NCBI GenBank assembly: GCA_964106645.2
Contig: OZ078259.1
Source: Podarcis pityusensis
Lineage: Eukaryota
Length of the DNA stretch: 64,000 bases
Direction: 5' to 3' (one strand)
The position numbers were made by a program, and so were the translations under genes. Shown here piece by piece: positions 1-64,000 of the stretch. Positions within the stretch are counted from its first letter, which is position 1, and every line of letters begins with the position of its first letter. The notes beneath the pieces are model-generated. The model had not been told where the DNA came from. It ran no database searches and saw only the letters and a program-made list of their open reading frames with translations.

Positions 1-3000
1 CAATACTTGTTTTTATTAATGCATTAATTAGTGCTCCCCCTTCTCCCTCCCCTTTACCCCCCTGTGCCCATAGAATGGAATCTGCTAAACAAATGGCTCT
101 GAAGATATCCTCTTCCTTATAAGATGTTTGTGTGGCATCATGAATTAGAGGAGCAAGAGGTTTTAATTCAAACACAGTCGCAAGAAGGGATATTTTTCTC
201 CGCTCAGTTTTCTCCTTACATAAATGTTTTCTTTTATAGTGCAAATTACTATGGAGAATGTTTTGACTAAACTTTCCAGGCTTTTCCTGGCACTCTGGAG
301 AAAAGACAACTGATTGTTCAGGCTTTGTCAGGGTTCTTGACAAGCCTTTTGCTTCTCCCTCCTGCTCCCAGGGCTGTAGTCACTTGTCTCTCTGACCCCC
401 CTGCCTGCTCCCTCCAGGTATAATTCTCTACTTGGGCTGTGGGGCTTCCTGAAGGGGCTGCAATCTGCCTCCCCCTCAGTGGCCCAATTCATTCTTGCCT
501 CTTTCCAGATACCTAACATTGCAAGGGGTTGAAATAGATGGCCTTTTTGATCCCTTCGAACTCTCGGTCTGTGACTCCATGGGGGAGGCAGCTCTGCAGA
601 ATTGGCAGAGTTAGTTTACTGCCCTTGCAATAAATGCATCTTTGATCCCTAAACTAGGGAAGAGTTAATCCTTTCCACATCTACAGTGATACAATTTAAT
701 TTTTTTCCCTTCTTCTCTCAGCATGAGAGTAACAGCCAAGAATCTCAATTGGTTATGTAAATTCAAAGCAGAGGCATGATTATTCCAACTTAGTTTAATT
801 TGTGAGTGAATATAATAAAAGGTGTTCTGAAAATGAATTATAATGACGCTTGGTTCAGGCTATTCTTGCATAAAATAAGTGTCCCGACTTCTGCCTAGCT
901 GCAGGATGGATGTGTGGGGTACCCCCGCCCCGTTTGCTCTGCTGTCTCCCCTTCAAAATAAATAAATCAAATTGTGAATTTAATAGATCAGCATGCAAAA
1001 GTCCTAGGTTCAACGCCCAATATCTCTAGGTGGGAATGTTCTCTGCCTCAAAACCTGGAAAGTTGTTCCTGCCAGTCAGTGTTGACAAACTTGGAAGAAG
1101 GTAGCTTCCAATGCTCCTAAATGAAGAAGAGCCCTGCAGCTGGACCAAACCAAAGACCATCTAGCCTAGTGTCTGACATCTTACTGTGGAACAGATTGTT
1201 CTAAAGGGCATGAGGCTCTGGGTCCTGTCACTGCTAGTGCTAAGTACCAGTGTCCTCTCTTTACCTCCTCCTCCTCTTTATCTTGGTGCTTTGGTCACAG
1301 TTTCCACCTCTGTTTGCTTTGGGGTCAGGGTGTTCCACTGGGATGGATGCTGCAGAGAGTCACCTCAGGTTGTAGTGTGGACATGCCACCTGAAGATGGG
1401 GGCAGGCTGTTGCTACCCCCCCACCCCCGTTGCACCCGCTATTCTTTGGAGCAAATAAATCTACACAAATCCTAATTGCTATTAAAAAAAACCCAGTTGT
1501 ACCCCAGGCTATTCAATATATAGCAGAGCTTAAAAGCACTTACTGCCTTTCCCCTTCTTGCTGGAAAAAGATGAAACAAACCCATTTGTAGAAAAGCCTC
1601 AAATGCAGAAACCAACTATTCTAATTTCCAGCCCATTCCTTTTATTCTTCCCCCTTTCTAAAATGTAAAAGGAGGGGGGCACAATGCACAGAAGAAATGA
1701 TTTCCATAAGCAGACCATTTTGGCAGCTAATTTTACCACCACTTACATCTGACTTTATGACTAAGATCTCATGCTAACTATATTAATCCTATCAGGTTTT
1801 GGGAGCAAGAAAAAATGAGACTGTATATTTTATGGATGCAGTAACTTCTGAGCCATTAGACATCTATGCTGACATGAAAGTAATCAAATATTACAGGGCA
1901 CCAGTTTCCCCCATGAAAACCCTGGGTGTTTGAATGTAGGTGGGGGATGTTCAGATGACCCCTTGAATATTACTGGTTATAGGTGAGCAGTCTTTCATTT
2001 TTCCTTAGTTGTGAAAGAGGCAGGTGTGTCCCACCTTAGTTGCATGATACCAGAGGCCCTTGGGTCCATTGTAGTGGGAGGGGTGGATTGGTGCTGTTTA
2101 GTTTTAATTTAATATTATCTTGTTTTTTGGTGTAGCAGCCATTTATGTAATGCAGCTGATGGCAAAATGTTTTGTTAAGGGTTTTTCAGTTATGTCTGAT
2201 TCTGGAGAGAATATAATGGTTCTCAGAAACCCAATTAAGAAGCTAGAACATTAATGGGGGCCATAAATCATCAAGTTAGAGGCTTGGGAGGAGCCAGCAA
2301 GAGTGGTTCAACTTGCCCTTTTGGCCAGTTTGCTGTTCTGCTGCTCAGTCATTATGAGGGACATGCAGGGAGGTTTGGGGATGCATAGGGGCAGGGAACT
2401 CAACTGCTGCCTAAGGATGCCACTTGGCGCAAGGGACTCTGGCTCTTAGGCATCTCCTGGCCCTCTTTGGATGGTGTTCTCTGTGGGGAATCACCCATGC
2501 CAAGAGGGACACGATGCTGAGCAATGCCATTCTTGCTATTTAACTAATGTGGCGAGTGAGCTTGAAAGCTGTTTCAACAACTGTTTGTTTCTTAAGAAGA
2601 ACTTTGTGGTTAAAAATAAAATAAAAAGAGGAGGAGGAGGAGAAAACAGCAAGGGAAAGCACGGTCTTATTTGAGCTTGACTGCAAAATTTCCTGTATTT
2701 CCCAATTTTGAAGGTTGTAACTTCAGCGGTGCAGAACGTGCATTTTTCAGAGCTCTCTCACTGAAGAGACCTGGCTGAAATTCTCTCTTACTGTGATTCT
2801 CATTCTTTCAGCTGGGAAGGGCTCTGTGGGGTCAGTGCATTTACTCCATTGCTGCAACCCTGGACCTGTGTAAAGCATTGTTTTGCTACTTTCCCTGATG
2901 ACCTAGATGCCTCCTCCCCATTGCCCAGCAATCCATCCTAATCTGGTAGCTACAAATGGAAAGGCAGGAAGAAATTCCAGTTCATGAACAGGACCTGAGC

Positions 3001-6000
3001 TCCACAGTAGCAACTCTCCATACTTGCAATTTCCAGCAACTGGACCATCATGGCAGGATGTCTCTGAATACCAGTTGCTGGGGGTGGGGTAGTGGTTACT
3101 GGTATACTGATCCTCAGGCATGTCCAAAGTCCGATTAGGGGGCCTAATCCGGCCTGCCGGTTGGTTTAATCTGGCCCCTGTGGCAGTTTATTCTCTGGGG
3201 TAAAATCCTAAAAAAAACCTTAACAACCTGAATCCTAAAAAAAAGCTCAACACAGCCCTTCACTTCATCAAATCTGGCTCTCTTTGAAAAAACTTTGGAC
3301 ACCACTGCTCCAAGAGCTTGCTTAATCCTCTTTGTCCAGGAAACTGAGCTAAAGAAGGGGATGTTTGCTGATGAATGTCTCTGGGTCCTTTTGCCCTTGC
3401 TTTGACACTTGCACAAGTGAGGAGTGTTTTACTGGTTCCTGGAGTGCTGCAAAGAACTAATGGGCCCACTCAGTTTTGTTCTGTCCTCATCTCTGGGTCT
3501 TCATCCCCAGCTGTTCCACACACAGGAGTCCCCCCCCCCCCATAGGCACTGGTGGGGGGCAGTGGTTGAGTAAGGGGAGAATGGCTGGGAAAGCTATTCC
3601 CTATCCCTCAGCAGATGGACAAAACAGCAGCAGAATCATTCCCTGAGTCTTGTCACTTTCCAGGTTCAGGTCACCTGGTGGTTTATGCAGCCCCTCGTCT
3701 TCTGCCTCAGAAGGAAGGCAAAGTATAGGAAAAGGACTTGGCTTCATAGGCTGAGCATTTGAATATTTTCACAGGCAAGCAGAGAAAAGCATATTGATCC
3801 AGGGAAGCTTCCCAAAATGCTGGTCTTATTTGCAAACCTTGGAAGCGCTTCCAGCTTCTGCATAATTATTTTCTTTTTTTAAAAAAGGAAGCATACATGA
3901 AATACAGTATAACGTCAGGACGATAGTTGATCGTAAGTTGTAGGTGGAGGTTTGCTGCAAAATGAATGAGTGCCCAGATCCAAGGATGGTGGTATTTTGC
4001 ACCAGGGAGGCCAGGAAAATATCTGCACTGTAGACACCTTTGTGTGTAACAAGCTTTTAGAAGGTTTTTGCCCAATGTCTGCTTGTGGACCTGGAGTGAA
4101 GCCACAAGTTAGTTTGCTTGCTGGGCTGCAGCTCCATTGCTTTGCTTACAGTTTACAGAAGAGCCAAGGCTGCCTCCGTTTCCTCTCCATTCTTCCAGCC
4201 CACCTATGGGACCTCCTATAAGGCAAGGTGGGCAGGGTCACACAGAGGGCTGCTCCCCAAGGCTGCTTGTTCAGGAAAACCTCTGAATTTGTTGACATAC
4301 TTGAGAAGTGAATCGGCTCCTAATGAGTGCTTTGTGTGGGGTGATCATCTAATGGGGGGGGGAGTGGGGTCTTGCACTTCCTCCTCCTGCAAGATTTCAA
4401 AGGATTCAGGAAGGCAGCGTGGATGTGGAATTCTTGGGCTGTGTGGACACAAGAAGATTGTCAGTTGAGGTGTCTGGTGTGCAGCAGGAGCAGCAGCACC
4501 TCATGGTTGTGGGAGTAGAGAAGAGCTTCCCCTACTTTTTAGAAAGGCCTTTCGGTGTCTGGGTTGATAACTGCCAATCAAGCTTCCATAGTTATGGAAG
4601 GTATACCCCTAACCACCCGCTTCTGGGGAAGGGCAGCAGGTACATAGCCCCAGGTGCCATAGCCCCAGGTCTTGAGTTTGGGCTGTCCCTTTCCCACCTT
4701 GCCTTGTCCAAAGCAACCTCCTCCAGAACTCCCTCATTGGGGAACTTCAGGTTTTGCTCTGATATGATGTTGGATGGCCACCTGTCAGGGATGCTTTCGT
4801 TATGATGCTTTCGCTGCTGGGGGTTGAACCAGATGACCCTTGGGGGCTCTTTCAGCTCTATGATTCTATGAAGAAATGTGGCACTGGGGTGGAGGTGCAA
4901 GGGTGGAAGCAGCTTAAGGTGTAAAGCACTCGTGTTCTGCAAACGCAAGGCTGGGGACTTGCCCTTGTCTGTATGCCATGGTGTGGGGCAGAGTTGGCCC
5001 TCACCAGCTGTGAGTTCTGAGTGCTCCTTCCATTGGAAAGAAAATGGAATATGGGCATTACAGCTTCTTCTGTGGGGGGTGGAGGGTGGTCCAGTGTTTG
5101 TGTGTTGCCCCCCTCCTTCTCTCTCCCCACCCCCTGATGCATTCTCTTGCTTTCTTCCACCTGCTTTCTTCCCTGGTTCAGCCTCTTCCTAGTTGCTCCT
5201 TCCAGCCTTTGGCTTAGAGGCTCTCCCAGCCTGGGTGGCTGCTGCCTTGTCTCGCCTGCCCTCCTTCCTTGTAATTCTGTCATGAATCAGAGCAACTTTT
5301 AACAAAACAAGATCCTCTCACTGTTGCAAAAGAGCTTTGGGGAAATCTGGCTTTTGTGGTTCAGGGTCTTACTCCGATGCACCAGGAAGGCAGGCAACGT
5401 TTAGCTTTTATTTGGCCCAGAGGATTCTTACAACATTATCCACATTTCCTTTAATTTGTGGGATTTCTAGTAAATGGGTTTAAAATTAGGTCCGGGCACA
5501 AAGCCAAAGAACATCTGAATGGTGCAAAACTGCAAGGCAACAAATGGCGAATTCTGAACAGTTTGCTTTCATTTCTCTCTGGGTGCTGGCAGGATTAACG
5601 GAAGAAAGTGTGTAGGGGTGGGGGTTATATTTTTCTCTAAACCAGCTGGGGAGAGGCATTGCCCAGTCATCCTACCCCACCTGTACCTTCTTTGGATGTA
5701 TGAATGGGCTTAATTAATGCACATCAGTTAAAGGAGCACATTAAAAGGCATTAATCAGGACTGGTCCCCTACACCTCTGCCTGGCCACTGGGCTCCTTAG
5801 GTTGTGGCCCTGCTGAGGGTGCCACGCCTGAGGAGTATGTTTAGTTTGCACTGGAAACTGGGCTTTTAGTGCTGTGGCTCCAGCCTTCTGGAATTAAACA
5901 AGTGCCTTGATATTTAGTCACTTTTCTTAAGGAAGCATTCCTTGAAATGGGACCCAGTCATTTGATGGAATAGTAATGGTATAATTGTGTAAGTCCATCT

Positions 6001-6148
6001 ATTGCCTTTATTTTGCTGAGTTTGTCATCTTCACACAGCTTCATTAACATTTTTGTTGTGAAGATGTTTATGAACCTGCAATCACTCGATTCCCCCAAGG
6101 GAAATAAGAGGGAAAAGAGGAAGATGGAGTTCACTTGCTGGGGGTGGT

Positions 6149-6690
6149 TGTTGTTGTTTAGTCATTTAGTCGTGTCCGACTCTTCATGACCCCATGGACC
6201 AGAGCATGCCAGGCACTCCTGTCTTCCACTGCCTCCCGCAGTTTGGTCAGACTCATATTTGTAGCTTCCAGAACACTGTCTAATCATCTCATCCTCTGTC
6301 GTCCCCTTCTTCTTGTGCCCTCAGTCTTTCCCAACATCAGGGTCTTTTCCACGGAGTCTTCTCTTCTCATGAGGTGGCCAAAGTATTGGAGCCTCAGCTT
6401 CAAGATCTGTCCTTCCAGCGAGCACTCAGGGCTGATTTCCTTAAGAATGGATATGTTTGATCTTCTTGCAGTCCATGGGACTCTCAAGAGTCTCCTCCAG
6501 CACCATAATTCAAAAGCATCAATTCTTCGGCGATCAGCCTTCTTTATGGTCCAGCTCTCACTTCCATACATCACTACTGGGAAAACCATAGCTTTTACTA
6601 TACGGACCTTTGTTGGCAAGGTGATGTCTCTGCTTTTTAAGATGTTGTCTAGGTTTGCCATCGCCTTTCTCCCAAGGAGCAGGCGTCTAC
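6149..6690 (-). mobile_element. RTE-BovB LINE, 5'-truncated 3' fragment
   Basis: Minus-strand peptide RRLLLGRKAMANLDNILKSRDITLPTKVRIVKAMVFPVVMYGSESWTIKKADRRRIDAFELWCWRRLL...; (CAA)n tail; TSD tgctgggggtggt (6136-6148) / tgttgggggtggt (6691-6703). Confidence 0.93.
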
Positions 6691-8291
6691 TGTTGGGGGT
6701 GGTAGATGCCCTAAAGAAGAAGTGGCTGCCATGTGGGGGCCGGTGATGGACAGAGGTGGTGGTCTCCTGCAAAATGTCCTCCTTTTCAAACCAGAACTCT
6801 GTGAGCAGGCGAAAATGTGAGCAGCTGCTGTTCCACGCTCCACTGGGAGGTCTCCTCCAGCTAGCCCCACAATACTTAACCATCCTTACATGTGAAAGGG
6901 AACTAATTACTCCCAGGGAGAGTCTTAACCAGCTTAACCAGAAGGCTAATGATTTTGGGGGTAGGGGGATAGATATTGCAATGAGCGTCCAAGTCTTAAG
7001 GAGATTTCTGAAAGAGGTTGCAGGAGGAGGAGGTGGCTGAGTCAGGCCTTTGGTCACTCCCATCAGCCCTGGTTGGCATGGCCAGAGGCTAAGGGTCATG
7101 GTGAGAGTTGGGAGTTCCCATGCTGTAGTGGCAGCTCTCTAAGACTTGAGGTAGAAAAAAGGACCTTCCCCAGCCCCACCTGGAGGTGGTGTTTGGGGCT
7201 GAACCTGGGAACTTCTGCCCCCTCCCTTCCCCCATCCAGCCTGCTGAGTCCTTCTTAACCATCAGCTGTGTCTTCCTTTGCCTCCCCGGGGTGGCTGTCA
7301 TCTGTGACTTGTTCTCTCCCTTGGCCTTTAGCAAAGAGTGGGGAAGTAGCAGCAATGCTTAGAACCCCCAGAAAAAAAACACAGGCAGAGAGAAAGTCAA
7401 ACTATCTCAATTTTAAAAGTAAAATAACAAATGGGAAGGCGAGGGGAGGTGGGTGGGTGCTGTGGGGCTACCCACAGGTACCACATTGAGTGTGTGGGTG
7501 GGGACCCAGCTTTAAATAACACACATTTGGTTTTCCTGCTGCCTTCTGTGTAGTTTATTATTTTAATGTGATTTTATCTGAAATGTTGTGCTTGCTAGCT
7601 GCCTTCTGGACCCAAATTGCACAGGGAGGTGGGATCCCAAGGACAGCATAGAATTGTAGGGTTGGAAGGGACCCAAAGGGTCATCTACTCCAACTCATCT
7701 AGTCCAACCCATAGAACAGAGCAACCTCTGGGGAGGGGCCCTTCTCCCTTCCTGCCACCTGTCCTGAACCTCAGTTCCTATCCTGGGTGCAGGGTGGGTT
7801 CCAACCTTATTGTTGTTTCCCAGACAGTTTTTGCAATACCAGACCTGAATGGCAATACAGCAACTGTAAATCTCTAAGAGAGAAAGGATTACATCTGATT
7901 TTAAGCACAATTAGAAATGCAAGTGGAACACTTTGTATTTCACCTCATCGTCTACTATTTATGGCACGATATGCAAATAAACCAAGCTATGAATATTAAA
8001 CTTGTAAACTCTTTCTCTGCCTCTTTGAAGGGTGCAGCTGGGGGGGGGCCTTAACCACTGGCTCTGATGGCTCAAGGGGGCCCTGTCCACCCCAGAGCTT
8101 CCCTTGTGGCAAGAGGAAGGGAGGGCTGGAAACTACCTAGATGAAATGGGTTCAATCCTTGGGAGATCACAGAATAACAGGATTGTAGGACTGGAAGGGA
8201 CTCAAGGGTCATCTAGTCCAACCCCTTGCAATGCAGGAATCTCAGCTAAAACATCCCTGACAGATAGCCATTATGAGTCAGTTGATGAAGA

Positions 8292-8666
8292 GTAAAGGTA
8301 AAGGACCCCTGGACAGTTAAATCCAGTCAAAGGCGACTATGGGGTTGCAGTGTTCATATGCTTTCAGGCTGAGGGAGCCGGCGTTTGTCCACAGCCAGCT
8401 TTCTGGGTCATGTGGCCAGCATGACTAAACTGCTTCTGATGCAATGGAACACCGGGACGGAAACCAGAGCACATGGAAATGTCATTTACCTTCCCGCCGT
8501 AGCAGTACCTATTTATCTACTTGCACTGGTGTGCTTTTGAACTGCTAGGTTGGCAGGAGCTGGCACAGAGCAACGAGAGCTCACCCCGTTGCGGGGATTC
8601 AAACCTCCAACCTTCTGATCGGCAAGCCCAAGAGGCTCAGTGGTTTAGACCACAGCGCCACCCGCG
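8292..8666 (-). mobile_element. Sauria SINE (Squam1-type)
   Basis: Reverse complement of (ACCTTT)n tail at 8292; body homologous to copies at 43812 and 62437. Confidence 0.88.
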
Positions 8667-8721
8667 CTGCCCTTCCAGGAGGCTTTGTAGGACTGGAGAT
8701 GGCGGAGAACCCTTTGAATAG

Positions 8722-8893
8722 GGGCTGGACTATATTTTTTTGGGGGGAGAAATGAACGAATTCCTATGCCCCACAAATAAAAAGTCACATTCTTCTCATG
8801 TAAAAACATGCTGATTCCCGGACCATCTGTGGGTCGGATTTAGAAGGCAATTGGGCTGGATCCAGTCCCCGGGCCTTAGTTTACCTACCCATG
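8722..8893. mobile_element. hAT-type MITE fragment
   Basis: Reverse-orientation homolog of 17355-17608; ends ...ttagtttacctacccatg. Confidence 0.65.
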
Positions 8894-9701
8894 TGCTAGA
8901 GACCCCCACCCTGCCCTACTGTGTAGGAGGGAGTATGGAGAAATCTGCTATCCAACCTCCTCTTCCCAGGACAAGCTCCTGTGTGGAGGCTCTTGCTCCA
9001 GCTCCCTCTGAGAGAGAGAGGGATTCATGGGAAGGGAGGCAGCCTTGTGGGCACACGGCTGCTCTTCCCCAGATTTGTGCTGAGATAAGCACCCAATTTG
9101 CTTTCTGTTGGTGCAAGTGAAATGCCCATAGTAGCACCCCTGTTTTGTACCTTCCCATCAGCATGCAGAATAGTGGCCCCCAGTGAGACCCAAGGCAGCA
9201 AGACCCACTGCTTGCCTTGGAGGCAGTGAGACCTACACTGCTCTTTGACTATGTTGCTCCAGGGCACCACCTCCAGATCCTGCTCTTTGAAGTCTAGTCT
9301 CTCCTTTGCCTGTTTCTGTTTGATTCTCCAATGTGCTTATGTCGGAGCCCCTCATCCAAGGCTAGTTATTCTTTGGGGCTACTATGTCAAGGTAGCAAAT
9401 GGCTAATTGTTACATTTTGGGGGTGCAGTTTCATGCTTTGTTTTGTGGTCCAGGGCCTCAAGCTGGCTTGGGCCATCTCTGTGCAGCTTTTGTTGCACCG
9501 TCTTCCTGAGTAGGGCCCTCCTCCCTCTGCTGATATCTGTCCCGCAGGTGGTATTGTGAAAGGAAATCCCAGATTCTTCCCTGTGGAGCAGCAGCACACA
9601 TGTGCCCCCTGCTCCCAGAAGGCAGGGCTTGCTTGTTCCTGGGTAGAGTCTGGCCTTGCTGGTCACAGAAGCAGGCAGAGTACTTCGATGGCTGCGGGCG
9701 T

Positions 9702-9703
<2 letters not shown>

Positions 9704-9739
<36 letters not shown>
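9704..9739. repeat. (GT)n microsatellite
   Basis: Direct read. Confidence 0.95.
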
Positions 9740-9741
<2 letters not shown>

Positions 9742-10089
9742 AGTGTCACAGTCTCCGTGAAGAACAGACATGGCTCATGAATGCAAATGGAAAATATGCC
9801 AATCTCAGCATCGTAGTTGCATGTGATAAATACTATTTGCATATCATTTTCCTGACTTTTATGAGCATCTGAATACAGTTTCGCTTATTCTTCAGCTTCA
9901 TAGCTAGCAGATTGGGAAGGTATGAATGGGGAATGTGTTTCAGCTCTTACAGCAACATACAGGCCCGAGTCTTTTTTCATGCTGATGTGAAGTTTCAGAA
10001 CCAAACAAGGAAGGGAATCATCAGGCTGCCTCCACCTCCAAGCACCTGAAGGACCACTGATTTATTTATTTTTGGCGGGGTGTGTGTGA

Positions 10090-10808
10090 GCTTATTGTTG
10101 GCATCCACCTGTCTCCAGAGTGCTCCTTCAGGGGTGAAGTTAAACCATTGCATTAGCAGCACCGAAGTGATTTCGCTGGGGAGTAACCAGTGTATATGGA
10201 GGTCCAGGCTGTCCATATGGCAAGACCCCCCTCTCAGCCTTGCTAATGTGGTTCAAAGAAAAGCAGAACAATATGTTTGGCATCAGCTTGGCTGCAGGAG
10301 TTGTCAGGAGACACTCAAGGCATCTTCCAAGCATCTTAGGGACTCCACTCTGGAATTGTGTAGGGTTTACTCCTTAGCCTTTTCTTCTCCCAAAGAAGGC
10401 AGCAGGGGTTTAGGATCTGAGTTTTCCATCTCCTAGTTGAGCTTCCTTCACAGGTTGATGAGCTCCATCTGCCCCTCACTTCCCTCTACAGCATGTGCAG
10501 AAACCGCCTTCTTGACCATTGGACCCACTATTAGACTCTCTTCTCAGTCTGCTGGAGCCTGTCTTCATATGCAGGTGACGTCCCTAACTCACTTAGGTTT
10601 TAAGAACCATCGGCTACTCTCACCTGGTTTAGCTAGCCAGTTGAAGCTGTTTCCTGGGGTGTGGCTGCTGTTGCATGTTGACAGCTTCTAGGAGCCACAG
10701 GTGAGAGCTGAATGCAGGGTGGGGACCCCAAGGTGGACAGACTACCCCCAAAGGAGCATGATGTGTCCCCATCCAGAGGTATTACTCCTCCCCTAACACC
10801 CCATACAC
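10090..10808 (-). mobile_element. Bipartite non-autonomous RTE-derived element (5'UTR fused to 3' end)
   Basis: 10150-10305 matches the 5'UTR of the RTE at 18385-18535; 10092-10148 matches its 3' end at 13990-14055; no ORF between. Confidence 0.72.
10617..10802 (-). ncRNA. Candidate HDV-like self-cleaving ribozyme at the RTE-derivative 5' end (decayed copy)
   Basis: Minus strand: P1 GGGGTGT/ACACCCC, P2 CTCTCACCTG/CAGGTGAGAG, P3 GGC/GCC, L3 starting TCC, GG just after P1, weak P4 hairpin, J4/2 GCTAA. Confidence 0.55.
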
Positions 10809-12311
10809 TCTGGGTAGTGAGAAGCCCACAGTCATTCATCTTTTTGCATATTTCAATAGGGACTAGCAATGTCTTGTTGCAAAAACCTAGACTCACAGAA
10901 ACCCAGCCTAGGAAAAGAGTTTCAAGGTTGAGGTCATGGGCAGCAAACTGAGAGCAGCAGCTGCAGTAGGACCAAAGAGCAACCAAGGATACAGGAACAC
11001 ACCAGGGTGGGCTGAGGAAGACCTTGTGGCTCAAGCAAGGTCCAGCTGAAACAGCAGCCTTTTCAACCCCTTCCTGCCCATGAAGGTCCAGTGGCCAGAT
11101 TGGGTGGGGGGCAGAGTGTGTGACTTGTTGCAGTTCTGTGGCTTACTGCATGGGACAGCTGCATTCAGGCCCAGCAGTTGCTGAGGGAGTCCAGAGGCTG
11201 GGGGGGGGCATCCAGTTATCCCCCCTCCCTGAATTTTGAAGGGGGTGGTGCTGCGAAGGTCAGGAGGGGGGAGACTGGGGGAATCCCACCTGAATCTGGC
11301 CTAAGGCTGCCTTGTAGCCTTTGGCTGATAATCCAGATGGGGGACACTATGCTCAGGTTCCTGTCCAGTGTCATGGGAGGGAAGGAGAGAGAAGCGCCTC
11401 TACAGACCCTGCAAAAGTGAGTCCCCCAGCTACTTGCCTGCCTGCCAGCCAGCCAGCCAGCCAGATGGAGGAGTGAGCTGCCTTCTGCCTTTTCCCTTTC
11501 CCCTACCTTAAAAAAAAGGGGGGGACCCACCCGTCCCCATTGCATCAGAACTAGGCAGCATTCCTGGTGCTCTCATGTCTGTTTCTGCTGACTCACAGAG
11601 TAACTTGCTGAAGGGAGAGAAAAAAACAACCACGCAAAGTTCAGGGCTGGACATCCCATCCCACCATACTAGGCAATGAGCTGAAGCAAGAAACCGCCTG
11701 CTAGAGGAGAGAGAGGGTGCGAATGCAAAGAGGTATATTCCTCTTCTGCTTTGCTGTCCTGGTGCATTGGGGAGGAGGTTTGAGGCCAGCCGGCTAGCCC
11801 AGGGGCTTCTCAGCAAATGCTGCCTCGGTGGTTCTGCTCCGCATCTGCTGCTCTTGTCCTTGTGGTGGTTGCCTGTAGACTTTGGGCATCCAGCCTCCTC
11901 TTCCTTCTTCGGGGTTCCTCTTTTTGAATTGGGACCCTTCGGTACGGCATGCCTCTTCCCATTCTTTTCATCTTCACCTGAAATCTTGAAATGCCAAGGC
12001 TTGCCCAGGCACTATCGGCACTGTGAACCACCCCCATCCCTTCTTCTGAATGCTTCTGTACTATGAAGGTGGGGGGAACCCCACCCCACCCCAACTACAG
12101 CTCCCCTCCTTGGCCTCAGTATCTTGGTCAGCATTCTCTGTAAAGGTAACATTGCTTTGGGGTTGTTTTTGACACCCTCCAGAAAATGGCTGTGGTTTGG
12201 GAGGCATATTAGTTGGGAAAGGTGGTTAGAAGGCAACACTGTCTTTGGTTGCTTTCCTCCTTGTGGAAGCTGTAATCAGTGTTTGGGCAACTTGCTCTGT
12301 TGGTAGCAGGT

Positions 12312-12505
12312 TACTTAGGAAGCCACCTTATACAAGATTGGAATGTTAATCCCTGTAGCACAGTGTTGTTTCACTGACAGGAACCAGTGGCTCTCCAGGG
12401 TTTCAGGCAGAAGGCAGTCTCAGCCCTTACCTGGAGATGCTGCCAGTAGGGCTTCAACCTGGGACCTTCTGCGTACAAAGCAGGTGCTCTGTCACTGAGC
12501 TAACT
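12312..12505 (-). mobile_element. tRNA-derived squamate SINE (Squam3-like)
   Basis: Reverse complement begins TAGCTCAGTG...AGAGCA...CCCAGGTTGAA (A/B boxes); related decayed copies near 990, 7120, 24480, 42530. Confidence 0.6.
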
Positions 12506-12755
12506 GGCTTCTTCCTCTAATGTTTTGCCTTGATAACATCTTTCCCCAGCCTTTCTGGGCTGATGGAGGGGGGGGGGGGAGAGAGGGACTATAGAGTGCT
12601 CTATAGAGTCATGAGAGCCCTGCAGCTGGACCTGCCTAGAGGCATTCTGTTCTCACAGAGGGAAGCCAGATGACTAGTGGGAAGCCCATAAGCAGGACCT
12701 GTGTGCAACAGCACCCTAGCTGAACCACCCTGTGATCTTCAGATGAAGGGCAGTA

Positions 12756-12997
12756 CAGTGGTACCTTGGGTTACGTACACTTCAGGTTACATACGCTTCA
12801 GGTTACAGACTCCGCTAACCCAGAAATAGTACCTCAGGTTAAGAACTTTGCTTCAGGATGAGAACAGAAATTGTGCTCCGGCGGCGCGGCAGCAGCAGGA
12901 GGCCCCATTAGCTAAAGTGGTACCTCAGGTTAAGAACAGTTTCAGGTTAAGAGTGGACCTCCAGAACAAATTAAGTTCTTAACCCGAGATACCACTG
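12756..12997. mobile_element. Tc1/mariner-type MITE (family A)
   Basis: TIR CAGTGGTACC../..GATACCACTG, TA TSD; same family at 54598, 55123, 61953. Confidence 0.9.
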
Positions 12998-13732
12998 TAT
13001 ACAAATTTAATCAATAAATAACAATAAAATTGTCCATTTGACGCTTTGCACAATAGCATTTGATAGCCTTGTCCTCTGTTGGAGCCAGTGTTGTCTACTC
13101 TGGCTGTCAGTAACTGTTCAAGGTCTCACCCAGCAACTCCTCCCTCTATTCCTTTTAACTGGAGATTTCTGCCTTGGGGGATTGAACCCGAGGTCTTCTG
13201 CCTCCAGAGCTGCTGCTATGCCACTCAACTGTGGCTCCTTGCCGTGGATGAAAAGTGACCACTTGTCAGCTTTTTGGAGAGCAGTCCTTCAGTGCCTGCA
13301 AACCTCATTGATTTCAATAGAACTAGAGTTTCTTAACAGAGTGCAGGATTGCAGTGCATAGGACCCAATCCAGAGAGTGTTATGCATCTTTAAGGTGCAG
13401 CCACAATAGTTTCCCCAGGAGGTGGTTGGAAGCCAGGCTCACAGGTCTGGATCTTGCATTGTGCTAAGTGGTGCATCTTCACAGCCAGCAGTGTGGGGAT
13501 TTTAAAGGGTTTGGGCAGCTTTCCCCCTTTCCGCTCAAAAGTGCTGAAAGATAGTCGGGGGGGGGGATGGCTTTTTGCACACAAGTGCCACCTGGGGGGC
13601 TCTGTGGATTTCCCCTCATACCTGAAAACTGAAGGTAGGCCATACAAGCAATACGGTAGGCTGCTCCTGCTGCTCCTTGAAGTTTAAAAGTCCCTGAGCT
13701 GCAATCACCACAGCATCCTTCAGTTCATACTA

Positions 13733-13954
13733 CAGTAGAACCTCCACTTACCACCGCCCCTACTTGCAAACAGTTCGACTCGCAACCACAGCAAACCCGG
13801 AAGTAAATACCGGGCTTGCCACAATTCACACACGCACACAGAACGGTGCTGCCACTGAATGCACACACACAGAATGGCGCTTCTACCAGTGACCCGGATC
13901 AACTCACGAACGGACCTCTTGAATGGATTCCATACATGAGTAGAGGTTCCACTG
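13733..13954. mobile_element. Tc1/mariner-type MITE
   Basis: TIR CAGTAGAACCTC / GAGGTTCCACTG flanked by TA. Confidence 0.8.
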
Positions 13955-13957
13955 TAC

Positions 13958-13989
<32 letters not shown>

Positions 13990-16009
13990 TTGTTAAAATC
14001 TCTCTGTCTCAGGAGACAATGGAGGAATGTGCCTTTGGGGTAAAGTCAAACCCTTGGAGAATTACAGTGTCTGCTGTGGCTGTAGAGATTGATGCAGGAG
14101 AGAGATGTGTTATTGTAGCTAGGGCAGATGAAGGTGTTAGTGATCACTGTTAGAGATGTATCATGGCATTTCTTCTCTTTGCCCTCCTCCCAGCAATCAT
14201 TCCTCCTCTGGTCACTGCTATGGATACGCGACCTGTCTACAGGCACTGTGGTCATTTGCAAGAGATTATCACACAGCAGGGTTGATGTCACCAGCCATCA
14301 TGTCTTGTTTGCAGACATCTATGTAACACATGGTTGGTCTGCTAACAGGCCTGGTCCCTGTAGCCAGCTCCCTGTAGAGTATGTCCTTGGGGATCCTTCC
14401 ATCTTCCATTCTGTGGACATGGCCAAGCCAGTGTAGACATCACTGAGACAGGAGTGTGAACATGCTTGGGAATTTGGATTTGGGAGAGCATATCTTTGTT
14501 TGAGACTCTGTCCTGCCATGTGATGCCCAAAATCTTCCTGACGCAGTACATGTGGAAGGCTTTGAAGCATCACTCCTGACAGCTGTTAGTTGCCCTCCAC
14601 TCACTTCCATAAAGCAGCATGCTCTAGATGCAAGCCTGGTAGACCTTCATCTAGGTATTGGTCATTAGCATCACATTCTCCGATACCCTTTTGGAGAGGT
14701 TGCCAGAGCTGCCTTGCCAATACACTTGTCCAGCTGAGCATCAGTGGAGAGGTTGCTGGTTATGGTGGAGCCCAGAAGCACAAAATTGTCTATAACCTTA
14801 AGCGTTTGGTCACCAATGCTGATGCATGGAGTGCTGGCAATGTCCTGCCCCAGGATGTTGGTCTTTGTCAGGATGATGGTAAGGCCGACCTCCCTGCAGG
14901 CTTGGGCAAGATGGTTGATAGCCTCTGTAGAGCTTCCTTGGAGTGTGCTGTAAAGGCTGCTTCATCTGCAAACATCTCTCTGATAAGCACCCGCTGCACT
15001 TTTGTCTTGGTGCGGAGACATGATCATTTTGTGAAGCTTTGGTGGGCACCACATCTTGTTGAGCAGTGTGAAGAGCCTGTTTTGGCTGATGAGATCAAAG
15101 GCCTTTGTCAGGTCTATGAAGTTGATGTACAAGAGGCATCTCTGCTCCTGGCATTTCTCCTGCAGCTGAGAAAATCATGTTGACTGTTGACTTCTGAGCT
15201 CTAAAGCCATGTTGTGGCTTGAGATAAACCATGTTGGCGAGTGACTGTAATCTGTTGAGAACTACACAGGTGAAGGCTTTCCCCACAGTACTCAGTGGGG
15301 AGATTCCATGTTAGTTGTTACAGCCATGGTGGTCACCTTTGTTTTTGTAGAGGGTCACAATGCTGGAGTCATGCATGTCTTGTGGCATAGATCCTTGTTT
15401 CTAACACTGCAAGATAAAGCCATGGAGGTGCATCATGAGGGAGGAATTGAAGCGAGCTTTCAGCACTTCTGTTAGGATTCCATCCTGTCTTGGGGCTTTA
15501 CCACATGCTTGAGAGTTGGTGGTATTCTTCAGCTTGTCAAGGAAGGGAGCGACATCCCACTCTTCCAAGGCAGGCAGGCAGGACACTGTTGACTGCTGTG
15601 TCAGAGACCATGTTTTCCCATGAGTACAGTTCTTGGTAGTGCTCTGTCCATCACTTTGTCTGGTTGCTGCAGTCTCTGATGATCTCTTCTGGCAAAAGTT
15701 TTTAGTGATGCAGTTTTCATGACTGTTGGTCCAAAAGCTTTCTTCATGCCATTATACATTTTGCGAGTGTTGCCAGTGTCAGCAATGAATTGAATGCTGT
15801 GACACAGCTTTAGCCAGTAGTTATTGGCACATTATCTGGCAGTGTGCTGGGCATCACTCCTTGCCTTTCTCAGTGTAACAGGTGTCTTTTTGCAGCGCTT
15901 GTAGTTCAGAAGAGCCTTGCACTTTACAGTGATAACAGGCTCCATGTCCTTCATGCCAACCTCAAACCAGTCTGGGAACTGTTGGTCTCTTTTGCCAAAG
16001 GAGGATATA

Positions 16010-16936
16010 CCGTATTTTTTGCTCTATAAGACACACTTTTTCGCTCCTAAAAAGTAAGGGAAAATGTGTGTGCGTCTTACGGAGCGAATGCAGGCTGCAC
16101 GGCTAAGCCAGAAGCCAGAACAGGGAGAGGGAGCGTTGCGCAGTGCTCCCTCTCGCTGTTCTAGCTTCTGGTTTAGCTGCGCAAAGCCTCCGCAAGGCAG
16201 CGGGATGAAGGCACCCCACTGCCCTGCAGAGGCTTCATGGGCTGTCCCAGAAGCCAGAACAGCGAGACGGAGCGCTGTGCTCCATCTCGCTGTTCTAGCT
16301 TCGGGCTTAGCTGCGCAAAGCCTCTGCAGGGCAGCGGGGTGCCTTCATCCCACTGCCCTCCGGAGGATTTGCAGGCTGTCCCAGAAGCCTCCGCAGGACA
16401 TGGGGATGAAGGCTCCCTGTGCCCTGCGGAGGCTTCGCATGAAGCTACAACAGCTAGAGGGAGCACTGCGCAGCACTCCCTCTAGCTATTCTGGCTTTTG
16501 GAAAGCCCCGCGAAGCCTCTTAGGGCAGTGGGACGAAGGCTCCCCACTGCCCTGCGGAGGCTTCGTGCAGCTCTTGCGGGAAGTGGGGGGAAGGGACAGA
16601 GCGCGCGGCTCTGTCCCTTCCCCCACCTCCCAGAAAATCCCCCAAGAGCCGCGCTCCCTTTAAAGAGCACGCAGCTCTTGCGGGAGATGGGGGAAGGTAC
16701 AGAGGGCAGCTAACCCACACGCAGACTCTTCCGGGCAGGGGGAGTCTTCATCCCGCTGCCTGGGAGAGGCTTCAGCGGCTATCCCAGAAGCCAGAACAGC
16801 AAGAGGCTATCCCAGAAGCCAGATCCCTCTTGCTGTTCTGGCTTCTGGGATTCAGAATTTTTTTCTTCTTGTTTTCCTCCCCCCATAACTAGGTGTGTTT
16901 TATCATCTGGTGCGTCCCATAGAGCGAAAAATATGG
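16010..16936. mobile_element. Tc1/mariner (Tc2/Tigger-like) non-autonomous element with internal repeats
   Basis: TIR CCGTATTTTTTGCTCTAT / ATAGAGCGAAAAATATGG, TA on both sides; inserted in the RTE. Confidence 0.82.
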
Positions 16937-17354
16937 TAGCTGTGTTGTAGGTTGCCTCTTTGATGTGCTTCCACCTTACTTCAACACTTGTTCGGCAGAA
17001 TCACAGAAGCATTCACAAAGTTCAAGTATGATTTTTCTGCCACTGTTGATTCAAAACCACACTTTGTGCTATGGGTCCTCTTTGGCTGGAGATGGATCTT
17101 GCTTGCCACCAGGGAGTGATCAGTGTCGCGGTCAGCACTGTGGTAATTTTATGTGACGCAAACACAGTTCAGTGCCGTTCACCTGGTGATAATCAAGTCC
17201 ATCTGGTGCTAGTGGCCTGACCTTGGATACTTCCAGGAAATTTGCTGTTTTACCTTGGTAGAGAAGAACAAGTTTGTGATGCAGAGGCTTTGATACAAGC
17301 ACAGCTCAAGCAGCCTTTGTCTGCTCTCATTAATGCTGCCAGTACCAAAGAAGC

Positions 17355-17608
17355 GATGGGTAGGCAAACTAAAGCCCAGAGGCCGGATCTGGTCCAATCA
17401 TATTCTACATCTGGCCCGCGGGCGGTCCGGGAATCAGTGTGTTTTTACATGAGTAGAACATGTTCTTTTATTTAAAATGCATCTCTGGGTTATTTGTGGG
17501 GCATAGGAATTTGTTCATCCCTCCCTCCCCAAAAAATATAGTCTGGCCCCCCACAAGTTCTGAGGGACAGTGGACTGGCCCCCTGCTGAAAAGGTTTGCT
17601 GACCCCTG
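17355..17608. mobile_element. hAT MITE nested in the RTE endonuclease region
   Basis: Ends .ATGGGTAGGCAAAC / GTTTGCTGACCCCTG; 8-bp TSD aaagaagc/aaagaggc. Confidence 0.8.
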
Positions 17609-18837
17609 AAAGAGGCCTATGCAGTTGTCCCATGTGTGATGATCACCCCCTATTCTTGCATTGAAACCTCCCAGCAGAAATAGGTGTTCACAGTCTGGGA
17701 CCCTCCTGACAGCCTGGTCTAGTTGCTTGTAGAACTGGTCCTTGGTTTGTATGTAAGGGAACATAGTGGGAACATAGACACTCAATATGTTAACTGGACC
17801 GAAGGTGGTTGAGAGGTGGAGGGAAAGCAAGTGTTCTGAGCCCTCAGCTGGTTCTGTCGCAGACAGAAGAGAGTTCCCCACTGTGAATCCTACGCCATGA
17901 ACACATGTGTCTTCCGGATGACCTCCTTGCCAGAAAATGGTGTAGTTCTTCTCTCAGAGTCTGCCATTCGAAGCGAGTCTGGTTTCCTGTAGAATGGCAT
18001 GTCAGTGTTTGAATTTTTTCAGATCACAGTCTTCCATGAGTCATTAACTAGCAGCAGTTCAGTGGACGAGCGAGGACACATGGTCTTGACATACCAGCTT
18101 GCTAGGTGCAAGAGGATTTGTCTCTTTTATTTTTTACCTGGTATAGTAGTTTGGTCTGTTTCTTGATTGATACTCTGAGTTTCAAGCACCCACTGAAGCA
18201 GGTGGACAGTGGCAGGCCATCACTTTATTGACCGAGGGCTGTCTGGCTTTAGGTGGGCAGTAGCTGACAAGTGAGACATGATGATCTCTCCCACTGACGA
18301 AAGCTACCCATTGTGCTCGTACCTTACGTCAATCAGACTGAGCTTATAACTCATAACTTCTGCTTCCTGCGTTTTTGCTGCGTTTTGCAGCATTGAAGTG
18401 ATCAGGGCATAGTCCTGGGCAGTGTGTATGGAGGTCCTGGGCTGCTCAGAAGACAAGACTCTTACTGGCCATACTGATGTGGTGCAAAGGAAAGCAGAGA
18501 AATATGTTTGGCACCAGCTTGGCTGCAGGAGTTGCCTGACAGAGGTATATAGTTAGAAGACAACTGGCCAGACATGTACATGGCTACAGAACTGCTTTTT
18601 TACTTGCAAATTGTTTTTTAGTTTAAAAATACTTTACCCTTCTCTCCAGCAAAATGATAAATGTGTTTTAGCATCGGGGCAGCTGAAGCAAACCCCACAT
18701 TCCTATAGTCATGTTAGTGCTATAGTTTAAGTGAGTTTAAAATGTGAAAGTGCAATACACAAAGAGTGTTTTGGGGTTTTTTATTAGGGTTGGTAAACCT
18801 CTGTGTTGTATCTAACCAAGTTTTTACTCAGAAATTA

Positions 18838-19207
18838 CAGTGGTACAGTGTACAGTGGTACAGTGGCAAGACGAATGCCTCGCAAGACAAAAAACTCGCT
18901 AGACGAAAGGGTTTTTTGTTTTTTGAGCTGCTTCGCAAGACGATTTCCCCTATGGGCTTGCTTCGCAAGACGGAAACGTCTTGCAAGTTTGTTTCCTTTT
19001 TCTTAACACCGTTAATACAGTTGCGACTTGACTTCGAGGAGCAACTCATAAAACGTGGTGTGGTAGCCTTTTTTGAGGTTTTTAAAGACTTTGGTGATTT
19101 TTGAAGCTTTTCCAAAACTTTCCTGACACCGTGCTTTGCAAGACAAAAAAATCGCAAGACGACAAAACTCGCGGAACGAATTAATTTCGTCTTGCGAGGT
19201 ACCACTG
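18838..19207. mobile_element. Tc1/mariner-type MITE with stuttered left end
   Basis: Right TIR TTCGTCTTGCGAGGTACCACTG + TA; internal CGCAAGACG repeats; left end repeated TACAGTG(G). Confidence 0.82.
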
Positions 19208-21557
19208 TAATGGAAATTGATTTTGCTTGGTGTGCCCTGAGCCTGTCTAATGTTGGATGCAACTCTATATTTTGTGCAGAAGCCATCCTGAAGTTTGGGG
19301 TGGCAACTGGGGGAGAGGGCAACATGAACTGGGAGATTCTCAACTGCAGCCATCTCAAGAGCCACCCATCTCAAGGCCATTAAGTTCTAGGTCTGAAATT
19401 CCGTAGTGCTACGACCACTGAGGCTGGATCTGTCTGGTGCCTATTGCTCCACTTGTGATAAGGAGACAGATCAGGCTCCAGGTCTCTCCCCTTCTGAGGC
19501 CTTTAAGTCTCTCTTTAAGGGATAACTAGAATTCAGACAGCTTGTGTGGCAACCATCTGTAATGCAACAAGGCTAAAATCTGAATTAACAGTTCATGAAT
19601 TAACTGGAGAGAGAAATGGCCCTTTTTTGTGGACATTTTTGAAACTCTAGCATCCCTCTCTTTCAAGGAAAGGAAAAAGGAGTAATTTCCTGCTTCTGTG
19701 GATGCTGAGTAATATAAGCAAACACAGACCTTTGAAAAAAGCAAGTCCCAAATTCATGATTGATTGATTTTTCTTTTATTAGTTACCTACCCTTTGTGGC
19801 AAGGTGGGTTACATTTTTAAAAAGTGGTATTTATGTGGGGAGGCTCACCTTAAGAGTGTGTGTGATTTTGGGGGCCCGTGCTTGCATGAGAGCATGGTGT
19901 CCAAAAGTGTGTGAGATTGCGGTGCCCCAAAATATGTGTTTTTTAGGTGCCATGTTCTTGCATGGGTCATGTGACCTATGCAGGAGTGCGGCCTGGAAGA
20001 CACGTGTCTTGTTTTGCGCTGGGACATGTTGGAGGGTATGACAGCACCATTCACGTAACAAAAACTACCACAGATAACAACATTTTCAAAAGTAGGGGGT
20101 CCATAACTTGGCTTTTGAAAAACAGGGTCCTCAGTGCTTAGCTACGTAATTGGGAACCACTGATCTAGAGGCTCTCAAGAGGATCCTTATAATTTCTGAG
20201 CAGGCAGTATATAAATCCTTTTATATGTGTTAGTAAATTAAAAATGGGGTTTGCTAATACCACCAATTTTTAAGCAGCCCTTCCCCAAAAGCTTCAACAA
20301 ACAGCAGATTTAGATTATATTGTAGGAATTAGAAGCAGTGTGTGTATTTCGGAGGTTATGCATCATTGCAAGTTCAGCCAGCCAGCCCAGGAGGTTCCCT
20401 TTTAGCCCCTTGCTAGCCAAAGTGATCTCTAGGGTCAGGTCAGGTTGCCGCAAATGTGGGGGGGGAGGGGGGAGGGAGAGAACATCAGTGGCAGCTGGAC
20501 TAGTGAGGCCAAGAGAAACCTTAATGCACACTCCCAGAGGGCCCCCCTCCCCAATTTCCAATTGTTTCACTGGAAAATAAAAGTGTTGTGAGAGGCTTTG
20601 GGGGGGGGTATGATAGGATGCTTCCCCCTCCCCTCCCTGGAGTTTCTTTTCTACCTAAACCTTCCAGTCCTCCAGCCGAGGACTTGCAGTCTTTGAGAGA
20701 ATGTGTCTTTCTGGTTGGGAGTGTCTTGTAAGAAGGGGCTCAGGTCTGAGTAATGGTGCAAAGGGAGGAGTGTGGTGTGTGGAGTTGGGGGTAGAAAGTG
20801 GAAGGCAACTGGCTCTGTGACCTGAAACGCTTAGTCTTAATAACTTGCACTGTAGAAGGAAAACAGGTCTCTGTCCCAAGGAGATTCCAGTGGTAATAGA
20901 CCAGGCTTCCTCCAGCAGTTGCTGGGGGATTGCAAGCAGATTCCAGAGCACATAGTGAAAATGACACAGGGGCATGGGGTGGGGACCATGCTGCAAGGTG
21001 GGCTCAGAGCCAGCTCCAGCACTGGTATTGCCCCTGGGTCAGGCTCAGGGTTTTGAGACAGGCTCCAGGGCAGGCCTGTTTTGTGAAGGGTGTGTGTATG
21101 TACACCCCCCCATGTGTGCGTACACCCCCTCCTTTTGTGACACCCTGGCCATTGACCTTATCAGGCAGAAGGAGGGGATAGTAAAAGGTGGGTGGGGGGT
21201 ATTTTGCCTTTGCCCTGGTTCCTCCTGTCCTTTGTTCCTTCTCACCCTGAGGAGTTAATGGAGAGCCTCCGCTGCGCCAGCTCTGCAGACTGTTTGGAAT
21301 ACTTTAAATGCTTTGACACTCTGGATGTGCTGGATGGGAGAGGAGGCGGTTTGCAGCTTAATTCATATGCAAAACTGTGCCATAAATCCTGAGCCCTGTC
21401 TCAGTTGCTGTGGCACCACTAAGCATTTCATCAGCGCCCCATACAGTATTTCTGCCATCTTTGTTTGCATTGCAGTGACTCATCAAAAGTCTGTCTTGTA
21501 CCAACACCCTGAGCATTCCTCTGGCACTGATCCTTCTCTCCCCCCCCCCTTCTCCTC

Positions 21558-21561
<4 letters not shown>

Positions 21562-21605
<44 letters not shown>
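21562..21605. repeat. (CT)n microsatellite
   Basis: Direct read. Confidence 0.95.
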
Positions 21606-22091
21606 CCCTCCTTTTCTTCCGAGCTTCAGTTTGAAACTGGCCTTTGCTTCAGGTCTCTCGTCAAAGGGCTCTATTCATTGCAGAGAATGGCCTGAATGTT
21701 AAGCTGCATATCCGGCCCTGTTCATTGAGATGCTGCTTTGCGCTGCTCCTGCTGAGGAGGTTTGACTTAGTCTGAAGCTGAAACTCCTCACAGCAGAAGC
21801 AAGGAGGACAGGCAGGAGGGGCTGAGGCGGGAAGGACTGAGGCAGGAGGGGGCACCTCCTCATTGTGCCCCCCCCCCTTCCAAGCAGCCTTTGCTGCTGC
21901 ACTGGAGAGTTGGGTGCTGAAGAGAGGGGGGTTGAGGAGACCCTTCCAGAAGCAGGTGCTGTGGATTTCACGCCACTTAAGGTATGTTCACATGAGGGGG
22001 GCACATCCCTGCGCTGAATGCTTGGGCAATGTGATGCAGCTGCAGAATGGGGCTATCCTAGCTGGCAGCTTTGCAGGGGTGGTTGGAGGTA

Positions 22092-22117
22092 GTGTGTGTG
22101 TGTGTGTGTGTGTGTGA

Positions 22118-22160
<43 letters not shown>
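22092..22160. repeat. Compound (GT)n(GA)n microsatellite
   Basis: Direct read. Confidence 0.95.
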
Positions 22161-22161
<1 letters not shown>

Positions 22162-23520
22162 ACAGAGCAACCCATTGTGTGGTCACTTTTTTAGGAGCAG
22201 TCAGTTTGCAGGGAGGACAGATCTTTTGGAGTCTAGTTCAACTAGGTGCTGTTGAAGCAACTCAGAATCGGGACCTCCTGTGTGGAGGGGGTGGACTGTG
22301 TGTGTGTTTTTTTGGGGGGGAGAGGTCTTAATTGTTCCTGTGTGCCAAGGAGATGAAGGGAGGCGCCATTGAAGTCATGGGGAGTTTCTCCCTCCCTGGC
22401 CTCAACCAGCTAAAGAGAGGCATAGATTTTGCTGGTTTAAGAGAATTTGTTGGCGTTTCTCCGCATGCTGCCTGTGTTTTGGTGCATGTGGGTGGGGGGA
22501 AAGAGGAGGCATCACTGCCATGACATGACGGTTCCCGGAGGATCCTAAAATAGATCCATGGGCTTTGCTGCATTCTTGATGCAAAGGCGAGAGCCCAGGC
22601 AGGTGTCTCCTTTGCATGGAGGTCAACATCTCCCCTCCCCCCGAAATTTAGAAAGGGAGTGCCATAGAGGAATGCCTTTGGGAGTCCAACAGTTGAGAAG
22701 AGTTTCAGGAACTGGGGAGCCTGTCCGTATCCTGGGCTGCTGCAGTAGACGGCAGCCCCCAGCCCCTCTCCATTCCCTGCATCCAGCACTTTGAATGATG
22801 GTGGGGGCGGAGGGGACGGACAGCTGCCTGGCCCTTCCTTGGCTCCTCAGCAGTTCCAATGTGCAGGGAAACTTGGAATAATTATGCGCAGAAGTTGCTG
22901 CATTTCTGAAGCGTCCACCCATCTCTCTCTCCCCCCTCCTTTCTCCCAAGTTTCCAGCTGTGTCAGCTTTTTCAGGAGCGTGCGCTGCCTGCCCTGATAG
23001 TGCCTGGTTTGGAAATCCCATCCCAATACCTTGTTTGGGGGATCATACCTTTTGTGGCGTGTGTACCCCCACCCCCGAAAAAGGGAAAAATCTTGCAGCA
23101 GCAGCAGCCTGGATTCAGGTTGGTGGAGTCAATGGAGGCAGTTCTCAACGCCCACCCCCACCCCAGCTGGAATGGGTAGCCATCTTTGCCTGTGTTTCTC
23201 TTGCCCTGGACTGGTTGTGTTGCACTGGTGGTACACTGAGGGCTCTGTGGGTGGGGTGTAGTTTTTTTGAACTCTGTTATATTGAGTTTCTTCCTCCCCT
23301 TGTTAGGAATGCTCTTCACAGGAGGGGGATTTTCCAAACACTGGCAGAATCCCTCTCCCTGGTACTTCCTGATTCTTGTGTTTCTGCCAGATATCCTCTC
23401 TCTTCCTTTCTCTTTTTCACGTGCCTGTTTCCTCTCCTCCCACCCACTCCCCTGCCCCGCCTACAGATGTGCCCTCTCTCAGGAGCTCTGGTGTTGAGCG
23501 CGTGAGGCAGTTGCTGAGCC

Positions 23521-24358
23521 ATGTCGCAGATGCTGCACATAGAAATCCCCAACTTTGGGAGCACCGTCCTGGGCTCCCTGAATGAGCAGCGCCTCCTGGG
23601 TCTCTACTGCGATGTCTCCATCCTGGTCAAGGGCCAGGCCTTCAAGGCTCACCGGGCTGTCTTGGCAGCCAGCAGCCTCTACTTCCGAGACCTCTTCAGT
23701 GGCAACAGCAAGAGCGCCTTCGAGCTGCCGGGCTCCGTGCCGCCCGCCTGCTTCCAGCAGATCCTCTCCTTCTGCTACACCGGCAAGCTGACCATGGCTG
23801 CCAGCGAGCAGCTGGTGGTGATGTACACAGCAGGCTTCCTCCAGATCCAGCACATCGTGGAGAAGGGGACAGACCTGATGTTCAAAGTGAGCTCCCCTCA
23901 CTGCGACTCCCAGACGGCCATGACGGAGGAGCCCTGCTCGGGGCCCCAGAGCCCCTGCCACCCCCTGCAGCCGCCCTCCCTGCCCTATGCTGTGTCGCCT
24001 TCCGTGCCCCTTCCACTGCTCACCCGCGTCAAGCATGAGACCTTGGAGCCTGCGAAGCGGTCCTTGGAGTGCAGCCTGCGGGAGGCGGCCGGGGGCAGCT
24101 CCTCTGCCAGCGCCCCGCTCAAATTGTCGCGCGTCTCCTACTACGGGGTGCCCAGCCTTGCCACCCTCCTCCCCAGCATCCCGCTGGCTCAGTACTGCCA
24201 GGGGGAGCGGACGAGCCCTGGGGCCAACAGCCTCCCCACCACCGACAGTCCCACCTCCTACCACAACGAGGAAGATGAGGACGATGATGAAGCCTATGAC
24301 ACCATGGCGGAGGAGCAGTACGGGCAGATGCACATCAAGTCCACAGGCGGCTATGCAG
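23521..24358 (+). CDS. NACC2: NACC2 first coding exon (BTB/POZ domain + linker)
   Basis: [55 protein letters not shown]... is a BTB domain matching vertebrate NACC2; acceptor ctacag at 23461-23466, donor GCAG|gtaaaa after 24358 (phase 1). Confidence 0.97.
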
Positions 24359-26465
24359 GTAAAAAACCCCTTTAGCCTCCGCCACTTTCATTCTCATGGG
24401 ACCGTAAAATGAGAGGCATCTGCAGTCAGGCAGGTGTTCATTTCCCTGCATTTTAGAAAAGTAGTTCAGTAGGTGGAGTGTCTGATTTGCAAGCAGTTGT
24501 TTTGATCCCCAGTTGGCATCTCCAGATAGGGCTGGTAGTAAATCCCCTGCTGGAAACCCTGCTCAGCCATCACTGCCGGTCAGTGTTGGTAATACCGAGC
24601 TGGGCAGACTGATGTCCTCACTTGGAGTAAGGAAGCTTCGCACTGATTTAAGACTTGAAAACTTGAATGGGAACAGTGCTGAATGCAGCTTATTTCCATT
24701 TCGGGGTGAGGTCTCTTATTTCCTTCCCTCCTGCCAGATATAGGTCTCCAGGCTCTGTGAATTTGTTGACAGGGAAGGCATTTCTTAGTAAGGAGTAGTT
24801 CATTTTTCAATAAGATGTTTTCTGGCGGGAGGGACTGGATCTCTACATGTGAATCTGCTGAAGGTGCCATTGTTGTCCCTTTGGTTCCTTGCGGAAAGTA
24901 ATAAGCTCTTAATTTCTGCAAGCTTATTGATGGTGTCTATTTCCTTATTTGGGGTGTGTGTGTGTGTCTGCATGTTCAGAGTTTCCTCCTCATTTAATGA
25001 AACTGGCAATGCAGCATTACTCTATGGATCAGTTTCCTTGATGCCGACAGATTTTAAGGATTGCATATTGAGCATAGCAAGATTGTTGAGCTCTTTCTCT
25101 TGGTCCATTTTCTGTAGCTTAAGGAGCCTGGAAGCCCAGCCCAGGCAGATGTCTCCTCTCCTTCCCAGGAGAAAGAGGCAAGATGCCTTCAGGCAGGATT
25201 GGGAATGAGGTGCTGGCTTTGGAGCTGTGTTGAGGTGCTGTGTTCTAAAACCAAAGAAGGGGTGACAGTGTGACTCTACAGTCCAGGCCACTGTGGGTCA
25301 GTGTGGTACTCTTGGGGTCATGAAAGAGCTTGTAGGGCAAGAGACACTTTATGGGCAGCCTGGATGCCCCCCGCCGACCCACTGGAGAGACACATTTCTA
25401 GCCAAGCCAGCAGGATTTTATAGCCAGAGCCCAGCTAGGTTCTATGTCCATTGATCAGCTAAATTTTGTGGGTGGCTGACAGGGTGCTTGGCTGGCAGCA
25501 TCTCATGTGCCCAAAGTATGTTAGCTCGGGGGTAGGGGGACCTCACTTTGCAGGTGTATGAAAAAGCTGGGAGTGTCCAAAATGTCAATGTTCTAATTTG
25601 ACCAGGCTAAAACTTTCCCTGCCTGTACAGATAGTTTTGGTGCTGAGGAGCAGGTGACTCTCCAGGGTCATCTTGTCCAAAGGTGGACCTCCTTTCCCAG
25701 GAGAAACTGAAATCCATCCTTCAAAGCTCACTCAAAACTTAAAACCCTGAGAGAGTGAAGCCAATCTGGTTCACTCAGAGACAGTGATTCCTTGATGTGA
25801 GTCGTATGCCAGGGAAATAACAGCCCACCAGGAGCACCTGGAGCACCTAGTCCAGCCCCCCAACAGGTAGCTCAGCGGGAAGGAACCTGTGGGCAAGACC
25901 TGCTGCCAGCAGCAGCAGCTCTCCCCACTAGCAGTTCCCAGCCACTGGCATTCAGAGGCCTACATATTACGCACTTCTTTAAAACATTGATCAGCCAGCC
26001 ATGTTAAAGTTTATTTTGTGCAGTGTTACTTATTTGTTTATTTCGTAACTTTTATATACCGCTTGATTGTCAGAAAAATCCTCAAAGCGGTTTACATAAA
26101 GTTGCTAGTGTTTTGTGTTCCGTTGCATGACGTGCACCACCCTATCAGTCCCTTAGGAAATGGCGTCATAAATATTTTTACTTATAAATGAACAATAAAT
26201 TCTGCCTTCAAGAGTGGAGGTAGAACATAACCAGTGTGGCCTGGCTGTAACCATTGGGCCTACTTCCCCAACCCTCTTGTCAGGATCTATTCACATTTCC
26301 CGCTGCTGCCTCTGCAGAGCAGGGGTCATTTGCCGTGGCTGCTTCTGCTTGGCTTCTTGGCCCAAGAGAAAGCGGGGTTCCTGCAGCCTCAGCCATTTGG
26401 GATACCCCGGGGTTTTCCCTTACAATCCTGGGTAGCTCTTTCATGCCTCCCTCCTTCTCCCCAAG

Positions 26466-26633
26466 GGCCTCAAGAGAAGCCGGAGCCAGTGCCCCTGGAG
26501 AGCCGCTCTTGTGTCCTCATCAGGCGGGACTTGGTCGCCCTCCCTGCCAGCCTTATCAGCCAGATTGGGTATCGCTGCCACCCAAAACTCTACTCAGAAG
26601 GAGATCCTGGAGAAAAACTTGAACTCGTGGCAG
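26466..26633 (+). CDS. NACC2: NACC2 coding exon 2
   Basis: ccccaag|GG...GCAG|gtaagg; encodes [55 protein letters not shown]. Confidence 0.95.
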
Positions 26634-27649
26634 GTAAGGACCCACAGGGGCAGGTTTTCCTTATGCTTATGGACTTGTTGCAGTAACATGGCTTAAAAAT
26701 TGTAAATATTGTAGAACTCCTGCAATTCTTTGTTTCATTAACAAGGGATCTTTTAATTTCTGCATGATTTGGTGGGGTTTTTTAATTAAAAAATAAAAAT
26801 AAAATAAATTTAGAAAAGATAAATTGCAGTGAACCAAAATGTAGAAAATTTTGCTTATAAAATTAATCTGACCTAAATTTATTTTGTTTATAAAATTACT
26901 TTGTTATTTATGGTAATATTGTAAATGTGATATCTATTTAAGTAGAGTCCCCCCCCCCTTTCTTGTCTTTCACTTCTGAGAACAAATATAACTTCCTTGG
27001 ATTCTTATTTCATTTACTTTACATTGTATCTGTGAAAGCTGTCTTACATTTTTCTAAGCTTTGTTTATGAAATGGACTGGCCACCTTGGTGTCCACCTTC
27101 CCTGAGCAACTTCTCAGTATTTAGGTGTGAAGGGAGTTTTAGATAAGAGACCCCAAAGAGCTAATCCAGAGCATTTTCCCCTTGTCAGGCCTTCAGTGGG
27201 GGGAGAAGAAAGGTTGCCTCCCTGAGAGAGCAGGGAGTAGAGGTGGGCAGGGCCAGGGCGCCCTCACCTGGCAGGAAGAGAATGTGCCTTTACTGCTGGC
27301 CATTCCAGTAAAGAGTGAAAAGGCTGGATCTTTTGCTGGGGGTAGTGATCCTGAGGGATCTCAGGACCCTCCCTTGGGTTGCCACGATCAGGTCACAGAC
27401 AACTCCTTTTCCTGCTGCCCAGGTCACTTCTCTGAGGTATGTCATAAGTCTTTGCTGCTTCAAGATGATCTGAGTCAGTATTAACTGCATGCATGTTTGT
27501 GTCCTGTTGTACACCTTGCAGAGCAGAGCTGGGGGTGTGACTTCTGGACCTCTTACTTGCTCTCTCCTGTATTGCTGGAAGTTGGACATGATGACCCTTG
27601 GGGTCCCTTTCCACTCTACAATTTTATTATTCTCTCTCTCTCCACCCAG

Positions 27650-27755
27650 GCTCCGGTGTTTACATCACTCGGGGGCAGCTGATGAACTGCCACCTGTGTG
27701 CAGGTGTGAAGCACAAAGTTCTCCTGCGGCGCCTGCTGGCCACGTTCTTTGACAG
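27650..27755 (+). CDS. NACC2: NACC2 coding exon 3 (BEN domain start)
   Basis: acccag|GC...GACAG|gtagga; encodes [35 protein letters not shown]. Confidence 0.96.
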
Positions 27756-29191
27756 GTAGGACACAAAGGAAGGGCCCGTCCTCCTAGCTCCTCTTGACCC
27801 AGCCGGCTTCTGAGCTGCTGCCTGGGAGCCAAGTTTGGAGGGAGCAGGAGCTTTAAGTGATGGAAGGGAGGGAAATTACCCATCGCATTTTGCTTAATGG
27901 GAATTAAAAAATGGGTTTTTAATTTGTCTGTCAATGGAGGTCAGATGTTTCCTAGTAGAAAACATAAATGTGAGGATGTGGGATTGTGTCCAGTGCTAGT
28001 CCAGTTCAAAGTAGACCCACTGAAGTTAGCAGACATGACTAGCTTAAGTTTGTTCATTTCAGCAGGCCTGCTCTGGTTAGAGCCCTTCATGTCTGTCTTT
28101 ACCAATTAGCAGAAATAGCTAAACCCTGCCCTGGGAACACTACACTGCAACACAAAGGGAAACCAGATTAAGATTAACAACCATGCTGGGTGGAATTTTT
28201 GTGTGTGTGTGGATCCTGTGCATTTGCACATGTAAGAGTCTGAGGTGGCTGTACTCAGCACTGGGATGAAACCTTCAGGGGGTTGGCTAGAGGGGGAAAA
28301 CAGCCCTCAGCCAGAGAAAGGTTTAGCCACCGCTGGGAGCGGAGAGATCTTTGAGCGGGGAGATCTGGGACCATCTGCATATGGATCCGCAGGTCGAGGG
28401 CAGACAAACCACTTTCATTTTGCTGTTCTTTGAAGGAGGTGCAGTGTACACAAATGCTCATAGGTGTAATAAGACATCACAGAGCCTAAATTGGACACTG
28501 TATGTCAACACATTTGGAAATACACATGGTAACAGATTTTGTCCCTTATCCTAGAATCGCAGAATGAGATGCAGACGATTCTTCAAATAACTGGTGTGAG
28601 CATAAATATGTATATTTAATAATTCCTTTAAATGGGCTGACGTGTCTACTGGCAAGTGAAAATTCTCTTGCCTCTTCTTATCAACTAGTATTTGCACCAT
28701 CTACAAAGAAATAGCTTCCAGAAGTTCTTGAAACTGCATGTCTCTGTAGGTCTGTAGATTTGGTTAGTCAAAGAAACGGACATGTAGGTTGACATCTCTG
28801 TTGTGCTCCCCCCCCCCCAAAAGCTGGGGGGTTTATCCAGTGTAAGTAATTTGGAATTGTGTTCAGTATTTATAATACTATGAAATACCTTTTTAAAAAT
28901 TTTGTTCTTCGGCCATGGTGAAGATTCCTTAATTTCTGCTGATTTGCAGAGTGAGCTTCAACAAGCCACAACTGATTGGTTTGTATTATCTCCTGTATGA
29001 GATTTTTTCTTGGGGGGTGTACCTCTTTGGGCTTCTGCTTCTCCCTCTCTTCTCCCCCCACCCATTCCTCCATGGAAGCTCCTTCAAAGTCTGCTGCCTG
29101 AAATGGGCTCTTTCCCATGCTTTGGATCCCAGCTGTGGGTTTTCTTTGAATGTGCTCTTGAGATTCTGCTTCCCACTCCTTCCCGGGACAG

Positions 29192-29289
29192 GAACACACT
29201 GGCCAACAGCTGCGGAACTGGGATCCGGTCTTCCACAAGTGATCCCAGCAGGAAGCCACTGGACAGCCGGGTCCTTAATGCTGTGAAAC
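29192..29289 (+). CDS. NACC2: NACC2 coding exon 4 (BEN domain)
   Basis: ggacag|G...AAAC|gtaagt; encodes [33 protein letters not shown]. Confidence 0.96.
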
Positions 29290-30904
29290 GTAAGTGTGGA
29301 GAGGAAAAGGAGAAGGAGCCTCTGAGGGTAGATGGAGAGCTATTCGGTTTATTTTACATCTTCCTTTAGTTGTGACTCCTGCCTTGCAGGAGGTTGGACT
29401 AGAAGACCTATGGGTCCTCTGCAATACTGTAATCTACAATTATAATTAAGAGACTCTTGCTCTACCGACTGAGCTACTCTATTATTCTAAGGGGTCTGGA
29501 TTCAAATGCTCCTTCTAAAAAGACACCAAAGCTTTAAAATCCTGCATTTTGGCGTCAGAACCCTGTTTACTGCCTTTTTGAAAAACTGTTTTTTATTAAA
29601 GATTTTATTGGGTTACAAAGGTACATACGTTATCTCTGTTTTCAGATCATAAAGTCCTTTCTACAGGGCAGTTCTATTCAATGTGAGACAGTAATGTTGT
29701 AGACAGTATAAGGTTGGGGGAGAAGAGAGGGGGGAATGTTTACTGCCTTTTGTATGTGCTGACAAAGTTTGTTTTTAAGTCAAGGCATGAGAGGGAAGAT
29801 CTTTGAGTCATGGGAAGATCTTTGAGAGGGAAGATCTTTGAGTCTGTGGCCACAACAGATTTTCTCTCTACTAAGCTATTTTGTGGCAGCCCCAATTGGT
29901 TGAGCTCCTCCTGCTTCATGAAATGCTCATTGTCTCATGACAGCAATGTGGAAAGAAGCCCCAAACAGGGGACCCTCTTTAGAATGTTGTCCCTGGTTGA
30001 AAGGGCAGGCAGAGAGGGGTGTCAGGGAATTTGGACACTGGCGGAGCCAGGCCAAGCCATGTTGGCTGAAAAAAGACTGCTGAGATGTCATGAGCCAGAA
30101 GGGGCCAGTCGGAAAGTCACTTGGGAGGGCGGTGCTGGGAGGGAGAAATTTGCACTTCAACTGTATCCTCAAGGCAACTTGCAAGAATTAAATAGTTCCA
30201 CTAGCAAATTAAAATGCAGCAGCATAAATCTGATAAGGACAAATGAGACCAGATGCATGCAGAGCCAAAGCAGAGGGTATGCTCTAAAGAGTGTGTGCAG
30301 TTTTGCTTCGGAAGGCGGGGAGCCTGCCTGGGCTTCTTTAAAAAGAAGGGGAAATTCTGCCAAATGAAACTTCTACCACTACAGGATTATGTCCTTCTGT
30401 GCAGCTCTTGAAGGACTTGGAGGCTCTCTCAAGGTCTGGACTTGGGAAATCAAGGCCTGAAAAGCAGTGTAGGGTTAGGGTTCGTGACTCTGGCAGCTGC
30501 ATGACTGGGAGAATTGGCTCTGAAAGGGGGATGAGGAGAGGGAGGCCTTGAGTTGAGCAATGCCAGAGAGGCTCTCAATAAGTACAAGTTGTTTGTCATC
30601 CGCAGAGGCTGGGTCTGGTCTTCTCTGTGCTTGCTTGCTAGTTTCCTACCAGCCGGGTAAGGTGTGATTCAAGCTGTTGAATGCAAATCTGGAAGCGTTC
30701 AATCTTTCTTTCTTAAAATAGTGAATAATTCACAGTCTACTATGGGACCTTCCAGCACTGTCTCCTTATCTGTGCTGGATGTTACGAATCTTGTAAAGGC
30801 GCCTTTATGCAATCTGTAATTTTACGGCCATTGTTCCTGATGCTGAAAAAAAAATGTTAAAACTCTTCCTCTGTTGTAGCTAAAACACCCCCTTGTCTTT
30901 GCAG

Positions 30905-31419
30905 TGTATTGCCAGAATTTTGCCCCAAGTTTCAAGGAGAGTGAGATGAACGTCATCGCAGCCGACATGTGCACTAATGCCCGCCGGGTGCGGAAGCGGT
31001 GGCTGCCGAAGATCAAATCCATGTTGCCGGAGGGTATGGAGATGTATCGGTCCGTCATGGGCTCCACTACCAGCAGTATCTCCCTGGACCCTGAATTCCA
31101 GCCTTCCGCTGCTCAGATGTTCGAACAGCGGATCTATGCGGAGCGGAGGGGGGATTCTGGAACCATTGTGGCACTGAGAACTAACACGGTCACTGTGGAT
31201 CAGAGCAACAGATCCAGCCAGCTGTTTGAGCCGAATGAGCAGGGGGAGGGAGCCAGTTCTGTCATCCAGGAGTCTGCTGGCCCAGAAGCAATGGCTTTGG
31301 AGAGCCACAGCACCACACCGCCTTTCGAACAGGGCCCATCTGGGTCCACTAGCCGGCCGGAGACTCCGGCAAGACGACCGGAAGGCCCCTACGGAGGAGG
31401 AGGAGGAGGGACTTTGTGA
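30905..31419 (+). CDS. NACC2: NACC2 last coding exon (BEN domain end + C-terminal tail)
   Basis: tttgcag|TG; encodes [44 protein letters not shown]...GGGTL* ; exon total 1725 nt = 574 aa + stop. Confidence 0.97.
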
Positions 31420-32205
31420 AAGAGCCAGGATCATGCTGGGCTTGACCAATGAGGGATCTCTAATACTAAAGCTGCTTGCATGCATTATTAATACAGAAAA
31501 AAGAGAAATGTGATCAAACCATTTACCTACTGAACTGCTACTGTTGCCTGAGAAAAATGTGATTTTTATTCTGCTTGTGTTTAAGATGGATGAAGGAAAT
31601 ATCACATTCGTTATACTGTAAGCAACTCTAGGCCTAAGGCAACCTACTTACGGAAAACGGAAATGAACAAACCCCAGGCTCCTTTAAAATCAAAAATCCT
31701 GAGGTTTGTCTAGAAGGCAGTAGGATTTTGTTTCAAAAGAGCTAAGCGATATTCCTCTCCCCCATTCATCCTCTTCCTCCTCCACCACCATCCTCAGCCC
31801 TCCTCTTCCTCTTCCTCCTCCTTGTGATGGGGCATGTACGGAGAGGGGAGGGGGCAAGGAGCTGATGGAGGATGAGGAGGAGGCCTTGCTGGGGTTGGCT
31901 GCTGTAGGGTGAGGTTTTGGTTTGGTTGCTGCACAATTCCATTGCTTGGACCTTTTGTTTGACTTGTGGACAGGGAGGATTTTTTTCAGGCACATTCCAC
32001 TAGGAATATATCCTGTGCAGGTACTGTTGGGACGAAGGGACATTTTTGCCTGGAAACTCCACCGGTGGCCAGTGCTCAGGATATTTGCTGGATGGAAAGC
32101 CTTAATTGCCCTTTTTCTTCCCTTGATGGTGCCCCCTGCCTGGTAGTGGCACCAGGGCACCACACTTTCCTTTGTGTCCCCCTCAGGCAATGGCTTCCCC
32201 CAGAG

Positions 32206-32237
<32 letters not shown>

Positions 32238-35200
32238 AAGGTGAGCCCAGGGCTCTTTCTGGCACAGCAGAAATGATTTGAATCAGGTTGGGCACATGAC
32301 ACCATTTGTGGGTGTCATGGATTTCGTCCTGAGGAGTATTGTGTTTGTCTGGGTGTGTGGCTGCACAAAACATTCCAGAATGACTCCCATGATACAATTT
32401 GGCCTGCTCTTAGATACAGGGGCATCTTTGAGCTTCATTTTGTTTAATGCTGAAATTTTGCTGGCAGAGATGGTGAAAGGCAAAAGCTGCTTGGGCTGGG
32501 CAGAGGTGCCCCCCAGGGGGCTAATACTGAGGGCCTCACTCTATCCTGATGCATCTCATGGGACCGGGGAGGGAGGTTATTGTTAGCATTGAGTGGTGTG
32601 TTGATGGAGGTGGAATATGGTAAGGCTCTACTGGGCCAGAGTGTGGGCTGCAGTTGCTGTTCTTGGCATTTCTGAAGGCATTTCTGAAGGAGCAGACAGG
32701 GAAGAGAAAATAGATCAGAGGGAGAGGAGAGAAGGGAGTCACTAACTTGAGAGTTTTGTGGCACACTTGGCCAGAATGGATGTTTTTGGTGGCTGTCCAA
32801 CCCTACCCCAAACCCTATTGTTCCTTTTTAGGAATCTGTGTTTTCCTATTTAATCCCACTCTTTTTTTTCTTTCTTTTTTTTTTTTTGAGAAGGCTCATG
32901 TAAAATATGAGAACAAGTTTTTCATTTCTGATGGCTTGAGCTGCTTTGTCTGGTAGGGTGTTTCTTAGAGGGGTACAGCTCAACTTTCACATCTGAAAGG
33001 TGTTGGGTGCAGAGCGAACTTTGGCCAAAGGAGAACCAGCATGTGTGCAAGAGGCAGAGCAGGTTGGAGTGGGATCTGGGCTGGGGAAGCAGGCAGGCAG
33101 CCTAGCTTGCTTTTTGGGTGGTTGTGTGTCAGGGGGAGAGCAGCCTCATTTTTGCTGCACTCAGTACCTCCCCCTAATATATGTCGGACAGGCGTGGCAG
33201 AGGAGAGAGTAGGGGGAAGCCACCATGGCCCGACTGGGCTATTTCATAAATGGAAGGGCAAAGAGGCCCCTTCTCTGGTCTCTGGTTGGATGGCCGTTGC
33301 AGGGGGTTGCCTAGATTACCCTTGGGGGTCCCTTTCCTCTCCACAGTTCTATAAGGGAAAGGTGCTTTTGCTCTGGGATCTGCCCCTTTTCCAACTCCAA
33401 AATGGGTCCTTGGCAGCCATCCCCTTAGCCGTTCTAGAATGGTTTATCCCAAGATTCAGTCACCTTGATTGAAACACAGGAGCTACTGGAAGGCCCCCAC
33501 CTGGTATGTGAGAAGGGTGTGCTGCTTAGGAATCTCTCGCCTTTCCTAGCCCAAACCCTTCTTGATGTAAGGGTTTGTCTCTGCTTTTCTAGGCAGGATC
33601 CCTGTGTGGGTTTCTGGGAAGGGACCACAAAGAGCAGGCTCTTGAGGGGGGAGGGGAGACATACTGAGTTTGGGGGGATTTTTCAGGTGCAGAAAGCTCA
33701 GGACAGTGGGAGCTTCTGAGAGCTCTGCAATGGGTACTTTATGAGCTCCAGGTGAGGCTCTGTGCTGGAGCCAATGGCATGAGGTGTTGCGGGGTATACT
33801 CTCTTCCTGGGGGTTCCTCCCTTTGCCATGTGACCATGGAGGCTTTGGAGGGAGTCCTTGCCTTTGGCCAATATTTGAAACTTCATTCTGGGCCCTGAAT
33901 AAAAAAACTGTGGTCCCTGATCTGTACCAGTGCCACCCCACAAAGGATTAAAACCAGCTGAGCACTGGTGAAGTGGATGGGTGAGGCCTTGAGGAGGGGA
34001 AGGAGAAGCACCAGGAGGCTGAGCCAACTGTCTCCAGCCTTTTTCTGGTCTGGGATGCCTCTGTAGCTGCAGCTCAAGCAGGCCAGTGGCCTATATAGTC
34101 CATCCTAACCTCAGTGCTTAACCAGTTGCCTTTTACAGGAAACTTGCAAGCACTGCCCTTTCCCCTCATGCAGTTTCAAGCAACTAGTAGTTGGCCTGGT
34201 ACTCCCACAGGTCCTTGGTACCCTTGCCCTGTGTGCCATAGGGAAGGCAAGGCAAGGCTTCATCCGGGATCTGGCATGAAGCCCTGGCAGTTGACTCCAC
34301 ACCTTCAAGGGCCTAATTCTGCATTTGCAGGTGAATGAGAACTTTTTGTTATCAGAGTGAGCAGTCGAGTAATGATCTGCCCTAGATGGTCCAGTGAGTA
34401 GGGGCAGCTCTGTGGGCAGTGACCCCCCCCTTCTGTATCTTTCCCTGAGTCAGTGGTAAAGGGGGATTGGGTCCATGAAATATGATGGTATCAAACTGAA
34501 AGGATTACTGCCTTTCTTACCTTGGGTCATTTCCTCTTCCAATTGCATACCCTACCCAAAATAATGGTGGTACAAAGTGCATCCAGGAGCTGTTCCACCT
34601 GCCCCTGGCCCCATGATGAAATGACCAGAACATAAAGAAAATACTTGAATGGCTTAGAAAAGAATCCGAAGAGAGTGTCGCATTGCACAGTTAAGATATA
34701 TTTTTATACCGAGCACAATTTCATGTACATTTTTATTTGGAGTTTCTTTGTTTGTTTTTACTTTCTAGTAAAAGAGAGAGAGAGCGAGAGAGCTTTAGGT
34801 AAACTTGAAAAAAAATGTGAATGGTTTGTTTTTGGGGAGGGGGGCCTTCCTTGTCTTCTTGATGAGGATGAGCATTTGCACTAAACCAGATCCGCATGTG
34901 GAGGCTTAAGGGCAGATTTCCAAGACGTATCTGTGGATCGTGATTGTCTCCTCCCTGGTGGGAAGGAAGAATGTCGCAAAATAAAAGAATGTAAAGTGAG
35001 AATGAAGCCCAGAATGATCGGGATTTCCTGAGTGCCTTAGCCCTTTTTGGATCACTTGTTTTCCATGCGGAGGGGACAGAGAGGGGGGGAAATGCCAGAT
35101 CAGGAGGAATGCCCCCCGCCCCGATTTCCCCCTCTTTGTTTACAATAATGCTAGAAATGTCATGAGAGTGTTTGGGAGTTGCTTTCTGACTGTGATGATG

Positions 35201-37170
35201 CATAATGTGAAATGGAAACGGCATCCCTCTAGATCTTAAAAATAAAATAAAAATGGAAGCAGAAGTATTTATGGTATGTCTGCACCTCTATTCTTAATGC
35301 TTGACTGTTAGCAATATTACATGTGTATATTATATATATATATATATTAAAAGTTATATCAAGCACCTTTTTAAAGAGAGAGAAAACCGAGTGAATTTAG
35401 TGGTTGCCACATCATAGTATAAGAATTGAACCAACATTCCCACCCCCTCCTTTTCTGCAATGGAAACATCCCCAGATTGCAGTTGCTTTGTAAATTAGCC
35501 TGGCTTCTCCGAGGTTTCTTTACCTAACCCTTGCTCAGAAGTGTGCAATTCCAGGGTTTTTTTTCACTCTAAACCAAAATTTGGAGCCAAAAACAAGACT
35601 CGGATTTTTTTTTTCCAAGAAATCTGATCTCATTGCAAAGGTGAGACCATGTTAAGCCATAAGTCCTGTCCTTTTGTCTGCTCTGAGACTTCCCTGACAG
35701 TTATTCTCTTCTTGCTCCAACTGAAATGGCCACTAATTCAACCCTCAAGTTGCCAGAGATGTTTGGCTGTTCCCCACTTTTTCTTACCTGTCCTGGGAAT
35801 CCAGTTTGGAAATGGGTTTTGCTTAATTGAAGAAATTCTTCTTTCTCATTTTAATTAAGTGCTGGAAAGCATCCTGGCTAGAAAGTTTAGCTTTTTTTGT
35901 AGGATGCTGATTTGCCAGGGTGGATAAAAGGTGGTGACTGTTTTCTCACCTGGTGTGGCAACCTTTTCTGGTACTTCCCATCACTGAGGAATTGTGACCC
36001 TCTTGGTGACTTCTCTTTCCTGCATCTTCTTCCTTGCAGCATTAAATGGAAAGAGGAAAAGCAAATTGGTGCCATCCCCACCTGACAGGGCAGGAGAAGG
36101 GGGGAGTCCTAAAAAGGGCACAGCCATTTGGGCATGGTGCTCTCCGGGGGAAAGGTGCCCGGGGGAGACGGGCTGCTTTACATGTAATCATCTTTGCCTG
36201 AGAAGAGGCCCTCTCTGTGATGTTGTCTTCCCTGAGCAGCAGAGTTTCCACAGTTGTCCAAATGATGCAGCCTGTGATATATGCTGTGCATTTTGACCAT
36301 ATCTCCTGTGGCCATTAAGGGATCCCTAACCAGTCTTAAAGGGCCAGGCCTTTCAGTGTCACTTTTACAGTGCTGCTGTGGCTGCCCATGGAGGGTTGTG
36401 GTCAATTCACTGGGTGCCCACCTTGGAGCAAGGCAATCTGTGCCTCTGCCAAAGCTGGCATGAGAGGAGGGAAAGAGGGATCCCATGTGTTGTCCTTGCT
36501 GAAGAACTTACAATCTTCTGTTTCTTCCAAACGTCCTTTTTGCACTTTTACGTCTGAGGTGGAGGGGAGGGAGCCCAACCTTGCAATACTATTTTTAAGA
36601 CTCAAAAATGATAAAGTCATAGCTAAGCAAGAAAATGTATAAATATGTTTAACTTGAACCTTTGGATTGCACTTGATTCAGATTGTGTGCAGATCCTTTT
36701 GAACTGCCTGAGAGAAAAGTCTTAAGAGAGCAAAAGGGTTTCTCTTGGAGTCTTTATCAAGAGTACCCAGTAGTACTGTAACTCATGACTGTTAAAAATA
36801 AATGAAAAGTTAAAAATCCCAGCGCTAATAGGGGAGATTTTGAAGTGCTTTGGAGTTGTTTCAGCCACGCAAAGTTTTGTTTATTCTCTTTGTTATTTAT
36901 GTGCCATCCCTCAGCTTGAGACTGTTACAGCCATGGCTAACACTATAGATTCAGAACAGTGTCAGGTGGCTGGGCGGGGGCGGGGGTAACATGGGGGAGT
37001 GGCTTCAAGATGTCTCTTCTTCACAAGCCCCCTTCCAAGAGTTCAAAGTATGGTTGTAGCGCTTTTCATATAATGAAAAATCCATGGAAAAATGTGATCA
37101 TTAATGATGAAAATGCTTTGTAAAATTCACATTTACAAAATAATAAAGTAAATAAAACCATGTGTCTCTT
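31420..37170 (+). other. NACC2: Probable long NACC2 3'UTR ending near tandem AATAAA signals (37142, 37151)
   Basis: No transposon recognised over ~5.7 kb after the stop, AU-rich blocks, two AATAAA followed by a GT/T-rich stretch; 3' end inferred. Confidence 0.6.
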
Positions 37171-39628
37171 GTTTCTGCTGCCCTGCTCCCTCATCCATCA
37201 TTTCTGGAGTACAATGGGGGTAAGAAGGCGCTGAGGTAGGGTGGGGCGTAGAATGATTCTGGTTTCCTATAAATCTGGTCCTGTCCCCTACATTTTACTG
37301 CAATACAGCGCCTGTGAGTATAAGCCCTCTGAATTGTGTTATGTGCCGTTTATTGACAGATAAATAGGTTGTGTTCATATGTAAGTATTGAGGCACAATT
37401 GAATCTTCAAAAAGGGGTTATTCCTCATCACTTCTGGGGGTGGCCATGACATTCCTGTTTTGGAGCTCTGTTTGCTTTTAAGACGGGTGAAAGTGCAAGG
37501 CAAGTGGAGGAAGAAATAGTGTTTTGCTAGGATAAAGGGGGACTCATTCTACAGAGGAGTTGTGCGGGTGTAGCTGAGACTGCTGAGCTTTTCAGACACC
37601 ATCCTGGTTGTGAGTCTTGGGGGACCTGCTCCCTGCCTTTCAGATCTTTTCCACCTTGCCTAGGAGGGCTGGGCCCTGACTGACTGCAGCTTTGAAAGCT
37701 GAGGCAGCTGAACAGACCTTTAGGTTGGGGTATTGTTTAGCTGGTTTCAGTTCTGTTATTTCCGCATTTGTAAAAAATGTTTTAAATTGTTATTCTTTTA
37801 CCTTGTATGCTTCTAAATCTGAGCTTTTTATGGGATGTGCCTCAGAAAAGAGGAGCTGGAGAGGTCCCAATCACAGTGGTTCAGGGTAGGGGGAGGTATG
37901 GTGTGGGAGGTGGGGCAGGCCAGGTAAGGGGCACATGGCACAGACAGATGGTGGCTGTGCCGTGTGCCAGTCCCATCTCCAACCTGGGGAATTGGCTTGA
38001 AATCAAGCTTCTTGAAGAAAAGTTGAGTGCTTATGCCAGCAAGCCCCACTTTTGACAAGAAGCCACATCTTCCCTTGCCCCACACATGTTAGGAGTAGGA
38101 CAGGTGAGCACTACTGGCAGGGGAACATGGTCTTGTGGGCCAAGTAAGGGGCCCTGACAGAACTAACTCGAGCAGCTGCTTTTCCTTTCAAAGGCCCTGA
38201 GGTTAGTCTCTGTCATTGCCACTTAAAAATGGTCAAGTAATAAGTCATGGAGTGACAACTCTGCCAGCCAACCAGTTCTCAACGCTCGGAAAAGCTCAGA
38301 GGTGGAGTATCTGTTTTATTTGCAAAAGGCCCTGCATTTGGTTCCTGGATTCTCCAAATAAGGTCTGGACCAGGCCCCTTTCTGAAGCTTAGAGAGCCCC
38401 TGGATATTAGTGCAGGCCATTTGAGAACTTTGGTCTCTGGAGCCCAATGTGTGTTGCTTTACTTATTTCAAAACGTGGTATGCTATCCCTGCTGCATGTG
38501 GGAATGGTGGAATGGTGTGGGTGGGTGGCTCATATTCTGAATCCTAGAGTTCTGCCCCCGGCATCCAATCCTGATGATATCACTGATACGCAGTCTTATC
38601 AATTTGATGTATGCCAGCTAGGATTATCACTGAGCAGGGCAAAGATGAGCTGTATTGGGGGGGGGGCAGTTAGCTCTTACAGCAACTAAGGACCTAAATT
38701 TGAGCTTAGGTACCCTGTTGTATCAAAACATAGTAAGAAAGGATGTTTTCATCACAGGTGTTAGTGCATGAGACTATAGCCACGTAAAAGTGCCACCTAA
38801 AGGATCCATGGCTGGTTTGAGCTTTTCTCTTGCAGCCCATTTCCGAGGCCAGTGTTCAACATCAAGCATGATAGCTGCAGTAACTGTCAGTTTACTGCCT
38901 GTTTACCTAGGCAAATTGACCATTAAAATGCTGCAAAGTTGCATTTTCCTCTAGTTACCTAAAATATATATAAAGCAATTGCTCCCAAACCACAGCCATT
39001 TAATTTCTTTCCTATGGATAGGAGGGGCCCCCTAAACCATTGTAATGTAGAATCATAAAACTTCCTACTGTGTTATAGAAGCCATTTCCAAACTGATTTA
39101 TTCTAAATGAGTTGTTATAATCAGACTTTCCCTTTTCTTGCAGGCATCAGTGTTTTAGGAAAGCCAAAGCCCAGATGCTCCCATACTTCACACTGATTAC
39201 TTATCAATGCCATTTCCCAAATGAGGTCTTTGGCTTGCAGTATTGTCAGTAGGGGATGGATGGTGGTCGGTTGCAGGAATAAGAAATAGGAATGAATTAT
39301 TTGCTGCTTCATGACACAGTTCCTAGAGTGAAGGAGCCTTTCCAGAAGGAGGCAGCACCAGAGCAAATGCAAAGCTGGAAAAACTGCCTGAGAACAAGCG
39401 TGAGGAAGGGGCTGCTGTTTTGGCCTCCCCACCCCAATTGGCAACTTTTGCATTTTAAAAAAAAACCCAACTCTGTGAATATTTGGTTGCATTTTTTTTC
39501 TTTTGGGACTGTGGAACTGTCCCCTAATTGGTGCTGAACAACTGCAGCTACAACTGCTGGTTTGGTGGAATCATGGAACTGGTTACTCATCCTGTTTAAT
39601 GCCAAATCTGTAGACTGGGAAATGTTGG

Positions 39629-39663
<35 letters not shown>

Positions 39664-39974
39664 TAATTAATTAACTCACCTACATTTTTCCATGTACCTT
39701 TCCCTGCTGTTGAAGTGGAGAGAACTCTCTTAAACAAATAAGTGCCCCTACCTTAGAAACACTGCCTAGTGCAGCTCTTCCTCGTAGCCATGGAGCTTTA
39801 TCTTATTTCCTTTACTGCTGGATTTGCCTGGGAGAAGTGTGAAATCTAAAATGTGTGGGTCCCTTAAATCATATTCATGAAAATCTGGCATAATACTTTT
39901 ATCCCTGGCCACCGGCCATACTGGCTGCAGGGTCTGAGAAGAGCTAAGAGTCCATCAACATTTGTAGAGCTGCT

Positions 39975-39975
<1 letters not shown>

Positions 39976-40016
<41 letters not shown>

Positions 40017-40017
40017 T
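39976..40017. repeat. (TAA)n microsatellite
   Basis: Direct read; a (TTA)n run also lies at 39632-39663. Confidence 0.95.
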
Positions 40018-40263
40018 AAAAAATAACTTTATTTATACCCCACCCTCCCCAGCCGAAGCCGGGCTCAGGGTGGCTAACAACAATAAAATAGTACAACATA
40101 GATATTCCCTAGCCCTGGGTCACAGGGAGACTCAACCTCTTGGTTTCTTAGCACTGGGGATCACTTCTTCCCACCCTGCCATCTCATCTGTGGCAATTGC
40201 AACAGCAGTGTACAGAATGCTGGCACTCAAGTGTGATGACTTAATGCTTCCCCACATCATTTT

Positions 40264-40625
40264 CATAGAATCATAGCTGTGGAGTTGGAAGGGACCTCAA
40301 GGATCACCTAATGCAGGCACCCCAAAACTCAGCCCTCCAGATGTTTTGGGACTACAGTTCCCATCATCCCTGACCATTGGTCCTGTTAGCTAGGGATCAT
40401 GGGAGTTGTAGCCCCAAAACATCTGGATGGCCGAGTCTGGGGATGCCTGACCTAATGCAACCACCTGCAATGCAGGAATCACAGCTAAAGCATCCCTGAC
40501 AAATGGTCATTCAACCTCTGTTTAGAAACCACCAATGAAGGGGAGTCCACCCCCTTCCTAGGAAATCCTTTCCATTGTCAAAGAGCTCTTACCATCAGAA
40601 AGTTCTTCCTTATGTTTAATCAGAA
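40264..40625 (-). mobile_element. CR1 LINE 3' fragment interrupted by a hAT MITE
   Basis: catagaatcatag...gttggaagggacc CR1 tail (reverse complement); continues after the MITE. Confidence 0.75.
40314..40449. mobile_element. Palindromic hAT (Charlie-type) MITE
   Basis: TIR CAGGCACCCC / GGGGATGCCTG, largely self-complementary, perfect 8-bp TSD ACCTAATG (40306-40313, 40450-40457). Confidence 0.9.
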
Positions 40626-41809
40626 TCAGTTGTGTGCTGTAAGCTCGGGCTGTACATATATTCTGTTAATTGTAAAAACTGTTCTGGAATAGAGGCAGGG
40701 CTTCTCCTTCACTTCTTGTCCTCTTCTTCATGGAAGAGTCCATAAACTGGTTTCTAGGGGAGAGAAGGAGAGGTATTTAAAGTTTGCTGACATATTTGGT
40801 AGAATGCAGGAAGTCATAAAAAAGAAGTCGTTTGGGAAGCAGCTCTTGAGAGGTGGTACTAATGAACCACATCTCCCAAATCTCTTTTTGAAAACAAAAA
40901 CGGCAAGAAGTGATCAAGGGAAATTTGTGGGCTTAAGGTGGTTCCCAGGAAATTTGTAGGAGAAGCAAAATAATCTGGGTATTGTGGGAAGCCACATATT
41001 ATCAGCAACTGATTTTATCCCATATTGTTTTTTTCCCTTTGTGTTAGCTGTCCTTGCAGGCTGAAGGTGTGGGGTAAAATTTATGGGGGAAATTGAAATA
41101 AAAACCCAGTTGTACAGTTAACAGCATAACCAAATAATGGTTGACTTCCCAACCCTAAAGAAAATGCCTTGTTTTACTAAAGTTAAACATTCAACAGGGC
41201 AATGAATTTGCCCAGTGTGGGAATTGTTGATGGACTCAGTTGGGGCCCCCTGAAAAAAAGGGAGAGGAGCTTTATGACAAGGGTGAGGAGCACCTGCGAG
41301 CCTCCAAATGTGGCTGCGCTTTGGAGCCCCCATCAGCAGTGGCTAGGGGGAAGGGGTGAGGGGATTGGTCAGCCTCCCACAACCACTGGAGGGCCAGAGA
41401 TCCCATCCTGCCCTCCACTCTTCTAACTTTCCCTTACCAGGCAGGAAAAAGCAAACCAAAGCTACATCCACACTATGCACTGAAAACGTTATGAGACCAC
41501 TTTAAAGAGCCATGGCTCCCCCCAAACCAAGATTTCTGGGAACTGTAGTTCGGGAGTTAGGATATTGCCCCCATTCCCCCTTCCCAGGGTTGCAAATTGC
41601 AGAGTGGTTTAGCAATCAATCCCTTTTCGCAAGGAACTCCGGGAATTGTAGCTGTAGAGCCTCCTAACCATCCTCAGCATCTTAAACAAATTAAAGTTCC
41701 TAGTACAGTATTCTTTTCTTTTTCGGGGGAGGGGGGAGCAGAACCACGATTGGTTTAAACTTTAAAGCAATATGAAAACCAGTTTAACGCATGTCATGGA
41801 TGTACTCCA

Positions 41810-42500
41810 AAGGCCCAGCAGGCCTCGGACTTTTCCTCTCCGTTGCTAGGTAACCGCTTCCCGGCTCGCACTTCCACCTTGGAGGCTGCGGCGGATTGGC
41901 GCCCTGCGATGATGCCATCGGCCCTCGCGACTCTTTCCTCGCCGCTGGCTCAAAGTAAGGAAGGCAAGAAGACGGAGCGGACGAGAGTCAGCTAAGTCGT
42001 GGTGCCGCCGCCGCCCGTCCCTCCCTCTCCTGAGAGTGTGAGGCGGGAGGATCCCGATAATGCTTGGAGGCGGGGCGGTCCCGACGGCGATGGTGTTTCA
42101 GCCCCTTGAGGGAGTTCAGGGCGCTGCACGTGGACCCGCTGCCCTCCTCCCCGTAGTGATAATCCCCACAACAGCCCTGCGGAGTAGGCTGGGCGGATTC
42201 GTTGGGGCTCGCCCGCTTTCTGCCTGCCTCGCCCCATTCGCCGCCCCTCTCACCCCCACGCAGCCAAACAAACGGGTGAATTGGATGACCGGCCCTTTGG
42301 GCAGCCTGGAAGAATTGAGGCCGCCTGCCTCATGCACGGCAAAAAAATGCCCCTGCCTGGCGACTGCTGATGACTGAGCTGCTCTGTGGGACAGCTTCCC
42401 AGCGCACCAGCCATGGGGTCACCAGAGCACCAGCCATGCTCCTGCTGTTGCTGAGTTTCCTTCCTTTGCCCTGTTCGCCCGTGTGAATGTCGGGCTTAAG
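41810..42500. promoter_or_regulatory. Orphan CpG island with RFX X-box and CCAAT box
   Basis: CpG-dense non-repeat block; GTTGCTAGGTAAC at 41842-41854; GATTGG at 41894-41899; TCGCGA at 41926-41931. Confidence 0.7.
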
Positions 42501-43811
42501 GAAGGCGCTGCAGAGGGTGGCAGGAAGGATCTCTGGTTTGGTTAGTGGTAGAGCGTGGTCTGCAGGTAGCATCTCCCCCAGGTAGGGCTGGAATCTTGCC
42601 TGAAGCCCCGGAGAATTGCTGCCAGTCCATGCAGGTGGGCAAGGCGGGTCAATGGTCTGACCGTGTTTTTGCCACCTTCCTATGTGTGACAGCTGACAGA
42701 GAAGCACGAGACATCGTTTAGGTAAAATTTTTAGGTAAATTCAGATGGAAGACCTTTGTAGGAATAGACGGTGCTTTTTTATAGGGGTACTCAAGAGTAC
42801 GCAGTACTGGCACCATTTTTTTCTAGAAGAAAAGCATTGGTTAAAAGTGTGGCACTTACTGTAACAACATGGTAAGTACCAGCTTTACATAAAAGGTATA
42901 AGAGATTTTAGACTGATGTCTGTGTTTCATAGTGGCAGGCAGGGCCTATCCTGTGGAAGCAAAGTAGCTTCAGAAATTGTTTGTGCTCAGCTGTGTTGTC
43001 TGGAAGAAAGGATGCCTTATGTTTGAAAGTTGTTACGATTTCATAGAAGCTGTGTGCTCTATCCCAACAGCATTCATTTCACAATTTAAAAATAGGGAAA
43101 TGCTACCAGTGCCGTGCCATTTCATGTACTCTTTGCTGTTGCTGCTGTCTGGGCCCCCTCCTTGGCAGGTGGTGACTGTATGTTGAACAAGCCACAGCTA
43201 GACCCACTTGCAGCAGTTGAGAATTCAAATCAAGTTGTGGCTACATGTGAGACTTAGAGGGACTGACTTAAAACAGATCTCCCTGTCAACTTTGTGAAGC
43301 ATCCTATTTCATCCCTGAGCTTGCAGCAAATGCATGTTAATGCTAAGCCACTGTGGCTTTAGCAAGCATCTCTGCCCATGTGAATGGTTAATAATATTGT
43401 TAATATTAATATTGTCTGTAGTGTCAGGAAAGCCCCAGGAAGGCCCGGAAGACTTTCTTGGGAGCAGTGGGAGCTGTGCTTACAATTCTCTGAAATGGTG
43501 CAAGCATTTTCTAGCACAGCCATCAATAATGGCATGAATATGTATGATGTTGCATTAAAATGATGCCCATGAATAAATTAAGCATAGGCAGATGACTTAT
43601 GAAGGAAATTGTATCAAACTGTAGCAATTGTTAGGCATATTTCTTCCTTGGAGACTTTTGTTTTCTTGGAAGTTCTCAGGTTTCTCTTTGGGAAGAACTT
43701 TCCATTACCGGAGGGAGGGGTTCACCATTGAAAAGGTCTTTTCTGCAGGAATCACCCATTGCACCTCACTCAGGTCTCCCTTTGTTTTTAAGGACACCTA
43801 CATCATAAGAC

Positions 43812-44160
43812 GGAACACAGGTGGCACTGTGGGTTAAACCACAGAGCCTAGGGCTTGCCGATCAGAGGGTCGGCGGTTCAAATCCCCGCAACAGGGTGAG
43901 CTCCCGTTGCTCTGTCCCTGCTCCTGCCAACCTAGCAGTTCGAAATTATGAAGTGCAAGTAGATGAATAGGTACCGCTCCGGTGGGAAGGTAAATGGCAT
44001 TTCCGTGTGCTGCTCTGGTTCGCCAGAAGCAGCTAAGTCATGCTGGCCACATGACCCGGAAGCTGTACGCCGGGTCCCTCGGCCAGTAAAGCGAGATGAG
44101 TGCTGCAACCCCAGAGTCGTCCGCGACTGGACCTAATGGTCAGGGGTCCCTTTACCTTTG
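43812..44160 (+). mobile_element. Full-length Sauria SINE
   Basis: tRNA-like head with GGTTCAAATCC B box, CCTTTACCTTT tail, TSD CATCATAAGAC (43801-43811, 44161-44171). Confidence 0.92.
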
Positions 44161-46196
44161 CATCATAAGACCAGGCCAGCTTCTCAGATTAGAAGCCACA
44201 GTCACAGAGTAGCAAGGACACATCCTCAGCCAGAGGAACCCCAGCAGTCCGGCTGATGTAGCTGTGATTCCTGCATTGCAGGGGGTTGGACTAGATGGCT
44301 CTTTGAATCACTTGCAACACTATAGTTCTGATTCTGTGACTCCTAACTGCACTGAGAACATTTTAAGCTACTTGCTGCTATGCAAAGGTTAACTGGTTGC
44401 TGCAGCATTTAGAAATATAGTGGTGGAGAGGAGACGAACGGAGTAGACTGTTTGCAGGCTGGAAATGAATAACTGATTCATTGGTGGTAGTAAATGAGCC
44501 TTGATCTGATTTTAAGTGCACTGACAGTAGAATTTATTTTGCATTTAATTGCTTTCTTAAGCTGCTGAGGATGAGGTGGTTTTTAACCAAAAAATTACAT
44601 AGGTTCCCACCAAATCATCTCAAATGGGCAGAAGACTTAATTATATTTATTGGGTTAAAAAAAAGCAAGCAAGCCCTAGAGCACTGTGTATAACTGGAAT
44701 TGGTAGGTTTTTTTGGTCATTTTTACCATAGCTTATATCACCTCTTTCTCTTCCCACTTCCCATTTTTCAGCAATGGAAGTACAGTAGCTGTGATTCCCA
44801 TGCCATATAAACCATCTTGATTCGTTATTAAATTCTTTTTATTAATCTAAAGCACTACAAAGAATTTGAATGGCTAAATCAGGTGCTCAATAGTCATTTC
44901 CTCTCTGCTGTAGCGCTATAAATATGAGACTCATTTACGAGCCTGAGATGCCAGATGAGAAGGGTTCTGTCGGCCTTCATCTTTATTGCTTTGTGTTACG
45001 GCAAAATGGGGAAGAGGCCCCCCCCCCCCGATAAAACATGCCATAATGCACACTCTCTTTCTAGGTTCTTAAGTAAAATGCAAGCCCCCTCAGAAAGCTC
45101 CCTACCTCCTCGTGGCATTGGGGAAAACAAGACCTGTCCTTTGTGGGGTTCGGTTGCTGAAAATGGGATCTGGGCAGGAACAGCACAGTCTATTAAGCTG
45201 TTTTTAAAATACTTTGAGAGTTAGTCCATCCATGCAGGGACTCCTGAGATTCTGTCCCATAAAGAGGGAGAAGAGGCAGTGCAAAATGGATTCCCCTCTA
45301 ATAGCCAGCTCAGGTGGTTGGAGGCCAAGAGGAATAGAACACCAGGTTGAAGAGGAAAGTATCCACATGCCGAAGTAAGCTGCAAGACATGCAATGGAAA
45401 AAAGGAGGCATTGAGGATGGGCCGAAATTCCTGTTTGAAATCCTTACACAATTTGCTAGCAGCCTGGGGGGAGGCCATAAGGACCTGGGGTGCTGTGCAA
45501 GAGCTGAACTCTTCTCAGGGGATGAGGATACGCTGCACCCTTTTTGTTGCAGGTCCCCTTTCTGCTCATAGTGACACTGACTTTCCCAGTCCAGCTCAGA
45601 GTAACTGAGGCCATAGCATCTATCTGTTTGTTTAAATTTATGCCCCTTGATTGCTTTAAACAAAACAAAAAGCAATTACCAAAAAGATAAAACATTAAAA
45701 TCCAGGAAAAAAATACAACAATACTTTAAACCATACAAAAGTTAAAATACAAAAACAGATTAAAATTCACATCAGCTTTCTAAGCATATGGACAGGCTTA
45801 TCAAAACAGGAATTCTTTTAGCAGTCACCAAAGGAATACCGGGAAAGCACCAGCTTGATATTAAGATACAGGGAGTTCCAAAGTACAGGTGCTTCCACAC
45901 TAAATGAATGAGTTCTTACAAATGCAGACTGGGTATGGAATTCTGTTCAGGGGTGGGAATCACAAGGGTCCTCTAGTCCGACACGCTGCAATGCAAGGAT
46001 CTTTTGCCCGATGTGGGGCTCAAACCCATCACCTTCAGATGTCTCATGTTCTATGAACTAAGTTATCTCAGTGGAACAGACTCCCTTGGAAGGTGATGGT
46101 CTCTAGTTCACTGGAGGATTTTAATCCGAGATTGAGTGGCCACCTGTCAGGGATGCTTTAGCCATGATTCCTGCATTGCAGGGGGTTGGACTAAAT

Positions 46197-47555
46197 CAGT
46201 GTTTCCCAACTCGGGGCCATACGGCCCCCTGGGAGCCCCCAGGATATTCCAAGGGGGCCACAGGTGGAAATCCCGTAAATGGGGGTGGGGTACAGCACAA
46301 GGCTAGGGGGCCACAGAGGGAAATGAGAAGTAAAGGGGGAAATCGTTTTTTTTTTTTTTTTTAATCCTGATTGACTGGCTATCTGCTTGGCCAATCACAA
46401 GTTGGCAAGAGGGTGGCCAACCAGGTCCTAATGCTCCTTTTTGCCACATGGGTTTTCTTGGAGCAGTCCTGGTTTGTTTCTGGAGGGAGAAGGTGATTGC
46501 TGAGCCTCCCATTTTGACCAGTAGAGCCTGCTGTCCAGAACCCCCAGGTCAGGTGAGTGCAGTGGTGGGGCAGCAATTGATAGGGCTGGGCAAGCCGGAG
46601 CTGCTTGTTGGTGCTTCCAGTGCTGGATGCGGTGGCAGCCTGGGCCTCACTCTGCAAGGTGCAGGGTGCAATCCACCCCAGCACCTAGTGGATCAGGGCC
46701 TTCGGATGTTGCCAAGTGACGCAGGGCCCGTCGGCCTGGCTCTACAAGGCACCCGGTGAAATCCACCCCAGTGCCTAGTTGAGTGGGGTTATCTGGTGTT
46801 TCTGACTTGCATCTAGTAAATAACTAAGTCTACTCAAAAGAAAGCCACACCGAGTTCAGTGGGCCTTACTCCCAGGTAAGGGTGTGGGGGGCTATAGTGT
46901 TTTATCTAGGCAGCCAGGGCTTCTCTGAATGACGAGCTTTTTGCACCAAGTCAGCGAGGACCACTTTCTTTTTAAGATTCTCCCATATATACAGAACTCC
47001 CTGTGCACCTTTTGGACTGTATCTGTAGGTTTCCACCTCTGTGTCAAATAACTAGGGTCAATTAAGTATTGTTTACTTTTTTTAATACATAGAAGATGGG
47101 TCTCCCTCAGGAGGTTCTGGACTCAACTTCCTTGGTGGTTTCTAAGCAGAGGTTGGATGGGCATCTGTCATGGATGCTTTAGCAGAGTTTCCTACATTGC
47201 AGGGGGTTGCACTAGAAAGATGATTCTATGTTTTTCTGTTTCAACAATGTTTCATTTTGTTTCTATCATTTTATGTAATTGTATTTTGTATAAACTATAA
47301 AAAATATAAATATAACATGTTCTATTTACAAACAAAACATTTAAATAGCTAACTTTCTACCAGTAGGATGGAAGGTGGCATGGGTGTAGCCAGGATTTTT
47401 GTTAGGGGGGGCAGAACCTCAGATTTGTATTGATTTGTTACTTATGGGGGGCAGCTGCTCTCCCCTGCCCCCTTCAGCTATGTCCATGGGGTGGGCCACA
47501 GGAAGGAAACCAGGTTGGAAGGGAGCCATGGTCGGAAAAAGGTTGGGGAACACTG
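46197..47555. mobile_element. 1.36 kb non-autonomous hAT element inserted in a CR1 tail
   Basis: TIR CAGTGTTTCCCAAC / GTTGGGGAACACTG; perfect 8-bp TSD GACTAAAT (46189-46196, 47556-47563). Confidence 0.85.
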
Positions 47556-47945
47556 GACTAAATAGCCATCAGGATCTCTTCTAGCTCTACAGTTCTGTGA
47601 TTCTATTCTTCTATGTTCCTTCCAGAGGCAAACCATCTGTTTATACAACTTTTGTACTAGGACAGTAATGCTTTCTTCAGGTATTTTGAGTACATAGGCT
47701 TTAAGCATCTAAACCCAACTTTACCCAGTTAGGGCACACAGTTAAGCAAAGTAATGGAGCTGGGTCTGTAAAATACTGGAAATCAAGTGACGCTAGCCAC
47801 CCCATTAAGGAAACCATCAAGGAATAAACGGCACAGCAATAGGGCTTTATGAATATTTGGAAAAGACAAAAAAGAATTATCTCAATCCTCAAGATCATTC
47901 AAAGCTCAGTGCAAGGGTGGCTAGAGGTTTGCCTGATGAATCTGG

Positions 47946-48335
47946 GAGGAGGAGGAGAAGATGAAGAAGATGAAGAAGAAGAAGAAGAATTTATTATTTG
48001 TACCCCGCCCGTCCGGCTGGGTTTCCCCAGCCACTCTGGGCGGCTTCCAACAAAGATTAAAAATACATTAAAATGTCACACATTAAAAACTTCCCTAAAC
48101 AGGGCTGCCTTCAGATGTTTTCTAAATGTCAGGTAGTTGTTTATCTCTTTGACATCTGATGGGAGGGTGTTCCACAGGGCGGGTGCCACTACCGAGAAGG
48201 CCCTCTGCCTGGTTCCCTGTAGATTTGCTTCTCTCAGTGCGAGAACCGCCAGAACGCCCTTGGCGCTGGACCTCAGTGTCCCGGCAGAACGATGGGGGTG
48301 GAGACGCTCCTTCAGGTATACTGGGCTGAGGCCGT
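47946..48335 (-). mobile_element. L2-clade LINE 3' fragment with trinucleotide tail
   Basis: Minus-strand peptide PVYLKERL..TLRSS..RAFSVVAPALWNTLP..FRKHLKAALF; (GAA)n on + strand at the tail. Confidence 0.85.
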
Positions 48336-50259
48336 CGGAGCATAAACCAATCTGGCAGGTTGCATGGGGGAATGGCTTGTTCCCAGGAAAAACCCTCACC
48401 CCCACAAAAAAACCCTTCTCACCCTAGAAACATGGGGAAAGAAGTGTTGCAATGTTGAGGTCACATAACACTGTTTAGCAGCCACATTGCAGCACAGGTG
48501 AAAATAGCAACACCACATGCATGCCCCAGCCAACAATTTCCAGTGAAGGAAAGTGGTGGAACTGGAGCCCCTTTTCAAACCATCCACAGCATAATTTGTT
48601 ACCCTTTCCTGCTGCCCCCAAACTTCCTGTGGGGAAAGGGGAGGCCATAAGAATCCCAAGATGAGTCCCCTTCAGGAGTCAGGCTCCAGGTGCTACCTTG
48701 AACTGGCGCTTCTCAACCTGGCAACAAAGTTTTCAGTTCAGATCCCCAAAGCAGGGTGCCAGGAATCAAAATAGAAGTGTCTGGCTTTCTCCCATGGCTG
48801 CTGATGTCCCTTTGCTTTCATCAGCCTGGGAAAGGAGTTTTATTTGGCTGGGGAAGAGGGGCGGTCCTGGTCAGGAGCTGGTAGGCTGAATTGATGTCAG
48901 GGGAGTCCAGGTGTATTCATCTGACTTATTTTCTGCCTGCCTTGGAGTCGTGTGTCTCTTTGTTTGTGCCCACCCTGTACCTTGCATTGCAAGGGAAGTC
49001 AAGTTTGAATGAAATTCATTGCTTTAATTTGAAGTAAATAGGTAAAATGCAATAAAAGAAGTGTGTGTTGCACTTTCCAATTAAGTATTGTTGCTAATGG
49101 GAATCCATCAATCACAGCAGATGTTCTAAGCGGCTGCTACCCCCAAGACCCTCTCATTGCAAGGAGTTGGACTACATGACCCTTGGGGTCCCTTCCAACT
49201 CTAAAGTTCTGTGATTCTATGCGGTGGAGATGATTCAATCTTTTCTGGCTGGTGCTTCCAGCCCTCCTCTGCCCTCTTGTGGGGCTTTGTCATTTCTAGA
49301 GCATCACTAATCCATCACGAAGGATGGCTTTGCCTTTGCCTTTCTGTTCCTTCTAAATCAAATTGTCAAAACCTATTGTGAAAAAACACCTTTGAAATGT
49401 TTTCTGTTTCTGGGCGAGAATTGAGACTATGACACGAGTGGGATCCAACCTCCCCACACTCACTTTCTGCGGGTGTTCCAGTCAACCCTCCTTGGAGACA
49501 CCAGGGAGCAGGGTTAGAAACTCACAGCTAGGTCCCAAATGACTGCTTAAACCAAGGTTGTAGTCACCAAAATGGAATGTTTTGTTGTCATTTTTGGGCA
49601 AGACGGCTCTAAAGTCTTATTTTTCAAATGGTGGGCTGACTTTGATTGATTCTCAGTTAAACATCTGGCTAGTTTTGATGACAATCTTGAGCTAGGTTAA
49701 AAGCTCTGAGAACTTAAAGAAGAAAATTCACTTCATTCAGGGACAGTTCCTGTATATATTGACCTATTCCAAGCTCCTTTTCTTAATGGTGACTGTTCCT
49801 GCTCAGGCTGCACAGAAAAAGCAATTTGGTTCCAGAAATTCATTCCAATTATGCAGATAAAATATAACTGAAAGAATTCTACAGGATGGGATATTAGTGT
49901 GTGAAAATAATCCAGATCCAATGAGATATTGAGAGTCATCCTGGCACCCGGGCATCTTCACTTGGTCGCAAGTGGTCAAAATACAGGTGCAAAATGCAAC
50001 TGGAGCCTGGCTAATTTCGAACACTGCCAGGGAGTCAACCTCACTGGGCTTACTCTGGAGTAAACCTGGGTAGATATGTTCAGGGCACATGCAAAACTCT
50101 GGAGCAGAAAGTGGGAATTCTGTGTTTTGGGGAGCAGCTGGTGTTCTGTCTCTCTCTCTCTCACCCCCCCCCCCAAGACAGAAAAATACCTTGAGCTTTA
50201 GGCAATGTGGTTGCAAAACCAACTTCACCCAGCTCCCACCTCCACCCTGTACAATTTAT

Positions 50260-50316
50260 TACTACTGCTGCTGCTACTACTACTACTACTACTACTACTA
50301 ATAATAATAATAATAA
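50260..50316. repeat. Compound (TGC)n(TAC)n(TAA)n microsatellite
   Basis: Direct read. Confidence 0.93.
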
Positions 50317-50861
50317 AATAAAGAGACCACTGGGCCTTTTACATATTAAAACATAACATACATAATATAATTGGGGCTTTTTTTCAGCCATAACTCACTA
50401 GAACTCAGTTCTGTCACCTCTCAGTTGGATGCCATTGCCATTATAAGAAAACAAAGGAAGCATTCATAGTGAGTTCTGGCACCTCTTTTTCTAGAAAAAT
50501 AGCACTGAATATAATAATAGTAAAAGTGGGGGAGACAGCACCCATTCCATGCCACTTTCTCAGATGTCTCTGATGCAGGGATGCTACTGCAGGCAGTGGG
50601 AATCCTTAACAAACTACTAAGACTTATCTGCTGTAATGAAAAACCAGCAAAACCTTTCTCAAGGAACTGGAGGGGTTTGTCTAGGTACAGCCCCCTTCTT
50701 TCTCTCTGAACTACTGTGTAAGCTGTTTTCACTGTCCGATCCCACACCTGCAGTGTGGGAACAGAAACCTTGGCCTACACTGTGAGGTTGTAGGTCTCTT
50801 CCCCCCACTTTAAGCTGCAAGCAACTTTTCAACCTCGGAGTCCCACCATCAGCCCCTCGTG

Positions 50862-51276
50862 TAAAATTACAAAATCGTCCAGTAGCACCTTAGAGACCAA
50901 CTAAGTTTGATCTTGGTATAAGCTTTCGTATGCATGCACACTTTTTCAGATACACTGAAACAGAAGTCACCAGACCCTTATATATAGTGGGAGGATGGGG
51001 TGGGGTTTTCCTCAGAAGGGTAGTAGGATATGGGTGATTGACTCAATGGGTATGGTAAACCTGTGGCTGTTAACGACTGCAGTTAGTCCTACAGGAAAAA
51101 GCAAGGGATAGTATGCAGATGACCAAAAATAGCTTTAGCCAATGTAATGAGACAAGAATCCAATATCTCTATTCAGACCAGGTCTCTCCATAGTTTTCAG
51201 TTTAGTAACTGAATAGAGATATTGGATTCCTGTCTCATTACATATGCTAAAGCTATTTTTGGACATCTGCATACTA
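50862..51276 (-). mobile_element. Penelope-like element 3' remnant with inverted terminal segment
   Basis: Minus-strand TKLKTMERPGLNRDIGFLSHY (end of GIY-YIG region), pLTR-type hammerhead motif, 68-bp inverted repeat. Confidence 0.82.
50916..50953 (-). ncRNA. Degenerate minimal type-I hammerhead ribozyme of Penelope
   Basis: GTAT CTGAAAA A GTGTGCATGCATAC GAAA GCTT ATAC; core CUGANGA carries G8>A. Confidence 0.65.
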
Positions 51277-51339
51277 TGAGAGCTGTTCTCTCATGTTTGA
51301 AAACTGCGCCTGAAAGAGGAGCCTCTTTCCCCAAGGAGT

Positions 51340-52150
51340 TCCGCGGGAGTCCACTCGGGGTGGAGCTACCGGGTTGGGCGGGTTGGAAACGGCCCCCGAG
51401 GTTGCCTCTGTCAACCAGGCAATGATCCACTCTACAGCTTTCCTATCTCTATAGAAGAGCGTCGGGTAGTTCCGCGGCGGAGGCTGGGACTGCAGCTCCC
51501 GGTATCCCACGGGCGACGGGCTTCCTGCCCCTCCCCTCCCTTCTCTCCGCCCACATCCGGTCTCCTTTCCCGGCCGGCCGTTCGCATCCTTGCGTTCTCC
51601 CTGGGCGGCTTCCCGGCGGCGATGCGGCGATGTTCGTACAGGAGGACAAGATCTTCGCGGCGAAGGTGCTGCGGGTCCGCGTCTGCGCCCTGGACGGCAC
51701 CGAATGGCTGGAGGAGGTGCCCGAGGACGCGGCCGTGGAGCGGCTCAAAGAGCGCTGCCTCAAACGCGTGAGCGGAGGGGAGCAGAGGAGGGAGCGGAGG
51801 GGGGCGCTGAATGCGGGGCCTGGCCAGGGGTCCTTATGTGCTCGGAGCGGCCCCGATCCTGCTGGGTTCATCAGCGGGGGGGGGGGGGGGGAGGGAGGCT
51901 TTGCAGGGCCAGCGTTGAAGTGGCGGCTGGTAGACGCGCCCGCTTCCCCGCTTCATAGCTGTCAACGCTTCCCTTTTTTTAATTCCGAATAGGATTCCTC
52001 GCAAGAAAAGGGAGAAGTTGACAGCTATGCCCCGCTTGCAGTCGCAGTTGTTGCCTCGAGAAGCTGTCGGATCCGACCCTCGGCCCTCTGGGGTTGGGAG
52101 TCAGGGGTGCTGCTATGCCCCCTCCTCCGCGGGGCCTTCTGCAGGCGAAG
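51340..52150 (+). promoter_or_regulatory. CpG-island promoter of UBAC1
   Basis: Dense CpG/GC-rich block spanning the ATG exon; ZNF143-like ACTGCAGCTCCCGG near 51489. Confidence 0.8.
51630..51767 (+). CDS. UBAC1: UBAC1 (KPC2) coding exon 1 (UBL domain start)
   Basis: [46 protein letters not shown] in a CpG island; donor CGC|gtgagc. Confidence 0.96.
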
Positions 52151-52399
52151 CTGGTGTTCAGCTGCGGAATTCCAGCCTTCCCTACCTTGCGTTCACTTCC
52201 TTCTCTCCCAGGGTTTTTCTGACCGTTTGTGATTTTGCAGAACATAGGGGCTGGGTTTTGTTTTGTTTTGTTGTTGCGGCGATGTACCTTGGAAGCGTTT
52301 GGCCCAGGTGGAAAAGGCTTGCGTGCACACACACCCCATCCCCACCCCCAGTTTAGTAGTTTGATTCAGCTTCTGCTTCTTTTTACTTTCCCACCTCAG

Positions 52400-52520
52400 T
52401 GTGCACCCGGCAGCCTGGAGGATCCAAAATGTGTAACACACCATAAATTGATACATGCAGCTTCAGAAAAGGTGCTGACCGACACAAAAACGGTCCTGGA
52501 GGAAAATATTCAAGACCAAG
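52400..52520 (+). CDS. UBAC1: UBAC1 exon 2
   Basis: cctcag|TGT...CAAG|gtaagg; [40 protein letters not shown]. Confidence 0.96.
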
Positions 52521-53091
52521 GTAAGGGAGTGTTGTGATAAGTAACACCCCAGGGAGTATCCAGATACCCAGAATGTGCAATTAGTCTTAAGCAATGGGCA
52601 GAAGTGTGCCCATCTGAATTGCTGTCTGGAGGACAACTTTCAGCTTCTTAAGCACTCAGGACACTGAGGGGAATGTGACTGTATCATTTACTGCCATATG
52701 CTGTCCTCAGAAATAGTATTAAAGTCATTACTCTGCAGGCAGCCCCCCGTTTATGCACGTTCAATATGTGAACAATTGTGTATACGTGCATCATGCTGAA
52801 GCCAGAAGTGACCTGGAAGCATCATGAAAAAATCACTGAAGCATCACTAAAAGGGGGAACAGGGTGTTGCAGGCTTTTCAATGGGTTTCAATTATACGCG
52901 ATTTCACTGACGTATGCTGTGCCTCAGAACACCCATATAAATGGGGGCCTGTATTTCATTTCTCCTTGTGGACTCATCTTCTACTGGTGGGGACATAACA
53001 CAGCAGAATACTTTATCTTCCCATACCCCCTTTGCAGAAAATGTGCAAGGAAGGCTTGTTCTCTGACTCCAGACAATTCTTCTCTCTCTAG

Positions 53092-53165
53092 ATGTTTTAG
53101 TGCTAGTCAAGAAAAGAGCTCCACCTGCCCCTCCAAAAATGGTGGACATTTCTGCAGAGGAAAAA
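53092..53165 (+). CDS. UBAC1: UBAC1 exon 3
   Basis: ctctag|AT...AAA|gtgagt; DVLVLVKKRAPPAPPKMVDISAEEK. Confidence 0.94.
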
Positions 53166-54066
53166 GTGAGTCCAGGGGCCTTGTGGGGTGGCTTCTTCTG
53201 GCCTTTGCCTTGACAAGTTGTAGAAAGATACCTGTGGCTCATCTGGCTTGGATTTCAGGAGAGAGCCCATCTTGTCAGCTTGTAGGAGTATTTCTGCTTC
53301 TTTCTTTGCATCCTTTAAGGCACAGTCTGCCTGTGTTTACCCTGTGAGTCTCTCTGTGAAAAAACAGCCAGCATGGGAGCTACCCAAAGCCAGTGCAGAG
53401 CAGATCTCCCAGGGCACTGGGAGAAATTTTAAGAGTCAGGTTTACGAAGTAGAGCTGTGTGGCTGATTGTGTGCATGTTGGGCGGCAAAGGCAGATCTGG
53501 GCAGCAGGTGGGAAGCAGCTGCTCTCTCTCCCCCCCCCCCCCCAGCCGGCTTTGAGCTCTATGTCCCTGCAGCCTATTTTGGGCGGTGTGTGCTGATCAT
53601 TCAAGATCTCCTAGGTTCTATATTTAGCTGCTTGCTGGCAGCCTTCCTATCCTTAATTGATAAGCAGGGTGTCTGTATGTCCCCAAGAGAGCAGTTATCA
53701 ATGCACACATCTTGTAAGGCATTTTTTTAAAGGGCCAGGGGATATTTTTTCTCCCAACATTTTTGTGGAAGAGATGAAAAGAACTGCAAGGCAAGAGGCA
53801 TGACTAGCTGGCCAACAAAATGTGCATGTAGGGTGGTTGGGAAAGGGTGGCTGTTGCATCGTCCCCCCACCTGGTGGGCACCATTGGCAGAGAGTGAGAG
53901 GGTGCTTCCCTAAAGGATCTAGAAAGGCTCCTCAAGAAATGAAACCCTCATTATAAGAGGAATGGGCATTTCCTTTCTGGAGGAGCTGGTTCTTGTCTCA
54001 TTGATGCCTGCTTCTTTGAAGGAGATTGCTGCACTATGCAGACAGCATATTTCACTTCTCTTTTAG

Positions 54067-54174
54067 CGGAAACAGGAACAGAAGGCACCTGACAAGGAGG
54101 CAATTCTGAAGGCAACCACCAGCCTCCCGTCCCACAGTGTGGACCGCAGTGTGGCTCACCACAGTATGAGGGAT
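54067..54174 (+). CDS. UBAC1: UBAC1 exon 4
   Basis: ttttag|CGG...GAT|gtgagt; RKQEQKAPDKEAILKATTSLPSHSVDRSVAHHSMRD. Confidence 0.94.
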
Positions 54175-54597
54175 GTGAGTACTCTGCTTCTCTTCTGGGC
54201 TGCTACAGTCTGGGGCCCATCAGCTCTGCTCAGCGATCTCTAGCAGTCACTACTCTGCTGGCTAGGGATGCAGGTGGTGCTGTGGTCTATACCACTGAGC
54301 CTCTTGGGCTTATTGATTGTAAGGTTGGCAGGGGTGAGCTCCTGTTGCTCTGTCCCAGCTCCTGTCAACCTAGCAGTTTGAAAGCATACCAGCACAAGTA
54401 GATCAGTTGGTACCACTGTGGCAGGAAGGTATACTTGTCAGAGTGTTTCATGCACCAGAAGTGGTTAAGTCTTGCCACATGATCCGGACGATGCAATTAA
54501 AGGAATTAAGGTGGGGAGCAAAGCCTATAAATTGAAAGCATTCACAGATGATCTAGTAATCACGGTGGAAGATCCGATAGTTTTGTTATCGGAAGTA

Positions 54598-54816
54598 CAG
54601 TGATACCTCGGGTTACAAACGCATTGGGTTACAGACTCCGCTAACCTGGAAGTAGTGCTTCCGGTTAAGAACTTTACCTCAGGATGAGAACAGAAATTGC
54701 GTGGTGGCAGCAGTGGGAGGCCCCATTAGCTAAAGTGGTACCTCAGGTTAAGAACGGTTTCAGGTTAAAAATGGACCTCCCGAACGAATTTAAGTTCATA
54801 ACCAGAGGTACCACTG
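54598..54816. mobile_element. Tc1/mariner MITE family A
   Basis: TIRs CAGTGATACCTC / GAGGTACCACTG, TA TSD. Confidence 0.9.
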
Positions 54817-55122
54817 TATTGAGGAAAATAAAAAAAAATCGACCTAGTATCAGGTTTTAAATTAAATAAACAAAAACAAAACGTATAGTTAAAAATGTCT
54901 CAGGACAAGATAAAATTAAGATAGAAGAGAAGGCAGGTATAAATATTCATAAAAGAGTGAATTCTTTAGGAATTTGGCCAACAGGAAAAATATAAATATA
55001 ATTAAAGATAACTATGAAAAAACATGGAAAGAGATAAAGAGGAATTTAGAGATTTGGATAAGAATAAATATGTCATTGATAGGAAGAATATCATTGATAA
55101 AAATGAATGTGATAATAGAGTA

Positions 55123-55338
55123 CAGTGGTACCTCAGGTTAAGTACTTAATTCATTCTGGAGGTCTGTTCTTAACTTGAAACTGTTCTTAACCTAAAGCAC
55201 TACTTTAGCTAATGGGGCCTCCTGCTGCCGCTGCGCCGCTTTCTGTTCTCATCCTGAAGCAAAGTTCTTAACCTGAAGCACTATTTCTGGGTTAGTGGAG
55301 TCTGTAACCTGAAGCGTATGTAACCTGAGGTACCACTG
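55123..55338. mobile_element. Tc1/mariner MITE family A, reverse orientation
   Basis: TIRs CAGTGGTACCTCAGGTTA / TAACCTGAGGTACCACTG, TA TSD. Confidence 0.9.
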
Positions 55339-56660
55339 TATTGTCAAGAGTATGTAGCTTGTTGCTTGAATGGGATACTAAGGATGAAGACGTCAAATGT
55401 GTAGTGATAAAGTGGGCCAAAGACATGGGACATAATATCCAAATGTCAGATTGGAAAAAATTGTGGGGAAATGATTTGAAATTTACAGCTTGTACATTGT
55501 TAAAAGAAAATTATATGAAAATGATGTATAGGTGGTATTTAACGCCAGTAAAATTATCATAAATGTACAAATAAGAAGAAATGAAATGTTGGAAATGTAA
55601 AGAGGTAGATGGTACATTTTATCATGTGTGGTGGCAATGCAAAGTTATAAAGAATTTTTGGGAAAGGATATATAATGAATTGAAAAAAATGCTTAAAATA
55701 ACTTTTGTTAAAAAGCCAGAAGCCTTTTTATTAAGAATAACAGCAAGGGGAATACCCCAAAAATATAAAAATCTATTTATGTATGCAACCACAGCCACAC
55801 GAAAATTGATAACCAAATGCTGGAAAGAGGAAAAAATTTTCACGAAGAAAGATGGGCAAATTAAGTTGATGGAATATACAGAGGTGGCAAAATTAACAGG
55901 AAGACTCAGAAATCAGGATGATAACAAATTTAACAATGAATGGGAATTATTATTATTTTTGCATATATGTCAAAGCATTGTATACAAGTTGATACATCAG
56001 GATTTGAAAAACATTTGCAGTATTATGATGATAGATAAGAATTAGATATATACAGATGGAAAATATGACCTGGACATGCTTGATATAACCAAAAATAATG
56101 GAGCCATGGAGAGGGGAGAGGGAAGTCACAGGATGGGAAAATTCCCACATTGTGATATTGTATCAATGTTTATTTTATATGATGTTCATTATGGAAAAAC
56201 TACTTTAAAATTTTATTTTTTAAAAAAGAGACGAGCACCATACCCCATAGTCGATTTCAACTGGACTTAACTGTCCAGGGGTCCTTTACCTTTACTCTGT
56301 TGGCTATGAGCACCCAGGGACAGCTGCTCCCTCCTGCCCTTCAGGGGCCCAGTTTACAAATTATGGTTCTGTTTAGCCATCATTAAAAATAAGTGATGGT
56401 TCACTGCAAAGTAGTTGCATGCTTCTGTACTAATGAATCCTCGCTGGGTCCCTACACTGCTTCCTGTTAGTGCTACATCAGGGCATAAACAAAGCTGAGT
56501 CTGGCTCCCATCTTGCTGGAGTCAGGGCAGCAGAAAAGGTACCCAGTCCAGACAGCACTGGATTCTAGCTATGGCTGCCTGTCTGTCAGTGTCATGTGTG
56601 GAAGGTTGGCTGCTTTTGAATCTCATACCAAAAGGTATTCTCCACCCCTGTGTTAAGCCA

Positions 56661-57555
56661 TTATTTATTTATTTATTTATTTATTTAGTTATTTATTTAT
56701 TTTTACTATATACTACAAAAAAAGAAATAGAAAAAAAGAAATAGAAACAATACATAACCATACATAAAAACAATTTGTCTACACAATTTTCCAGAATGCA
56801 GACTAGAAAAGAAGAAAGACAAAAGATAAAAGAAAGAAACAAGAAAAAAATGAAGAGAAAAAATACTTTTCATAATCAATTATTCCAAATTCATACTTCA
56901 AACATTACAATATTTAAATCCTAGTTAAAATATTATAAAAGACTTCCACCGCATTCACCACACGTCTCTTGGTTATCTAATTCACCTTTACATCTGTTCT
57001 TCAGTCCCTTCCTTTCCTTAAATTCTTTCGGAGTCCATCTAATCTTTGTATTCTCTGTATTCTTCACAAGGTTAGTCTAAGCACAACCAAACTTTCGTGT
57101 TTGATGCCTGTTTGTGTAAATATTCATTTAAGCATTCCCATTGTTTCTGTACCATAGTTTTAGATTTATGCCTTATTATATCCGTCAATTTTGCTAACTC
57201 CAGATACTCACATAGTTTACTTAACCATTCCTTTTTTTGTTGGGATGTTATTTACTTTCCAGTAACTGGCCACCAACATTCTCGCTGCTGTTGTTGCATA
57301 TAGGAATATGTTAATTTTATCTTTGGGGATATCTTTACTCAAAATTCCTAATAAGTATGTTTCTGCCCTTTTGTTATATGAAACCTTTATTATTTTTTTA
57401 ATTTCTTCATGGATTGTTTCCCAAAATTTTTTGATCTCTGAACATGTCCACCACATATGGTATAGAGTGCCCTTCATCTTATTGCATCTCCAACATTTAT
57501 TACTAATCAATCTATTCATTTTTGCAAGTCTGTCTGGTGCCATATACCATCATTT
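56661..57555 (-). mobile_element. L1-clade LINE 3' fragment
   Basis: Minus-strand KCWRCNKMKGTLYHMWWTC zinc knuckle; (TAAA)n tail at 56661-56704. Confidence 0.85.
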
Positions 57556-58007
57556 TTAACTATGGTTGAATGTCACTAGCAAACCAGGCCAGTGATTTGG
57601 CATCCTCCTTTTCTTGATGGAACTAATAACTTATGTGTGTTGGAAAGCAATCAGGTTCATAAGATGTTGTGATCTGATTGACTTTTTGCAAGATTTCATG
57701 GATGGTGCTTTTCTAGTATTAGCGTAATATGAGTGTATTCTTAAGCTGCACCTCTTTCCCCGAGCCTTTGACACCTGAGCCCCACAGTGTTTTTCTGATT
57801 TGAACATTGTATTGTTATTTTATTGTAACCTACCTATAAACCTTATGGTGAAAAAAAGGTGTTTAAGAAACCCCCCATACCTTCCTCACCCCCTTCATTC
57901 TGCTCAGTACTCTTTGCCCTCCCTCGCTCCTGGCACAGGAACAAGGGCGGAAGGTGCATGCCTGACAAGTGACCTACAAAATGCCTTGACTGCCTTCCCT
58001 CTTTCAG

Positions 58008-58110
58008 TTCCAGACGGAGCTTCGGAAGATCTTGGTTTCTCTCATAGAAGTTGCCCAGAAGCTGCTAGCTTTGAACCCAGATGCAGTTGAGCTCTTTAAG
58101 AAAGCAAATG
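58008..58110 (+). CDS. UBAC1: UBAC1 exon 5
   Basis: tttcag|TTC...AATG|gtacga; [34 protein letters not shown]. Confidence 0.96.
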
Positions 58111-58385
58111 GTACGATGGGGTGTTTTCTGACCTTCTTCCTAGGACTTACATCCTGAGGTGTGTTTGGTCCACTGGTCATACAGAGGGGCTGACATGGCT
58201 CCTGCCATGGACTGCAAGCACTGTTTTGGAGATTAGGAAGGTCTGGGGAAGTTTAAGCGTGGTGGGGAGCAAGTGCCCCCCGGCTTTCGTGAGTAGAGAT
58301 CGATGCTCCAAGCACACATGGACCTGCTTTTCCGCAGCACTGGTAGAGCTGAGGTGTGAACTGACCTTGCCATTCTTGTCCCTAG

Positions 58386-58494
58386 CCATGCTGGATGAAG
58401 ATGAGGACGACCGAGTGGATGAGATTGCCTTGCGCCAACTGACAGAAATGGGCTTCCCAGAAAGCAGAGCGGTCAAAGCTCTTCGCTTGAACCA
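58386..58494 (+). CDS. UBAC1: UBAC1 exon 6 (UBA1)
   Basis: ccctag|CC...AACCA|gtaggt; [36 protein letters not shown] with UBA MGF motif. Confidence 0.96.
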
Positions 58495-58567
58495 GTAGGT
58501 GTCCCTGGCAATTGAGCCTCCCCTTGAGATGGGTCCCCGCCCCCCACAGAAGACTGTAAGTGAAGAC

Positions 58568-59030
58568 TCATAGAATTGTAGAGCTGGAAGGAACCCTGAG
58601 GGCCATCTAGTCCAACCCCCTGCAATGCAGGAATCTCAACTAAAGCACTGATGGCAGATGTCCATCCAGCCTCTGCTTAAAAACCTCCAAGGAAGGAGAG
58701 TCCACCACCTTCCAAGGGAGTCCATTCCACTGTTGAACAGTTCTTACTGTCAGAAAAGTTCTTCCCAGTGTTTAGTTGGAATCTCCTTTCTTGTAACTTG
58801 AATCCATTAGTTCGGAACCTACTCTCCAAAGCAGGAGAAAGCAAGCTTGCCCCGTCTTCCATGGGACAACCTTTGAGATATTTGAAGATAGCTATCATAT
58901 CTCCTCTCATTGTCCTCTTATTGTCCTCTTCTCCTGGCTAAACATACTCAATTCCCTCAACTATTAAGACTTGGTTTCCATATCCTTGATTATTTTGGTT
59001 GCCCTCCTCTACACACCTTCCAGCTTGTTC
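58568..59030 (-). mobile_element. CR1 LINE 3' fragment
   Basis: Minus-strand RGDMIAIFKYLKG..RTNGFKLQERRF typical of CR1 ORF2 end, plus CR1 tail; shorter tails near 520, 4765, 7650, 8170, 44265, 47095, 49155, 59800. Confidence 0.88.
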
Positions 59031-60125
59031 ATATCCACAGCACTCATTGAAATTAACCAACATGACAACAGGAGCTATAACCCTTTATATTGAACTTGTG
59101 CTTCGCTTCTGAGGATGAGCTGTTCCCTTTATTAAGCATTATATATATATATTAAGTGATGGTCTGATGACTTGATACCAGTAAATGAATCCGAATTGGA
59201 GAGGCTCCTTCTCCCATGATTGCATTGCTATTTGGGAATGCTATGTATAGGTATGCTTATTTTTTTTAAAAAAAGAAAGGTTCCAGGGAGAGCCACCATG
59301 TGATTTCTCTCCCTGTTCCCTTTCCAACATATTCCCCAAGCATATTATAGGTTTTATGAGCCAGGGGAATGGCAGGGGGCTGTTGCTGGTAGACAGAACT
59401 GCAAGTGAGTGTGAAGAGATGGTTGGCTGCCTGTTTTCAAGTGACAGGAGCAAGTAGAGTTGGCCACTTGCTGCCTCTTCAGTTTTGTGAATACACAGAA
59501 TATACAGAAGTTGTAGCTTTCTGCTGCTCTTGAGGGAATTGGTGGTGAATGGTGAATGCTCGAGCTTAGAATGGGAGGCCCAGCCAAGTTTCCAGGCTGA
59601 ATTAGCCAGTTGGCGTTGAGTTCTGTGAGCACTTGCCATAGTTCCTGCCCCTCTATGGCTTGCTAAAGGTCCCCAGCAACACCCAGGTCTCTGTGTTCCA
59701 GGTGTGCAGTTCCACAGAGTTTCAGCTGTCCTTCATTTCCTCCAGCTTGTTTCTGGTGCACACGCATAATGCTCTTTCTCTCCCAGGCTCTCTTGTCTCA
59801 TAGAATCATAAAACTGTAGAGTTGGAAGGGACCCTGTGGGTCATCCAGCCCAACCCCTTCAGTGCAGGAAGCTCAGCTAAAGCCACCCAACCTCTGCTTA
59901 AAAACCTCCAGTGAAGGAGAGCTCACCACTTTGCAAGGGAGTCCGTTCCACTGAAGTACAAAAGTGTGGCTGGTAGTCACTGTGGTTTGCAGGGCCACTG
60001 GCAAAAGTGGCAGGAGCCAAAGTCCACTGAGAATCGGCAAAGGGTAAACCCCCACCCCCACCCCAGTTTGTTTCTGCCCCAATGTAGTTGGTGCTGCTTC
60101 CTTACTTGTCAACTTTTTCACCCAG

Positions 60126-60363
60126 CATGTCTGTGACGCAGGCCATGGAGTGGCTGATTGAACACTCGGATGACCCCACCGTTGATGCCCCCCTGCCAGG
60201 TCAGTTCTCTCTGGAAAATGCCTCAGTGGAAGGAGTGGCAGCCCCCCCTGCCCAGGCGCTCGAGGGGCCCAATCAAGAAGTCGGGAGAGAAGAGCCAAAA
60301 GATGAGCTGACAGAAATATTCAAGAAGATCCGCAGGAAAAGAGAGTTCCGGCCTGATCCGCGG
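60126..60363 (+). CDS. UBAC1: UBAC1 exon 7
   Basis: acccag|C...CGG|gtatgc; HMSVTQAMEWLIEHSDDPTVDAPLPG...DELTEIFKKIRRKREFRPDPR. Confidence 0.96.
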
Positions 60364-60949
60364 GTATGCTTTCTGTATGTGCACATGTGTTCTTTTGGAT
60401 TTTGGTGTGAGAGTCTGCTGATGCCACTGGAAATGGTCCATAAATTCTCAGTCCACAGTGTGTCAGATTCCCAAAATGGACATTTGATTCTATACAGTGG
60501 TGGTATTTTGTGGTAACTGCTTTTTTAATCTGAAAGCTGTGGCCGTCTGTTTTTTCCCCAAAAGCCAACATGATAAAAATGCTTTTGGGTAGGATGGTAA
60601 CCATTTAGAAATTCTTCAGCTTCCCAGCTTGTCCCCTGGGCTGTTGCAGGCATCTCTAGTGCTGCTGCTGTCAAAACACCCACTTCAAATTTTCCAGCAC
60701 TGACACCAAAAGGGCCCAATCTAGCCTGTGATATATTTTTGCATCTCTTGCATCTCAGAGCGTGGTGACAAGTGGGGCTCATCAAAATCAATGCATACTC
60801 TTTTACAGACAGGCTTGTGTTTTACAATCTCCTTGCTCCTAGAAACTTGGCCTCTCTCCTCCTCTTCTGCCACGTACTTGGGTATGTTGTAGACCTTTGG
60901 AAGGGCTTTGCCCTTGTCCCTGACATAAGCTCTGTGGTTCTGCTTTCAG

Positions 60950-61036
60950 GCTGTCATTGCCTTGATGGAGATGGGCTTTGATGAGAGAGAGGTGGTGGAT
61001 GCCCTCCGAGTGAACAACAACCAGCAGAACGCAGCA
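60950..61036 (+). CDS. UBAC1: UBAC1 exon 8 (UBA2)
   Basis: tttcag|GCT...GCA|gtgagt; [29 protein letters not shown]. Confidence 0.96.
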
Positions 61037-61952
61037 GTGAGTACCTGTACCATCATGCCTGGGGGCTCTGCCTGTTCTCTTTTGCCTCCCAAACCATCAC
61101 ATGCACCTTGTGGGTGCCTTTGGGTGATGAGCCTCATGATGTGGGTGAATTCTTTCAAGGTCCCTTCTGTGGGGAACGTTTAGCGGATGGCATGGCTTTT
61201 TCCTAGATGCACCAAGAATGGATCCTTGCATTTGAGATTTTGGTGGAGATGCATGTAATTCTCCCTCTTTAAAAACCCTGGGCCACCCCAGTGCAATTGA
61301 ATTGGCACAATCCTTGATCCTTGCCATGAAATGCAGTAATTCCTGCTTAGTGGAGAATTTTATAAAGCTGCAGCTTATTTCAGCTCATCCTGTTAGGACT
61401 CCTTTGGGCTTGGGAGTTGGAAGCCACATGTGAGGAGCTAGTGTTAAGCGGGATAGCACATGGAAGTTGTACTTTGCAGTGGGTGGCAAATGCCAAGCCT
61501 TATACTGGAAAGGACCATTGCTGGGCTGGGGTGGTAGTAGTAGAGAGGGGTTAGAGCAGGTAGCCTGCTTCTGTGTGAAATCTCCATTGGCTTCCTTGGA
61601 GCTTGTGTTCGTCTGCCATGCTCTTGTTTCCCTCATCAGAAAACAAATGTTGTTAGAAGATGGATGCTCTGTAAAAGCAAGCGAGGAGTGAGGCTGTTGC
61701 ACTGGGGGGCTTTTCTTTTTTTCATCTGGCCACCGGATTCTCTAGAAAATGCTTGCAAAGCAGGTCTGTGTAGCAGGAGAAATTGTCTCCTTCCTGGGTG
61801 AGCTTCTGCTGCTTTCAGGTAATCTCTTAAGAAACTTTGTCTGTGTCTGAATTGTAACCCTTGTTTTTGTGCAGAAACTGTACTAAGACTTCCAAACTAA
61901 GCATTAAAAAGCAGAGCCATGCGTGAATTGTGTTTACAGGGAAAGGGAAGTA

Positions 61953-62194
61953 CCGTGGTACCTCAGGTTACATACGCTTCAGGTTACATATGCTTCAGGT
62001 TACAGACTCCGCTAACCCAGAAATATTACCTCGGGTTAAGAACTTTGCTTCAGGATGAGAACAGAAATCGTGTGGCGGCGGCGCGGCGGCAGTGGGAGGC
62101 CCCTTTAGCTAAAGTAGTGCTTCAGGTTAAGAACAGTTTCAGGTTAAGTATGGACCTCCGGAACGAATTAAGTACTTAACCCAAGGTACCACTG
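61953..62194. mobile_element. Tc1/mariner MITE family A
   Basis: TIRs CCGTGGTACCT / AGGTACCACTG, TA TSD; ends 48 nt upstream of UBAC1 exon 9. Confidence 0.9.
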
Positions 62195-62242
62195 TAAAAG
62201 GATTTGCTGCCTTAACGTATTTCCTTCTGACTTGCTCTGCAG

Positions 62243-62381
62243 TGTGAGTGGCTGTTGGGAGACCGGAAGCCCACCCCAGAAGACTTAGACAAGGGGATAG
62301 ATCCTGCCAGCCCCCTCTTCCAAGCCATCCTAGAAAACCCAGTGGTACAGTTGGGACTCACGAATCCTAAAACGCTACTCG
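62243..62381 (+). CDS. UBAC1: UBAC1 exon 9
   Basis: ctgcag|TGT...CTCG|gtcagt; [46 protein letters not shown]. Confidence 0.96.
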
Positions 62382-62436
62382 GTCAGTACTCTCGTGCCAT
62401 GGGAAATCTGTGTGGGCTGAATTAGTATAACTCTTT

Positions 62437-62783
62437 GTAAAGGGACCCCTGACCATTAGATCCAGTCGTGGCCGACTCTGGGGTTGTGGCGCTCATCTCG
62501 CTTTATTGGCCGAGGGAGCCGGCGTACAGCTTCCGGGTCATGTGTCCAGCATGACTAAGACGCTTCTGGCAAAGCAGAGCAGCACACGGAAACGCTGTTT
62601 ACCTTCCCGTTGGAGTGGTACCTATTTATCTACTTGCACTTTGATGTGCTTTCAAACTGCTAGGTTGGCAGGAACAGGGACCGAGCAACAGGAGCTCACC
62701 CCGTCTTGGGGATTCGAACTGCCGACCTTCTGATCGGCAAGTCCTAGGCTCTGTGGTTTAACACACAGCGCTACCTGCGTCCC
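62437..62783 (-). mobile_element. Sauria SINE
   Basis: Reverse complement of the 43812-44160 copy. Confidence 0.9.
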
Positions 62784-63093
62784 TTTGTGTTAAGCAACCC
62801 CAAATCCTGCAGTATCCCAGGAGGCTTACAAAAAATGGTATTGCGTTTCAGATAAGAACCTAAAGACGGCAACAAAATGGAATCTGCAGCAATTAAACTA
62901 CAAAAGTAGTTCAGCCTATTGGACCAGTTTCTTTTTGTAAGGGAATTTTCAGTCTCTCCAGTTGATGCTTGTTTTGGGCTGCTTAACTGGACTCAGAGTC
63001 CAGGTTGGAAACTGAGATGGGGAAATGCATAAAATGTTGTAGTTTATCTTGTATCTTATAAATTGAACATCCCCACCCTCCTTTCTTTGGCAG

Positions 63094-63209
63094 CCTTTGA
63101 AGACATGCTTGAAAACCCTTTAAACAGCACTCAGTGGATGAACGATCCAGAAACAGGGCCAGTCATGTTACAGATTTCCCGAATCTTCCAGACCCTGAAT
63201 CGCACATAG
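63094..63209 (+). CDS. UBAC1: UBAC1 last coding exon (STI1 domain end)
   Basis: tggcag|CC; [38 protein letters not shown]; total CDS 1233 nt = 410 aa + stop. Confidence 0.97.
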
Positions 63210-63920
63210 GAGGAAGAGGAGGAGGAAGAAGAACAAGATGAAGAACAAGACGAAGGGGGGAGGAGTAAACCTCCTTGCTTGTATGGTCATTTTGGACTCT
63301 TTTTGGCCCCGAGTCTCCAGAAGAACAAAAAGGGCAAATTGTTTACCAGGAGAGAGCAGAAGTAGTGTGTTGGGTGTTCACTCTTTGCATTTTGGGGTTG
63401 CTGTGTCACCCACTTTTTTGTTTGCAGTTCTGGCTTACATACTGTGTGATTATTATTATTATTCCACACACACACACCCCGTGTTAGTGGAAGATGGTTT
63501 GAAGACTTAGGTGTTTGTTTTCTTTCAAGTGTTTCTATAGAAACAGGAAATTATACATCTAAATACATGAAAAGGTGTTCACAGTTATCTCAGAATGTGT
63601 TTATTGAAGAAATGAAAAGATAATTCATGTTTTTAATGTTCAGACTGAGTGCAGAGGCCTCTTCCTGACTGGCCCCACAGTGTCAGCTCCAGAATGTTTG
63701 TTTCTCCTCATACAGTTACCTCTGCACTGAGATAACGAACGCCATTCTGGCATTCTGTTTTTTGTCATTGTGGAATAGAGAGACCCTGGAAGTAACCTTC
63801 CTCACCCCATCTGAAGGAGCTGGCATTAAGAACATAAGAATTGGTCACCTCCAGCTTTTTCTTTCTGTCTGAAGCCCTTCTGAGGCCGGGCCTGGTTTTG
63901 GTCAGGGTTCCTTCGCAGAG

Positions 63921-63926
63921 AATAAA
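63921..63926 (+). terminator. Candidate UBAC1 polyadenylation signal
   Basis: AATAAA ~710 nt after the stop, followed by GT-rich sequence. Confidence 0.45.
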
Positions 63927-64000
63927 ACACATCTTGCATGTGGCTGTCTGTGCTAGTTGTTTCTTGAGGGCAGCATGACCGGGTGGGGGTGAGACCAAGT

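What the first reader, a model, noticed from the sequence alone, without database searches (positions are those of the whole stretch)
10090..10808. Bipartite ORF-less RTE derivative (SIDE-like): ribozyme-headed 5'UTR fused directly to the RTE 3' end
Seen: 10150-10305 aligns with the 5'UTR of the RTE at 18385-18535 (shared aatatgtttggca.cagcttggctgcaggagttg), while the adjacent 10092-10148 aligns with that RTE's extreme 3' end at 13990-14055 (ctgtctc...ggggt.aagt.aaacc). The ~4 kb coding region is absent. Ordinary LINE copies are 5'-truncated, so keeping both ends points to an internally deleted non-autonomous element, as known for R2-derived SIDEs and RTE-derived bipartite elements. Inference: it could cleave itself out of host transcripts and use RTE protein in trans without a Pol III promoter. 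No convincing TSD was visible.
Basis: partly seen in the sequence, partly recalled or inferred. Interest (0 to 1): 0.7.

Follow-up and report, generated by a model that had tools for sequence, protein, structure and literature searches.

The report
Ribozyme-headed miniature RTE retrotransposon family
This 720-base stretch is a worn copy of an abundant protein-less jumping element made from the two ends of a larger retrotransposon; it begins exactly at a predicted self-cutting RNA that carries an unusual extra hairpin, and it likely spread by borrowing the parent's enzyme, a known kind of arrangement.

Summary
Real and mobilised. Window 10093-10811 (minus) is one copy of a ~745-nt ORF-less family: ~683 nt of an RTE LINE's 5'UTR joined to its last ~60 nt. 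The junction has 536 exact matches genome-wide (control 0; roughly 1,900 copies); other copies have TSDs; divergence is ~12%. A longer sister family (~815 nt) is its likely parent: LINE to B to A. The 5' end coincides with G1 of an HDV-like fold. Two distant homologues keep that fold with compensatory changes, and one shares a hairpin inserted in loop L3, where another has the canonical 7 nt. The two LINE ends are predicted to pair. This copy has a broken P1.1 pair and no clear TSD, so it is probably inactive; cleavage is untested. The architecture is known (bipartite RTEs, R2 SIDEs), and this scan found ribozyme-headed mini-RTEs with end-pairing before in other genomes. The L3 hairpin and the two-step reduction are what this adds. 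Repbase/Dfam could not be checked.

The parts
10093..10811 (-). Whole copy of bipartite non-autonomous RTE, subfamily A (~745 nt when intact)
   Evidence: 86% identity to the family majority sequence over positions 4-745; read depth rises and falls at these ends in two related organisms
10805..10811 (-). P1 5' strand of the predicted HDV-like ribozyme; first base = element start = predicted cleavage site (two mismatches in this copy)
10796..10802 (-). Second, tandem copy of the P1 5' strand (intact here); absent from homologues L105 and L245
10708..10804 (-). J1/2 domain, about 95 nt (98 and 91 nt in L105 and L245)
10694..10707 (-). P2 5' strand (10697-10707) and P3 5' strand (10694-10696)
10666..10693 (-). 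Loop L3, 28 nt: UCCUAG core plus inserted 6-bp hairpin with 7-nt loop (10667-10685)
   Evidence: long L3 in 34 of 37 scored heads; short-L3 pattern 0 matches in the genome
10654..10665 (-). P3 3' strand, P1 3' strand and P1.1 dinucleotide (GG in the inferred ancestor and both homologues; AG here after CpG decay)
10617..10653 (-). J1.1/4, P4, J4/2 with predicted catalytic C at 10632, and P2 3' strand
   Evidence: C kept in 35 of 37 scored heads
10151..10616 (-). Rest of the RTE 5'UTR; collinear with ORF-bearing copies and 70-79% alike to metagenomic RTE 5'UTRs
10147..10150 (-). Junction: 4-nt microhomology inside ~15 nt of imperfect homology between 5'UTR and 3' end
10101..10146 (-). RTE 3' end: last codons, stop codon (10140-10142) and 3'UTR with terminal stem-loop (9-nt deletion in this copy)
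10093..10100 (-). Short (AAC)n tail
13960..18550 (-). Decayed, 5'-truncated ORF-bearing RTE of the parent lineage, with nested insertions

Best explanation
The stretch is a decayed copy of an ORF-less retrotransposon family made of an RTE LINE's 5'UTR joined to its 3' end, which was likely cut out of longer transcripts by a predicted HDV-like ribozyme at its first base and likely copied by RTE protein in trans. Shown: bipartite anatomy, shared junction, copy number, TSDs in other copies, 5' end at P1 G1, fold conserved with compensatory changes in two distant homologues, sister family B. Inferred: (1) an ~815-nt derivative (B) arose from the LINE by internal deletion and acquired a 3-nt tail deletion; (2) a second ~70-nt deletion between imperfect repeats gave A; (3) read-through or self-initiated Pol II transcripts were cut at G1; (4) RTE protein recognised the 3' stem-loop, probably together with a helix between 5'UTR and 3' end, and inserted copies by target-primed reverse transcription. 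The family is old and the window copy is probably inactive.
For: Junction pattern 536 exact matches, reversed control 0; 6 of 21 head-selected A copies match it exactly, giving ~1,900 (1,000-4,800) copies. 0 of 29 non-self head-selected loci run into an RTE ORF; 20 cover the A junction fully. TSD score >=8 in 8 of 22 two-ended loci vs 1.7% of mismatched pairs. ORF-bearing L091 has family positions 1-683 then the ORF. Tail 3-nt deletion: A 26 short/0 long/4 unclear of 30, B 13/0/5 of 18, ORF-bearing copies 11 long of 12; 5'UTR sites 487, 501, 558 join A with B, sites 423, 656 join B with the LINE. No shared sequence upstream of G1 in 30 loci. HDV descriptor met after restoring one CpG; 1 of 3000 shuffles with P2>=8, 0 with P1 at the 5' end. 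L105 and L245 have the same P1, P3, spacing and catalytic C with double changes in P2 and P4. End helix: own-partner duplex -21.4 vs swapped -18.0 kcal/mol, p 0.005, 7 elements.
Against: No cleavage or transposition assay. No covariation among the 28 genomic copies, as expected of neutral decay. The energy fold of L042 does not give the pseudoknot and pairs L3 with P4 instead (z +1.2). RNA reads show no pile-up of starts. End helix is weak in single copies (z -2.1 to +0.4 in 10, absent in the window copy), L138 does not support it, and the 5' motif was not found in 7 of 13 metagenomic loci. No intact partner ORF among 13 extended loci.
Confidence: 0.85

Rival explanations
1. The ribozyme fold is a non-cleaving relic or protein-binding/promoter element in this lineage: the L3 hairpin (or the L3-P4 alternative helix) disables catalysis, and the 5' end is set by an internal Pol II promoter.
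For: L3 is part of the catalytic core (PMC4908430, part 1 read); an 8-bp L3-P4 alternative helix is predicted (-12.0 vs -8.1 kcal/mol for the hairpin arms as duplexes); the trypanosome Pr77 head is both promoter and ribozyme (PMC3383444, search listing).
Against: Copies start at P1 G1; catalytic C, UCCUAG and HDV-like spacing are kept; L245 has a covarying L3 hairpin and a different P4, so the L3-P4 complementarity is not conserved.
Confidence: 0.2
2. Copies arise by repeated independent deletions of full-length LINEs at a recombination hotspot, not by spread of a short master.
For: Imperfect homology flanks the junction; other junctions exist (L095, L097, L100, L103, L194).
Against: A copies share derived bases and a 3-nt tail deletion that ORF-bearing copies lack, and far outnumber them (1 of 30 read-on loci enters the ORF).
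Confidence: 0.03
3. It is an ordinary Pol III SINE (Squam1/Sauria, Squam2, Squam3) with an RTE-derived body.
For: RTE 5'+3' parts are common in SINEs (PMC5786205).
Against: No B-box in the first 300 nt, no tRNA hit at 10093-10811; the head is LINE 5'UTR; Squam SINEs are tRNA-related and 190-350 nt (PMC10702118, passages).
Confidence: 0.02

Closest known systems
Bipartite ORF-absent non-autonomous RTE LINEs: RTESINE1/2, WALLSI3, MAR4_MD, RTE-N2_Lch, Bov-A (Kojima 2018, PMC5786205; parts 1-4 of 5 and supplement passages read)
   Same: 5' end and 3' end of an RTE joined, no ORF, no small-RNA head; the paper already links this to 5' self-cleaving ribozymes and Pol II transcription.
   Different: Longer (745/815 nt vs 262-286 nt for RTE-N1/N2_Lch); different RTE lineage (three family motifs had 0 hits in the supplement text); two nested subfamilies; the ribozyme is mapped here.
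R2 SIDEs of Drosophila (Eickbush and Eickbush 2012, PMC3414825; abstract read)
   Same: 5' HDV-like ribozyme plus 3' end of the parent LINE, propagated in trans.
   Different: RTE not R2; dispersed with TSDs rather than rDNA-specific; thousands of copies; cleavage not tested here.
HDV-like ribozymes of non-LTR retrotransposons (R2, L1Tc/NARTc, RTE; PMC3774820, PMC6765202, PMC4035085 passages; PMC4908430 part 1; Ruminski 2011 and Webb 2009 not held)
   Same: P1 7 bp starting at the element's first base, 3-bp P3, 2-bp P1.1, C in J4/2, long J1/2 with extended P2.
   Different: 28-nt L3 with an inserted hairpin instead of 7 nt; tandem second P1 5' strand; no Rfam model matches it or the canonical homologue L105.

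Membership tests
Bipartite non-autonomous RTE LINE | 5' part derives from the 5' end of an RTE LINE | tested here: met
   L091 and other ORF-bearing loci collinear with positions 1-683; parent protein relatives carry RVT_1 and Exo_endo_phos; RTE clade label from the single EN-RT ORF is recalled, no tree was built
Bipartite non-autonomous RTE LINE | 3' part derives from the same LINE's 3' terminus with simple-repeat tail | tested here: met
Bipartite non-autonomous RTE LINE | No ORF and no small-RNA (Pol III) head | tested here: met
Bipartite non-autonomous RTE LINE | Amplified as a unit: shared junction, TSDs | tested here: met
   the window copy itself has no clear TSD
Bipartite non-autonomous RTE LINE | Identity with a named Repbase/Dfam entry | not testable with these tools
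   no repeat library available
HDV-like ribozyme | Nested double pseudoknot P1, P1.1, P2, P3, P4 | tested here: met
   family level only: descriptor after one CpG restoration and compensatory changes in L105, L245; P1.1 broken in the window copy
HDV-like ribozyme | Catalytic C in J4/2 and G at the cleavage site | tested here: met
   C in 35 of 37 heads; G1 at element start; first base is A in the window copy
HDV-like ribozyme | Short (about 7 nt) L3 loop | tested here: not met
   28 nt here, 25 nt in L245, 7 nt in L105; that short L3 is the norm is recalled
HDV-like ribozyme | Self-cleavage 5' of G1 | not testable with these tools
   needs a cleavage assay
tRNA-headed squamate SINEs (Squam1-3) | tRNA-related head with A/B boxes, 190-350 nt | tested here: not met

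The most novel reading that the evidence does not exclude
This RTE lineage uses an active HDV-like ribozyme subtype with a stem-loop inserted inside the catalytic L3 loop (conserved by covariation in an unrelated genome), and RTE RNAs pair their 5'UTR with their 3' end; that pairing is part of the signal for RTE protein, holds the two ends together, and explains why RTEs shed bipartite miniatures stepwise (LINE to 815 nt to 745 nt) with breakpoints that stay inside the helix loop.
Probability: 0.35. Interest if true: 0.65.

Novelty: new variant of a known kind. Interest (0 to 1): 0.45.

Why it matters
Why only a few LINE clades yield bipartite non-autonomous elements is left open in Kojima 2018. 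This family gives a clean natural series (LINE, B, A) that brackets the minimal cis signals of an RTE: a 5' ribozyme, a predicted helix joining the two ends, and a 3' stem-loop. The L3 hairpin, if compatible with cleavage, widens the HDV-like fold and means short-L3 descriptor searches miss a subtype. For the host, the copy itself is probably an inert passenger.

Tried and rejected
Rfam scans found no ribozyme in 9500-19500 or in L105, L042, L054, L039; uninformative, since the canonical homologue L105 is missed too. Pair counting on 28 genomic copies gave no covariation above shuffles. Direct pairwise test of the 3' piece was not significant. No RNA holder listed for the stretch; raw RNA reads of a related organism laid at 85% gave 531 and 653 reads, mostly under 95% alike, both orientations, no start pile-up, which fits scattered copies inside host transcripts and says nothing on cleavage; a family-wide test of RNA starts remains open. 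'Detachable head': 15 of 15 head-only loci extended by ~9.8 kb showed no resumed element, no RTE ORF and no convincing TSD (2 of the 15 lacked enough left flank), so capture of other RNAs is neither shown nor excluded. Pattern scans gave 1 viral and 5 prokaryotic-genome hits; five lack the other helices by eye and were dropped, L245 was kept. Two loose descriptor hits (L116, L158) in 109 kb of upstream DNA were taken as chance. Ten literature searches found no description of this family, of an L3 hairpin insertion, or of RTE 5'-3' pairing; Ruminski 2011 and Webb 2009 were not held and may show such variants, also in their supplements.

Full report
Observation. The 5'UTR similarity holds (79%, E 8e-21). 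The 3' similarity is not significant for this copy alone (score 31; chance scores of 30.5 and 37 elsewhere in the window), because the copy has a 9-nt deletion there, but the family majority sequence aligns with the window RTE's end at 78%, E 1.5e-7. The element lies on the minus strand from 10811 to about 10093.

It is a family. A junction query gave 538 candidates, 40 scored, 30 fetched; all 29 non-self loci cover the junction. A 5'-head query gave 2610 candidates, 40 scored, 30 fetched. Of the 29 non-self loci 20 cover the same junction fully, 4 partly, 5 not at all, and none runs into an RTE ORF (one has a 27% hit to another LINE). A 22-base junction pattern has 536 exact matches, reversed control 0; 6 of 21 head-selected copies match it exactly, giving about 1,900 copies (95% range 1,000-4,800). 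Of 59 loci, 22 had both ends; 8 of 22 had a TSD score of 8 or more against 1.7% of mismatched flank pairs; the window copy scored 5. Mean distance to the majority sequence is 11.6% including CpG sites. Contigs of two other organisms cross the same element-flank borders, so the insertion predates their split.

Origin. L091 carries family positions 1-683 (with one nested insert) and goes on into the endonuclease ORF, so the whole head is LINE 5'UTR. None of 13 extended ORF-bearing loci was complete. Protein relatives at 50-57% include sea urchin and shrimp records. A pattern for the 5'UTR reading on past the A junction has 175 matches, but of 30 fetched 23 are a second bipartite subfamily B (~815 nt), 6 other, and 1 enters the ORF. 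A and B share a 3-nt tail deletion that ORF-bearing copies lack (A 26 short, 4 unclear of 30; B 13 short, 5 unclear of 18; ORF-bearing 11 long of 12, some themselves internally deleted). Three non-CpG 5'UTR sites join A with B, two join B with the LINE. The simplest order is LINE, then B, then A by a second ~70-nt deletion between imperfect repeats with a 4-nt microhomology; this order is inferred from these characters, no tree was built.

The head. Intact copies begin with GGGGUGU, and 30 such loci share nothing upstream (commonest base at -1: T in 18 of 30). In the 11 with both ends, 9 scored 6 or more for a TSD next to G1 against 11.8% of controls; the search was limited to ends within a few bases of G1, and some loci overlap. 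GGGGUGU pairs with ACACCCC as a 7-bp P1; P2 has 10-11 pairs, P3 is GGC/GCC, L3 starts UCCUAG, and J4/2 is GCUAA. The P1.1 site is a decayed CpG (CAG 16, TGG 11, CGG 4, other 6 of 37 scored among 55 heads). With that one base restored in the script the HDV descriptor is met; 1 of 3000 shuffles gave a hit with P2 of 8 or more and none had P1 at the 5' end; the plain majority sequence fails and 3 of 30 copies pass. I allowed a long L3 after seeing the sequence, so the outside evidence matters more. Among 63 metagenomic RTE loci, L105 has a canonical ribozyme 825 nt before its ORF with the same P1 and P3, a 7-nt L3 and double changes in P2 and P4. L245 has the same frame, further double changes in P2 and P4, and a 25-nt L3 holding a hairpin GUUGUU/GACAAC with a 7-nt loop, against GCUGUC/GACAGC with a 7-nt loop here; its register differs by three bases. 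All three keep four bases between P1.1 and P4 and a G before the catalytic C, as I recall for HDV. The long L3 is in 34 of 37 heads, also in L091, and a short-L3 pattern has 0 matches in this genome. The family also has a second GGGGUGU nine bases on; 28 of 29 heads keep sequence upstream of it, L044 starts at it. Against: no covariation among copies, an energy fold that prefers an L3-P4 helix, no Rfam match, no assay. The window copy keeps the catalytic C but has AG at P1.1 and 5 of 7 P1 pairs at the first site.

End pairing. Prompted by two earlier notes of this scan, I folded the junction: the last ~40 nt of the 5'UTR part pair with the 3'UTR, followed by a terminal stem-loop. Both A and B breakpoints fall between the two arms. 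In 6 of 13 metagenomic full-length RTEs the 5' motif was found; with the A sequence, own partners average -21.4 kcal/mol against -18.0 for swapped partners (permutation p 0.005), with compensatory changes seen by eye in L105, L107, L108 and L130; L138 does not fit, and shuffled-3' fractions ran from 0.007 to 0.36. In 10 single copies z-scores were -2.1 to +0.4 and the window copy does not form it. This is moderate support.

Mechanism. Likely: a transcript running through a master copy was cut at G1, RTE protein bound the 3' stem-loop (probably with the end helix) and inserted the copy by target-primed reverse transcription, leaving (AAC)n tails and TSDs. No B-box was found. Cleavage, protein binding and trans-mobilisation are inferred from family knowledge.

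Comparison. Kojima 2018 (PMC5786205; parts 1-4 of 5 and supplement passages) lists bipartite ORF-absent RTEs, says only RTE, Ingi, Vingi and R2 make them, and links this to 5' ribozymes. R2 SIDEs are the tested precedent (PMC3414825, abstract). RTE ribozymes are reviewed in PMC6765202 (passages); fold rules come from PMC4908430 (part 1 and passages), PMC3774820 (passages and section 15) and PMC4035085 (passages); PMC9901934 passages gave only the catalytic C. Squam SINEs differ (PMC10702118, passages). Ten searches found no account of this family, the L3 hairpin or RTE end pairing, but Ruminski 2011, Webb 2009, Repbase and Dfam could not be consulted.

Verdict. It is a known architecture with a variant ribozyme and an unusually clear two-step reduction; the window copy is an old passenger. 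Interest 0.45.

Noticed in passing
L197-L226; L227-L241: About 13 of 30 loci with a perfect 5' head lack the 3' tail; 15 of 15 head-only loci extended by ~9.8 kb do not resume (ends at family positions 106-637). Later deletion or nested insertion is likely, head capture by template switching is not excluded.
   Followed up: partly
L202 / L236: Positions 1-186 are inverted against 198-743, as in twin-priming 5' inversions (term recalled).
   Followed up: no
L245:1391-1585: An RTE-type HDV-like head with L3 hairpin sits in a record titled as a bacterial MAG; 35-51% GC and a nearby RT fragment suggest animal DNA in the assembly; single copy in that genome.
   Followed up: partly
L095, L097, L100, L103, L194: Further internally deleted RTE copies with other junctions that keep part of the ORF; not tested whether they are families.
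   Followed up: no
L105, L107, L108, L109, L115, L141 and others: The non-coding 5'UTR (family positions ~340-680) is 70-79% alike to RTE 5'UTRs in metagenomic contigs, pointing to strong RNA constraint or horizontal transfer.
   Followed up: no
window 16025-16945 and ~17350-17610: Nested insertions in the window RTE; the first is rich in inverted repeats that give weak miRNA-like Rfam hits, probably a MITE-like element.
   Followed up: no
window 12440-12509: tRNA-like hit above Rfam's gathering score on the minus strand, probably a SINE head.
   Followed up: no
window 23518-31419 and 51449-60516: Host genes on the plus strand: a BTB-domain gene and a UBA-domain gene (they look like NACC2 and UBAC1, recalled). 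The element lies ~13 kb upstream of the first, in the opposite orientation.
   Followed up: partly
window 6185-6625: Fragment of a different, BovB-like (label recalled) RTE 3' ORF end, 31% to P0004.
   Followed up: no

What the first reader, a model, noticed from the sequence alone, without database searches (positions are those of the whole stretch)
10617..10802. Candidate HDV-like ribozyme with an atypical hairpin inserted in L3, at the apparent 5' end of a retroelement
Seen on the minus strand, in canonical order: P1 5' GGGGTGT (+10796-10802); a ~88-nt J1/2; P2 5' CTCTCACCTGT (10697-10707); P3 GGC (10694-10696); L3 beginning TCC; P3' GCC (10663-10665); P1' ACACCCC (10656-10662); AGG, whose GG could pair with the L3 CC (P1.1); a weak P4 CAGCT-TCAACT-GGCTA that looks CpG-decayed; J4/2 GCTAA (putative catalytic C at 10632); P2' ACCAGGTGAGAG (10617-10628). 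Established: a 7-bp P1, 3-bp P3, L3 UCC and J4/2 C-x-A define the HDV fold, and HDV-like ribozymes process the 5' ends of R2, RTE and L1Tc/Ingi elements. Unusual: L3 is 28 nt with its own GCTGT/ACAGC hairpin rather than 7-8 nt, so standard descriptors would miss it. Inference: a variant ribozyme in a squamate RTE family. This genomic copy may be inactive through decay.
Basis: partly seen in the sequence, partly recalled or inferred. Interest (0 to 1): 0.82.

Follow-up and report, generated by a model that had tools for sequence, protein, structure and literature searches.

The report
Possible HDV-like ribozyme heading a retroelement
The first ~195 bases of a very abundant lizard/snake retroelement, shared with the leader of a full LINE found in marine metagenomes, carry the hallmarks of a hepatitis-delta-type self-cutting RNA but with an extra conserved hairpin in its active-site loop; cutting has not been tested.

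Summary
Laid contigs show that about 10093-10811 is a ~720-nt interspersed repeat of very high copy number with single-copy flanks. The candidate sits at its 5' end.

Its first ~310 nt also form the 5' UTR of an autonomous LINE (endonuclease, reverse transcriptase, C-terminal C2H2 finger) in marine-metagenome contigs. Those less decayed copies fit the HDV core better: P3 GGC/GCC, L3 starting UCCUCG, GG directly after P1', a 6-bp P4, invariant J4/2 GCUAAAC, and P2 with one compensatory change.

Corrections:
- No link to RTE/BovB was found.

Against:
- L3 is 27-28 nt, against 7-8 nt canonically.
- There is no G.U pair at the cleavage site and no Rfam hit.
- A nested alternative fold is at least as stable.
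- Only four informative sequences were available, and no cleavage data.

Verdict: a plausible new variant of a known ribozyme class (about 0.5). This copy is decayed. Other first readers noted the same fold in two other pieces of this genome.

The parts
10093..10811 (-). Non-autonomous, ORF-less retroelement copy of about 720 nt. The 5' end is at the high coordinate. Boundaries are approximate, within about 5 nt.
   Evidence: summed contig depth is 10^3-10^5 inside, and about 11 / about 60 in the flanks. Repeat pieces end at 10801, 10807 and 10813. The unique contig of X4 ends at 10120; 10806 down to 10496 aligns with LINE 5' UTRs. No significant target-site duplication was found.
10805..10811 (-). 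Proposed P1 5' strand (model A): the first 7 nt of the element. It reads AGAGTGT here, GGGGGGC in L001 and (T)AGGGGT in L010. The predicted cleavage site is just 5' of 10811.
   Evidence: 21 of 28 cells pair with P1'. It is the only one of 143 upstream 7-column windows with 3 compensatory pairs; duplex energy is -10.5 (L001) and -9.6 (L010) kcal/mol, but only -2.9 in this decayed copy.
10796..10802 (-). It is either the alternative P1 register or, more likely, the 5' half of the helix that closes the J1/2 hairpin.
   Evidence: 7/7 with P1' in this copy; only 5-6 of 7 in the marine copies, with no compensatory change; 10801-10797 pairs with 10721-10717 (CACCC) in 4 of 4 copies.
10708..10804 (-). 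J1/2: a ~90-nt hairpin domain plus linkers. Closing helices are 10801-10797 with 10721-10717, and 10792-10789 with 10725-10722.
   Evidence: helices 2 and 3 are 100% paired in 4 copies, and an inner helix has one compensatory change; only 57% identity between window and marine copies. table 5c: squamate copies carry deletions here.
10698..10707 (-). P2 5' strand, CTCTCACCTG.
   Evidence: pairs with 10626-10617. C-G becomes U-A in L010; 97% conserved.
10694..10696 (-). P3 5' strand, GGC.
   Evidence: invariant, 3 bp with 10665-10663.
10666..10693 (-). L3, 28 nt. The first six nt are UCCUAG here and UCCUCG in the marine copies. They hold the U and G of the signature trans G.U pair and the CC of P1.1. 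Then follows AA, a hairpin (10685-10681 / 10671-10667) and A.
   Evidence: The hairpin stem is invariant in 4 copies. PMC3386971 and PMC13635239 describe the role of the L3 U and G.
10663..10665 (-). P3 3' strand, GCC.
   Evidence: invariant.
10656..10662 (-). P1', ACACCCC. It reads ACCUCCC, AUCCUCC and ACCCCUC in the marine copies.
10653..10655 (-). J1/4, AGG here. It is GGG, GGU or GGA in the marine copies and GGG in another squamate copy. The GG pairs with the L3 CC to form P1.1.
   Evidence: table 5c: the joint 10532 to 10679 reads CCACACCCC followed by GGG on the minus strand.
10635..10648 (-). P4, decayed here (AGCU/GGCU). It is CGGCUU/GGGCCG, 6 bp with a 4-nt loop, in L002 and L010.
   Evidence: table 7: the loose-end consensus before 10651 restores the CpGs.
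10627..10633 (-). J4/2, GCUAAAC. The candidate catalytic C is at 10632.
   Evidence: 95% conserved between window and marine copies, while the neighbouring P4 is 60%.
10617..10626 (-). P2 3' strand, CAGGTGAGAG.
   Evidence: table 3: the family majority has G at 10618 on the minus strand, turning U-A into U.G as in the marine copies.

Best explanation
Window 10811-10617 (minus strand) is a decayed copy of an HDV-like self-cleaving ribozyme. It forms the 5' terminus of a LINE 5' UTR and of the ~720-nt non-autonomous element derived from it.

Proposed fold:
- P1 is the element's first 6-7 nt, pairing with the pyrimidine tract directly after P3'.
- J1/2 is a self-contained ~90-nt hairpin.
- P2 is 10 bp and P3 is 3 bp.
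- L3 starts with the canonical UCCUCG, then opens into a three-way junction through an invariant 5-bp hairpin.
- P1.1 is the L3 CC pairing with the GG after P1'.
- P4 is short.
- J4/2 is G-CUAA-AC and carries the catalytic C.

Proposed function (inferred, by analogy with R2, R4/Dong, Baggins and L1Tc): the ribozyme trims read-through transcripts to the exact element 5' end, leaving a 5'-OH RNA as the retrotransposition template. The same DNA stretch may also carry the internal promoter, which would explain why the ORF-less derivative keeps it.

Shown here: repeat status, shared LINE leader, threading, conservation pattern and limited covariation.

Inferred: that the pseudoknot actually forms, catalysis, the cleavage site and any promoter role.

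This particular copy is probably inactive. Two G-to-A changes sit in the terminal P1 strand, G-to-A at 10655 weakens P1.1, and P4 is decayed.
For: 1. Position. The stretch is the 5' end of a very high-copy repeat, and the same sequence heads LINE copies with APE and RT ORFs.
2. Core motifs are kept in four independent insertions, and are closer to canonical in the less decayed ones: P3 GGC/GCC invariant, L3 UCCUCG with U at position 1 and G at position 6, GG directly after P1', J4/2 GCUAAAC 95% conserved. [quoted passage not shown] PMC13635239 reports that G25A nearly abolishes cleavage.
3. The conservation pattern is the one reported for R2 ribozymes, with a conserved active site and variable P1, P4 and J1/2 (PMC3774820).
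4. Covariation. Model A has 5 pairs with compensatory change, against 1.4 +/- 1.0 in shuffles (1 of 500 shuffles reach it) and 0-1 in slid controls. Three are in terminal P1, one in P2 and one in P4.
5. Of 143 upstream 7-column windows, the two best partners of P1' are the element's first 7 nt and the adjacent G-run.
6. The helices specific to the competing nested fold (a 17-bp helix and others) show no compensatory change.
7. Energetics. The HDV-compatible nested fold (-20 to -27 kcal/mol) plus the best P1 duplex (-9.6 to -11.8) is comparable to the nested MFE of the P2 domain (-32.5 to -38.5). In L010 the centroid keeps only the J1/2 hairpin and P2.
8. A long J1/2, a short P4 and 0-2 nt in J1/4 are all documented in active R2 ribozymes (PMC3774820).
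Against: - L3 is 27-28 nt. In the literature I could read, known HDV-like ribozymes have 7-8 nt (15 nt for P1.1 + P3 + L3 in PMC3774820). No precedent for a helix inserted there was found.
- The inserted hairpin is invariant, loop included. That points to a sequence-specific role, such as protein or DNA-level binding, rather than a passive insertion.
- The first P1 pair is G-C (or mismatched), not the usual G.U wobble.
- No Rfam HDV-family hit at E up to 10 in the window or the small marine loci, or at E up to 5 in the larger loci.
- The nested alternative fold pairs 93.8% of cells and is at least as stable.
- Terminal P1 pairs only 21 of 28 cells. Some of its 5' columns in L002 and L010 may be flank, so one of the three compensatory pairs may be accidental.
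- I chose the terminal P1 after seeing the data.
- Only four informative sequences were available, three of them 82-92% alike.
- There is no significant target-site duplication to fix the 5' boundary.
- RNA reads gave no start pile-up (table 6).
Confidence: 0.5

Rival explanations
1. This is a conserved, structured LINE 5' UTR element that does not self-cleave. It could be an internal promoter, a transcription-factor binding block, or an RNA leader for translation or recognition by the element's own protein. The HDV-like features would then be either vestiges of an ancestral ribozyme disabled by the L3 insertion, or a coincidence inside a conserved, G/C-run-rich leader. The non-autonomous element keeps the stretch because it needs the promoter.
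For: - The ~50-nt block from P2 5' to P3' is nearly identical between squamate and marine copies, including the loop of the inserted hairpin. That fits sequence-specific binding.
- The nested alternative fold pairs 93.8% of 61 pairs and is at least as stable.
- L3 length is far outside the known range.
- No Rfam hit.
- G-runs and C-runs allow many pairings: windows at columns 27 and 47 also reach 19-20 of 28 cells with P1'.
- L006 keeps intact ORFs although it lacks everything 5' of P4.
Against: - It does not explain why J4/2 GCUAAAC is 95% conserved between window and marine copies while the adjacent P4 region is only 60%. It also does not explain why the L3 U/CC/G, the GG after P1' and the C-N-A-A sit in exactly canonical register.
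- It does not explain the compensatory changes between the element's first nucleotides and P1'.
- The helices specific to the alternative fold show no covariation.
- A promoter role and a ribozyme role can coexist, as in L1Tc Pr77 (PMC3185411).
Confidence: 0.4
2. One reading: P1 is GGGGTGT at 10802-10796, cleavage is 5' of G10802, and the element belongs to a squamate RTE family.
For: - 7/7 Watson-Crick P1 in this copy, the best duplex energy for the window at -11.8 kcal/mol, and the highest paired count of all windows at 23 of 28.
- A glimpse of another squamate copy reads P1' ACACCCC followed by GGG (table 5c).
Against: - All four insertions share G-Y-M-T immediately upstream of this G. Squamate contig pieces extend to 10807 and 10813. 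Templates were therefore not cut here.
- U5 faces C in all three marine copies, with no compensatory change.
- The strand is held in a helix conserved in 4 of 4 copies.
- There is no similarity to the neighbouring BovB/RTE fragment.
- The autonomous relative has a C-terminal C2H2 finger.
Confidence: 0.12
3. It is a pure chance look-alike in unique or decayed DNA.
For: The loose descriptor yields 0.3 hits per shuffled window, and two other hits in this window (33747+, 41936+) look accidental.
Against: - The stretch is not unique DNA.
- The motif set is conserved, and improves, in homologous LINE leaders from unrelated samples.
- It lies within 10 nt of the element's 5' end.
Confidence: 0.03

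Closest known systems
L1Tc ribozyme (Pr77) of Trypanosoma cruzi, shared with NARTc, ingi, RIME and SIDER elements (PMC3185411)
   Same: - An HDV-like fold in the first nucleotides of a LINE, with cleavage at the element's nucleotide +1.
- The same 5' module is kept by ORF-less non-autonomous derivatives.
- The stretch has a proposed dual promoter/ribozyme role.
- Downstream or alternative folds compete with the catalytic fold.
   Different: - L1TcRz is 77 nt with a minimal core and a one-pair P1.1. Here the unit is about 195 nt, with a ~90-nt J1/2 hairpin and a helix inserted in L3.
- The host is a vertebrate (plus unidentified marine-sample organisms), not a trypanosomatid.
- Activity is shown for L1Tc and untested here.
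R2 / R4 / Dong retrotransposon HDV-like ribozymes (PMC3774820)
   Same: - Located at the 5' end of a non-LTR element.
- The active site (P3, L3, P1.1) is conserved while P1 covaries.
- J1/2 can be very long (216-498 nt in silkmoths), P4 can be short or absent, and J1/4 is 0-2 nt.
- P1 is 6-7 bp with occasional mismatches at the top.
- 5' junctions are variable when cleavage is at the element end.
   Different: - R2 ribozymes keep a short L3 (15 nt for P1.1 + P3 + L3). Here L3 is 27-28 nt.
- R2 is site-specific in 28S rDNA and often cleaves upstream in the rRNA. This family is dispersed.
HDV genomic/antigenomic and CPEB3 ribozymes (canonical HDV fold)
   Same: - The same order of strands.
- A 3-bp P3.
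- L3 beginning U-C-C-U-C-G with the U/G pair spacing (PMC3386971 for the U23/G28 positions; the full hexamer identity is from my memory of the HDV sequence).
- GG after P1'.
- J4/2 C-U-A-A, as in the antigenomic form (from memory).
   Different: - L3 carries a ~21-nt hairpin insertion after the conserved G.
- J1/2 is about 90 nt.
- The first P1 pair is G-C, not G.U.
- No match to the Rfam models.

Membership tests
HDV-like self-cleaving ribozymes | Nested double-pseudoknot strand order: P1, P2, P3, L3, P3', P1', J1/4, P4, J4/2, P2'. | tested here: met
   It can be threaded on the window copy and on L001, L002 and L010. In all, 88.7-90.6% of cells pair.
HDV-like self-cleaving ribozymes | A P1 of 6-7 bp whose 3' strand directly follows P3', supported by covariation. 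| tested here: inconclusive
Two candidate 5' strands exist. The element's first 7 nt give 21 of 28 cells and 3 compensatory changes. Only four sequences are available, and some 5' columns may be flank.
HDV-like self-cleaving ribozymes | A 3-bp P3 closed by a short L3 of 7-8 nt. | tested here: not met
   P3 is 3 bp and invariant, but L3 is 27-28 nt with an internal 5-bp hairpin in all copies. PMC3774820 gives 15 nt for P1.1 + P3 + L3.
HDV-like self-cleaving ribozymes | L3 signature: a U and a G five positions later (trans G.U pair), with two C between them that form P1.1 with the GG after P1'. | tested here: met
   L3 reads UCCUCG in the marine copies and UCCUAG in the window. GG directly follows P1' in the marine copies and in another squamate copy. 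The window has AGG, leaving 7 of 8 P1.1 cells paired (table 5c). The significance of these positions is from PMC3386971 and PMC13635239.
HDV-like self-cleaving ribozymes | A catalytic C in J4/2, just 5' of P2'. | tested here: met
   GCUAAAC (GCUGAAC in L010) lies between P4 and P2'. The C is invariant and the segment is 95% conserved. Presence only; the chemistry is untested.
HDV-like self-cleaving ribozymes | A G.U wobble at the cleavage-site end of P1. It is typical of HDV and CPEB3; I could not check whether it is universal. | tested here: not met
In the terminal register it is G-C (L001) or a mismatch (window, L002, L010).
HDV-like self-cleaving ribozymes | A match to curated covariance models (Rfam HDV, CPEB3, drz families). 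| tested here: not met
   No hit at E up to 10 in window 8000-13000 or in L001/L002/L008/L010, and none at E up to 5 in L003/L006/L007/L011. This is expected if the insertions break the models, so it is weak evidence.
HDV-like self-cleaving ribozymes | [quoted passage not shown] | not testable with these tools
   This needs in vitro transcription and cleavage assays.
5'-terminal ribozymes of non-LTR retrotransposons (R2, R4, Baggins, L1Tc type) | The ribozyme lies at the extreme 5' end of the element, and the cleavage site coincides with the element's 5' boundary. | tested here: inconclusive
It lies within the first ~195 nt. No target-site duplication fixes the boundary.
   No similarity between 9900-10900 and the BovB 3' fragment at about 6150-6700. 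The related LINE is APE + RT + a C-terminal C2H2 finger, about 1030 aa in all. The clade was not determined by phylogeny.

The most novel reading that the evidence does not exclude
This would be a natural HDV-like ribozyme subclass in which the active-site loop L3 is opened into a three-way junction by an invariant extra helix. It would be combined with a large structured J1/2, and would serve as the 5'-end processing (and perhaps promoter) module of a LINE lineage. That lineage occurs both in marine-sample, chordate-like contigs and, as a non-autonomous derivative with very many copies, in squamate genomes. Structure-descriptor and Rfam searches would have missed it, which would mean the HDV fold tolerates insertions in L3.
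Probability: 0.45. Interest if true: 0.75.

Novelty: new variant of a known kind. Interest (0 to 1): 0.6.

Why it matters
HDV-like ribozymes are found with descriptors that fix L3 at 7-8 nt. An active member with a conserved helix inserted in L3 would widen the known structural tolerance of the fold, and it would show that current searches under-count the family.

It would also add an abundant amniote retrotransposon family to the short list of vertebrate HDV-like ribozymes. It would give a second case, after L1Tc/NARTc, of a 5' ribozyme module shared by a LINE and its ORF-less parasite.

If it does not cleave, the stretch is still an unusually conserved LINE leader element. It is about 70% identical over 310 nt, and nearly identical over 50 nt, between squamate and marine-sample copies, and its function would be worth finding.

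Tried and rejected
- **Spurious-ORF search:** a protein word search with an ORF of the window element found nothing.
- **Other collections:** DNA pattern scans of genome contigs and viral contigs found nothing.
- **Rfam:** no HDV-type hit in the window or in any locus.
- **More copies in the window:** blastn and nhmmer found none. There is only a 150-nt relative of the element's 3' part at 18384-18534.
- **Related LINE loci:** L007, L011 and L012 lack the candidate region. L006 is truncated just after P1'. L008 and L009 lack P1 and have lost the L3 CC.
- **Contig look-ups:** six places came back without DNA because the sample file was too large.
- **Target-site duplication:** CTCACTACCC versus CTCAC(ACACA)CCC scores no better than shuffles, with 60% of shuffles reaching the score, so I dropped it as boundary evidence.
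- **RNA reads:** reads from a related species show no start pile-up. Their strand bias at 10564-10725 comes from diverged copies elsewhere, so it says nothing about cleavage.
- **My first reading:** a chance look-alike in unique intergenic DNA. I rejected it.
- **Papers not held:** the Webb and Luptak review, Ruminski et al. 2011 and Kojima et al. 2011.
- **Complex prediction:** not used; it does not apply here.
Full report
**1. Observation**

- P1: 10802-10796 with 10662-10656, 7 Watson-Crick bp.
- J1/2: 88 nt.
- P2: 10707-10698 with 10626-10617, 10 bp.
- P3: GGC/GCC.
- L3: 28 nt, starting UCC, with a GCUGU/ACAGC hairpin inside.
- AGG after P1', a weak P4, and GCUAA with a C at 10632.

Rfam finds no HDV-type match. 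The minimum-free-energy fold of the stretch does not use P1. The window is vertebrate DNA (CpG observed/expected 0.25). A NACC-like BTB gene starts at 23521 on the plus strand (the gene name is from my own recognition and from note s1-717309).

**2. It is the 5' end of a very abundant retroelement**

I laid Logan contigs of two related organisms on 9700-11300 at 80% likeness or better.
- Summed contig depth, which the tool warns is not a copy number, is about 11 (X1) and about 60 (X4) in 9754-10077 and from 10834 onward.
- Summed depth is 10^3-10^5 across about 10080-10833.
- Repeat pieces end at 10801, 10807 and 10813 and then run on into unrelated sequence.
- The 5'-most ~100 nt have about 5-10% of the depth of the neighbouring core, as expected with 5' truncation or subfamilies.
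- The element is single-copy within the window, apart from a 150-nt relative of its 3' part at 18384-18534.
- It has no ORF of note.
- It has no similarity to the BovB fragment at about 6150-6700.

**3. The same 5' end heads an autonomous LINE**

A 20-mer from the conserved core found two contigs in a metagenome assembly. Protein and contig look-ups added more.

L001, L002 (identical to L003 and L005) and L010 carry a copy of window 10806 down to 10496 at about 70% identity. L003 comes from a different sample and L010 from a TARA sample. In L001 and L002/L003 the shared stretch is followed by APE and RT ORFs; L010 is only a 920-nt contig. L006 shows the ORF ending in a C2H2 finger, about 1030 aa in all.

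The window element is therefore an ORF-less derivative that kept about 310 nt of the LINE leader. This is the L1Tc/NARTc arrangement (PMC3185411). Nothing links it to RTE. The clade is undetermined; from memory, the C-terminal finger suggests an Ingi/Vingi-type element. The protein atlas places relatives mostly in chordates.

**4. The HDV-like core is conserved and improves in less decayed copies**

In the marine copies:
- P3 is GGC/GCC.
- L3 starts UCCUCG.
- P1' is followed directly by GG.
- P4 is CGGCUU/GGGCCG.
- J4/2 is GCUAAAC.

Glimpses of other squamate copies agree. The consensus of loose ends before 10651 restores the CpGs of P4.

The L3 U and the G five positions later are described as perfectly conserved signature residues (PMC3386971). 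G25A nearly abolishes a related ribozyme (PMC13635239).

Identity by region, window versus marine copies:

| Region | Identity |
|---|---|
| P2 5' strand | 0.97 |
| P3 + L3 start | 0.89 |
| P3' | 1.00 |
| J4/2 | 0.95 |
| P1' | 0.67 |
| P4 | 0.60 |
| J1/2 | 0.57 |

PMC3774820 reports the same pattern for R2 ribozymes. It also documents very long J1/2 loops, short or absent P4 and 0-2 nt in J1/4.

**5.

There is no compensatory change.
Beyond about -9 the flanks are unrelated.
- Two of the three displayed squamate pieces also extend past 10802. The RNA templates were therefore not cut at G10802.
They reach 6 of 7 in L001 and L010.
- Compensatory changes occur at three positions: U-A in the window versus G-C in the marine copies; A-U in L010; and A-U in L002, which may be flank.
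- With this model, the predicted cleavage site coincides with the element boundary as far as it can be located.
- The whole model has 90.6% of cells paired and 5 compensatory pairs, against 1.4 +/- 1.0 in shuffles (1 of 500) and 0-1 in slid controls.
- Caveat: I picked the terminal register after seeing the data, and there are only four sequences.

**6. The competing fold**

RNAalifold prefers a nested structure. In it the P3/L3 5' part pairs with the P4 region in a 17-bp helix (93.8% of 61 pairs).
- The helices specific to it show no compensatory change. Their one-sided changes keep pairing about as often as neutral transitions would: 5 kept and 4 broken.
- For the P2-enclosed domain, the nested MFE is -32.5 to -38.5 kcal/mol. 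The HDV-compatible nested fold is -20.4 to -27.4, to which a P1 duplex of -9.6 to -11.8 is added (only -4.3 in L002). The two are therefore comparable.
- In L010 the centroid keeps only the J1/2 hairpin and P2.
- Alternative inhibitory folds are also known for L1Tc (PMC3185411).

**7. What argues against a working ribozyme**

- L3 is 27-28 nt. After the conserved G come AA, a 5-bp helix with an 8-9-nt loop, and A. Formally, this replaces the one or two bulged L3 nucleotides with a three-way junction. I found no precedent in the papers I could read.
- The inserted hairpin is invariant, loop included. That hints at a sequence-specific role, and promoter or protein binding is a live alternative.
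- There is no G.U pair at the cleavage site and no Rfam hit.
- There is no significant target-site duplication.
- RNA reads are uninformative.

**8. Chance**

A loose descriptor hits 0.3 times per shuffled window and 3 times in the real one. The other two hits look accidental. A hit of this quality is expected about 4e-6 times per window, by my analytic estimate. The weight of the case therefore rests on its position at a retroelement terminus and on conservation across distant copies, not on the match itself.

**9. Verdict**

This is a credible but unproven HDV-like ribozyme variant at the 5' end of a LINE leader and its non-autonomous derivative. The probability that the family is, or was, self-cleaving is about 0.5. 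A non-catalytic conserved leader or promoter is about 0.4.

The window copy itself is decayed. Two other first-stage notes on other pieces of this genome describe the same fold. They are unchecked and do not count as evidence.

Noticed in passing
window 6150-6700 (-): A 5'-truncated BovB-type LINE 3' fragment. It holds the RT C-terminal ORF and the typical 3' end ...GAGTCGGACACGACTAAATGACTAAACAACAA. It is unrelated to the element studied.
   Followed up: partly
window 12440-12509 (-): A tRNA-like match in Rfam (33.8 bits, gathering threshold 29), but ARAGORN calls no tRNA here. It is probably the head of a tRNA-derived SINE.
   Followed up: partly
window 23521-24375 (+) and 30904-31419 (+): ORFs that read like the BTB/POZ N-terminus and the C-terminal BEN-type region of a NACC1/NACC2-like gene. 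The candidate lies about 13 kb upstream of its first coding exon. The identification is by my own recognition, not by a search.
   Followed up: no
window 55581-56045 (+): A 154-aa ORF resembling the C-terminal cysteine-rich end of an L1 ORF2. This is recognition only.
   Followed up: no
window 16064-16900: A GC-rich region with a 134-nt tandem repeat (2.1 copies at 16108-16389) and many inverted repeats. It produced numerous loose pseudoknot-descriptor hits on both strands.
   Followed up: no
window 33747 (+) and 41936 (+): Two further hits of my relaxed HDV-like descriptor (L3 of 10 and 17 nt). The first, read, has no repeat or conservation context and looks accidental. The second lies in the CpG-island region noted by another reader.
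   Followed up: partly
L001, L002/L003/L005, L008/L009, L010 (ENA metagenome assemblies ERZ1740055, ERZ4903303, ERZ23487698, and a TARA sample): The same LINE copy, identical over the shared stretch, turns up in assemblies of different samples. Its 5' UTR is about 70% identical over 310 nt to the squamate element, with a ~50-nt block nearly identical. Either the constraint is very strong or the element has moved between distant animals. The source organism is unknown, and relatives in the protein atlas are mostly chordate.
   Followed up: partly
L006:13250-15458: A second RT-bearing ORF follows directly after the first LINE copy, so the LINE copies are tandem or nested. The contig has 4x long-read coverage, so its frameshifts may be sequencing errors.
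   Followed up: no
L011:970-1930: A long (TGTA/TATG)n-type microsatellite upstream of a related LINE. It produces spurious mir-297 / mir-3149 Rfam matches.
   Followed up: no
window 10773-11012, run X15 record 16: A 245-nt contig from a run guessed to be RNA spans the element's 5' boundary and both proposed cleavage sites uncut, at 97.5% identity. It could be read-through RNA of this decayed copy or contaminating DNA.
   Followed up: no
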